A stretch of 64,000 nt of DNA from Mytilus trossulus (lineage: Eukaryota), in NCBI RefSeq assembly GCF_036588685.1, contig NC_086385.1, forward strand, positions 36,479,216-36,543,215, read 5' to 3'. The notes below the pieces were generated by a model. That model made no database searches, had not been told where the DNA came from, and saw nothing but the letters and a program-made list of their open reading frames with translations. Positions 1 to 64,000 of the stretch are shown in pieces. Position 1 is the first letter of the stretch. Each line of letters begins with the position of its first letter. Made by a program: the position numbers and the translations under genes.

Positions 1-159
1 TAGGACAGGTGCGAACATTTGCAGCGGGATTAAACGTTTTAATGGGCCCAAACCTTCTCCCTTTTTCTGAAACAATAGCATAACATCACAACATATAAAA
101 ACATACGATAAAATATCAATTAGAAGACTTAACTCAATCAAAAAACGTATATCTGTTTG

Positions 160-410
160 ATTTGTACACATATTGTTGTCAATATATTGGAATTCGACGC
201 AACTGCCATACAAGTAAGAGGTTTAACAAGCTATATAACCTGGTTTAATCCACCATTTTCTACATAAGAAAATGCCTGTGCTAAGTCAGGAATATGACAG
301 TTGTTATCCATTCGTTGGATATGTTTAGGCGTAAGATTTTGCTATTTGATTAGGGACTTTCCGTTTTGAATTTTCCTCGAAGTTCAGTATTTTTTGTGAT
401 TTTCTTTTTT
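160..410 (+). repeat. SINE-like fragment (Nin-domain-like)
   Basis: TTTAATCCACCATTTTCTAC...TGCCTGT..AAGTCAGGAATATGACAG recurs at 26100-26220 and 30260-30452. Confidence 0.6.
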
Positions 411-542
411 CTTACACAATTTATATAATTTCTTTTATTGTATAATTAATGAAAATAAAGTCCAATAGACAACAGATATTCTTAATACAGCCGCATCAGT
501 TGTTTGTGCATTTGTAATTAAAAATTATACATATGGCAATTT

Positions 543-2282
543 TCAATCAGCAGAATGTTTACTGCATTTAACGTCAAACAGAAAGGCAACTTCATGATAG
601 TTAGCAACAAGAAGTACGTTTTTGGTTTTATGGAAATATACGGCACGAGGATTAAAAATTCCATCACTAGCTCCAATGAGCTGTTTGGCCTGTTTTCCAT
701 CTTTAGATATCACTACAACATTATTTGATTCAGACCCAGCAACATATATGTTGGAATATGAATCTAAAGTTATGCCGTATGGTTTTCTAAGCAATGAATC
801 AGAATATGTCCATTGTACCTGTCCATTGTAATTGTAACATACGACGGAATTAGTACGCCAGTTGGAATGAAAAATGTTCTTTTCATTTGAGGTAACGTAC
901 GTCTCATCTACGTCCATAGGGGCAGAAGGTAATATACGGATGTTATTTTGTTTTTGAGACGTGTCATATAGTTTAATTCCATTTTGATGTGTGCAACAAA
1001 TAAGCAATCCATTGTGACAGCTTAAGCCATAACACCAGTCGCTGAGGTCATTCACTTTGAGCAATTTTGCATTATTCATATCAATAAAGTGAATGTTTGT
1101 TGGATGATTTCCGCCACTTGATACGGCCACCGTTTGTGAATCAACCACTGCCAGGTCGTAACCAATAGCGGTTTGCTCATGTATAATACATGATTCGGAA
1201 TTTAATTCACCATTAGGACAATATGTAAGCAGATTATTATTGTGAGCTTGTAGAAATAACATGTTTCCAGCTTCTGATATGGCACATCCTGTTAGATAAT
1301 TACGACCAATGTTAATCTTTTGTACTAGCTTGACGTGTATTTCTTCAATCGATGTCGGTCCTGAAGTAGATTTATAAATTTGCGCTGATTGGTCACTTTT
1401 CCATGAATATGAAAAATGCTTTTCAGAAGAATCCATCTTCATACCTCCAAGTGTATTTATTTCTTTGATAATCGCTTCTAGCTTTTCATTGAACGTAAAT
1501 TGTAATGATACGTTGTTTAAACTCCCATTATCATACAATTTCTGGACGTTAATTTCATTGATGGAAACACTTTCTATGAATGCCTTTATTCCCATGAAGA
1601 TTTGCAGATTTGATGCAAACAGTTTTACAGATTCAACGTCTTTTTGAACTTCGTCTACTTTCTTTTTTTCTTCATTGAGTTTTGCAATCACTTCTTCTAT
1701 TTTCTGACTGTTATTTTTTTCCATTCTAGATGCTTTTTCTAGAACTTCCTCTTCTAAATGGTCTAAAAGCATAAGTATTTGTTGGCGTTTTTCTTTTATA
1801 TTTTTTACAATCACTTGCTTCTGTTCACGTAACTCTGTCAAGTTTCGCCTTCTGTCCTTTATAGCAGTAGAAATGTTACTTTCCAGATCTTTCAGAACTT
1901 TTTCAATGTTATCCAAAGGTACTGATTGGTGTCCTTTTGAAGGCGTAAGAAAATGTTCAACGAAAATAATGTCCGTGCATTCCTTATGAGCTGATATCGA
2001 ACAAAGTTTACAGCAAAGAGAGTCATGAGATTTGCAATAAAATTCAAGGAAGCAGTCATGTTCCTCACAGTTTTGTTTTATTTCCTTGATAAATGATGGT
2101 AATTTTTGATAATTTTCAATAGAGATTGTCTGATGCGATTTGAGTAATTTCGATGCCTTATGATGGTCTCTACAGTCTCGACACAGAGCCTCTTCACATT
2201 GTGGACAATATTCTTCTGCTGACGTATTAAGGTGTCTGTTTTGGCAAACATTGCAGAGTAGTACTCTTTCGTTGGTGGCCAT
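543..2282 (-). CDS. TRIM-like protein 1 (RING-less; B-box1, B-box2, coiled coil, NHL-like beta-propeller), 579 aa, intact, single coding exon
   Basis: The ORF 543..2417 begins at a non-ATG codon; the first ATG matching the paralogs (MATNERV) is at 2282. B-box motifs CNVC..CPQC..CRDC..H and CEEH..CKSH..CKLC..HKEC, a heptad-rich middle region, and NHL-like repeats (LRKPYGITLDSYSNIYVAG, IFNPRAVYF). Confidence 0.88.
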   Translation of the reverse strand: MATNERVLLCNVCQNRHLNTSAEEYCPQCEEALCRDCRDHHKASKLLKSHQTISIENYQKLPSFIKEIKQNCEEHDCFLEFYCKSHDSLCCKLCSISAHKECTDIIFVEHFLTPSKGHQSVPLDNIEKVLKDLESNISTAIKDRRRNLTELREQKQVIVKNIKEKRQQILMLLDHLEEEVLEKASRMEKNNSQKIEEVIAKLNEEKKKVDEVQKDVESVKLFASNLQIFMGIKAFIESVSINEINVQKLYDNGSLNNVSLQFTFNEKLEAIIKEINTLGGMKMDSSEKHFSYSWKSDQSAQIYKSTSGPTSIEEIHVKLVQKINIGRNYLTGCAISEAGNMLFLQAHNNNLLTYCPNGELNSESCIIHEQTAIGYDLAVVDSQTVAVSSGGNHPTNIHFIDMNNAKLLKVNDLSDWCYGLSCHNGLLICCTHQNGIKLYDTSQKQNNIRILPSAPMDVDETYVTSNEKNIFHSNWRTNSVVCYNYNGQVQWTYSDSLLRKPYGITLDSYSNIYVAGSESNNVVVISKDGKQAKQLIGASDGIFNPRAVYFHKTKNVLLVANYHEVAFLFDVKCSKHSAD

Positions 2283-4120
2283 ATCTAAATGATTGATAGT
2301 TTTTATTATTTTCAAAGGGTGCCTTACAATTTCCAAAATTCTTCTTCTGCAATCCAGTTTGTAAGCCTTAGGAAAAAAATAGGAAGAAAAATTAAGTGCA
2401 ACGATTTCTGTATTCAATTTTTGGTGTTTCTTTTAATGAAAGTCTTAGTATGAAATTCCATACATTAATACTGTACCTAAAATTTGTCAACGTAAAATTA
2501 AAAAGATACAAAGATACAAAAGATACATATTCCATATAAAGCATAACACGTGTTATGAAGCTATTTTATAAATAGCAATTAGTATTTTAAATTAAAAAAA
2601 AACATTAATTTGTAGACAGAAAATTATATACTGATTGATGAAAATCTGTGTACTAGCACAACTAACCATATGATATGTTTTATCCTTATGTTAACAAGGC
2701 CAGGATAAGGTCCCTGTATTTGAGGTATCTATTAACAAATGAAAATATGTTAATAAAATTCTGTTTGAATATAAAAATATGCAAAAAACGATTAGTCATG
2801 TTAATTATTTCAAAGTCTTGCTAGGTCTTTATATTTTAACCTACCTCAAATATTCGGTAACAACGGACGCGGAAATACGCACTAGGTTTCAGGTTTATGC
2901 ATAGTTTTTTCAGCTATCTCCCTTTCTGTAAACGAACGAAATCTGATCAATGTGAAACTGGCCCAAAGAGGTAAATTTGTTGTGTTTTTGTATTGTACTG
3001 GTATAAAACTTATATAAAAACTTTTTATGTCATTTGAATATATTTTCTATATTTTACTGTATAACTAAGGTTGATTTCATTTTCCTTTGTAGTTTTCACG
3101 TTAACTTCAGTACGATGGTTATCCCAAACACTTCTATGACAACATTATTTTGTGTGTATTAACTTTCATACGTGCTATGCCAATACACAATTAGAATGCA
3201 TTGAGTTTAACTATGAGAACTTTACTACTGCTACATATGCGAAGTGATTAGGAAAGTAATTGATGTCATATTCTACTTGCTAAGATTTCAAGACTTATTG
3301 CTATGCAGATTTTCTTTTGACTATATGGAACGGAACCTCTCATATCTCTGTTTATATTTTTGATTGTTAATGTACTTTGATATTTCAATATCATTTCCCT
3401 TACTCGACGTGTTAATTCTGTTATAAAAAAGACATTTCAATAGCATAAGTTTATATGCTGCCCTGTTTTCTAGATTTAAACTGGCTTTACTGATACTTAG
3501 AATATTATGGAACTAATTAAAGGGTCAGTAGCGCCTACAATATATCATAGTAAAATGCATACCCCTATTAAAAACCAAATCATCAACCTCAATCTTTGGA
3601 ATGTATTACTATTGATCATCAGATCATTTAAACTATATTTTCTTCAATATACGAGTATATGAATCTTAAACATGTACATGTACAAAATGTAAAGATAAAT
3701 ATAGTAACAATACACACAAATATTATCCTGCAAATGACATGATCAACATACTCGTAATTGTGAAATAGTTAAGTTTTTTTTTTATTGAATAGCAAAACAT
3801 AATGCTTTCCTAATGTTGAATTGGCTTGATTAAGCAAGAATGGGATGGTTAGGTTTTGAAAGCGTTCAAACGTGTTTTGTGTAGTTTGTGAGGTGTTTTT
3901 CTTTTGTTGGCTGATATATCCAAATTGTACTTGAAGCAAAACATTTGAAAACAAACATATATGACACATGTTTAGATTAAGTACCATTTCCCCCCATCTT
4001 ACCTGTTTATAAAACCCTCGGACTTTAAGCTGTTGTGTTATTTCATAGATTAAATCCACACTATTTACGATATTGATTTTACCTGTGATAAGTGTATGAA
4101 CGACTAATCTAAAGTACACG

Positions 4121-4861
4121 TAGAGGTCGGTCATTTACTAACGTATCAAGCGTATCGTATACGTTGACGTATCCGCATCTGCAGATATATCTAAAAATAT
4201 TATGTGATCCCGAGCTTATTAATAAGACCATGCTTCATTTAAAAAAACCTAATTGGAATCTCTTCGAAGCAATCAAACATACACTTTCAATATTTGTGAT
4301 AGTGCTGTTTTGCAAAAACAATAAGGGGTATTTTAAACTACTTTTACATGCCCTTAAAAGGGAATCAATGTAGGGTAGGTACACGAATATCCTCCAAAAC
4401 CCTTTAATAATCTAGTTAAAAAATATTTCAAGATCTTATATGAATAAACATCCCAAAAAAAATCAAATTTACTACTTATATAGTATATGTAAGGAACTTT
4501 GAATAATGGTTTTATCATAAAAGATAATAGAAAAGTACTGAGTATCACTCTATTTGTCAATTAACAATTTGTTTCTACGTGAGAACAAGTTCATACACAA
4601 ACAAACGATTTTACCGTATTCAGTTAACTGTTCCAACTATCCGGAATATCTTTAAAAGTCGGGTTATATTCCACAAAAACTCGATATTTCCTAATTGTTT
4701 TGTAAATTTCTGCATTAGAAATTAATCAGTCGCCCATTTGCATTATTGAAAGTACATAAAATTAAAGCTAGGGATCATATACTGTTTTTTGGTATATCTG
4801 CAGATGCGGATACGTCAACGTATATGATGCGGTTGATACGTCTTTAAATGACCGACCTCTT
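4121..4861. mobile_element. MITE with ~70-bp terminal inverted repeats (possibly hAT-like)
   Basis: TAGAGGTCGGTCATTT...GTATCCGCATCTGCAGATATA is mirrored at 4793-4861. The element is absent from the paralogous region at ~40783. TSD is unclear. Confidence 0.85.
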
Positions 4862-5644
4862 GTAGGACACATACATTTTGGAGAAATAGTTAAAATATCT
4901 GTTGTTTTGTTACTTTATCAATAAATACAATTTATTACATTCATTAATTGAGGAGATTTTTCGGAAATTTTTCTTTATTTGCTTTATTTTGATACCTTAT
5001 GTGTGCGGACACAATAAAAAAATGTATATGAAATTTGTTATCTTTTATGCTTTCTTCTAATTCTATTTATACAATCCCCTACATTCGACTTATCAGAAAT
5101 TTTTCTTTAGTCAGTTTACTAGAACTCATTTGTCAGAACAAAGGAAAATAATCTGAAAAATATTAAACTTACTATAGATTCCCCTTTTCTATCTGTTGAC
5201 AATTCGTGATTTAGGAATCCCAATCAGTGATCTCTGATTAAAAATATAAAAAAGGGGCGAAAGATACTAGAGGGACACTTAAACACATAGATCGAAATTA
5301 AACTGACAACGCCATAGCTAAAAAAGAAAGACAAACAGACAAATAATATATATTAACTTTATTTCCTTCTTATCAAAGATTTTGCATGCATTAAAGAATT
5401 TTTGTACAATGATAATAATTACATATTGATCAAGACATTAGAGTGATTGAATTATTTAAATGTCACATATTAATTAGAGTGATTGAATCAGTTGCATATC
5501 ACTTGAAAGTAAATTATAATATTTCTGAAGGTAAGTTAACTGTTATAAAACATGCTGCACATTCGTTAAATGTGAAATACAAGTTTTTGAGAAATAAATA
5601 CTGTTATCATTATCCAGATCATATTACGTATAACATGCCAAAAA

Positions 5645-6250
5645 CTTTGGGTGGTCTCAGGTGCTCCGGAAGGGTATGCAGGTAGGTCACATTCGCGAAA
5701 GGAGAACGGGATTGCAGTACCGATATAAGGAACATATCCGATATCATCTGGGAAACGGTAATTCCATAACGGCCAACCAACTCGTGATGGCGTCAGTAAA
5801 ATTTACGAAGGGTTGATTTCAACTTCACCATTTGGAATTCTTGGTTAAAGATATTCCTTGTGTGTAGTAACGCTCTATCAAGAAAATCATGATAGGAAAT
5901 GCAAGCCCTAAAATATTGTATCAATTGGGAGATATATACTCCGTATGCAGACGCTGCTGGAATGTAACATATAATACGAAATGGAAAGTTCATAATTGGG
6001 AAGCTTAATTCATCTCTTTTGTAATAACGTTTTGTTTTCAATCCACCCTCATTGTCAATTTCTAGATGTTAGTCAAAATAATAGGCAGACTTAAATGTAT
6101 ATGTTGTATCCTTTATCTCTAGCTCGATGGGATAGGTGCTCGAGGATAGATGCGTTCATCATAGTCACCAAATTTTAACTTATTTAGTGAGAGAACATCA
6201 TCTATATAGCGGATAGTAAAGTTAAAGAATATTGCTTACTTCTTTTCTTT
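5645..6250 (-). mobile_element. Penelope-like element RT 3' fragment (tail piece also at ~5250-5345)
   Basis: RYIDDVLSL, PAASAYGVYISQLI, QEFQMVKLKS..RKFY; degenerate. Confidence 0.8.
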
Positions 6251-7332
6251 CTCTGATTATTATCAATTTATGATACGTATCGACACTTTCCCTTTGGATA
6301 TGTATATGTAAAGAGATCATATACATCGGCAATTTTATCACGTATATCAGTCTTCATTAATATTGAATGTTGATCAAATAATAATTAACTGACAAGATGA
6401 ATGCTTGGTATTTGTGACTGGCAAATAATAAAGGCTAGCAAAAAATGTTAAAGCAGATTTGAAAGGTTTTCTACTTCACAACCTGATCGTCCAAATACAT
6501 GAATTTGAATAAAAACTATTGATAACAAAACTCTACCCTTTATACTAGCCCTTGATATATTGCAAGCAAGAACAGTGTAAATATGGCGATCAAAACAGTC
6601 ATTAGATCGGAATTCCTGTTCCTGAAATAACAAGTTATTGTGATATTGTTTGATAAAACATATTTAATCATAATTTCCTATATTTTGTTTTATGGTAATT
6701 GAATTGTGATATTCTTAATCAATAATTTCAAATTGGTCCTGATGGGGTGGGGCAAACTATTTGAAACACATTAATCTTTTTCTTTCTTCTTTTCTTTATA
6801 TGTATTTAAAATACAGCTAACGATCTAAATATAGATAAAGATTTTACCAAAAAAAAGAAGCTTCGGTAACCCTTATGGCTCATGGGTTATATTAAGCATG
6901 TTAGATAATACACGTTTCATTGGTTGCATCATGTTTATAAAAACATTGTTGAGTGTTTCTGATTTAGATAATCAATTTTATTATAACATTTTTGATTTAT
7001 TTATCATATGAATTATTAACTGTGAAAACAATTGTCAAGTGATTAATATTTGATAAACATTTGCAAGAAAGAAAGTTTTCTGCTCTTTTGTCGGGTTGAT
7101 GTCTCTTGAACACAATTTTCATGTCCAGTCTTTTTTTAGTATGGTATAAAATTGAAATAAGAAATAAATCAGAAAATTAATTTCAGATGTTCTCTTTTCT
7201 ATTTTTTCTTCTTTCTTTTCTTCTCTTTTTGTAATCTGATTACCCAAATATACGGTACACTGACTAGATTTTCCTTATCATTACAAACATACAGAATTCA
7301 ATCCGCCAATTTAAAACATTATGTTGTTCTAA

Positions 7333-7622
7333 GGGAGCAACCATTTGATTTTTATGGGGGCTAGGATGGAAAATTTTGTCCTGCATTTTTTTTTTAGTTG
7401 TAATATCTGTCCTGCCTTTTTATTTTTCACTCTATTCGGTCCTGCCTTTTTTTTTAGTTTATCCTGCCTTTTTTTTTACCTAAATTGTCATCCCGACTTT
7501 TTTTGCAAGTGTCTCATCCTGCCTTTTTTTTTTACTCAAAATTCCTGTATGCCTATTTTTTTCAAATTTCATCCTAGCCCCCCCCCCCCCCCCCCCCCCC
7601 TAAAAACCAGATGGTAGCTCCC
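7333..7622. mobile_element. PIF/Harbinger-type MITE
   Basis: TIR GGGAGCAACCATTTG / CAGATGGTAGCTCCC, TAA on both flanks, internal TCCTGCCTTTTT repeats. Confidence 0.8.
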
Positions 7623-8133
7623 TAATTAATGTTTATATTTAACAAAAGTAAGTGCCGATACGTGCCCTTTATACTAGCCTAACTTTCGTTTTCTCAAAAG
7701 CTTAGAGTCTTATAAAGCAGCATACTACTAATTGAAAAGGAATGAAAATATATATTGACAAATTCTATGCCTTATATTTAAAAATCACCATAGATCAAAC
7801 AAGTATACCTTAAAATAACATCATAGTATTGTACAAGGAATGTATGATTATTATTACAAACATTTTTTTCAGATTTGAAATTAAATTATCAATCTTAATA
7901 TAACTATGATTTTTCCAACAATAGCTATCGCGCACGCGCAATTTAACATAATGTCTGAAGTGCTATTGTTTGAAATAAAATATTAAAGATTACATAATTG
8001 TTATTTTAACATCACTCCAGTTGTCCTTGAATACTAATAAGCATTTAATTATAGCCCGAAACGAAAATTTTCATAACAAAAAAAACCGAATTCTTCATAT
8101 TGTCAGTTCATATTTTGAATTACATTTGCAAGG

Positions 8134-10254
8134 ATGAAATTTACAGAAAAGGTATGAAATTAAACTCGTATTTTTTTTTCTATTTTCAAATATTGTTATT
8201 CAAAAATGTTTGGATGATATTTTTTTATAAGATTGCCATCCTACTTTTCCAATTGATGGTTGCTTTCCTACTTTTTATACGACCCCAAGATTTTGTGGGG
8301 GGATTCGTGTAATGCTATGATGTCGTCTGCGTCGTCTGTATCGTCGTTGTTGTCGTCGTCGTCGTCCGAATACACATTTGGTTTACGGACAATAACTTAT
8401 GTTCTAGTGAATGGATCTTTATAGAATTTTAAAAGAATGTTCAATACTACACAAGAAAGGTTTGGATTGATTTTGGGGTTAATGGTACTAACAGTTTCGG
8501 AATAAGGGGCCACAAAGGGACAAACAACAGCATTTTTGTAGTTTAATTTCAGTCTATAACTTGTGTGTTAGTGTATGGATCTCTCTGACATTGCACCACA
8601 ATGTTTTACATTACAAAGGAAAACAGGGATTTAATTTAGGGATAATGGCCTCAAATAAGGGTCAAAGAAGAGGCCAAAATTAAGCATTATTTCTAGTTTC
8701 CATACAATAACTTGTGTTTAAGTGTATGGATATCTCTTCAATTTTACTACAAGGTTCAATGCTACAAAAGAAAAGGCAGGGATTGAGTTGGGGGTAAGTG
8801 CTCCAAAGGGGGGGGGGGGGTTAAATAAAATTGGGGGGAGGTTTTTTTTCAAAAAGTTTCAAATTCATTTTTTTTTTTAAGTTTCACGAAGAAATCTTCA
8901 TTTGGGAAGTGCTATTTTGCAGGTTGCAGGTTGCGGGTTGCAGGTTGCAGGTCACACATAAATATTATATGTATGTAAATACATGTATAAAATCTACCCC
9001 ATGACTAATAAATTTAAAATTATTTAAAATAATTCAATAATCATAATTTTGATACACATACATGTATCTTATAATGCTAATTCTACTTCTTAATTGCTAT
9101 TAATATAGTTCTAAACATCGATTCCAATTAAGTGAAATCAATACAAACTTGACATGGACTGAACAGGTTCTATAGAACATATTTTTCTGTATTAATCTAG
9201 TTACATAAACAATTAAATTCCTTTTGGTGGACATCCAACATCGTTGAGGCTTATATTAAGAAATTATTAGGTTTAAATAATTGTATAAATGCCCTTTCTT
9301 GCATGAACATAATTTAGCGCAAAAAACAAACAAAATAACTTCCTTCCCTTTATCTGATAAGAATTGTATCCGTGAGATCTCTAAATAAAGAGGACAACCT
9401 AAATATAGATAAAGATTTTCCAAAAACTATATTCGGGAACCCATTTGGCTAAATAGTTATATTTAGCATGCTAGATAATACATGTATCATTGGTTGCATC
9501 ATGTTTATAAAACATTGTTAATTAGTCTTTAACAATATTTTTGAATATTTCATCATTTAAAAATACTAATTGTGCAGATAATGGTCAGATGTTTAATATT
9601 TGATAAACATTGACAAAAGAGAAGACCGTGGTCTTAAAATGACATAAGTGATAAATGGATCATAGATTTCAAATGTTCCGCCATTTTCTGTCTATCTATG
9701 CTTTAAACAAAATAAGTATTCTTGATTTACAACCTCATAGTATTGTGCAAACTTGTACGATAACTATCAATAAAATGTGTACTATTTTTAGATTTGAAAT
9801 CTACTTACCAATCTAAATATAACTAATGTGGACTTTCCAACTAGAGCTATCGCGCAATTTAAAACTGTTTGACGTGCTTTTTGTGTAGAAAATCTTACCG
9901 ATTACATCATTATTATTTATTCATCACTTCAGTTGTCCTTGAATACTGATAAGCATTTAATTATAGTCTCAATGAAAATTTTCATAACAATAAAAAGAAT
10001 AAAAAGCAAATTTTCATTTTATCGGTTCATATTTTGAATAACATTTGCAAAGATGAAGCTGACAGAAAAGGTATGAAATTAAGCGCATTATATATTTCAA
10101 GACTATTTTCGAATCTGATTAGTCACAAATGTATAGATGGGATGTGTTTTTAAGATTTTTATCCTAGTTTTTATACGACCGCAAAAATTATAAAAATTTT
10201 TGGTCGTATATTGGTATCACGTTGGCGTCGTCGTCTGTGTCGTCGTCGTCGTCT

Positions 10255-10289
<35 letters not shown>

Positions 10290-13200
10290 CGAATACTTTT
10301 AGTTTTCGCACTCTAGTAAGAGTGAATAGAAATCTATGAAATTTGAACACAAGGTTTATGACCACAAAAGGAAGGTTGGGATTGATTTTGGGAGTTTTGG
10401 TCCCATCAGTTTAGGAATTAGGGGCCAAAAAGGGCACAAATAAGCATTTTCTTGGTTTTCGCACTATAACTTTAGTTTAAGTGAATAGAAATCTATGAAA
10501 TTTTAACACAAGGTTTATGACCACAAAAAAAAGGGTGGGATTGATTTTGGGAGTTTTGGTTCCAACAGTTTAGGAATTAGGGGCCAACAAAGGACCAAAA
10601 TAAGCATTATTCTTAGTTTTCGCACAATAACTTAAGTATTAGTAAATAGAAATCAATGAAATTTAAATACAAGGTCTATAACCACAAAAGAAAGATTGGG
10701 ATTGATTTTGAGAGTTGAGGTCCGAACAGTTTAGGAATTGGGGGCCAAAAAGGGGCCCAAATAAGCATTTTTCTTGGTTTTCGAACTATAACTTTAGTAT
10801 AAGTAAATAGATATCTATGAAATTTAAACACAAGGTTTATAACCATAAAAGGAAGGTTGGGAGTGATTTTGGGAGTTTTGATCCCAACAGTTTAGGAATA
10901 AGGGGCCCAAAGGGTTCAACATTAAACTTTGTTTGATTTAATAAAAAATTGAATAATTGGGGTTCTTTGATATGCCGAATCTAACTGTGTATGTAGATTC
11001 TTAATTTTTGGTCCCGTTTTCAAATTGATCTACATTAAGGTCCAAAGGGTCCAAAATTAAACTTAGTTTGATTTTAACTAAAATTGTATCCTTGGGGTTC
11101 CTTGATATGCTGAATCTAAATATGTACTTAGATTTTTGATTATTGGCCCAGTTTTCAAGTTGGTCCAAATCAGGATCCAAAATTATCATATTAAGTATTG
11201 TTCAATAGCAAGAAATTTTCAATTGCACAGTATTCAGCAATAGCAAGAAATCTTCAATTGCACAGTATTGTGCAATAGCAAGTCTTTTCAATTGCACAGC
11301 ATTGTGCAATAGCAAGAAATATCTAATTGCACAATATTGTGCAATAGCAAGACATTTTTTAATTGGAGTTATCTTTCTTTGTCTAGAATAGAAGTTGAAT
11401 TAACTTAAATCATTGTTTTATACAATATACAATGTATATTCACTTTTACTTCCAACTGAGAAATTAAAACAATCTTTACCATTCAGTGATAACAAGCACT
11501 TTTTTTACATTTTAATATTTTATGATGTATTTAAATGAGTAGTTATTGTTGCAAACTCCATTAGAAATTTGAATTGAGTTCAGTTTTGGAATAAGGGAAT
11601 GGGGGATGTGAAAAAAAAATTTGGGGGGGGGTTCAATTTTACTCATTTCAGATTTCATAAATAAAAAGAAAACTTCTTCAAACAATTTTAGAGAGGATTT
11701 ATATATTCAACAGCATAGCGAATTGCTCAAAGGCAAAAACAAAAATTTTACGTTCATTAGACCATATTAATTGTGTGTCAGAAACCTATGCTGTGTCAAC
11801 TTTTTAATCACAATCCAAATTTAGAGCTTAATCCAGCTTGAATGTTGTGTCCATACTTGCCCCAACCGTTCAGGGTGCAACCTCTGCGGTCGTATAAAGC
11901 TGCGCCCTGCGGAGCATCTTTTTCCATTTTAGTTTTATTTACTTTTTATAAGATATTTTATCATGTTTATAGTAAATGTTTAAGGACTATCAATTGTTCT
12001 ATAATTATCATCAGAGATCGATATATCCTTTTTATACTGCCATGTGAGAGACTGAAAAACAGTAACGATGACCAAATATTTTGCGGTAATAATCTCAACG
12101 AATGTCCCATGTGGTGCAAATTTAACAAATACATTAAATAATTAAACGATAAGTATTGTCATAGATCACAATTAGTATATTTGGTGATCTAATTTTTCCA
12201 AGCTGTAAGCATGGTAAAACAATTTCGCAAAAAGTAACTTACATGAACATGATAACGGTATAGAGAGAAAACGACAGAATAGTTATCAAAGGTACCAGGA
12301 TTATAATTGTGTACGCCAGCACGCGTTTCGTCTACATAAGACTCTTCAGTGAAAGTAAAGCCAAACAAGTACAATGTTGAAGAGCATTGAGGATCAACAA
12401 TTCCAAAAAGTTGTGCCAAATACGGCTAAGGTAATCTATGCCTGGGATAAGAAAATCCTTAGTTTTTCGAAAAAATTCAAGTTTTGAAAACAGGAAATTT
12501 ATAAATATGACCACATTATTGATATTCATGTCAACACCGAAGTGTTGACTACTGGGCTGGTGATACCCTCGGGGGCGAAACGTCCACCAGCAGTGGCATG
12601 GACCCAGTGGTGTAAATAGTTATAAAAGCTACGAGGATTATAATTGTGTACGCCAGACGCGCGTTTCGTCTACATAAGACTCATCAGTGACGCTCATATC
12701 AAGAGATTTTAAAGCCAAACAAGTACAAAGTTGAAGAGCATTGGGGATCCAAAATTCCAAAAAGTTGTACCAAATACGGCTAAGGTATTCTATGCAAAAG
12801 AGCGCTAGTGGTAAACGTCACTAACGGTTCTAATATTTCTGAAAAGGGTGAACCGCTCCCGTCATGATTCAGTGATTTCCTTTTAAATTAACAAAACGTT
12901 TTTTCAAAAAGGGGGCCCTGGTTACCCACAGCCTCTTTTAATCCGCCAACGAACGTATGTTCGGACAATTACTTTCAATTATCATTAGAATCTTAAAAAT
13001 ACATCAACAGATATACATACATATAATTATAAGATTCAAAGAAGAAGAGTTTGTATCTTCAAAAATTCTTGATCTGTCGTGTACATTGACAACCGAAACA
13101 GCTATATTTTAAAGAACTTTTTTATCATATTTAACATGCTTAATTTACGATGTAACTGCTCAATTGTTTTTGAAGATACCATGATACAATTGATATTCGC

Positions 13201-15104
13201 TCAAATATGCTACAGGTCAACATTGTTAATTTTTAGTATTCCAAAGTCCAATTTCTTTCTATATATAGAACATGTTTAAAAAATAATAAATGTTGTATGC
13301 TTCAACATGTGGATCATCCTAAGCCTACGACATATGTGTAGAAGTAGGTATAAAGTATTTCTGCGATTTGCCAGTTAAACAAATAAAGGTTTTGGTTAGT
13401 CATAAATCATCACATGTGATTCATTACAGTAAAATATGATACATGCCAAGGTCTCAAAGATTTTGTAAAGTATTACAAATATAAAATGTAACATATTGTA
13501 TTTCCTTTCAGACAAACTGCTGTTCCCATTGTAAACGGGAAAATAATAAGTGCCTAAAGAAGAAACAAGTTTTGAAACATTTCTTAGGCGACAAAATAAA
13601 TGCTTCTCTTCTTAAAAAGACAAAAACAGTACCAAACGCATATGGGTTGTACTGTATTACAAGTAATGATGCTGGTGAAGTTTTGTACATTGGGTTTTCG
13701 AACCGTAGTGTGCGACAAAGATTGTTGGTAAGTTTTAAAAAAAGAACTTGAAATAAAACTTTGATGTTATTCATAGTTAAACCAATGACCTTCTTTCATT
13801 GTGCGGGATTCAATTTCAAATGAAATACAGTGCATATATTATATTCGTTTGCTTTTATATTAATGGCCAAAATTATGTTGTCCATTGTTTTTGTTTAATT
13901 GTGATGTTAAAAATGAAAATTAATTCATTTTCTCAGATGATTCATATATTACTTATGAAATAAAATCATGTTACGATAATTGCCATCATAAACTACAGCA
14001 AAATGTTTACCGAAACTGTCAAGGCTATCCTAGCAGATCTAAAATATATACTCTTAAATGTCTCAAAGAATGGTGTACACATAAGTCTAACTTAAAGAGC
14101 ATATAATTTGGAACTTTAAGGACATGTGATGATTTACCTAGGAGGCGTAGGGAGGCTGGTAAAACATGTAGAGGGATACACTTTATCCATTATATTAGTC
14201 GTCGGGTTTATTTCACAAAATTTGATAAAGGTTATCTCTTAAGCAATATATGCTTAATTTAACCCAAAAAATAACAGGAAAATTTATGTACAAGAAAATG
14301 TATACATTCATATTGATAATTTTATAAAAGTCATTATGGATGCATCATCTCAAGAATCTCGCATTTCAAAGGGAATAGAATGGGTAGTTATTGTTATAGA
14401 CACTAGAAGTAAACATTATGACTATCATTGAATCAAGGGCGTCGTGATTTTTTTTTGTGTAAGGAGGGGGGAAACAAATTTTTGAAAATTTGAAAATTAA
14501 AAAAAAACCAACATATTTCCCGAAAGAAAATACCGTATTTTTTGAATGTGCATTTGGTCATGTGCTATTTGTCTGACAACAACCATTCCAAAATTGCGTG
14601 CATAAGTGGTCTCCATTTTGTTGATACTATATGTTTTGATGTAAGGTTGGATTTTTTAGTTTTGAAACCTTACACATGAAATTGAGAATGAAAATTTGGA
14701 ATCTGTCAAAGAGACAACAACCCGACCAAAGAGCAGACAACAGCCGAAGGCCACCAATGGGTCTTCAATATTTAGCTATCAAGATAGTATTAAAAAAATG
14801 ACTGCTAAAGCCTCGCAAATCCACATTCCTCCATAATATAATGAAAGATATGTGTTAATAATGTAATTCGTGCTAAAAATATTCAATCTTGTCTCTTCAG
14901 GCTCATACAGGAGGATATGATAAACAGGCAATTGGTAGGTTCTTGAAAGGAAAGGATTTACGGAAATTCTCGCTCTCCTGGGTTAAGGAGCGAAAAGCGG
15001 AGTGTTTAGAACAACAGTTTATTGAATACGTTACCCATGATCAAGGTTTTCGACCATTGTTCAACTTAAAAAGAGGGAGATCATGTGGCAAAAAGGAGGA
15101 ATGA
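8134..15104 (+). CDS. Spliced stand-alone GIY-YIG nuclease gene, paralog A (145 aa): exons 8134-8151 (or duplicate 10053-10070), 13512-13727, 14901-15104
   Basis: Phase-0 GT/AG junctions give MKFTEK|TNCCSHCKRENNKC...VPNAYGLYCITSNDAGEVLYIGFSNRSVRQRLL|AHTGGYDKQAIG...AECLEQQFIEY...RPLFNLKRGRSCGKKEE*. It has GLY...YIG, RxxxH, Glu and PxFN motifs. Coding exon sizes (18/216/204 nt) match paralog B. Confidence 0.82.
8272..8902 (+). mobile_element. HINE-like element, 3'-truncated
   Basis: TTTTTATACGACC start, CGT repeats and GGGGCC-containing tandem units; similar to 59645-60750. Confidence 0.75.
10168..11920 (+). mobile_element. Helentron-associated non-autonomous element (HINE/DINE-1-like), full length
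   Basis: 5' TTTATACGACCGC with a nearby inverted copy, (CGT)n microsatellite, ~150-bp internal tandem array, 3' sub-TIR GCGGTCGTATAAA followed by a GC-rich stem-loop, T-rich flanks. Confidence 0.82.
12278..12795 (-). repeat. Hammerhead-ribozyme tandem repeat (retrozyme-like), ~1.5 units of ~337 bp
   Basis: The unit start AATAGTTAT recurs at 12278 and 12615. Each unit carries a type I hammerhead motif on the minus strand. Confidence 0.8.
12650..12693 (-). ncRNA. Minimal type I hammerhead ribozyme
   Basis: Minus strand GCGTCA-CTGATGA-GTCT tatgt AGAC-GAAA-CGCGCG-TC-TGGCGT: conserved core, stem II, palindromic short stem III and stem I. Confidence 0.85.
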
Positions 15105-15339
15105 GTTAATTTTTATCAGATATCATTTGTTTGGTATGCTGTATTTTTTTATAACTCTATTGAAATGTGGCGAATTGAATTATTTTATGATCACTTATAC
15201 TTTCAAAGTTTCTTCATTCATTCTTATTTGCCATTTTATGTATTGAATTATCACATCAATAAAATAAGTTTAAACAATAGGAAAGTCTTTACACTTTATC
15301 TTATAATTACATCTTATGATGTATCCTAATGTATCCTAA

Positions 15340-15730
15340 TCCTATGATGTAAGAATCCTGGGTTTTGATTGGTTGATAGCCAGTGTATTTTTCACCAATT
15401 CACTGTTATCAAATGAATATCGTTCATTTTTTAACGCCGCCGGGGTATTTTCCAAAAGGATAAGCCTTTTTTACCCTCTCTGCCGTGGTATTTGCCAAAA
15501 AATACTCTATCCGACTGGACGCTTGTAACGTCACGATCATCAATGCGTTTTTGAACATTAACATTCGTTGTAACTAAACAGATATATCATGTTCTTGAAG
15601 GGTATTTGCGAAAAATACCAGTCTTGAGAATGAATTTCCCTCGCCTTACGGCTCGTAAAATGTAACATTCTCGCGACTGGTATTTTTCGCAAATACCCCT
15701 ACCTAACATGATATAACTGTTTATAATCCA
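15340..15730. mobile_element. Non-autonomous element with a long internal hairpin (Crypton-like architecture)
   Basis: GGGTATTTGCGAAAAATACCAGTC..GAGAATG (15600) is mirrored to 15698; TGATTGGTTGA lies near the other end. The family assignment is an inference. Confidence 0.5.
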
Positions 15731-17886
15731 ATGTATAAAAAATAGATGTGGTATGTATGTCAAAGAAACAAATTTCAATTAAAGACTATCGGACATTGAG
15801 TGAACTTCTAAACAATCATACGTCTTACAACGAAATACTAAACCTATGCTTATTTGCTTGTGAAGTTTGAATGTTTATCGGTTTATTCATGTTCTCATTA
15901 ATATTGGATATACAAGGCTTATTTTACATTAGTCACTTTGTGGTCCTTTATAGCTTGTTGTTTTTGATGTGAGCCAAGTCTCCGTATTGAAGGCCGTATT
16001 TTGACCTATAATGATTTGCTTTCACAAAATATGACTCGAATGGATAGTTGTCTCATTGGCACTCATACCACATCTTCTTATATCTATTATATATACATAT
16101 ATATATATGGTAGAGGGCTTTTTAAAATTTTCCCGTTCTATAAAATTAATGTAGAATGTGACATTAGAAGATCCATAAAGGAACAATATTTTATAACCAA
16201 ATTCAAGCCAAAACTAAATGCGCATTAGGCTTTCAATAGCGTTACATTTAGCTTTCCATATTTTACTTTAGAACGTTTATCTCCCTTTTGTAATTGTTTT
16301 ATGACGTTACGTACTTAACTACCGTCTCATAGTTACAATTATTCACCTGAAGATTGTTGTAAAACATGAAAGTAATTGTGAATATTAAATAATATATGCA
16401 CTATCCGGAAATGTTGGACTTTTTTATTTAGATATATATATATGTATACGCCAGACACGCGTTACTTTGAAAAAAGTTGCATTCAAACGTCGTTCAAGAA
16501 ATGAAACAAGATACTGATTATGTTTTGATTCATTCATGTTATTGTTTACTGTGTGAGACCCAGTATATTATTTTTGTTAAGTAGTTGTTGTAACAATGAG
16601 GTAAAATCGGCATATATTTTCATTCATAGACAGTTTCATTTTCATAAATATTGACCATAGAAAAACAACGTAAATAAAACATAACACAGAATACTTACGA
16701 TTGAGCAAGATGAATTACACTCGAAATTGTCGGAAAGCAGAACTCGCTCAATTGAAAGTATCCATCAATTGTAATGATCATGACAAGCTGAAGTATAATA
16801 TTTTTTGTTGTAAAGTGGCAGTAGTTGATCATCTTTGACACATTTAGGTAAAAAAAAAATCAAATACTGAAGGTTTGCAGGGATTTATGAATATCTTCTA
16901 TTCTATTTAAATACTGTGGTTGTTTGTAACATTTTACACAATACAATCTTTAGCAGTTACATATGGCATATTTCAACGTTGGTGTATGTTTAACTGCATT
17001 GATAATGTTTGTCGTTATAAATTGGCATTTGATTATTTTATACATAATATATATAATCATATTTACTGTCGGTTTTGTATATTACAAAGCGTTTCACAAG
17101 CAGTTGCCATGCTCATTTTGATAATTTTGCAAAAACTGTAAGTTTCTTGATATAAAAGATCAAAAGATGAAAGAAAAGAAAAACAAATAGTATATAAGCC
17201 AATTTTATATATATATATAAAACTTACTCTGTTTTAACTGGTCGCAACACAACAAAATTGCCACCAGCTGTTTTGAGTTTTTGGTACAATGAAATAAATA
17301 CATACTGTCAAACAAACGATTTCGATTGTCATCAACAACAAAATCTATGACAACCACCTACATGTAATTTCATAATTTATTCAAGTTATTTTAAAATTAC
17401 GTAAACTCATTACAGATAGCTGGGTAAAAAGTATGTATCTATGGCGCGCGATTCATCTTCAGCATCAGTGACGCTCCAACCAAAGGGTTACAAGGGTAAA
17501 ATTGAGTAACACTGATGGCCTAAATGTAAATCACTTTGTTTTATTAGATAAGGTTTGTTTTCAAATGTCTTAAGACGAATATATCAATACCAAAGAATGA
17601 GATTTTTCCGAAAATAAGATTGGAAGGAAAAAATAGTCTTTTATTATAAAAAGCTTGATGCCCTTAAGTGTTTACGTTATTTTTATACTTGCATATAGTC
17701 GAAAGTAAAATAACATAATAACTGAACACAAGGTTGTAATATCGACCTATGTGGATCAGTAACTCCAAAAATAAAAAGTATTATACTATGTATTAAATTA
17801 ATAAAACCAACTTTTAATTGATATACAAACAAATGCCATAACTAAGGAAATGGCAGAGTTGAATATTAAATATTCCATATTATACA

Positions 17887-18033
17887 AATAGTCATCTAAG
17901 GTACCAGGATTATAATTTGATACGCCAAACGTGCTTTTCGTTAACATAAGACTCATCAGGGACGCCCAGATCAAAATATTAAAAAAGGTCAACAAGTACA
18001 AAGTTGAAGAGCAATGAGGACCCAAAATTCCAA
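17887..18033 (-). repeat. Degenerate retrozyme-like fragment
   Basis: GGTACCAGGATTATAATT...AAGACTCATCAG...CAAGTACAAAGTTGAAGAGCA matches the 12278 repeat. Confidence 0.75.
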
Positions 18034-18431
18034 CTCAGTTTGACAATTTTTTTTAGCAAAAGTTAATAACCAGCCCTCCAGTTTCCTCATGCTGAAATGA
18101 TGAAGCGAATACATCGTTGCATTTGATAGATGTTGTAAAAAAAATCGGAGATAATAGTATTGCTGTCGATCATTTAAAATCTGTCTTTATGAAGAAACCA
18201 AATCCACGCCAAGACCGAAAAGAAAAAATAGAAATATGAACTTATCAAATGCCCGACATTTTGGTGTTATCAGCATCCTTGTTAATTTCGGTGAATTTCC
18301 TTTTTAACAGACAGATAGTGATAAAGTGTCTACTTTTATTCCTTTTTTTCTGTACGAACATATTGTACTCATTTGAAGTAGAATATCACAGGCACTTGTC
18401 TCAGAATTGTTTTCCCCATATACCTTAATAT

Positions 18432-18612
18432 AGCTGAAATCATCTCTTTTGTCGTAAAGTTTTGTTTTCAGCCGACCCTCATTGTCAATTTCTAGATGTA
18501 AGTCAATATATGAGGCCGACTTAACTGTATCTGTAGTATCCTTTATCTCTAGCTCGATAGGATAGATGCGTTCCACATAGTCACCAAATTTTGAATTATT
18601 TAGTGAAAGAAC
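18432..18612 (-). mobile_element. Penelope-like RT fragment
   Basis: IYPIELEIKDTTDTVKSASYIDLHLEIDNEGRLKTKLYDKRDDFS. Confidence 0.8.
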
Positions 18613-18619
18613 ATGTGTG

Positions 18620-20659
18620 TTTCATAACAAAATGAATGTCAAACAGCTTATAGCATTGAATGAGGTAAACAATGGTCATAACCGTTTGCTTCTGGGGCAA
18701 AGTGGAACGGGGAAGAGCCATTTGATCTGTACTATATAACAAGAACTGAACAAAGAGGAAAAAAACGGTCGCAGTCACAGGAAAAACGGGAGTGGCTTCC
18801 TTGAATATAGGTGGGATTACTGTCCATTCCTGGTCCGGTATAGCAGATGGTCCTTTTTCTAACGGTAAACTCTTACAAAAATTGACAGGCAAGCAGATGT
18901 TTTGATTCTGGATGAAATATCAATGCTTTCAGCTAAAATGTTTAATCAGATTGAATTTATATGTAGAAAAATCAGAGATAGTGATCTTGATTTTGGAGGT
19001 ATACAAATAATTGGGTCAGAAGATTTTTTTCAGCTCCTCCCAGTTCCAGATTTACTTAACCAAGACACTAGAGAATTTTGTTTCAAGTCTGATGTTTTTT
19101 AAAAATGTATTTAGACTCAAAACTGCGTCGATATGAACCTGATTTTGTGAAGGCCATACAAGATATTTCAAGAGGAGAGCTACTAACTGATATGCATAAC
19201 TTGATAAAACGTCTCCAAAGGCCACGTCCTCCTGGCATTGACCCCATCAGACTCTTTGCAAGAAATTTTGACAGAGAAGTATTTAATGCGTCTCGCCTTC
19301 TTGATCTAAAAGGTGATTTAAAATCATTTCATTCTCTTGATGAAGAAGACCCAACTTAATTAAGGAAAATGTCTGTTGGTCAATCTTTACATTTAAAAAT
19401 AAACTGTCCAGTAATGTTGGTGAAAACATTCAGTAAAAATCTTGTCAATGGTTTACAAGGAACTGTTCAGGAAATAAATACTGACTATAATACTGTCACT
19501 GTTAACTTTAATGGTTTGATAACAGACATAAAAAGAGAAATGTTCACAGTTTATAGTTCCATTGAAAACAAAGTTGTAGCTAGTAGACTACAAATACCAT
19601 TAGTCTTGTCAAATTGTGCGACTATTCATACGGCACAAGGGCTAATAGAGTTGAGGTTGATTCTTTAAATATTTTTATAGCAGGAAAACTGGGTGTGGCA
19701 GTTGGTAGGGTAAGAAAACAGAAAGGACTGAGATTGATTGATTTTCATACTAGAAATGTACTAAAACCTGAGAAATCCCTGTTTGAATTTTATGAACTAA
19801 ATTCTGTTCCATTTCTGAGTGATTTGGAATGCTGCAATATTTCATATTCCTTAACAACAGAATTTAATTTAGAGTTTGAGGAAATGTTTTATCAGAATGA
19901 GAATTTTCAGAATTCGCTTATGAAGAATTGATGAAATTAAGAAAATGGTACATGTTAATGAAAATGTGGGTGATCCAATAGATTTTGTTGCATCTAAAGA
20001 TGAGATATACAATGTACAAGTGAATTTAAATGACTGTCCAATAAGTTTAGATGACATAAAGTCATGTTTACCTGATATGCTGGTGACTGATGAACAGGTT
20101 TACAACTAAATTTATTTCTGACGACAATTTTTGAAAATATTTCAAATATATATGAACAGGTTTTTTAAAGTGATTCTACTGAAAAAAAAGACAAATTCAA
20201 AATCATGGACAAACTATTTCAGCAAACTCTATAAGTTTTTTTACATTCCAATGAATATATTTCTCTCATTGAAATTGTTGCAATAGGAAGGCAGAATCTG
20301 ATGACTTCACAGTTTTTAGTAGAATTTTTGACTTTGTTTCACATTTTATTATAGAAAATAAAACAAGTCACATTAAGGATTCAACTGAATTGCCACATCA
20401 ACAAAGTGCATACTCAAATGATGATGCAGGCTTGGGCAAACTTAGGTATATTGCTGGAAGATGTATTGCAAAATCCAAGTATCATTACATGACAATAGGG
20501 AAAAAAACCATGTATAGTTGCAAGTTCAACAGTGTTGATGAAAGGATACAATGTCACTTATGTGACAACTGGTATCACAAAGAAAGTCAGAATATTACAG
20601 CTGATCAATTGATAGATAAAACAGAAGATGATTGGTATTGCATGAAGTGCTGTGAATAG
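18620..20659 (+). pseudogene. Degenerate Pif1-family helicase followed by a PHD-like finger (probably transposon cargo)
   Basis: GQSGTGKS (Walker A, ~18696), TGVASLNIGGITVHSW, LILDEISML (Walker B), FGGIQIIGSEDFFQLLPV, LVNGLQG, QIPLVL..ATIHTAQG, GKLGVAVGRVR, then IQCHLCDNWYH...WYCMKC. Many stops and frameshifts; no introns apparent. Confidence 0.8.
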
Positions 20660-21054
20660 ATCACCAAAAAATTTCTGTAAGTTTTTGTTTTTTGTTTAAT
20701 CAATTTGATTACTTAAAAAAGACTGCTCTTTTTTGTTCATTTTTATGAAGGAAACCTTAATAGCACAGGAACTTGTCGCAGAAAAATATTCCTATACACC
20801 TTAATTCGGAGACCAGTGCCTGTGCTTAAAAGGCATATTTTCTTAACCTTAAATTTGAATACTAAAATGTTTACATGTATTTATTCAATTTATGAAACAT
20901 TTTTCCACATTATTAGAGTTAATAGCTTGAGAAATCTTAAATATAGATATATATAGATAAGATAATATGTCATGACTGCCAATAAGAGACCAAAGACAAA
21001 ATGTCAAGACTGCTTGTTAACCATTATCTGTTGTTAAGGTCTTTCCTCTACGCG

Positions 21055-21282
21055 AGGATGGTGAAGTTGAAATCATCCATTCGTAAATTTTACGGACGCC
21101 ATCACGAGTTGGTTGACCGTTATGGAATAACCATTTCACAAATGATATCGGATATGTTCCTGACGTCGTAACAACAATCCCCTTCCCTTTCTGTTTGTCT
21201 TTTTCATTTTTAGCCATGACGTTGTCAGTTTGTTTTAGATTTATGAGTTTGACTATCCCTTTGGTATCTTCCGTCCCTCTTC
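21055..21282 (+). mobile_element. Penelope-like 3'-end fragment
   Basis: Matches the RT C-terminus and tail of the 53897-54690 family, with an internal deletion. Confidence 0.72.
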
Positions 21283-21289
21283 TATTTGA

Positions 21290-23170
21290 GTTCTCAAGAC
21301 CAAATATGGACCATCGGTAGACCTCATCATGAAGTATTACCAGATGAGGCTGTGTAGGATTTTATCATCCTCTTTAGAAGTTATCTCCCTTTTATTTTTA
21401 TTTTTTTCGACATGCCCCCCCTCTTCGTTGTTTTAAAAGATATCATGACCTTATCTGGACAAAGGAAGATATCATCATGATGTATTTCCATATGAGGCTG
21501 CGTAGGATTTCATCATCCCCTTTGAGAGTTATATCCCCTTGAAGCAATTTCTTTTATTTGCATCATTTTAAGTATTAGAGATAGAATCGATTTGAAAATG
21601 GCAGCATGTACAAGAACAGATGGCAATGTTAATTAACATAAACAATTAAGTTGTTACCAACCCCTATAAGTAGTTATTTCTCTTTAAAAATTAAACGCAA
21701 TTTTTGAACAATTCTATTTCGAGAACCAAAAGTCGTAGAGACTTGGGACCTTCACCAACAATCTTTATTTCATGTGACCTTTAACTTGCACCCAAGGTCA
21801 AAGGTCACTGAGTGCAAAAAAATTACGCTGCAATGTCAAGCTTACATATTAAGAAAATGATAAGAGTTTGCTGCATACATACTGTGTACAAAATGTTCTT
21901 CTCGACGAGCTCTACATTTTATACATTAAGCTCAAAAATTTTCGACCGTCTGTTCCAAAGTTACAACGAGATAATTCTTAAAAGTATAGTTTTGTGTGTA
22001 TATCTTTTAAAGGGTAACAGATAGCAAGCTACTATAAACTGCAAAGATGATCAGTAATTCAAGACCTTCAATTTGAGGTCAATGTCAGGTCATGATGAAA
22101 TTTCACCTTGACCTTCACAGTATACTATGACCTTGACCTTGTGATATTTGAAAGGTCAAGTGGTCTTGAGTCGAATGGTGTTAGTCCCATGTCTCTACGA
22201 CTTCCGGTTCTCATGTTTGGTGTTGCATCATATATTTGATGATTAATTGTAACCTTGGTGAACTTTTTCTATAATGTTGTCCTTCAACTGTAGATCATTT
22301 ATCATTTAACAGATTTGAGATATCTATTGTCGTTTCAGAGATAAATGAAAATGCAGTTTGAAATTTTGCGAGCGGCAGCATGTATTTCTGAATCAACAAC
22401 AGCTTACCACTTAAAATGTTTAAGAAATTGAAAAGGTTAAAATATTATATGTTTATTATATGTTTGACGAAATACCAAAAACATTCCATCGAAAAAAACA
22501 CCAAAAAATCAATTTGAAATTTTCATGTTTTGCACAGACTTTGTAAGTTTCATAAGTTCTATTTATATAGTTGCTATTGCATCATTTTTGGCATTTTGTC
22601 AAATGGGGTCATCTGATATATCAAATTGAAGGTCTAAAAACAATCTACTTAAAAATAATAATTTTAAACTTCTATTTCATTCCAGGGGGAAGGATGGGTT
22701 CATTTAGTGCAAAAATTCAAATTTCTCAGATGGTAAGGTTGTCGCATATCAAATGAAAGAACATAAAGCCTACATTTCAAATTTCAAATTGATGACCCCC
22801 AAAAATTGGTTTGATGGGGTCATTGAGTGCAAAAAGGAAATTTTCTTTACGACAGGGTTGTTGTATATCTAATGAAAGGTCATGATGTGTACATTTGAAA
22901 TATCAAATTCCCGACCTCCAAAAATTAGTTGGATGGGGTTATTAAGTGCAAAAATCAAACTTTCTAGAACATGACGTTGTCGCATATCAAATGAAAGCTC
23001 ATCTAGTCTATGTTACATATATCATACTTCCGATCCTGAACATGTATGCGGATGAGGTCATTAAGTTTAAAAAGCGAAAAGTTTCAGAAGGTGTGCTTGT
23101 CGTATATCAAACGAAAGCTCATACAAAGTACATTACGAAAACATCACTTTTACAGGAAAGACCTTTCAAT
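21290..23170. repeat. Complex repeat block between the helicase and the transposase
   Basis: A ~148-bp duplication (21327/21475), an inverted pair 21721-21757 / 22175-22212, TGACCTT motifs, and ~119-bp tandem units containing GTCGCATATCAAATGAAAG (22600-23170). Confidence 0.65.
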
Positions 23171-23691
23171 TGTTTTACAAACAATTGAGATACTAGTTTT
23201 TTTTGTTGTTATAATTTTGTACATGTATGCAGTTATGCAGCTGACTGCTGTATTACACAGGCACGCACATACACACACAAACAAAAATATATACACACAC
23301 AGGAATACACCAAGATAAATGAAGATTCAGATTCTAATACTATTAGTTGTACATTTGTTCTCTAAATAAAATTGTCCACATGAACACAGATAATAGTTAT
23401 ATTTTAACAAGAATTATTATCTTTTTACTCTGCTCTGTATTTCCATATATATCTTTGTTCTCTTAAATAATAAGTATCTATGTTAAGATATTGTATGCTG
23501 TGTGGCTGGAATTAATGGTCAGATCTAAATAAGCTTTTAAATTTGATTAAAAGAAATTTTAGTCTATGCAGTAGTCAACATTCCATTTATTGATTGATAT
23601 ATAGCTTTAATATAGATTATTGTCTTTGGTTAGCTGTCAGTCTATCCATTGGATTACATGCATCATGTATATGTTAATATACAATGTTTTA

Positions 23692-24550
23692 TCAAATTCT
23701 TAATTTCTTTGTTGGAATTTCAGCGGAAAAGGGCTTAGCACCATTTCCACCTGCATTACTCTTTCTGGATACTAAAGAATGTCCTAAAACAACACTGTTT
23801 ATACCAGTTCTATATGAGTTATATGTTGGATGGGTTGTAGGTCCATGGTAGAGTGATCTTTGTTGACACAAAATATTTTCAATTATATCACTGTTCAGTC
23901 TTGCTGGTACAACCTCAGTCTTTAGGACTTCAATGCAAAAGATGATGAGAGACATTATCCCATGGTACATAAATTCAAGGTCTTCTTTTGTTTCCATGAT
24001 AAGAAGACTCTTGTATCACCTACTTATAGTGTCATTTTGACAAACTTGTTTTTCAATTATATGCAATACTTAATTTCATTATTCTTTCATCACTTATATC
24101 TTTTACAGGCTGCTGATCAGTTAAAAACTCCACCAATGTACTAAAGTGTTCAAGAAATTGGATAACCGCACTTAATGCTTGCTGACCAGCTTCACCACTG
24201 AGAGACTTTCTATACATTTTCATTAAATGCAATATGTCAACATTAAGTGTTTCAAATGCCAGCTTGTTTCTCATTTTTTTAGCATTTTTAGTGAAGATTT
24301 GCTTCTGAGTTAATTTATTGTGTATTAGAAACCTATGGGTATAACGATCCCAGTTATATGTATCGATCCACATCTGCCATTGAATTGTACAGCTTTCAAA
24401 TGATAATAGTCTCTGGTCATGAGCTTTTATTCCACTGGATAAGACAATATTACGGATTTTTTTAATAAGATGGCAGGGATCCATGATGAAGATCATTTTT
24501 CTTAAACTTGTTAAAGGGTTTTTGTACTGTGAAGCCACCATTTTTGTCAA
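23692..24550 (-). pseudogene. P-element/THAP9-type transposase fragment
   Basis: DPCHLIKKIRN (DxxHLxKxxRN), KMRNKLA, and RLNSDIIENILCQQR...HPTY (catalytic Glu region) are hallmark P-superfamily motifs. Frameshifted. Confidence 0.78.
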
Positions 24551-25229
24551 AAGGGGGTCATTTTCACATTTGTTAGGTTACCAGATCGAATAGTAAAATG
24601 TGAGCTAATTGCAGCGATTGTCATCTCATCTTTTAGTTATTACTTAGTAAGGAAATCGGAATAGTTGTTGACATGATGCCACACATTCAGTGATCACAAT
24701 TATTTGATTTGCTTCAATAATTCTTATGTATCATTTTGACCATTAAGAATTAAATTGTGATGAGTAGTTGTAAATCTGCTCTTTTAAAATCAATTCAAAA
24801 TATCAGATGCATTTTTAGATCCAGCTTCACTGATGAGTCCTTTGTAAAGAAAACATGTGTCTGGCGCAAATATTGATTTCCAATCCTGGTATCTTTTCTT
24901 CAAATATGCTTCTCTGGTTCTATATATTTGATGTCACCCTCACTGTATCAGCTTGGCTTAAAGATAGGAATCTTTGTATTTGGCTGCACCCTTTAGAAAG
25001 GACATTTAGGAGCCAAGTTAGATGCATTATCAGGACAAAAGCATGTTAATGTGCTATGACTGTGAAACTCTCACAGAAAAAAATAAAATATGCTGACTAA
25101 CTGATTGCATTTAACCATTGAACATAAAGGATAGAACAGATACAGTTAATTCAGATGTAATTATTTTGTATCAATAGTTCTGATTGAAGGACACTAAGTG
25201 TAAAATTCTCTATCTCCTATGTCTATTAC

Positions 25230-25770
25230 TGCACCTGCATAAGGGGTATATATCTCCCAATTGATACGATATTCCCGTGCTTGCATTTCCTATCATGATT
25301 TTCTTGATAGAGGGTTACTGCTCACAAGGAAGCTATTAAACCAAGAGTTCCAAATGGTGAAGTTGAAATCATCCCTTCATAAATTTTACTGACGCCATCA
25401 CGAGTTGGTTGACCATTATGGAATAACCGTTTCACAAATGATATCGGATATGTTCCTTACGTCGTAACTACAATCCCCTTCCCTTTCATGAATGTGAGCT
25501 ACCGAATTAGACTAGTTTACCGGATTTGTTATCTCATAAGCAACACTACTGGTGCCACATGTGGAGCAGGATATGCTTACCCTTCCGGAGCACCTGAGAT
25601 CATCCCCAGTTTTTGGTGGGGTTCGTGTTGTTTATTATTTAGTTTTTTATGTTGTGTTATGTGTACTATTGTTTGTCTGTTTGTCCTTTTCATTTTTAGC
25701 CATGGCGTTGTCAGTTGTTTTAGATTTATGAGTTTGACTGTCCCTCTGGTATCTTTCGTCCCTCTTTTTT
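25230..25770 (+). mobile_element. Penelope-like 3'-end fragment
   Basis: GVYISQLIRYSRAC through the tail ...TCTTTCGTCCCTCTTTT. Confidence 0.8.
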
Positions 25771-26556
25771 ATCCGCCAAAGTTGATATATATATTATAAG
25801 CAATTAAAATCAATCGTAAGGCATATAGCAATGAGAATACCTATACCAAATACTAAGTAGTCAGATAGAAAAGGCTCTGTCATGGCAAATATGAAACAAT
25901 TCATTTAAGAAATCTATCGGCATGTAATTACAAAGAATTAAAATTCATAAATGTGTTTGTATACTTATTCTTATCAGATGAGCTTTTAGTGTTGACAACG
26001 ACTATAATGACACAGTGGACGGTGTTGCTAGAAAAGTAACCATCTGACTCGTTGGAGTACACATTCAATATAAAGGAACCACACATAACTATTATAAAAG
26101 TGGGATTTGTTAGCTAGCCTTTTCTAAGGAAACGCCTGTTCCAAATCAGGATATTATGATTGTTTTTCACTCATTCAGTTGATTGATACCGTTTGATTGT
26201 GCCAGTTTTTATGGACTTTCTCTTTTAAAATAATCAAAGTATACATACTATCTTAATGATTTACTGGTTTGCATATTCTGCCCACGATTGCTATGTTTTG
26301 AAACTGGTAAAGATATTTAAAAACAATAGAAAAAAATCAAGTTTTCATCTTTTAATATAATATTCCTTAAAAGTTACATGTCTGTATAAACAATTGAAAA
26401 AAAACCAAAAGAATCCAAATACTTATTATTAATGGCAGATATATCATGACACGATAAATGTTATTTGAAATTTTATAATTATTCCAAATTTGCATGATCA
26501 TAAGCTTAGAAGATGTAATTGTTTTTAAATAGCATAACAATTACAGGTTCAATAAA

Positions 26557-28280
26557 TTAAACACGGAATGAAAAGGCCGCTTTGTTATAGTTTGCTACTA
26601 GAAGTAAGTTTTTGGTTTTATCAAAATGGATGGCACGCGGTTTTAAAAGTCCGTCACTAGCTCCAAAGTGCTCTTTAGCCTGCTTTCCGTCCGGTGATAT
26701 CATAATAATATTATTGAATCAAAACCAGCAACATAAATGTTAGAATAAAAATCTAAGGTAACGCCGCATGGGTTTCTGAGCAATGAATCAGAATATGTCC
26801 ATTTAACTTGTCCATTGAAATCGTAACACACGACAGAATGCTCATGACCGTTTGAATGAAAAATAAACTGATCATTTGAAGTTACGTAGGTTTCGTATAA
26901 TTCTCGAGAAACATTTCGCAGTTTGCAGACGTTGGTCAAGTTTTTTTGCAACTTGTCAAATATTGCAATCCCTGTCTCAGATATGCAACAGACAAATAAT
27001 TCATTGTGATAATGTAAGCCGTAAGAATATCCTCCCGTCTTAATAATTTGACAGGATTCTGCATTACCTCATGAAATATCAATCACGTTAATCCGATATG
27101 GAGGATTTCCCCCTCCTGATACAGCTACTGTATTTGAATCGATAACTGCAAGATCATATCCAATAGAATGTGACTGAGGGTTGATTGTAGATTTGGACCG
27201 GATTTCACCATTAGACGCATATTTCAACAGATTATTTTTGTACGCTTCTATAAATAACATGTTTCCATCTTCTAAAATTGCGCATCCAGTTAGACAATTG
27301 GCATCTATGTTAATCTTACGTACCAGTCTGGCATTAATGTTTTCAATTGTTTTTACTCCTGATATTGATTGAGAAAGCTGTGCTGATTTATCACCTTTCC
27401 AGGAAAAAGAAGTATGTTTTTTAGAATTTTCTACCTTTATATCACCAAATGACTTTATTTCGTTTCTTAACTCTTCCAGTTTATCATTGAACGTACAGTC
27501 CATTGTGAAGTTGTTGAGTTTACCATCATCATATAATTCTTGGACGTAAATTTCATTGGTTGAAACATTTTCCTGGAATGTCTTTGTTCCCATGAAGATT
27601 TGTAAATTGGATGCAAACAGTTTGACAGAATCAACATCTTCTTTAATGTCGTCTACTTTATTTTTTTCATTCTCTAATTTTGCAATCACTTTATTTATTT
27701 GCAGACAGTACTCAGTTTCCATTGCAGATGTCTTTTCTAGTAATGCATCTTCTAAATTGTCTAAGCGTGTATTGATTTCTTGACGTTTTTCCTTAATTTG
27801 CTCTGAAATCTTCTGCTTCTGTTCACGTAACTCGGTTAAATTTCGATATCTGTCCTTTAAAGCGGAACAAATATTAGTTTCTAGATCTTTGAGGGCTTTT
27901 TCAATGTTATGTAAAGATACGGGGTGATATCCTGTAGAAGGTGTTAGAAAATCCTCAAAGAAAATAGTTTCCTTGCATTCCTTATGACCTGATATCAAGC
28001 AAAGTTTGCAACAAAGAGAGTCATGAGATTTGCAATAAAATTCAAAAAAGCAGTCATGCTCCTCACAGTTAAGCTTTATTTTCTTGATGAAATATGGTAA
28101 TCTGTTATATTTTTCGAAAGAGATTGTCTGATGTGATTTTAACAATTTCGATATCTTATGATGATGTAAACAGTCTTCACACAGAGCCTCTTCACACTGA
28201 GGACAGTATTCCTCCGCTAATTTATTTATGTCCCTGCTTTGGCATATATCACAAAATGATACAACTTCATTATTGGCCAT
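26557..28280 (-). pseudogene. TRIM-like gene 2, disrupted in the propeller
   Basis: The 403-aa ORF ends at an in-frame TGA (27069-27071). The same frame continues with propeller sequence (ORF 26700..26951). A 1-bp frameshift near 26712 then leads to ISPDGKQAKEHFGASDGLLKPRAIHFDK...RV* ending at 26557. Confidence 0.82.
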
Positions 28281-28714
28281 ATCTGAATATTTGTTTGTCG
28301 TATTTGAGGTAAAAAATTGTGCTTTATAATATTCACTTCTCCAAATCTACAATCCACACATAACCTATCAAAAAAAATATGAATAGGGAAAATTATGTCT
28401 ACTAAAACGCTAAAATATACCCTTCTTGGTGAAGCAACGCAAATTAAAAGTTCCACAATCTATTGTTTTTAAACGAAATGAATTGAGAAAAAAAACCCAA
28501 TAAAAGTCAAACCAAATAAAATGAGGTATCTAAATTGTGTGCCCTAACAGTACACCAAAATGAGGAAATATGCAATGTTTTCAACTTAAACATTGTTTCA
28601 AAAACATAATTATATAAATATAGAATCAGTATTCAAAATTGAGCGAAATGGACTATTTTGGTTTTACATGACAGGTCATGTATGCATAACAAGAACTTTT
28701 TACAATGTAACCCG

Positions 28715-29540
28715 GTCTTGCGCCTAAAAGAAATAATCCACAATGTCTTTCAACATAAAAATGGTAGCATACGCTACAAATTTATTACTTTGGGATTTCA
28801 TAAGGCATATTTCGTTAATAGTGACAAACAAAACGGTAAAACATGCTACACAGAAGAACAAGTGGTCAGTATGCTGGAGTTTCTTAACGACAACATATTT
28901 GTTGAGTTTGGAGGAAGACTTTTCCAACAAATTGTCGGCATTCCTATGGGAACTAAATGTGCGCCTCTTCTTGCCGACCTTTTCTTATTTTCATATGAAT
29001 CAGAGTTCCTCCAGACACTTGCCAAAAACAAGAGGATCAAAGAAGCCAGATTATTTAATTTCACTTTCAGATATATTGATGATGTTCTTTCCTTAAACAA
29101 TACGAACTTTTCTGATTGGGTTCCATTAATATATCCTACCAGAACTAGAGATTAAAGAAACAACAGACACGGCTTCCTCCGCCTCATTTTTAGATTTATA
29201 TCTCAATTGACTTACACAGTCATCTCAGTACCAGAATCTATGACAAACGAGACGATTTTAATTTTGAAATTATAAATTTCCCCCACCTTAGTAGCAATAT
29301 ACCAACTTCACCTGCATATGGGATATTCATTTCCCAACTTATTCGATATTCAAGAGCTTGCAGCTCCTACTCAGAATTTGTAAAACGTCATCGGTGTCTG
29401 AGTAGAAAGTTGATGAACCAGGGGTATGTCAAAGAACGTCTCAGTCTTTTTCTAAAAAAGTTCATCGGAAGGTACCAAGACCTTGTTGATAAATATTCCG
29501 TATCCACTTCTCAAATAATACACGATGGTCTTGATTCCCC
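28715..29540 (+). mobile_element. Penelope-like RT fragment, second subfamily
   Basis: QIVGIPMGTKCAPLLADLFL, FRYIDDVLSLNN, YDKRDDF, SQLIRYSRAC; frameshifted. Confidence 0.85.
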
Positions 29541-30902
29541 ATTTCCATTCTCAATTTTATTGATTTATAGATTCTGCGTACTGATGTTGTTTATCATCTT
29601 AACAACGTGTTTTATTGTTCTTTCATTTTATTTTGTTCTATTGTTGAAGTTACTTTTACTGTTGAATGGTTTTATGTGATATCCGTTTGACGTGGCTTGG
29701 TACTTATACATCTCATCAATGTGATTGTATTGGCTTTCATTTTTTGGAGGTTTGTTTTGTATAACGACTTTTTGTATTTCTTTTGTTCTTATAACGTGAC
29801 TCTGTACTTTAAAAGATCCCGTCAGTATGATACTGTTCTATTATATGTCATTATGATATATTTCTATTATGAATTACTATGTATGTTGAACCACAAACGT
29901 CAAAATCATTCAATCGCGTAGTGGAATAAACTATTTGTGGATTCTTATAAATTCTATGTATAACTTTTGGACTAGTTTATATCTCGGTCTATTTCTGAAA
30001 CTTATTCTTACATACTTTTGATTTTGCAACCCTGTATGCTTACATTGCCTATGTACATTTTAAAATTGTTTGTATGAACATTGAACGACACATTTATGTG
30101 ACGTATTGAAAAAAAATTCTGACGTCAGACACTCAAATCAATCAACGTGTTGTAGATAGTAGATGTTTATGTGTTCTGTTAAATTGTTCCTTTTAAAATT
30201 GTTATACGATGATGACTGATGTACCCATATTTTGACTATTTTATTTATTATTATTAATGTGAGAGGGTTAGCGCTATAGATCCATGTTTAATTCACCATT
30301 TCTACATTTGAAAATGCCTGTACAAAGTCAGGAATATGACAGTTCTTGTCCATTCGTTTTTGATGCTATTTGTTATTTGATTTTGCCATGTGATTATGGA
30401 CTTTCCGAATCGATTTTCCTCTAAGTTCAGTATTTTTGTGATTTTTACTTTTTGCTACTTTTGATGATTTTTTCTTTCACCTTGATTTGCATTATTAAAA
30501 TGGATTGGTAAGATTTGAAGACATGTAAAATACTGTTGACTAAGATTAGACAGCTGATTTTGATTGGGTAATATTAAGCAATGATTAAGAAGTGAAAAGG
30601 TTAGACAATGCAAACCCTGTGTGCAATTTTTTGATTCTTGTTGTTTCATTTAAAATCTATTTCAGATTACAAATTAAATGAATAAAACTATGTATATCTA
30701 TCGAAACCGTTTTCCATGACAGATATGGAGTCCTAAAGAGCAAACTTCTTTAAACGAACGAATCATTTAAGAATAAAGACCAACGTGAATTCTTTATTAT
30801 ATAAACTTATTACTAGATTTTTGAAAAAAATTATGCACAATACATTATTTCAATACGTCAATCCGACTATTTTCTCAATATTTTCAATCAATTTTAAACT
30901 TA

Positions 30903-31355
30903 AAGAGGAGCGAAAGATACAAGAGGGACAATCAAACTCAAAGATTGAAAATGAAGTGACAACGCAATGGCTAAAATAAATAAAAAGACAAACAGACAAA
31001 TAAATGGATAGAAGACACACTATAGATAACTAAATACTAAGCACCACGAACCCCACAAAAAACTGGGGGCAATCTCAGGTGCTCTGGAAGGGTAAGCAGA
31101 TACTGCTCCACATGTGGCACCCGCCGTGTTGCTTACGTTATTACAAATACGGTAAATTGTCTAATTTGGTAGGTCACATTCGTGAAAAGGGAAGGGGTAC
31201 TGTAGTTATATCCGTAATCATCTGTGAAACCGTTATTCAATCACCAACTCGTGATGGCTTCCGTAATATTGACGAAGGGATGATTTCAATTTCACCATTT
31301 GGAACTCTTGGTTTAATAGCTTCCTTGTGAGCAGCAATCCTCTATCAAGGAAATC
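30903..31355 (-). mobile_element. Penelope-like 3'-end fragment
   Basis: Reverse-strand match to 25230-25770. Confidence 0.75.
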
Positions 31356-31494
31356 TATAATTTAATGCATATTCCTCAATTGATGTATATAAACTGGACT
31401 TATACTATAAAAAACTTGGCATGGCATTTGTGCCATTGCTTTATTTTTATCTCATAACAAAGGTTCCAGTAAAAGAAGATTGACTGATACAGTA

Positions 31495-33225
31495 TCAATA
31501 TATTTTATGTAACGTTAAATAGGAATGCAGCTCCCTTATAGTTTGTGACAAGAAGTAGGTTTTTGTTTTTATCAAAATAAATGGCGCGTGGATTTGAAAT
31601 TCGTCTTTAGCTCCATTAAGTTCTTTGGCCTGCTTTCCATCTTTGGATATCACTACGACATTGTTTGATTCAGAACCAGCAACATAAATGTTAGAATAAG
31701 AATCTAAGGTGATGCCAGACGGTTGTCTCAGTATCGAATCGCAGTATTTCCATTGTACCTGCCCGCTAAAATCGTAACAAACAACAGAATGGTCACGCCA
31801 GTTTGTATGAAAAATGTGATTTTTGTTTGAGGTAACGTAGGTTTTATCCACCATTCCAGGTGCATTTGGCAATATCCGGGCATTAGTCAAATTGTCGTGC
31901 GATCTGTCAAATATTTTAATGCCATTCATATACGTGCAACAAATAAATGAATTGTTGTTGTAGCTTAAACCGCAACACCAGTCCCCAAGTTGAAAAATTT
32001 GACTAGTCTTTGTAGTATTCATATCAATCAAGTAAATCTGTTGAGGGTAGTTTCCACCACTTGATACAGCTACCGTATTAAAATCAATCAATGCAAGTTC
32101 AAACCCAATGCCTTCTGCCTGTGGGTTGATAACCGATTTTGAAATAAATATACCATTTCGTGAATATTTTATCAGACTATTGTTGTGTTTGTGAAGAAAC
32201 ATCATGTTTCCACTTTCTGATATGACACATCCAGAAAGGCCATTGACATCTATGTTAATCTTACGTATCAGTCTGACATTTATATTTTCAATAGAGTTTG
32301 CTCCTAATATAGATTTATAAAGCTGTGCTGATTTATCACCTCTCCAGGAAAAAGAAATATGTTTATCACAATTGCCTCCCTTTATGTCACCAAATACCTT
32401 TACTTCATCTCTTAACTCTTCCAGTTTTTCATTGAACGTACATTCCATGGTGATGTTGTTAAGATTCCCATTATCGTATAATACTTGGACGTTAATTTCA
32501 TTGGTTGAAACATTTTCCTGGAATGTCTTTGTTCCCATGAAGATTTGTAAATTGGATGCAAACATTTTGACAGATGCAACAGCTTCTATAATTTCGTCTA
32601 CTTTCTTTTTTTCATCCTCTAATTTTGCAATCACTTTATTTATTTTCAGACAGTACTCATCCTCCATTGCAGATGCCTTTTCTAGTAATGCATCTTCTAA
32701 ATTGTCTAAGCGTGTATTGATTTCTTGGCGTTTTTCCTTAATTTGCTCTGAAATCTTCTGCTTCTGTTCACGTAATTCTGTTAAGTTTCGGTTTCTGTCC
32801 TTTATAGCTGAACAGATATTACTTTCGAGATCTTTGAGGGATTTTTCAATGTTATCTAAAGCTACGGGTTGATATCCTGTAGAATGTGTTAGAAAATCCT
32901 CAATGAAAATAGTTTCCTTGCATTCCTTATGACCAGATATCAAGCACAGTTTGCAGCAAAGAGAGTCATGAGCTTTGCAATAAAACTCAAGGAAGCAGTC
33001 ATGCTCCTCACAGTTATGCTTCATTTGCTTGATGAAACATGGTAATTTGTTATATTTTTCTAAAGAGATTGTCTGATGTGATTTTGTTGATTTCGATATC
33101 TTATGATGATGTTCACAGTCTCCACAAAGAGCCTCTTCACATTGCGGACAATATTCCTCCGCCAACTTATTTTGGTACCTGGTTAGACAAATGTTGCAGC
33201 ATGATTCAATTTCGTTAGTGGTCAT
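31495..33225 (-). CDS. TRIM-like protein 3 (576 aa as read), with a probable 1-bp frameshift in the last propeller blade
   Basis: Same domain order as the paralogs. After ELNGAKD (~31600) the ORF loses homology, while a shifted frame reads ISNPRAIYFDKNKNLLLVTNYKGAAFLFNVT*, matching the paralog C-termini. Confidence 0.8.
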   Translation of the reverse strand: MTTNEIESCCNICLTRYQNKLAEEYCPQCEEALCGDCEHHHKISKSTKSHQTISLEKYNKLPCFIKQMKHNCEEHDCFLEFYCKAHDSLCCKLCLISGHKECKETIFIEDFLTHSTGYQPVALDNIEKSLKDLESNICSAIKDRNRNLTELREQKQKISEQIKEKRQEINTRLDNLEDALLEKASAMEDEYCLKINKVIAKLEDEKKKVDEIIEAVASVKMFASNLQIFMGTKTFQENVSTNEINVQVLYDNGNLNNITMECTFNEKLEELRDEVKVFGDIKGGNCDKHISFSWRGDKSAQLYKSILGANSIENINVRLIRKINIDVNGLSGCVISESGNMMFLHKHNNSLIKYSRNGIFISKSVINPQAEGIGFELALIDFNTVAVSSGGNYPQQIYLIDMNTTKTSQIFQLGDWCCGLSYNNNSFICCTYMNGIKIFDRSHDNLTNARILPNAPGMVDKTYVTSNKNHIFHTNWRDHSVVCYDFSGQVQWKYCDSILRQPSGITLDSYSNIYVAGSESNNVVVISKDGKQAKELNGAKDEFQIHAPFILIKTKTYFLSQTIRELHSYLTLHKIY

Positions 33226-36200
33226 TTCTGAAAGTTACGTGTCTTATTTGTACACAAAGATGGTGCCTTATGATATCCACTTCACCCAATCTAAAATCCA
33301 CACGTTGAACCTATGTAAAAATATGATTACAGACAATTGTGTTTACTAAAAAGCTAAAATATATAATTTTTGGCTAAGCAACGAAAACTGAAATGCCCAT
33401 TCATATTGTGAATATCTAACAAGTCCCACAGTAAGCTAGTTTTATACGAAAAGAATAGAAAAAAAATGAGGTTTCTAAAAGTCATGAGACCTAAGAGTAA
33501 ATTAAACTGAGAAGTTTATGCAATGTTTACAACTTTAACTTGGTTCAAAAATGAAAAAAATAACAAAAAGTATTGAAAATTGAGCAAAATAGAATATTTT
33601 GGTTTCGCAAGACAGATCTTTCATGCATAACACAAAATGTTTACACTGTTGACAAGCCTGGATTCGCTCCATTTCGCGGAATTATAATTGATTACTACAC
33701 TTACATTTGAACTAGAATCATACTTTGGTACAAACTAAGGGTGTAATAAAGAGCCCTTTTAAATGTGTTTGTTAGTACATGTTCTTTGTTATTTCAAGTT
33801 ATTTTCACTCATTCCACAAGTACATTAAAAGTAGTTTATTTGCTGGCTCACTTTTCTAATTGTAAAACTGTATAGGAATAGTATATACTCAGATGCTAGA
33901 TACATGTAGGCAGCTCTTAAGATATAGGGTTGAAAGAGCAAACCCCATTACACAAACAATTATATAAGCGGAAAGAAACACGCATATCCTAAATTGATAC
34001 GCATATATAATCTAATTACCAGATACATTGTTTCCGCGTTTATTTCTATAAAATCAACAGACCATGTGTGGTTTGACTTGCGGTATCTTGCACGCTTTGT
34101 TATCCGACAAGGACATCATACTCTTACGTGTTGATATCTTATGGTTAAATTCTAAATAATTCTTATCATTCTTTGATGTGAACCTTGTAGTTTGTTTGTG
34201 TGGTTTATAAGTTTTCTTTGTTTCTCGTTTTTATATAGGCCGCCATACTTTGTGTACTGTTTGATCTACGGTTGTGGTTTTTAGGTGTACTCTTGTTATT
34301 GCTGGATTGAAGGTTTCAAATATTTAATTTAAAGGCGATCAATTGAAAAAAGACATGACCCTTTATTAAATTCAGAATTTAGAATTTTACTTGTTCTTAC
34401 CTGATTGTAACATCATACAAATTATAGTTGTTGTGGATCTTCATACATTTTAAACTTTTCTATCTACACTTATTGATTTTACCTGTAATAATACACGTAC
34501 ACTAGTGTGTAAAATACCAGTTCAAGTTGGACACAATATAGATATCAGAAATATCTGGATAACCTTCTCTCTATTGATTACGTAATTCAACAACGTTCAT
34601 TTAAGTACCTTTTTGTGTGACCGAAAAATGAAAGATAGATTTTGATTTTTTTTTCTTTAATCGACGTTTATCCTGGGCTGAAAGTTTAACCAAGTCGATA
34701 GTTTGTCGTGAAAATAAGACTTGCTGTATGAAGACGGTCGCTCTTTTACTTTAAATCTTCACACGTATTTTAACGAATATACTACAATGACTGTAATATG
34801 TGTATTTCATTTTGTAACTCGACTTTGTTTTTTCTCAATTGATTTATGACTTTTGAACAGGGATAAACTACTGTTGCCTTTGCTTATGTATAATCAATTG
34901 CCCTAATCTCATTTGAGTAAACACATACAAATATAAAATACACATAATTGACATGTAATCATTTTGTCTCCTTAATAAATCAATACAGTAATTCTCCAGT
35001 ACACAACGTTTGGTCCCTTCTTTTACTCAAACTTAATATGACACAAATACAAACTATACTTTTTAGATAGATAAGTCTTTGTTATTCAACATTGATTAAA
35101 TACATAGAATGTAACAAAATGTTCGAGTATTATAATATTTCGAACTACTGTATTATTAGTCTGTAAACACTAATGTTTATCGACTTTAATCTTAATTGTC
35201 ATTTCTCTGAACCATAGATCGGTGGTTCTCTCTAGACCATTCGGCTCCTCCATCAATAAAAACTACAAAAAGACACTAGTGATGAAAGCGGAGTTATACG
35301 CAAGTCAACCAATCAAGATACTACATGTTCTGTTCTTAAAATATTATTACTGGTCATGATAGTATTGCTATTTTTAGATTATCGTTTATCATCTCAACGA
35401 GATTGATTTTCTTGCCTAAGCCGGTACACTGAAAATTAGAAAGCAATCAAATTGAGATGACCAATGATAAACTGTTTATCGCTATTTTACTTATGACGAC
35501 TTCGTTAATTTCATTGACAACGGACAACTGCGCTCCTAATTTCTAGCGACAATTGTTCATAACACTGTGACGAGAGAGGAAGATATCAGTAAGTAAGATC
35601 AAAATAAAACTTCTTGAAATTGCTCTAATTGTAGTTTTTAACTGATTATTTTGAAAATGCATGATTTTTTTTATGCTTACCTCTTGTCATAACGCAAAAA
35701 GCAAGTAATCAGTCAATTAAAATGATACCGTACTTCATACTCATTTTATACCATATAAGATTAAAACCATCTGTTATTTAACTCGAACGAAGATGATCCT
35801 CATTTGAAATATAGCTTTATAAATACGATGTGATATGATTGTCAACTCACACCAATTGTCAAAGAGAATAAGTAACCAGTATAGTCAGATATTGAAAAAT
35901 TCACCCCATTTCCCTTCTATAAGTATTACTAAGTGTCAATGGTGATATGCAAATAGTGTGTCCAATTATCAGTTGGTTTTTTTTATTGCCGAAAGTTTTT
36001 GCCACTCGACACAAAGAAAACAACGATCTTTAGTCAATTTACATCATCCAACTAGAAAGTTTTCCATCTGACATGATTATTTACGAGTTAAGAAATGGTT
36101 TGGATACTGACATCATAAACATTAGCTGCTGTCATCGATATCTTTATTTTCATTTACTTAACTGACATAATTTAATTTTTCAACAGTTGAGTTTTCACTT

Positions 36201-37091
36201 TACTTCACCATCAATAATTTCAAGTGTTTCTCCCTTTTTTGGTACAAACTAACAAACATATCAAACTATTCTTTTTCTATAAATTTTATGAAACGTTTTT
36301 CAATATTCTACATTCTCCATCTTAGGATTTTGTTACTATAGTTACATATATCAGTGACGTATACCTTGTTTCATTGAACATGTGCACATGATTAATGACA
36401 ATATATAGATAGCCATGTATTTTATTTTCGGTTAATTTTGTTTTTAAGGTTGTTGCCCCATTGAAATATTACATATCACCCTTTGTTAGTTTCATCACAA
36501 AAAAACGAAAAAAAACAACTTAAATGACGAACTACGGAATGAGGACAAATTACAATCATTCTATCAATTCATTTCAATTAAATTAATTTAAAAAAAACCC
36601 GGAAATTTCGGGATGATGTAGTTTAAGAGCCAATACGAAAACAACTTGATTTTCTGAACTATTTCTATTAAAGTTATGAATTTCAACATACTGTTCGGGA
36701 AGTTATTGAGTTAAAGACAAACATTTTTTCCCTTAGAAAGTAGTACTATGTATTCTTGCATCTTTTTAATGAATACGTTATAATGACCGTGTTCATTGGA
36801 CTACTTTTGTTACCAATAAAGTGACTTAACAATTATTGACACATAAACTATAAAAGAGGGGGTTATATTTACGATTAAGCATTGACGAAATAGTAAAAGA
36901 AAACAAAAATAGATGTATTTTGTATTGAGGAATTGAAATGTATGTGAGATGGCTCGCTAGTTGTAATTGAAGTCTGCAAATAGTATTTATTCTATAAGTT
37001 CGATAAAATTACTCTGAGGCTTTTATCTAATTCTGAACTTGCTAGTAAAGATGTGATTCCAGTTGTAAAAGGTTTATTGTATTTTTATGCC

Positions 37092-38807
37092 TTAAATAAC
37101 ATCATACACCGAGGCACCATTTTTATAGTTTGCTACTAGAAGCAATTGTTTTGTTTTATGAAAGAACAGGGCACGAGGATCTGCAAGTCCATCACTAGCT
37201 CCAATTAGCTCTTTTGCCTGTTTTCCATCAGGAGATATCACGACTACATTGTTCGAGTCAGAACCTGCAACATAAATATTCGAATTAGTATCTAATGTGA
37301 TGCCGTATGGTTTTCTAAGCAATGTAGAATCCACATATCTCCATTGTACCTGCCCACTGAAATCGTAACATACAACAGAATCATCATGCCAATTGGTATG
37401 AAAAATGTGATTTGCATTTGAGGCAACGTAGGTATGAGCCGCCGTTTTGGGAGAATTTGGAAGTAACCGGACGTTAGAGTTCGACCTGTCATATATTTTT
37501 ATGCCATTATTATACGTGCAACAAATAAATGAATCGTTGCTGTAGCTTATACCGAAACACCAGTCCCCCAGTTGAAAAACTTGACTCGTTTTTGTACTAT
37601 TCATATCAATAAAGTAAATCTGTTGAAGATGGTTTACACCACTTGATACAGCAACCGTATTAGAATCAATCACTGCAAGGTCATACCCAATGTCGCTCGC
37701 CGCTGGGTTGATACGTGATTCTGAAATAAATGCACCATTAGGCGCATATTTCATCATACTTTTGTTGTGTCCTTGTAGAAATAGCTTGTTTCCATCTTCT
37801 GATATGGCACATCCAGAAATACTTTCGCTATTAATGTTAATCCTACGTCCTACCCTGACTTTTATGGTTTCAATAGATTTTGCTACTGACTTTGGTTTAA
37901 AAATTTGTGCTGATATGTCACCTTTCCATAAAAAAGAAACATGTTTTTCACTATTATCAATTTCTACATCACCAAATGTTTTTATGTGTTTTATAAACCT
38001 CTCTAGCTTTTCATTGAAAGTAAATTTCATTGTCACGTTGTTTAAGCTCCCTTTGTCATATATTTGTTGGACGTTGATTTCATTGTTTGAAATTCTTTCT
38101 TGGAATGCCTTTGTTCCCATGAATATTTGCAAATTGGATGCAAACATTTTAACAGATTCAACATCTTTTTGAATTCCTTCTACTTTTTCTTTTTCGTCCT
38201 CCAATTTCGTAATTATTTCTTCTACTTTCTCACAGTTTGTCTTCCCAACTGTAGATGCCTTTTCTTGTAATTCTTCTTCTAAATGGTCTAAAAATGCATT
38301 AATTTCGTTACGCTTGTCTTTGATATGTTCAGAAATAACCCGCTTCTGTTCACGTAATTCCGTTAAATTTCTTTTTCTATCCTTTATAGCAGACGAAATG
38401 TTACTTTCCATATTTTTCAGAACTTTTTCAATGTTATTCAAAGCTACTGATTGGTATCCTTTTGAAGGCGAAAGAAAATCTTCTATAAAAATAATTTCCT
38501 TGCATTCTTTGTGAGCTGATATCGAACAAATTTTGCAACATAGTAAGTCATGAAATTTGCAATAGAATTCAAGGATACAGTCATGCTCCTCACAGTTATG
38601 GCTAATTTTCTTGATAAATGATGGTAATTTGTTTAAGTTTTCTATTGAGATTGTTTGATGTGATTTTGATACTTTTGATATCTTATGATTGTCTCTGCAG
38701 TCGCCACAAAGAGCCTCTTCACAATGTGGACAGTATTCCTCCGCTGACTTATTAAGGTCTCTGTGTTTGCAAATGTCACAGAATAATGCACATTTTTTGG
38801 CGGCCAT
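37092..38807 (-). CDS. TRIM-like protein 4 (571 aa), intact
   Basis: B-box1, B-box2, coiled coil and NHL-like repeats (LRKPYGITLDTNSNIYVAG, LADPRALFF) in one uninterrupted ORF. Confidence 0.9.
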   Translation of the reverse strand: MAAKKCALFCDICKHRDLNKSAEEYCPHCEEALCGDCRDNHKISKVSKSHQTISIENLNKLPSFIKKISHNCEEHDCILEFYCKFHDLLCCKICSISAHKECKEIIFIEDFLSPSKGYQSVALNNIEKVLKNMESNISSAIKDRKRNLTELREQKRVISEHIKDKRNEINAFLDHLEEELQEKASTVGKTNCEKVEEIITKLEDEKEKVEGIQKDVESVKMFASNLQIFMGTKAFQERISNNEINVQQIYDKGSLNNVTMKFTFNEKLERFIKHIKTFGDVEIDNSEKHVSFLWKGDISAQIFKPKSVAKSIETIKVRVGRRININSESISGCAISEDGNKLFLQGHNKSMMKYAPNGAFISESRINPAASDIGYDLAVIDSNTVAVSSGVNHLQQIYFIDMNSTKTSQVFQLGDWCFGISYSNDSFICCTYNNGIKIYDRSNSNVRLLPNSPKTAAHTYVASNANHIFHTNWHDDSVVCYDFSGQVQWRYVDSTLLRKPYGITLDTNSNIYVAGSDSNNVVVISPDGKQAKELIGASDGLADPRALFFHKTKQLLLVANYKNGASVYDVI

Positions 38808-39938
38808 ATCTATAATAGCTTGATTGCTTTTATGATGTTAACAAATATTACAATTTCGACTTTTTGTCGTCAGTAAATTTACTTGTTCGACCTTAAAAAG
38901 AAAAATGAATATATAAATATGAATTTAAGAGCAATACTATTTGTTTTGTGTTGCTGGAGTGAAATTGAAGAGGCTGTTCTGTAATGAAAAAAGGTTATTA
39001 TATTAGCCTGCTACATGTATTTGACCAAAGATCCATTAGATTTGTTAATAACAGACAAATATTTAGGCCCTATAAAAAAAACTTTTAAAAAATATTTAGA
39101 AAATATTGTGATATAAAGGTAATACTAATTAAAAGCACCAGTTTTTAATGGAACGTTTTTAAAATTTTGAAATGATATCAATAATGTTAAAAGACCGAGC
39201 AAATTTCGGATTATTAATTCCATACAAACGCGGAGACGCACACTCTGAGGACGCACCAAGCCTGGCTCCTTTTTGAATTGATACAATTACCTGAGCTTTT
39301 TCTATACCTTAAATCAAATCTTATAAATATAGCTATGCTATTTTATAACGATAAACTACGGTTGACTGCATTTGAACCCATGTTTTGAATAGGGAATATC
39401 GAATAAACATTGAAAATTGAGAATATATACTCTTACAGATAAACGTCATGTGAAATCTTTAAGTATGCACACCTATGCCATTGCTGGTCAAAAACCGTTT
39501 TCAAAATCTATTTATATTTAAATGTTGGTTCAGTGGCAATGCATATTTCAATATAACATATGGAGGTGTTTAATAATGTCATCACGACATATATACTAGA
39601 TAACCTAATTTTATTTTTTCTTTAACAGATTCTTTCATTGAAAATATCTCTTTGGTTAAATGTATATTGTCTTAAAAACAGAAATATAAATGCGGCTGTT
39701 TCGTTAACGTTTTTAAGCAGGTACTTTAAGAAGTGGAAATACTTGCAAATAAAATAATAGTTCAGCTTCATATGACTTATTCGACGTGCTCTGTTTCCTA
39801 TTTATATGATATTTCATTAGATATTATTGTTATCCTGTTTTTGCTGGTTTTCATCTGGTATTAGAACTTTTTGGAATTTTGGATCCTCAATGCTCTTCAA
39901 CTTTGTATTTATTTGACTTTTTAACTATTTCGATCTGA

Positions 39939-39982
39939 GCGTCACTGATGAGTCTTATGTAGACGAAACGCGCGTCTGGCGT
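39939..39982 (+). ncRNA. Minimal type I hammerhead ribozyme within a retrozyme-like fragment (39868-40015)
   Basis: GCGTCACTGATGAGTCTTATGTAGACGAAACGCGCGTCTGGCGT, identical to the 12650 copy. Confidence 0.85.
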
Positions 39983-40659
39983 ATAAAATTATAATCCTGG
40001 TACTTTTGATAACTAATTAGAAACACACGAAATAAGGTAGAAAGGAAGGGTCAGCCGCAGCATAAATATATTATTGTAGCATGCATACCAATATCTAAGA
40101 TAAAACTATCAACGATGACCTTTAGAAATTATTATGATATGTCACCGGATTTATTAAATTATATCTTATTTTCAATATACACGCATATATCAACAACATA
40201 CGCATACAAATAAATATAGTAATATAACGCAAGTATATGACTTCCAATTTCATGATAATCATACTTGTACGTGTATACTGAATAATTGTTTTTAAATAAA
40301 CATCTATTCATTTGTGACCCATATTTGTTTTCCCTTAATCGATTTATGACTATTTAACAGCGATTTGCAACTATTGCCTTAATTTACTAATGTGGAACTG
40401 CTTGATCAAGCACTATATTTCATTTTGAGTGACGTATGTGTCGTATTAAGTTTGTGAGAAGTTCTGTTTTTGTAGCTTGGTAGGCATACACAATTTTACT
40501 TGATGTACATGTATCCGTGGTGAAGGACGTACTTTGACCTATAATGGTTTACCTTATGTTTACAAACTGTGAATTTGTTAGAGAGTTGTATTCTTGGCAC
40601 TCATAACTCAGACTCTTATATCTACATATGACATATTTTTAAATATAGTAACATTATTT

Positions 40660-41120
40660 TCCCCTTTCTTACCTGACTGTGAAGTCCCTGGACTTTCAGG
40701 CTCTGTTTCTTTAAAGATTAAATCCACACTACCTATGATTATTGATTTTACCTGTGACAAGTGTATAACCGAGTAAGGTAAAGTAGGACACATACATGTT
40801 AAAGCATGGTTTAAATATCTGTTGTTCTTTTTTTCTATATCAATAAATACAATTATTGCATTCATTAATTTAGGGGACTTTTGGGAATTTTCTGTGTATT
40901 TGCTTTATTTTGATATTTTCTGTGCGGACACAGTAAAAAGATAAATGTAATTGACTATATGTTGTGCTTTGTTCGAATTCAATTAATACAATCTCCTACA
41001 TTTGTTTTATTAGGGGACTTTTCATAAATTTTCTTTAGTCAGTTTATTTTAAATCATATATGTGGAAACAAAGGAAAAGAATATGAAAAAATATGATACT
41101 TTCTATACGTTGTCCTTTTC
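40660..41120 (-). promoter_or_regulatory. Conserved 5' non-coding exon/promoter block of the TRIM-like genes
   Basis: Homologous to 3990-4115 plus 4862-5200, and partly to 34385-34510 and 51835-52015. Minus-strand AG|GTAAG donor at 40672. Confidence 0.6.
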
Positions 41121-42261
41121 TTTCCAATAAAAACCAACAGTGTTTCTCGTCTTGTCGCTTGTTTGTTCATATCAGAATAATTCATACAGAAGTTTCTAAT
41201 GAAAAACAAAAGAAAAAGAAACTAGCAGTATCCTTTAACTTCACACATTCCGCTAGTTGAATGATGTCATCCCTCTTAAACAAGTGTGTGGATGTTATAC
41301 ATAGATATCCTATTTGACATTATTTCCTATCATGATTTGCTTGATACGGAATCTCGGTTAACAAGGAAGCTTTCAAACCAGAATATGAAGGGGTCAAGTT
41401 GAAATAATTCTTCCAGACGTTTAATGATGCCATCACTAGCTGGTTGACCGTCCGAACTAAACTAATCACTGTTTTTTAACAGTTACAAAGGTTCGTGTTA
41501 CTCAGTCATTTAGTTTTCTATAGTGTGTTTAGACAATGCTGTTTGTAATTTGATCATTTTGGTTTGTCACCAATTCAATATATTTTAGTATAACTTATGA
41601 AAGGCCTCACAAGCAGCTGAAGTCCTTTTATAACCATTGGCATTGTTGTCGAACTGAAGGGCATTGAATTGCAATCATTTCAAGTTCATACTTATACTTT
41701 AAGGTCAAATATCGTTACCTAGAAACGAAAGTAACACTTTAATGTCCATGGCTATCCCCTTAAAAAGCAGAATCCTAAACCTGCTGTTTTTCACTATAAC
41801 AGTATAACTAGTTTACAGTAATATCTTGATTATACTTTTGAAGTCAATATGTATATGATAAACGAGTGCGGATGTGTAATTATTTCATCAAAATGCTGCT
41901 TGATTTGCCTACTTGAATACAATTACCATTTCTTTGTGTGCCATATAATATGTTTATATCTTTCGAGTACTTTGTAAACAATCGTCAAAGGTTTGATAAG
42001 CAAGACATATTATTGTACGGGTGGATATTTTAAGAACTCGATAATTTTAAAAGAAGACATTTTTTGGTCCAAATTGTTTTACATTGACAATATAAACTCA
42101 TCAGAGATATACGGATTGAAATGTTTCTTTATCAAAAGACTCGCTCGATTAAAAAGGTGTAAAAAAATCAACAAAAGTACGAAGTTTAAATTATAAAAAC
42201 ATGAAGATGTGGTATAATTCCCATTAAAAACCTTTTCAAAAGAGACCAAGTGACTCAGAAA

Positions 42262-43019
42262 TGTGCTGTTTTCATTCCCTATATAATTTGATAACGATAT
42301 TATTTTTTGCCTAATTGTCATTGTTTACATTTATACTTTAATTTTAGAACAACTCTCACTTTTCTATCCAGGTAAATTTACCTTTACATTTATTTTTATA
42401 ATTACCTGTAGTTTCATTTTAAAGAGTACTTTCACTTTCACTTTAAAGAGTGTATTTCCTGTTTCCTGTGTATACTCATAGATGTTGTGTACCACAACAA
42501 GGTGACAAATGTTTTAAATCTTCATAGAAATTGGTCATCCTATGCTGGCAGACCAATATGTAAGTTAATTTTTGATATTTGATTTTTATTCTATACAGAT
42601 GCATATGTATTTTTGAGATATATTTAATATAAAAGAAGTAATTGTACAAAACATATCACATGCATATTTTGTTAATTTTCTAAAGTATGGCAACCCGTCA
42701 GAGACATTATATTTTATGCCAAGACTATATATTATGGTATTTTCCATGTAAAGGATTCTTTGTCTACGTTTTTAAAGCTTTTTGATATATAAATACATTG
42801 TTTTGTTTTCAAAATTCACCTTTATCTGTGTTTTCTTTAAATTGTTATTTTTTATCAACTAGTATAAGGTTTTCATTTTTCTATTGTAGCTTTTACCACA
42901 CGCACTCAACACATGTCTGTAACAACTGTATATCATATCAAATAATAAACATTATTCGTCAAAATGAATTCAGTGATTAGTACTTGCCACATAGAGTGTT
43001 TTGGTTAACTAACTGTATA
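42262..43019 (+). repeat. 5' LTR (758 bp)
   Basis: Direct repeat of 49201-49976. Starts TGTG, ends TATA, AATAAA at 42944. Confidence 0.93.
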
Positions 43020-43040
43020 GTAAAAGATATTGGTGTTCAG

Positions 43041-46000
43041 ATGTCAGATAGCCGAGTAAGGAAATTTACAGTAAAAGGCAAAGCAATGTTTGACGAACAA
43101 AGTGAAAAACTAAAGGACAAAGTTGACAATGTATGGTCTAAGTTAGAGGATTTATTTGTTACTCTGCTATCCTGTCAGATGTTAAAGGATTATAGAAATT
43201 TAGAGAAAAATGTTAATGCAAATTTCAAAGAATTTTGTCGTCGTTCAGAAGAGTATAAACAATATTTACAAAGGACAAATACTGAAGAATCCAGAAAAGT
43301 GTTGCACGATCACAATGAATTATTTGATAGTTGTATTAGCGTCGTCAGAAGAGTTAGTAACGATATTAAGAAAAAGAAACTTGAATTAGTTGAAGAATTA
43401 TCGGAAGTGAGTGGATCAACTGTTGGGTCATCAGCGAGTCACAAAAGAGCAAAAGCAGAGGCAGAAAAGGTTCGTTTAGAATATATTAAAAGAGAAAGTG
43501 AACTGTTAAAACAAAAAGCAGATATAGAAGCAAGTATGAGCGTTGTAAAACAAGAAGGAATAGTTGAAGCAGCAGAGGTAGAGGCCAGAATTTTGGAAGA
43601 TCAAGATCAAGAATTGCCGATGGTGTTAGAGGACAAACATGACAAGGTTAGCAAGTACGTAGACACATTACCAAGTTATAGTGCAAATCAATGGACAAAT
43701 GGTGTTGGCTTTTCTGACAATCAGCCATATGTTTCAGTGACGGCTCCGTTTGCTCCTCAATACAATAATCTTCCTCCTGTATCATCTGAATTATTATCCA
43801 TGATGCAACCGATTTCGGCTACAATGTTAAGTCAACCGATTTCCGCTACAGCGTTAAATCAACCGATTTCCGCTACAGTGTCAAGTCAACCGATTTCCGC
43901 TACAGTGTTAAGTCAACCGATTTATGCTACAGTGCCAAGTCAACCGATTTATACTGCAGTATCTAGTCAACCATCACATTTTCAATCAAATGCTACCAAC
44001 TATCAACAACCTCAACCTATGTCTTACTTACCACCACATAATCCGTACGTAAGTGTCATGTCTGATGTTACAAAAGTCATGCTACGGAAAGATTTTCTGT
44101 TGACACGTTTTATGAACTTTGATGACACACCCGAATCTTTTGCTTCCTGGCGAGCATCTTTTCAGAGTATAACTGGTGAACTCTGTGTTTCTCCATTCGA
44201 GGAAATGGATTTGTTAATAAAATGGCTAGGTCCGGAGTCCTCGACATTTGCCAAGAGTCTAAGAGCTTCAAATGCACACGATCCATCCAGAGGTTTAAAC
44301 CGCATTTGGGATCGATTACAGGAACGATATGGTCGACCGGAAATGGTAGAAAATGCTTTGAAGAAAAAATTGAATTATTTTCCGATTATCACAAACAATA
44401 ACAGTTCGAAACTCTACGATCTCCTTGACATACTTAGTGAAATAGAGTCCGCAATGGCGAACCCGATGTATTCAACACTGTTAAGCTACTTTAATTCTTC
44501 GTCAGGTGTTTCTCCGATTGTATCAAAGCTTTCTTATTCCCTGCAAGAGAAATGGACAACACAAGCGTCAAATTACAAGAAAAAACATTCAGTGCCGTAT
44601 CCGCCATTTTCCTTCTTTATTAATTTCATCAGAGATATGTGTCAAATTCACAATGATTCTGCTTTTAGTTATTCAAATTCTAGCACTTCTAGCAATACAA
44701 AGCGTTCTTCAAATCCAGTTCTTACTAGGAAAGTTGAGGTTTCAGCTCAGAGTAACACTCGTGTATATGATAGCAATAATCGTTGTCCGATACATAAAGC
44801 TGGACATACTTTAAGTGAGTGTCGCGGTTTCCAAAAGCGATCATTTCAGGATCGTCAGCGTTTTCTCCGTGAAAAGAAAATATGTTTCCGTTGTTGTCAA
44901 TCAAATGACCATATATCAAGGAACTGCAATGTCAATGTTAAATGTTCAATTTGCGGAAACAATCGCCATGTTTCATCTATGCACATAGATCGTCCACCCA
45001 CAACCGACAAAATCAGTACACCAAAAACTGATGAAGACAATGGCGGGGAGTTATCTACAGAAACAGTATCAGCAATATGTACAAGATTGTGTGGAAATAT
45101 GCGTGTCGGCCGTTCGTGTGGGAAAACAGTTTTAGTGGATGTTTTCTCTGGAACTCCTCCTGAACAGTCTGTTCGTGTCTACGCAATTATAGATGATCAG
45201 AGTAATCATAGTCTTGCGACGCCGGATCTTTTCGATCGACTTGGACTCCATGGTTCTCAAAAACAGTTCGTATTGTCGTCATGTTCTGGTAGCTCTACTA
45301 TGGTAGGCAGATATGCTAGTGGTATTCGTATATGCTCTATTGATGGACAATCAACGTTTGATATGCCAAGAGTTATAGAATGTGACTCCATTCCTAGTGA
45401 TTTACATGAAATACCGACTCCAGATGTTGCAAATGCACACCCGCATCTACATAGTATTGCTCCATACTTACCTGCATTAGATCCAAGTTGTAAAGTTGAA
45501 CTTTTGATAGGACGCGACTTACCTGAAGTGCACCATGTAACGGAACAAATTATTGGTGGCAAAGGTGAACCTTTTGCACAAAAACTTCCTTTAGGATGGG
45601 TTGTAATTGGAGAGGTATGTCTTGGGAAGGTTCATGCTCCTTCTGTTATCAACGTTCGCAAAACTCATGTGTTAAATGATGGACGACACACAACTTTCCC
45701 TTTGTGTGATTTAAATATCAAGGTTAACGATGTCCAAGATCACAATTTTGTTCGTACACCGGCAGACAACAAATTAGGTCCCTCGGTTCAGGACAGACAG
45801 TTTCTAGAACTAATGCAACGTCACTTTCGTAAAGATGAGAATTGTCTTTGGTCAGCTCCTTTGCGATTTATACAACCGAAACCACAAATGCCTAACAATC
45901 GTTATCAAGCATGGAAAAGAGCTCAGATTTTAGACTCAAGCTTGCGGAAGGACTCTAAAAAGCTTGAACATTTTGTTACCTTTATGTCAAAAGTGATAAG

Positions 46001-49000
46001 TAGTGGTGCAGCTGAAGTGGCACCTGACGAGATTCCAGGAGAATGCTGGTATCTTCCTCTTTTTGGGGTGTACCACCCTAAAAAACCAAATCAAATACGT
46101 GGAGTTTTCGACTCATCAGCACTGTATGAAGGAGTATCTCTTAATAGTATTCTAATGTCCGGACCGGACCTGACTAATAACCTTGTTGGAGTGCTCATGC
46201 GTTTTAGAAAGAATAGAATTGCAATAACAGGTGACGTTGAACAAATGTTTTACCAATTTCATGTTGATGAATATCATCGAGATTATTTGCGTTTCTTTTG
46301 ATATGAGAACAATGACATCATAAAACCGTTGTTTGAATACCGCATGAAAGTACATGTGTTTGGCAACACCCCTTCACCTGCTGTAGCGACATATGGTTTA
46401 CGTGAAGCTGTTTCAGAAGCTGAAAATGATGTGCGTTCTTTTGTTACGAATGATTTTTATGTAGATGATGGTCTGATCTCTTTTGCAGACAAGGATGATG
46501 CAATTGACCTTATGCAAAGAACACAAAAAGCTCTCAAGGATAATGGGAACATACGATTACACAAAATCATTTCAAACGATATCGATGTGATGAAAGCTTT
46601 TCCTTTAGAGGATTTAGGAAAAGAGTTAAAAGATTTAGATTTGTGCTCAGATACTTTGCCTGTTCAGCATAGTTTAGGTTTGTCGTGGAATTTACAGACA
46701 GACATGTTTATCTTTCGTGTTAATGATGATGAAAAACCAATCACCCGTAGAGGCATACTTTCAACTATTAACAGTTTGTTTGATCCGTTGGGTTTTATTA
46801 CGCCGCTAGTCATCAGTGGAAAAATTCTACTTCGAGAAGTTGTTCCACCAGGAACTGATTGGGATGATCCGCTGTCGATTGATCATGAAACAAAATGGAA
46901 AAACTGGTTGAAGTCTTTGAAATCTTTTAGTTGTTTTGAAATACCGCGTATGATTGTTCCGGTATCTATTTCTTTGACACGTCAAGTTGATATCCACATT
47001 TTCTCTGATGCTTCAGAACAAGCAATCTCTGCTGTAGCTTACCTGGAGGCAATCGATGAAACTGGTTCGTCATTTATAGGTTTTCTTACTGGAAAGTCGA
47101 AACTTGCACCTATCAAAGGTCATACTATTCCTAGATTGGAACTGTGCGGTGCCGTGTTGGCTACGGAAGTCGGAGAAGCGATATGTCATCATATAAATCT
47201 TTCTCAGAGTGTTTGTCATTACTACACAGACAGTCGAGTAGTGTTAGGATATATATGTAATACCACCCGTCGATTCTTCACATATGTCAGTAATCGTGTA
47301 GAAAAGATTCATACAGTGTCGGAACCTTCACAGTGGTCATATGTATCAACGGATAGAAACCCAGCTGACTTAGGGACTAGATTTATTAGCTGTTCAGACA
47401 TGCAAATTATTAGTTCTTGGATTAACGGACCGAAATGGTTAATAAACAAGGAACCTTTTGATATTGTATCTTTTCCGTTGTTATCACTACATTGCGATTA
47501 GGAAATTCGCCTGAAATTGTTTCACGTAAAACACAAATCGACAGTCTACAGATTGACTCTCAACGATACAGCAAGTTTTCTAGTTGGCGATCTCTCGTCA
47601 GATCATTATCACTCTTGAGACACATAGCTAAGACTTTAAGTACTACAACAACATCTCGTTGCAAAGGTTGGCATATTTGCGTTGAAAAGGACACTCCAGA
47701 TTTTATCAAGGGAACCGAGACATTGGTTATTAGACAAGTACAAAAGGAATTCTTTGACACGAAATAGATTCTTTAAATACTGACCAGCATGTTTCCAAAA
47801 ATAGTGCGATTTTAAAACTTGACCCAATACTGGATGAACATGGTATTTTACGAGTAGGAGGTAGATTGAATCGCTCTACATTGACACTTGGTGAAAAGAA
47901 TCCTATTCTAATTCCTGGTAAACACCATATTGCAAGATTACTAGTGTTACATTATCACGAACAAGTCCGTCACCAGGGACGCCATATAACCGAAGGCGCA
48001 ATCAGGAGTGCTGGTTACTGGATTACCGGTCTCAAGCGTTTGATATACTCAATTATTTCAAGTTGCGTTTTATGCCGAAGGTTTAGAGGTACTTTTTCGA
48101 CTCAAAAAATGGCTGATCTTCCAGAAGAAAGACTTTTAGCATGCCCACCATTTACATATGTTGGCGTTGATTGTTTTGGACCCTGGAACATTGTCACAAG
48201 ACGTACTCACGGTGGAATCGCAAATTCAAAAAGATGGGCTGTCTTATTTGTTTGTTTGTTTTTCATGTCGAGGTGTTCATATTGAAATAATTGAAGAGAT
48301 GACTACCGCATCATTTATTAATTCACTTCGCCGCTTCATATCAATCAGAGGATATGTTAAAGAATTCTTTTCTGATAGAGGAACCAACTTTATTGGCGAA
48401 GCCCGAGAGCTTGGCATAGAAGCTTCCTTTGTTGAGGACTCAGTGTTTCAATCCTTCATGAAAGAACAAAAAACTGTGTGGAAATTCAATACACCGTATT
48501 CATCCCACATGGGAGGTGCATGGGAACGTCTCATTGGCATAGCAAGGCGTATATTGGACTCAATATTGTTTGAAGCTAGATATCAACGACTCACACATGA
48601 AGTATTATGTACTTTCATGGCAGAAACAACAGCTATTATGAACTCTCGTCCGTTAGTGCCTATTTCATCCGATCCTAACGCACCATCTATCTTATCTCCA
48701 AGTACTTTGCTAACACAGAAAGTGAGTGACAATATTGAGGACTTCAGTCATTTGAACACGCGTGATGTTTACACAAATCAGTGGAAATTTGTTCAAGTGT
48801 TAGCTGACAAATTTTGGACACGTTGGCGAAGAGAATATTTGCAGTCGTTACAAACTCGTCGCAAATGGCAACACATCAAACAAAACATTCAAGAAGGTGA
48901 TGTAGTGCTTCTTAAAGACAATGAACTCCATCGAAATAACTGGCCAATAGGTCTTGTTGAACGTGTTTTTCCCGGTAGAGACAATTTGGTTCGTAAAGTT

Positions 49001-49081
49001 CAGTTGAGGGTTGTAAAAGACAAACAACACCGTGTGTATGTGCGACCAATTAGCCAAGTTGTGTTACTGTGTCATAGTTGA
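43041..49081 (+). pseudogene. BEL/Pao gag-pol polyprotein, interrupted
   Basis: Three gag Cys/His knuckles (CPIH..HTLSEC, CFRC..H..C, CSIC..H..H), protease IIDDQS, RT YVDD, RNase H FSDAS and IPRLELCGA, integrase GVDCFGP/SDRGTNF/GGAWERLI. Stops or frameshifts at about 46299, 47490, 47765 and 48255. Confidence 0.92.
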
Positions 49082-49200
49082 GACTAAGAACTTTTGAAAC
49101 AAGTATTTAACTGTATTGTAGAATTTTTTGAACACTTGTAAGTTTTTATTATTGAGAACGTTTTTGATCTATGGTGATATTTTTCATATCAGACGAGGAG

Positions 49201-49976
49201 TGTGCTGTTTTTATTCCCTATATAATTTGATAACGATATTATTTTTTGCCTAATTGTCATTGTTTACATTTATACTTTAATTTTAGAACAACTCTCACTT
49301 TTCTATCCAGGTAAACTTACCTTTACATTTATATTTTTATAATTACCTGTAGTTTCATTTTAAAGAGTACTGTCACTTTCACTTTAAAGAGTGTATTTCC
49401 TGTTTCCTGTGTATACTCATAGATGTTGTGTACCACAACAAGGTGACAAATGTTTTAAATCTTCATAGAACTTGGTCATCCTATGCTGGCAGACCAATAT
49501 GTAAGTTAATTTTTGATATTTGATTTTTATTCTATACAGATGCATATGTATTTTTGAGATATATTTAATATAAAAGAAGTAATTGTACAAAACATATCAC
49601 ATACATATTTTGTTAATTTTCTAAAGTATGGCAACCCGTCAGAGACATTATATTTTATGCCAAGACTATATATTATGGTATTTTCCATGTAAAGGATTCT
49701 TTGTCTACGTTTTTAAAGCTTTTTGATATATAAATACATTGTTTTGTTTTCAAAATTCACCTTTATCTGTGTTTTCTTTAAATTGTTATTTTTTATCAAC
49801 TAGTATAAGGTTTTAATTTTTCTATTGTAGCTTTTACCACACGCACTCAACACATGTCTGTAACAACTGTATATCATATCAAATAATAAACATTATTCGT
49901 CAAAATGAATTCAGTGATTAGTACTTGCCACATAGAGTGTTTTGGTTAACTAACTGTTTAGCTACCTAACGGTATA
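49201..49976 (+). repeat. 3' LTR (776 bp)
   Basis: Direct repeat of the 5' LTR with 2-bp and 16-bp extra sequence, followed by the TSD AGAAA. Confidence 0.93.
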
Positions 49977-50302
49977 AGAAATAAACAACCATGTCATTCA
50001 ACACTAACCAAAACCCATACTGCATGGTCATCTATAAAAGACCCGGAAATTATAAAATATTGAAATCAAAATTAAACTAGAAAAGCCAACAGCCCTATTG
50101 AGCATTGAATACATACTATAAATATTAAGTTATATGTCTGCACCATGAGGAAAACGTGCAAAGTTCAATCAGTTTGAAAAAATGCCAGATAAATGTAGGT
50201 ACAATTACTTTAAGTAAATATTCATATTCTTTATTAGATATAAAGCTTTAGACTTATGATATGATCGTTATGAAGAAACATGCTGTTTACTGATAAACTG
50301 TA

Positions 50303-51533
50303 TTAAACGTCATATAGAAATGCGACTTTATCACAGTTAGCTACCAGAAGTAAGTATTTATATGTATCAAAATAAATTGCACGATCGATGGTTTAGGAGT
50401 CCATCACTAGCTTCAATCAGCTCTTTCACCAGCTTTCCGTCTGGAGATTTCACAACAATATTGTTTGAGTCAAAACAGCAACATAAGTATTAGAATCAGT
50501 ATCTAATGTGATGCCGTACGGTTTTCTGAGCAACAAATCGCAATATGTCAATTGTACTTGTCCATTGAAATCGTAGCATACGACAGACTGATCGAGGTGG
50601 TTGGCATGGACAATATTTTTTTCTGTTGAGGTAATAAATGTGCCATTTGTACATGGTCCATGTAACTGGCAAATTTCACATTCCCAAAGGTCTTTATCTC
50701 TTTTATGAACCGCGTCAGTTTTTCATTGAACATACATGCCATAGTTACATTGTTTAAGCTTCCGTTGTCATATAACTTTTGGACGATAATTTCCTTTGTT
50801 TGAATAATGTTCTTTGTATGCCTTTGTTTTGTTCCCATGGCGATTTGAATATTCGATGCAAACGTTTGTAAAGATTTCAAATCAATTTGAATTTCGTTTA
50901 CTTTCTGTTTTCCATCTTCTAATTTCGCAATTACAGCTTCTATTTCCTGACAGTATTGTTTCTCAGTTACAGATGCCTTTTTCTAGTAATTTTCCTCCTA
51001 AGAGATCTAAAATACAAGTAATTTCATGTCGCTTATTTTTTATGTGTTTTCTAATCATCACCTTCTGTTCACCTTGTTCACGTAATTCACTCAAATTCCG
51101 ATTTCTATCCTTGAGAGCGATAAATTTTACCTTCTAAATATTTCAAAACATTTGCAAAGTTATTTAACGCTGTTGACTGATGTCCTGAAGATGACGTAAT
51201 GAAAGCAACAATGTAAGTAGCTTCCTTGCATTCCCTATGACATGATATCAAACCAAGTTTGCAACAAAAAGAGTCATGGAATTTGCAATGAAATTCAGGG
51301 ATACAGTCGTGCTCGTCACAGTTAAAGCTTATTTGCTTGATAAAAGACGGTAATTTGTTATATTTGTCTACAGAGATGGTCTGATGTGATTTTGACAATT
51401 TTGATATCTTATGATGATCTCGGCAGTCTCCTTAAAGAGCATTTTCACATTGCGTGCAGTATTTTTCTGCTGGCTTATCGAGGTCTCTATTTTGGCAAAT
51501 GTCGCAAAACAGTGCACTTTCTATGGCGGCCAT
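50303..51533 (-). pseudogene. TRIM-like gene 5 pseudogene
   Basis: ATG GCC GCC at 51533. B-box fragment (ORF 51105..51398), coiled-coil fragment (50548..50880) and C-terminal blade remnants ending FLYDV* at 50303. Several frameshifts and a deletion of about 0.5 kb in the propeller. Confidence 0.85.
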
Positions 51534-52465
51534 ATTATACATATTTTTTTCGTAAATGAGGTAAATATAAAATGGCTTACTACATCAACGTTTCTTTATT
51601 TGCAATCAACATTTCACCCTAGAAAAAAAATTATGAAGATAAAATCAATAATTAAAAAAGCATACACAATTAAGTTCAATATGCGTACATATATAATACA
51701 GAAGGATTAGATATTATTGTTCTTTCCGTATGGAAATTTTCCTTCATCTAACAAAAATTATTTTGAATTCGTTTCAAAAAACACCCTCACCTTATGTAGT
51801 ATATTGTTTTTATAAACTACGAGGTACCTTTCTTTGTTACTGTTCTTACCTTATTGTAACATTGTTAGACTTTTCCTTCATGTGTTCAAAGTAAACCGTT
51901 AACTTATATTGTTATCAAAGTACCAGGATTACACAAGACTCATCGGTGACGCTCAAAATATTTATAAAGCCAAACAAGTACATATCCTTTTTAATTATAA
52001 TGATTTTACCTGTGGTTTCCTTTGTAAATGTGTAATATATTAATACAAACTAAGATATATAGATATTAATTTTTTTTTATTTGAAACATCCATCATACCT
52101 CAGTTTTCGATTTTATTCAAAACGATTCACTTCAACTATTCACTGAAGAGAAACATTTTCCCTCCGTTCTTTTTTTTTACGTTCCTTGAGACCTTAAGAA
52201 ATGAATATCAAAACGCAGAAAGTTTTTTTAATTTCCTATAAACTTGAAATTATTTCTGTAATTATTTCCAGGTGTACATTATTTACTTTTCTGGGGTTTA
52301 ATCACCTATAAATTATTGCGTTCATGTTTTTGAATTCCCTGCAAATACGACAATGCCTACGAGAAACCTGTCACGTAATTCAAGTGACTACTGAAGAGGA
52401 AATTCAGTATACTTTAAAACGCAAACATTTAATTAAAAGATGTCCACTTTTCTATCTTATTTCTT

Positions 52466-52467
<2 letters not shown>

Positions 52468-52501
<34 letters not shown>
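52468..52501. repeat. (TC)n microsatellite
   Basis: Direct observation. Confidence 0.95.
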
Positions 52502-52504
<3 letters not shown>

Positions 52505-53149
52505 ACTACATATGACAAAAACATGGTCAATAATATTAAGAGCAAAAATTTATCTTCAGTATTTATAAAACGATCATGACTCACAATTAAGAAAAAACTT
52601 AGAGTCAACAAGTGAACAGTTAAGTGAACAGATAGAAAAGAACCTAAAAAAATTTCTCAATCTCGTCAAATCCTATACGATAAAGAAAATGTCACAGCAT
52701 ATAGCATTTGATAACCTATATAATCCATAAAAATACTTTAAAATTGTTTTTTTTTTTAATAAAAATATAAAAATTGCTAATGTATCAGATCCGATGAAAA
52801 ATAAAGTAAAAAGGTCATGCATATAAAAAAACTTTTACTAACAACGCTAACTTCTAAATGGTCTATGTTTAACTCATGTGGCGTTCTACGAAAATATACA
52901 GTTTGGGTGCATTATCTACCATCAAGCGTTTAGTATACAGTTTTTAACAATCCACTTCAATCGGTTATTAGGAAACAATGCAGTTAACCAATGAGAATTT
53001 TCATTTAAAAGAACAAATCTTAAATATCTTAACATAACTTATGAATATTAATAATTTACAAATGTCGATTATTTTTGTTTGATTTTAATTGTTTTTCAGT
53101 TGGGATTTAAGAGGAGGTTACTCTGGAATTGTATATTTTTGTAAGTACC

Positions 53150-55345
53150 CTAAGTCTGATGCTGGGTCCGTTTCTGTGTGTGTTACATTTTAGTGTTATG
53201 TAGTTGTTCTCCTCTTATATTTAATGCGTTTCCCTCGGTTTAAGTAGTTACCCCGATTTTGTTTTTTGTCCATGGAATTTCTCGCTACATTGAAGACCTG
53301 TTGGTGACCTTCTGCTGTTGTTTTTTGTTTTGTCGGCCGGTTGTTGTCTCTTTGACACATTCCCCATTTCCATATTCAATTTCATAATACTGTTGCCTTT
53401 ATTTGCAAATATCTGCATGAATTTTTCTATCTATATAGGAAAAAACCTATGGTGACCCTATCTTTTCTTTTGATATTCTCATTGTCAAAACTGCTATCTT
53501 ATCGTATTTTATTTAATTTACAATTCTGTCATTAGGTTTAGCTTCTATAGTAACATAATGATTTTTTTTGTCATTCATACTCAATACAAAATGTGCAATT
53601 TTGTCATAACCTGAAGCTTGGAAATATTCTCATTGACCTCTCATTTTTATTTTATTTTTGAATATATCATAGATATACTACAGATAATCACATTCTATCA
53701 CCTTAATCATGTTAAGGATGTTCGCTACTCTGTTTAAAAATAACAAGCTTTTTAAATGGCTGTTATAAATTGATAGTATATAAATAAAGAAACTAAAAAA
53801 GCAGAAATAAATGGAGGGTCCGTGTGCTTGTTTTCGAGATAGTATAAGCTATTGAAATTTGGCGCGAAATAATTATCTGTAGATTTTTCATTGACTTAAA
53901 AGAGGGACGAAAGACACCAAAGGGACAGTCAAACTCGTAAATCTAAAACAAACTGACAACGCCATGGCTAAAAATGAAAAAGACAAACAGAAAAACAATA
54001 GTACACATGACACAACATAGAAAACTAAAGAATAAACAACACGAACCCCACCAAAAACTAGGGGTGATCTCAGGTGCTCCGGAAGGGTAAGCAGATCCTG
54101 CTCCACATGCAGCACCCGTCGTGTTGCTTATGTGATTACAAATCCGGCAGATAGTCTAATTCGGTAGGTCAAATTCATGAAAGGGAATGGGATTGTAGTC
54201 ACGACGTAAGGAACATATCCGATACCATTTGTGAAACGGTTATTCCATAACGGTCAACCAACTCGTGATGGCGTCCGTAAAATTTACGAAGGGATGATTT
54301 CAACTTCACCATTTGGAACTCTTGGTTTAATAGCTTCCTTGTGAGCAGTAACCCTCTATCAAGAAAATCATGATAGGAAATGCAAGCACGGGAATATCGT
54401 ATCAATTGGGAGATATATACCCCGTATGCAGGTGCTGCTGGAATGTTGCTACTTAGAAATGGAAAGTTCACAATTGGAAAGCTGAAATCATCTCTTTTGT
54501 CGTAAAGTTTTGTCTTCAACCGACCCTCATTGTCAATTTCTAGATGTAAGTCAAGATATGAAGCCGACTTAACTGTATCTGTAGTATCCTTTATCTCCAA
54601 TTCGATGGGATAGATGCGATCCACATAGTCACCAAATTTTGAATTGTTTAGTGAAAGAACGTCATCTATATAGCGGAAAGTAGAGTTAACATTGGCACTT
54701 TTGTTGTTGCAAAAACTATGAAAAAATGACAAGGATTTTATAAGACTTTGAAATATGTCTTTGTACACGTTATGTAATAAAATTATAAAAAGAAAAGAAG
54801 AGGTTAGTGGGCAAAATTTGTTAATGGCAATATATGGATAAAACAAATTAAAAAAATAGAGGAGCAAACATCCTTACAAAATGCAATAGCACTAAGTCTT
54901 AAAATTTAAGTAAAGATTAGCAAAGAGTTCAAAAGTTAAATGATGAAAATAAATGATTAAGATTTTCAAATAAGAGGTTAGACACTCATAGACGGTGTTC
55001 TGAAAAGGCATACAAGCATACATTTGGAAAATCAAATACTTTGTGAAATAGATCCAATTAACTCTTTTGTGTTTTCTCTTATTTTTGAGATATTGAGATA
55101 AGACGTGGCACGGTACTTGTCTACCACAAATTCATGTATTTGGTTTTGATGTTATATTTGTTATTCTCGTGGTGTTTTTTCTGATGCTTGGTCCGTTTCT
55201 GTGTGTGTGTGATTTGCGTTTCGGTGTTGTGTCGTTGTTCCCTCTTATATTTAATGCGTTTCCCTCGGTTTTAGTTTGTTACCCCGATTTTGTTTTTTGT
55301 CCATGGAGTTCTGAACAGCGGTATACTACTGTTGCCTTTATTTGT
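53150..55345 (+). repeat. Two dispersed copies of a short interspersed repeat (53150-53275 and 55095-55345)
   Basis: Shared GGTCCGTTTCTGTGTGTG...TTTAATGCGTTTCCCTCGGTT...ACCCCGATTTTGTTTTTTGTCCATGGA. Confidence 0.65.
53897..54690 (-). mobile_element. Penelope-like element, 5'-truncated, well preserved
   Basis: Open frame FRYIDDVLSLNN...HHELVDRYGITVSQMVSDMFLTS* followed by a ~300-bp tail. Confidence 0.88.
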
Positions 55346-56960
55346 GTGGGTAAAATAATAAACTATAGACATGAAAAATGTACGGGAAAACACAAAAAAA
55401 ATAGAATAGATATACTGTTTACATGCGTTTTTCAATTTTAAAATGAAGAATTTATCAGAAGACATAGGATGTTGTCTTACCGCAAAAATATGAAGGTCAA
55501 ATGCTTACCATCAATTTCAATCAGCGGTAAGACACCAGCCTACATGTAAAATAAATGTACGTCTTCTGAATAATCTTTCATTTTATAAAGTTGATAGTTA
55601 TATTTGTTTAACTATTTTATTCAACATGAAACCCCGCCACCCTGTTTTTAAAACCAGTATTACTTACCAGAAACTTTGGAAAACGTATAAACAAATGATA
55701 CTGATCTACGATGCATGCTTTTACACTGTATTATTCTCCACTGTGATTGCAATAATAAAAACCATACATCAAACATGTTATATACGTTTCATGTATAAAA
55801 AAAAATGTCTACCATGAAGTAAAAAAGGAAAATAAAGACACTGTTAAGGATAATGATCGAAACGTCTTAAATGATGATTTATTACTTCAATCATTAATTT
55901 GATATACATATATGATTAAAATAAACATTCAAAAATGAAAAATAGATTAAACAATACAATTTATTTTAGGTTTTTAAACATAAACACGATGAAATACATC
56001 TCTCATTGTCTTACGTTGTCCGTTTCTCTCCTTTTTGTGTGTGTGGGGGGGGGGGGGGGGGGGGGGAGGGCAAACGATGATTTAATAACCTCTGGGTATA
56101 TTATTTTCTCATTAACTATTGGAAGTTTTTTTCCCCTAAATGAACACCGTGTACATATATTTCATAGGGATTCGTGCGTGTTTTGACCTTAACATTGACA
56201 TGTTTTTAATCTAGTTCAAATCCTAAACTATAGATCAGTATTAAGAAGTGTGTAAGCCTATCATATGCCTTGATTTTTGGCGCAATTAGCATGATATTAT
56301 TTTGAAAAATATATGCATGAGCTGATGCAATATATGACATACATCATCAGTCTAAATATAGATATGGGTTTTCCAGCATTATTTTTGCGTCTTTATTGTT
56401 AATTGATTGGCAGAATGTCTCTTCAATTTTTTATATACAAAAAGATATTAATAGCATTTATGTAATATGTCCTCCTAATTCAAAATACCAGTCATCGTAT
56501 TTAAGATAAGATGAATTTAATTTTCCAAATTAGGTCCCCAGGGGGGCATATACACACATGACTTATATTATTGTTCAACATACAGTATATTACATCATGA
56601 TAACATTCATAAAATAAACTATTGAAATAAATTCATACAGGTATTGTTTGTTAAATAAAAAATATTTAAGAGTTTCTTCTTCAGAGATGTGGGGAGAGAT
56701 GTGGCAAACTTATGTTTTTTTGGTGTTTTTTTTAAGCATAATTAAATATGTTTTGCTAATAACAAGTGCGTAAGCACTTACTTGTTGTTTCAATGTTTCC
56801 CTTTATTCTACCCAAAACAATGAGCGAATTAAAAATCAAAAAAGCATAAGGTAACATGTTCAAACATTTTTATGCTGAAGAGAAGACTCGAGAGAGACGA
56901 GGTTTATATGTAAACGTTATTTATAGATTGCAAGTGCAAAAAAAGATCTTAATATAGATA

Positions 56961-56970
56961 GGGAATTTCC
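56961..56970 (+). promoter_or_regulatory. Perfect NF-kB consensus site upstream of the GIY-YIG paralog B start codon
   Basis: GGGAATTTCC. The homologous position in a paralog A duplicate reads TGGACTTTCC (9829-9838). Confidence 0.45.
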
Positions 56971-57153
56971 AGTACAAACTGTTTGTCTAGTCTGAAGAGT
57001 TATTTTTAGAAGACAAATACGACTGCGTTATTATGATACAAGCATCTTGCCGGTGTCCTTGAAGCTAAGTATAGTCCCTACCGAAAATTTCCAAATCAAT
57101 TAAAACATCGTTTGTTTAACGTTTCAGCTCATATCTAATTCAAATTTAGAAGG

Positions 57154-60100
57154 ATGAAGACGTCTAAGAAGGTAAGAAAAAAAAATCATTTCAGATATCA
57201 AGACAAATTTTGTCTTGAATTTGCGTATCCGATTTAATAGGTAATCTATCTGGGAAACATTTGTTTTTTTTTGAATTTTAATAACATGTTCTACCGTTAC
57301 TCGTTATTTGAGATTTTAATTAAATAGACAATATACAAGATTTTATTGGCACAAACGCATTTACAATAAATGGTAATGACTCTGAGGGCAATGATCGAAT
57401 GGTAGTAAAATACAAACGATTTTATGATCTTTTTTGTGTGAATACTTAAATCAAGACTTAGAGTATAATGAAAATCTATTGCAATAGATTACTTCTTGCA
57501 TTTAAACAATTTGTTACGAAGGAGAAAGATAGTTATAGTGCCGTGTAAGATTTATTATTTATTATAAGCTTATCTTGTTTAACGCATAATGCGGTTATCA
57601 TTATTATACTTTTTTTCTGTAATTTTCAACATAAAGATTAAATAGAAGTCAGTAAAGGCATAGATGTAATACCCATAGGTGAAAGTAAACACACACACTT
57701 ATTATACTACCATTAACTATCCTTTCCGACACGTTTTTTGAGAATTAAAAACAAAAATAAAGTTAAAAATTGTGTATGTTTTGTATGTCAACAAAAAAAC
57801 ATCGCCTTTTGTAAATCTAATTATGGAATAAATCGAACTAAAGTGCTGCTGGTAGAGAAATGACAGTTTGAGAAACATTGAGAAAACATTGCATACTTTT
57901 AAAATCTCAATAAGTGTTTTATTTGACATTTTGGATCGTAATTGTCGTCAAGGTTTTCCGAAAGCTATTAGGTCTGAAAATTGCAAAATTATCATAGTTT
58001 GACAAAATATACAAAATGGGCTTACTCGTTACTTAAGTAGAGTAAACGCGCGTCTGGCGTATATAATTATAATTCTGGTACCTTTGATAAGTATTTGGAG
58101 CACATTATGAAATAACTTATATTTTTAGCATTAAGCATGTTAAGGCTTTCGAAATAGACACAAGTAACCTTTTTTTTATGTTTTAGGACAAAGATGATAT
58201 TCTATGCCATTTTGTGCAATAACTAAACCTTTTCCTGGTATCTATGATCAGTTTATTTGTTATAGGCATTTGCCTATGTAGAGAATGATGTATTAAATCT
58301 TGTTGTATAGCTAGCTAAACCTGCGACTCGTTAGACAACGATCTTTAAACAAAACAAAGAGACATACAAGGCAAAAATGTCAAACATTTGAGTACAGCAG
58401 TCATAATCTAAGCTACTATAAAAACAAACAAATATTTTACAAACAAACACAAAAAGGCGGATAGACAAAGCACATAAGCAAAAATGAAAGACAAGGATAT
58501 AAAGATTTACCATAACACAAGAACACAATGACGAGAGTACAGAGCCTCGTCAATTGAAACCAAAAACATTTTATTTTTTTCCAACTAGCTCTCATCAAGT
58601 GTTAATGCCGGACAGACCTATTTATGGTTATGAATAAACATATGGAAAGAAGCATGGCTATAGTAATTTACGATTCCTGATCACCAATTTAATCAATTAA
58701 GAACGTTCACTGCTTCACACAAATTACCATTCAAATCGGTTTGTTCGTTAACTAAGGTTCCTAACCATGGTCATATTATGAAATATTGTATTTATTGAGT
58801 CTTGCAATTTCTTTCAGGAAAACCGATGTTTACATTGTAAAAAATCAAACTCCCAATGCAAGAAAAAAAGAGCAGTCTTAAACCAGTTATTAAACAAGGG
58901 ATACAATGCGTCCCTTCTTCGAAAAACGAGGGAGGTGCCAAATTCATACGGCCTTTACCTCATCAGAGCTAATGAAGATGACGAAGTTCTGTATATTGGT
59001 TTTTCCAACACGAGTGTTCGAAAAAGATTAATGGTAATTTTTCGTATTTGACATAATAAAACAATAACTTCTTTATACTAGTTACATGTATCTAACATTA
59101 TTTCGGAGTGCACGTACCATTTAATGATAATGTTCTCACAATTTGTTAGTCTGGTAATCTTTTGATTGAAGTTTTTGCACAAAGATTCTATAATTGTATA
59201 ACAAAATAATCCTTCAACAAATTCTTCGTACACAATGACTAGTCATTTTATTCGTACTGTTCGTTTAAACAACACTAAACAGGTAATAGTTTTTTTTTTT
59301 TTTAAAGTTGATTGAATTTAGCACTAAAGGCAAATCAAATAAGACTTCACTTGTAAGAGTAATAAACGCTACATATTCAAGGTATTTTTTTAATTTCAAG
59401 TAAGTACCGAAGTACTGACCAAATGCGCAGCTGATATCACCATGCACTAGCAGACAAACAATACAGTCAATTCAGTACATGACTACAAAAACATACTTAT
59501 TAAATAAATTAAGACCAGAGTGCTTTTCTACATTCAATTTTCTCAAAATGGTTAAGCGTATGTATTAAAACATACTTTCAATTTAGAGCAGCACCTTATA
59601 CATATTCAAATCAAATTAATACCTTTATGTACAGCCAATACAGGTTTTTTTTTATACGACCCAAAAAAAATTTTGGATCGTATAATGGTATGATTGTTCA
59701 TTGTTGAAAGCCGTACGGTGACCTATAGTTGTTAATGTATGTGTCATTTTGTTCTCTTGTGGATAGTTGTCTTATTGGCAATCATTCCACATCTTCTTTT
59801 TTATATGATGTCGTCGTCTGCGTCGTCCGAAGATATATTGGTTTCCGGATAATAACTGTAATTTTAGTGAATATGTCTTTATGAATTTTTTTCCAATGGT
59901 TCAACACCACAAAAGGAAGGTATGGGTCGATTTTGGGGATGATGGTCCAAACCGTTTAGGATAAGGGGCCCATAAGGGGCCCAAAACAAGCATTTTTCTA
60001 GTTTCAGGATAATAAATTTTGCACAAGTATTTCAATTGCTCTGTAATTAATACACAATGTTTAAAATCACAAGTAGAATGTTTGGATTTATTTTGGGGGT

Positions 60101-61203
60101 TTTGGGGCCAAAGTTAAGGAATTAAGGGCCAAAAAGGGGCAAAAACAAGCATTTTTCTAGTTTCCTGACAGAACTTGTGTGTAATTGCATGGATGTCTCT
60201 GACATTGTACCACAATGTAACATATAACAAAGGGGAGGCTGCGATTAAGTTTTGGATTCATTGCCCAAAATATGTAAGAATTAGGGGCCAATAAAGGGCC
60301 AAAAAGAAGCATGTTTCTAGTTTCCAAACAATTATGACAATAACTTGTGTTTAAGAATGTTAAGTGTATGGATCTGTCTGAAATTGTACTACAAGTTTCA
60401 ATACTACAAAGGAAAGCATGTGATTAAGTTATTACTCCAAGGGGGAATTCAAATAAGTTGTGGGGGGATTTTTTTGACAATTTTTTAAGGATTTCCTTTT
60501 TTTTCAAAATTTTTGAAATTTCGAACTTTGAAAAGTTTCAAGAAGAAATCTTCAATAGCACAGTATTGTGCAATAGATTTGTTAGATCTTTGACCACATT
60601 TATTTTGTGACAAAAACCTATATTATGTCAAATTGTTTGACCACAATCCAAATTCAGACAGTATCACGTTTGAATATTGTGACCAAATTTGCCCCCACTG
60701 TTCAGGGTTCGAACACTTGGGTTGTATGAAACTCTGCCCTGCGGAGCACCTATTTATATTTGTAAATATATTTTAACCACAAGTTTATCAAAGTATAATA
60801 CTTTATAGTTTTTGGATAGTCATTTCTATCAATAAACATATATTCGAATCCCGGCGAGGTAAGAACAAAAAATGAGCGAAAAGCAAATTTACAGATCTAA
60901 CATTGTTGGGTTGATGTTTGGACGAGTTGTATATATATATAAAGAAATTTAAGTAATTTGATGTTAAACCATGTTTATTTGTGTGAATCTTTTTTTTAGG
61001 CCCATACGACTGGATACGACCGACAGAAGATTGGGAAGTTCTTAAACGGCAAGGACTTAAAAGATTATTCAATATCTTGGGTGATAGAAAGAAGAGCAGA
61101 ATGCCTAGAGGAAAAATTTATAGACTTTGTTACAACAGAGCAAGGGTTTCGTCCGATCTTTAATCTTAAAAGGGGAAGATCGTGTGGGTCAAAGGAGGAA
61201 TAA
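57154..61203 (+). CDS. Spliced stand-alone GIY-YIG nuclease gene, paralog B (145 aa): exons 57154-57171, 58818-59033, 61000-61203
   Basis: MKTSKK|ENRCLHCKKSNSQC...VPNSYGLYLIRANEDDEVLYIGFSNTSVRKRLM|AHTTGYDRQKIG...AECLEEKFIDF...RPIFNLKRGRSCGSKEE*. Donors GTAAGA (57172) and GTAATT (59034); acceptors TTTCAG (58817) and TTTTAG (60999). About 93/145 residues identical to paralog A by manual count, with no indels. Confidence 0.85.
59645..60750 (+). mobile_element. HINE-like element in intron 2 of GIY-YIG paralog B, with a nested SINE-like fragment (~59695-59806)
   Basis: TTTATACGACC start, CGT repeats, tandem units, and GCCCTGCGGAGCAC end. Confidence 0.78.
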
Positions 61204-62409
61204 ATACATATACATTATAATCTTTTAGAGTATTTGCAATATTTTACCTTAACTAATTTATAAAATGTCAAATAAAATATATCTATTGACCTATATGATG
61301 ACTTGTTATTCTTAACCTTTATTTTAACTTTTCTTGCATTCACAGTATTTAACAATTTCTCTTGACATTCTACGGGTTTTTTTTAAATTTAACTAGTATT
61401 TCAAATTTTAAAAAGAGGAGATGGGCAGGATTGCCAACGAAACAACTTTAACATACACTAATGATGCGAAAAATAACAGGTCATCAAATGGCTGTTAACA
61501 CTAGGGAAAAGGACACTTGATTGAATACAAGAAATTCCATTTTGTAATATTGTTTGGTAGTGATGTGCACACTAGAGTTGACAAAATACTGAACTGGCTA
61601 GGCATCCACGCTTACAGTTTTTCCATTTAATAATTACCACAACCCTTATCCTACGGCAACAGTACATCTTAGGGACGACATCTTAAGTTCAATGTGGAAT
61701 AATAAAAAAAAAATTCACATAGTTTTCCCCCACCTTCTCTGAACTCAATTTGGAAAATTTGATTGAACTATATAGAGATATATGTAAAATCGATTTTGGA
61801 TTAACACAAATTTTACCTTGAGTAAGCTTACCAAAGATATTTTCAAATGTAATTTCCATTCAACATTCCACATGCTAAATTTTCTATGGGTTTGAAATAA
61901 ACATAAACTTAGAATACAGTTTCAAATAAATTTCACAGTTTGCAAGGCCATCAATCTAAAATAAACCATCTTACATAGGGTTGTTTGCTATCATATTAAA
62001 CTGGTTAGAGCTGTTTGCGATTCAATAAATAACTTTTGAATACCTTCATTGATGTTATAAATATAAAAAAATATTAAGTCTTCCCACATACATACTGATA
62101 CATCATTCGCTCGACCAATCTTAGTCTGTTCTAACTAATGAACATGCGGAAAAAAAGACACGAACAAATAATGCAAGATGCCTACTCCTCAAGCCCAGTT
62201 AACTGGACAGAATTCAAAATTTATATAATTCGAGTTTCTGACAATTGTTCACTGGAAGGTGTAATTATTATCTTCAAAGTATGTCTTATGTAAATCAACA
62301 GAACAAAGATTTCGACTAAATAAGACACATCAGCATTGTGTGTAAACAGTTAGAGGTTTAATCCAATAACGAGTAAGTAAAGCCTGTCAGCTGTATACAA
62401 TGTTATATA

Positions 62410-63078
62410 CAGTCTGTGACTGGCATTGCACAAGGTCATGTTTTTCTCTGACTGTTTATGATGTCTTTACGCTAAATCCAATGGATTTCCGATGTGTACG
62501 GATTGATATTTTAGTCTTAAATGTATTATTTTTTTATTAGTTGTTAGTGGCTTTGAACTAGCTGTCAGATACCTGCGAGTACTCTCAGATCTGTTCATAG
62601 TGTCTCTTTGTTGTCGGGATGTACAAGTACCCGTCCACGTCCACTTGCATTTTTGTCCATCTGATAAGTTAAGCCTTTTTCAACTGATTTTTATAGTTCG
62701 TTCTTATGTTGTACTGTTATACCACTGTCCCAGGTTAGGGTAGGGTTGGGATCCCGCTAATATGTTTAACCCCGCCACGATATTTTTGTATGTGCCTGAC
62801 CCAAAGCAGGAGCCAGTAATTCAGTGGCTGTTGTTTGTTTTTGTGTTACATATTTGTTTTTCGTTCATTTTTTTTATTTAAATCAGGCCGTTTGTATTCT
62901 CGTTTGAATTGTTTTATAATGTCATATCGGGGCCTTTTACAACTGATTATGCGGTATTGGCCTTGCTCATTGCTCATTGTTGAAGACCGTACGGTGACCT
63001 ATAGTTAATGTATGTGTCATTTTGGTCTCTTGTAGACAGTTGTCTCATTGGCATCACACCACATCTTCTTTTTTTATA
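62410..63078 (+). repeat. SINE-like composite repeat
   Basis: Nin-like core TTTAACCCCGCCAC..TGTGCCTG..CAGGAG. The tail CCGTACGGTGACCTATAGTT...CACATCTTCTTTTT also occurs at 59695 and, degenerate, at ~15990 and ~40520. Confidence 0.6.
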
Positions 63079-63279
63079 TTCAAATAGTATTAACATTTTT
63101 GAGAGTGCATTTCTAAACATATCAAGGATATATATTATTAGCTCTGGACCACTGGTTACTGGACTAAGGAACTTAGGGTCTTTAACATCTTCCACAACTA
63201 TTGTTTCATTTTCATTCTTCTGACTTTATATGGAACACTATTTATGAGTACAGACCATATTGTCATTTGCAATTTTTGT

Positions 63280-64000
63280 TGAAACAAGTTTGGATTGTTT
63301 GGCGTGAATCAGATGTGGATACTTAAAAATTACAAAGATCTTTTAGAGTAAATACAATCTAACTCTCTTTCATCTTGTGATAGTATTAAAACATTTGACC
63401 TTTTCTACTCTTTACACAAGAATTCCACATTCCAAACTAAAAGACAAATTGAAGGAGTTGGTATTGCTTTGCCTCATAAAAAAGAATTGCCAAATAGATA
63501 CAAGTATCTTGTCCTAGGGAGGAATATATCCTACTTTGTAAAGGATCACTCTGATTCAATAAAAAATTCTCTGAAACTGATATTATCAAGATGCTTGATT
63601 TCTTGATTGACAATGTCACGTTCGAAGGACGTGTTTTTCAACAGACTGTCGGCATTCCAATGGGAACAAATCGTGCCCCTCTACTTGCCGACTTGTTTCT
63701 TTATCATTATGAGGCCTACTTCATGCAGGAACTTCTTAGGAAGGGGTTAAGAAATAAGCGATATCCTTTAACTCTACTTTCCGCTATATAGATGATGTTC
63801 TTTCACTAAATAATTCAAAATTTGGTGACGATATGGAACGCATACATACCATCCAACTAGAAATACAGTATACTAAAGTTACAGTTAAGTCGGCCTCATA
63901 TCTTGACTTTCATCTAGAAATTTACAATGAGGGTCGGTTGAAAACAAAACTTTACGACAAAAGAGATGATTTCAGCTTTCCAATTGTGAACTTTTCATTT
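63280..64000 (+). mobile_element. Penelope-like RT fragment (runs off the window)
   Basis: MWILKN, FDxSTLYT.IPH, QQTVGIPMGTNRAPLLADLFL, RYIDDVLSLNN. Confidence 0.85.

What the first reader, a model, noticed from the sequence alone, without database searches (positions are those of the whole stretch)
57154..61203. Second GIY-YIG paralog with identical exon geometry and signs of purifying selection
Seen: coding exons of 18, 216 and 204 nt, as in paralog A. About 64% amino-acid identity (93/145, manual count), no indels or stops, and many conservative changes (K/R, D/E, F/Y, L/I), while the introns look unrelated and carry different insertions. Every putative catalytic residue is invariant. Inference: both copies have been kept functional for a long time, unlike the decayed transposon ORFs around them.
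Basis: partly seen in the sequence, partly recalled or inferred. Interest (0 to 1): 0.85.

Follow-up and report, generated by a model that had tools for sequence, protein, structure and literature searches.

The report
Conserved small GIY-YIG nuclease gene, mussel
This is a real three-exon mussel gene, already annotated in RefSeq as an uncharacterised protein. It encodes a 145-residue GIY-YIG nuclease-fold protein, belongs to a small mollusc gene family under clear purifying selection, and has no tested function or demonstrated expression.

Summary
The coding exons are 57154-57171, 58818-59033 and 61000-61203 (18/216/204 nt, all phase 0, canonical splice sites). They match paralog A at 93/145 residues with no indel or stop. 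Only the exons align between A and B.

The genome is Mytilus trossulus. The gene is RefSeq LOC134694625 (XP_063411732.1), whose protein equals the three exon translations piece by piece.

Selection is strongly purifying. A-B synonymous sites are saturated (pS 0.82) against pN 0.23. Younger pairs give omega 0.08-0.12. Codon models give 0.17 (exon 2) and 0.036 (exon 3).

The full-length protein passes Pfam GIY-YIG. Its AlphaFold model matches only GIY-YIG nucleases at the top. Tyr53, Tyr65, Arg76, His80, Glu115 and Asn133 are conserved.

B is not merely a "second paralog". The genome has at least seven copies in two clusters, plus two distant ones. Named relatives occur only in molluscs (Mytilus, Tegillarca, Crassostrea, Haliotis).

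Only A-type copies have cDNA or qPCR evidence.

The scan had already noted paralog A in this window (s1-820540) and a near-identical copy of A about 33 kb before the window's start (s1-830236).

Verdict: correct but ordinary, an uncharacterised lineage-specific member of a known nuclease superfamily.

The parts
57154..57171 (+). Paralog B coding exon 1 (MKTSKK), donor gtaag
   Evidence: equals residues 1-6 of RefSeq protein P0042
57172..58817 (+). Intron 1 (1646 nt, phase 0). Holds a SINE/MITE-like piece at 58032-58096.
58818..59033 (+). Coding exon 2. Encodes a basic N-terminal part with C10-x2-C13-x6-C20, then GLY(51-53)...YIG(65-67) and Arg76.
59034..60999 (+). Intron 2 (1966 nt, phase 0). 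It splits the GIY-YIG domain. It carries a repeat-family insertion at about 59810-60761 that also occurs in intron 1 of paralog A.
61000..61203 (+). Coding exon 3 with His80, Glu115, Asn133, the KRGRSC tail and the TAA stop
61271..61276 (+). First AATAAA poly(A) signal, starting 68 nt after the stop
8134..15104 (+). Paralog A (LOC134695236). Alternative first coding exons at 8134-8151 and 10053-10070; exon 2 at 13512-13727; exon 3 at 14901-15104.

Best explanation
Paralog B is a genuine host protein-coding gene of Mytilus trossulus (RefSeq LOC134694625). It is one of at least seven tandem or segmentally duplicated three-exon genes, and purifying selection has preserved it since an old duplication.

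Its 145-residue product is a stand-alone GIY-YIG nuclease domain. The domain is preceded by a short lysine/arginine-rich, cysteine-bearing N-terminal extension.

Shown here: the gene structure, the annotation, the selection, the fold and the intact catalytic residue set.

Inferred:
- It is an active, divalent-metal-dependent endonuclease with a single active site. It would nick or cleave DNA the way the UvrC N-terminal domain, T4 EndoII or R.Eco29kI do.
- The KKKR-rich N-terminus probably takes it to the nucleus or onto nucleic acid.
- Its biological role (repair, or restriction of foreign or mobile DNA) is unknown.
For: - Exons, splice sites and open frame.
- The exon translations equal XP_063411732.1 piece by piece.
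- Selection. A-B pN 0.227 against pS 0.82, Fisher p = 2e-25. Omega is 0.08-0.12 in three unsaturated pairs. ML omega is 0.17 and 0.036, with 2dlnL of 59.7 and 248.8 against omega = 1.
- Pfam PF01541: 25.3 bits against a gathering cut-off of 22.6 on the full-length protein.
- The family profile hits UvrC, EndoII and I-TevI chains in the PDB, best E = 4e-5.
- AlphaFold model: pLDDT 84, pTM 0.78.
- Foldseek's hits with E below 0.3 are all GIY-YIG-fold chains. VIA-align gives Z 9.2 to 4.0 for 18 GIY-YIG entries, and the best unrelated entry scores 3.8.
- Y65, G67, H80, E115, N133 and G137 are invariant in 30 family members. G51, R76, Q87, W105 and P130 are conserved in at least 90%.
- A B ortholog in M. 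galloprovincialis groups with B (support 96/98) and keeps every catalytic residue.
Against: - No transcript evidence for B itself. The B protein cluster holds only the RefSeq record.
- The M. galloprovincialis ortholog reads through the stop for 48 codons.
- The closest copy, B' on contig C40, has no recognisable exon 1 and no protein record.
- Orthologs differ by about 7% in protein between sister species, which is fairly fast.
- Nuclease activity is untested.
- The Pfam score is only just above threshold.
Confidence: 0.8

Rival explanations
1. B is an intact but silent or dying duplicate. Selection acted for most of the time since duplication, but the copy is no longer expressed or needed in M. 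trossulus.
For: No cDNA-type record for B-type proteins, whereas an A'-type full-length ORF sits on a 1096-nt Logan contig. The M. galloprovincialis ortholog has lost its stop. B' lacks exon 1. The TRIM-like gene upstream of B is decayed.
Against: The frame and all four splice sites are intact. B-B' omega is 0.12. RefSeq models the gene as protein-coding. Protein divergence from the galloprovincialis ortholog (6.9%) is no higher than for the D genes (7.7%).
Confidence: 0.1
2. The copies are parts of a mobile element: a Penelope-like-element endonuclease remnant or a homing endonuclease. The constraint would then reflect selection for mobility rather than host function.
For: The GIY-YIG fold is shared with PLE and homing endonucleases. 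The gene has several copies and sits in a repeat-rich neighbourhood. A cysteine cluster lies upstream of the GIY motif.
Against: Only the exons align between A and B, so there are no shared termini. The seven close copies examined share the intron 2 position; intron 1 was placed only in A and B. Copy number is low. B has no cysteine between GIY and YIG, so the CCHH motif that defines canonical PLE ENs is absent. No RT lies in the gene. 36 of the 38 profile hits are small proteins of 84-233 aa, and the two longer hits match only short repeated stretches.
Confidence: 0.03
3. The protein keeps the fold but acts as a non-catalytic nucleic-acid binder or regulator.
For: Activity is untested. In the D copy the GIY tyrosine is His.
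Against: In B, all six residues of the catalytic set are kept, and they are invariant or nearly so across a family diverged to 25-40% identity. That pattern is typical of active enzymes.
Confidence: 0.07

Closest known systems
UvrC / Cho N-terminal GIY-YIG domain (PDB 1yd6, 1ycz)
   Same: Best sequence-profile match (E = 4e-5). Structural Z is 7.4-7.8 over 83-86 residues. Same GIY...YIG...R...E...N layout. One Haliotis family member is named 'uvrABC system protein C-like'.
   Different: No UVR motif, no RNase H-like second nuclease domain and no HhH domain. The protein is 145 residues, eukaryotic and intron-bearing. It has a His at the position four residues after the Arg, as in I-TevI.
R.Eco29kI and T4 endonuclease II (PDB 3mx4, 3nic, 2wsh)
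   Same: Top Foldseek hit, with the N-terminal helices also aligned (TM 0.54 on the query). EndoII gives Z 8.5. Both are small single-domain GIY-YIG enzymes that act on foreign DNA.
   Different: Sequence identity is only 11-17%. No PADLOC or PHROG family is matched significantly. Host, gene structure and oligomeric state are unknown or different.
N-terminal GIY-YIG domain of a plant glutaredoxin (PDB 2lwf)
   Same: Highest structural Z: 9.2, rmsd 2.9 A over 95 residues. It is also a eukaryotic, nuclear-encoded GIY-YIG domain.
   Different: There it is fused to a glutaredoxin module, whereas here it stands alone. Identity is 16%.
Penelope-like element GIY-YIG endonuclease (cd10442; PMC8557442)
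   Same: An animal GIY-YIG domain with upstream cysteines. PLEs are abundant in bivalves.
   Different: B has no CCHH motif between GIY and YIG. There is no RT, the gene has spliceosomal introns, copy number is low, and copies do not share flanks.
SLX1 (URI domain plus RING)
   Same: A eukaryotic GIY-YIG structure-specific nuclease.
   Different: Only Z 2.5-2.8. There is no C-terminal RING/PHD finger, and nothing here suggests an SLX4 partner.

Membership tests
GIY-YIG nuclease superfamily (Pfam PF01541) | Score above the curated Pfam gathering threshold | tested here: met
   P0042: 25.3 bits against 22.6, E = 2e-5, residues 50-119. The single exons alone fall below threshold because intron 2 splits the domain.
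GIY-YIG nuclease superfamily (Pfam PF01541) | GIY and YIG motifs on two adjacent strands, 10-11 residues apart | tested here: met
   GLY at 51-53 and YIG at 65-67, with 11 residues between the two tyrosines. The model has strands at 51-57 and 62-69.
GIY-YIG nuclease superfamily (Pfam PF01541) | Conserved Arg, His/Tyr, Glu and Asn after the YIG motif | tested here: met
   H80, E115 and N133 are invariant in 30 relatives; R76 is conserved in at least 90%.
GIY-YIG nuclease superfamily (Pfam PF01541) | GIY-YIG alpha/beta fold | tested here: met
   Model pLDDT 84. Foldseek's hits with E below 0.3, and the top 18 VIA-align entries (Z 9.2 to 4.0), are GIY-YIG-fold chains. The best unrelated VIA-align entry scores 3.8.
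GIY-YIG nuclease superfamily (Pfam PF01541) | Metal-dependent phosphodiester cleavage | not testable with these tools
   Needs a biochemical assay.
Penelope-like element endonuclease | CCHH motif with two cysteines between GIY and YIG | tested here: not met
   B reads GLY-LIRANEDDEVL-YIG with no cysteine; A has one. The criterion is taken from PMC8557442.
Penelope-like element endonuclease | Linked reverse transcriptase in the same ORF or element | tested here: not met
   The ORF is 145 aa. 36 of the 38 profile hits are 84-233 aa, and the two longer proteins match only short repeated stretches. There are no shared flanks between copies.
UvrC / Cho excinuclease | UVR motif, C-terminal RNase H-like nuclease and HhH domains | tested here: not met
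   The protein ends 12 residues after the catalytic Asn. NCBIfam UvrC/Cho models match only their N-terminal 50-100 positions, far below cut-off.
GIY-YIG homing endonuclease (I-TevI type) | C-terminal DNA-binding modules and residence in a self-splicing intron or as a free-standing phage gene | tested here: not met
   No further domain. The gene is a nuclear gene with spliceosomal gt-ag introns.
SLX1 | C-terminal RING/PHD zinc finger after the URI domain | tested here: not met
   No such domain in Pfam. Structural Z is only 2.5-2.8.

The most novel reading that the evidence does not exclude
The mollusc-restricted family of stand-alone GIY-YIG nucleases could be an innate-immune effector set. 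It would cut foreign or mobile DNA, such as herpes-like viruses of bivalves or active retroelements, as an animal counterpart of phage-restricting GIY-YIG enzymes.

The family is tandemly expanded in Mytilus and Haliotis. On this chromosome it is interleaved with B-box/NHL TRIM-like genes, and a TRIM-plus-nuclease pair may have been the ancestral duplication unit.
Probability: 0.1. Interest if true: 0.7.

Novelty: new member of a known kind. Interest (0 to 1): 0.27.

Why it matters
If active, these would be among the few stand-alone GIY-YIG nucleases encoded by animal nuclear genomes, apart from SLX1, ANKLE1 and transposon-borne domains. The family has been expanded and kept under selection in a lineage known for gene presence/absence variation and large immune-gene families.

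As it stands, the finding adds a correct evolutionary reading (purifying selection, old duplication) to a gene that RefSeq already lists as uncharacterised. It does not open a new kind of system. Its practical value is a clean candidate set, with named catalytic residues, for a nuclease assay and for expression studies after challenge.

Tried and rejected
- **Contig look-up.** I could fetch neither DNA of the M. galloprovincialis ortholog nor transcript contigs.
- **Exon handling.** Exons were searched singly by reference. Full-length analyses used P0042, a protein returned by the database, which matches the three exon translations piece by piece.
- **Single-exon Pfam scans.** These were sub-threshold.
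- **phmmer of P0042 against PDB sequences.** It gave only chance haemoglobin hits.
- **PADLOC, PHROGs and NCBIfam.** These gave only motif-level, non-significant matches.
- **ESM Atlas.** It gave generic small GIY-YIG clusters from phages and bacteria, which is no evidence of transfer.
- **Rfam and tandem-repeat scans of the locus.** Nothing relevant.
- **Literature.** Two literature searches were badly framed and useless. A targeted one found no paper on this family beyond PMC6215123.
- **TRIM linkage.** Sampled 10-kb pieces further upstream of U, B', D', A' and the two C1 copies, and one piece downstream of D, showed a TRIM-like gene only beside the recent duplicate of A. A general sensor-effector module is therefore not supported.
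- **Pairwise dS for A-B.** It cannot be estimated because of saturation, so I report pN/pS, younger pairs and ML codon models instead.
- **Coral membership.** I could not confirm this: the named members I saw are all molluscs.
Full report
**What is there**

The stretch 57154-61203 (+) holds three coding exons of 18, 216 and 204 nt, all multiples of three.
- Exon 1: 57154-57171, ATG...AAG followed by gtaag.
- Exon 2: 58818-59033, preceded by tttcag and followed by gtaat.
- Exon 3: 61000-61203, preceded by tttag and ending in TAA.

An AATAAA starts 68 nt after the stop.

Paralog A has the same layout, with exon 2 at 13512-13727 and exon 3 at 14901-15104. Its 18-nt first coding exon exists twice, at 8134 (MKFTEK) and at 10053 (MKLTEK). 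These correspond to RefSeq isoforms X2 and X1.

A and B share 3/6 + 42/72 + 48/67 = 93/145 residues without indel or stop.

In a sensitive blastn, only the exons and 5 to 16 flanking bases on either side align between the two genes. The remaining matches are one repeat family that sits in intron 2 of B (about 59810-60761) but in intron 1 of A (about 10272-11929), plus short SINE/MITE-like pieces.

At this base composition, an open 145-codon frame has a chance probability of about 1.4e-5.

**Identity of the gene**

A profile of exon-3 translations (alignment A2) was scored against 1.84 billion representatives. It returned 38 clusters at E <= 0.001; 36 of them are small proteins of 84-233 aa, and two longer proteins (754 and 509 aa) match only short repeated stretches.

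From those hits, word-index searches returned P0042, 'uncharacterized protein LOC134694625 [Mytilus trossulus]', XP_063411732.1. It lies on a contig of 63,222,996 bases, the same length as the window's contig. P0042 equals the three exon translations piece by piece.

So the genome is M. trossulus, and the gene, with these very coding exons, is already in RefSeq.

**A family, not a pair**

The window's genome holds seven close copies.

| Copy | Location | Record |
|---|---|---|
| U | Contig C13, near-identical duplicate of A about 48 kb upstream | LOC134694332; frameshifted tail in an A-run |
| A | C13, in the window | LOC134695236 |
| B | C13, in the window | LOC134694625 |
| D | C13, about 6 kb past the window's end | LOC134695047 |
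| B' | 4.07-Mb contig C40 | none found |
| D' | C40 | LOC134701290 |
| A' | C40 | LOC134701323 |

All seven keep ag|...|gt around exons 2 and 3.

Two distant copies on contig C1 carry the whole domain in one 133-codon open frame, with no intron at the position of intron 2.

A protein tree puts B with its M. galloprovincialis ortholog (P0043, support 96/98). This B clade is sister to a type seen in M. edulis and M. galloprovincialis. The tree places the D clade (which includes an M. californianus protein) separately; the A/A' rows cluster without a supported fork.

Named relatives outside Mytilus are from Tegillarca, Crassostrea/Magallana and Haliotis; in Haliotis rubra several loci lie on one 1.34-Mb contig.

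**Selection**

- For A-B, Nei-Gojobori counts summed over the three exons, without joining them, give 78.3 non-synonymous differences on 345 sites (pN 0.227). They give 73.7 synonymous differences on 90 sites (pS 0.82, saturated).
- The Fisher test gives p = 2e-25, and the bootstrap pN/pS is 0.21-0.37.
- 24 of 31 shared four-fold sites differ.
- dS, and so the ratio itself, cannot be estimated for this pair. It can only be bounded well below 1.
- Three younger, unsaturated pairs give omega 0.10 (A-A'), 0.12 (B-B') and 0.08 (D-D').
- IQ-TREE GY+F3X4 models over six copies, run per exon, give omega 0.17 for exon 2 and 0.036 for exon 3. The gain over omega = 1 is 2dlnL = 59.7 and 248.8. Kappa was fixed at 2 in the null, so this test is approximate.
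- Protein divergence of B from its galloprovincialis ortholog (10/145) is like that of D (11/142).

**What the protein is**

- Full-length P0042 passes Pfam GIY-YIG (25.3 bits against 22.6). Single exons do not, because intron 2 cuts the domain.
- A 30-member family profile matches the UvrC N-terminal domain (E = 4e-5), T4 EndoII and I-TevI among PDB sequences.
- An AlphaFold model built on that alignment has pLDDT 84 and pTM 0.78. Only residues 1-9 and 143-145 are disordered.
- Foldseek's hits with E below 0.3 are all GIY-YIG-fold chains: R.Eco29kI, UvrC, a plant glutaredoxin N-domain, EndoII, Hpy188I and I-TevI.
- VIA-align gives Z 9.2 to 4.0 for 18 such entries. The best unrelated entry scores 3.8.
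- Y65, G67, H80, E115, N133 and G137 are invariant in the family. G51, I55, R76, Q87, W105 and P130 are nearly so.
- With Y53, these are the residues known to be catalytic in I-TevI and UvrC. That assignment rests on established knowledge of the superfamily; the R, H, E and N residues are named as catalytic in PMC8557442.
- B has no cysteine between GIY and YIG, so the CCHH motif that defines canonical Penelope-like element endonucleases is absent, and no RT is linked.
- No UvrC, SLX1 or homing-endonuclease accessory domain is present.

**Likely mechanism**

Shown here: a conserved, intact GIY-YIG fold with a complete catalytic set.

Inferred:
- It is a single-active-site, divalent-metal-dependent endonuclease.
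- Its basic N-terminus (KKSNSQCKKKR) serves nuclear import or nucleic-acid contact.
- The family-wide cysteines C20, C112 and C140 might hold a structural metal or a disulfide.

Whether it works in repair or in restricting foreign or mobile DNA is open.

**Expression**

Indirect evidence concerns other copies only.
- A 1096-nt Logan contig carries a complete A'-type 145-aa ORF (P0077), which only a spliced transcript can give.
- The 'GIY-YIG DC' qPCR primers of PMC6215123 were designed for M. galloprovincialis digestive gland, where the transcript was down-regulated after DSP toxins. They map to A's exon 2 (position 13699, 2 mismatches) and exon 3 (position 14918, 4 mismatches).
- Those positions give 29 + 41 = 70 nt across the junction, which equals the paper's stated amplicon size.
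- The B protein cluster holds the RefSeq record alone.

**Context**

- The window carries a minus-strand array of B-box/NHL TRIM-like genes at 543-2417, 26560-28283, 31511-33228 and 37098-38813. A decayed copy lies at 50306-51560, about 5.5 kb upstream of B. That spacing mirrors the 5.7 kb between the first TRIM-like gene and A.
- In sampled flanks of the other copies, a TRIM-like gene appeared only beside U, the recent duplicate of A. A general TRIM-nuclease module is not supported.
- A BEL/Pao element lies at about 43-49 kb.

**Verdict**

The object is an annotated, uncharacterised, lineage-specific member of a well-known nuclease superfamily. Paralog A was already followed up in this scan with the same conclusion (s1-820540).

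Noticed in passing
L017:6514-8100 and L027:954-2825 (C13, about 48-55 kb upstream of A): This is a near-identical duplicate of A plus its TRIM-like neighbour. It shows dS = 0 and two amino-acid changes over 125 codons. An A-run near the 3' end shifts the frame and gives a 198-aa RefSeq protein (LOC134694332). It is either a very recent segmental duplication or an assembly duplication.
   Followed up: partly
L018:5984-7281 (C13, about 6 kb past the window's end): A fourth tandem family member, D (LOC134695047, 142 aa). Its GIY tyrosine is replaced by His (GIHCIK), whereas its C40 counterpart D' keeps GIY.
   Followed up: partly
L019, L020, L021 (contig C40) against the C13 copies: Divergence is mosaic. 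In all three C13/C40 pairs the exon-2 segment is much closer than the exon-3 segment (B-B' 98.6% against 81.6% nt; A-A' 94.0% against 80.6%; D-D' 90.8% against 84.4%). This suggests gene conversion of the 5' half or a breakpoint in intron 2.
   Followed up: partly
L019:1-6179: B' on C40 shows no sequence like B's exon 1 and has no protein record. It may be a truncated copy.
   Followed up: no
L022:5500-5898 and L023:5105-5503 (contig C1): Two distant family members carry the whole GIY-YIG domain in one 133-codon open frame, with no intron at the position of intron 2. One of them (L023) has a weak AT-hook match in its RGRPKK tail.
   Followed up: partly
window 8134-8151 and 10053-10070: Paralog A has two alternative 18-nt first coding exons (MKFTEK and MKLTEK). 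Both are used in RefSeq isoforms. B shows only one.
   Followed up: yes
window 50306-51560 (-): A decayed TRIM-like (B-box/NHL) copy, matching in several broken tblastn pieces with residues 357-505 of the query unmatched, lies about 5.5 kb upstream of B. The spacing is the same as between the intact TRIM-like gene at 543-2417 and A. This is the subject of another note (s1-820623).
   Followed up: partly
window 42984-49081 (+): A BEL/Pao-type LTR retroelement. It has a 1105-aa frame with only a weak DUF1759 hit, a Pao peptidase, an integrase zinc finger and an integrase core. I saw no RT match between protease and integrase.
   Followed up: partly
P0043 (M. galloprovincialis LOC143059461): The B ortholog reads through the stop into 48 codons of what is 3' UTR in M. 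trossulus. This is either a real stop loss or a feature of that reference individual.
   Followed up: no
window 54199-54867 (-): A 222-aa open frame between the decayed TRIM-like copy and B, with no Pfam match.
   Followed up: no
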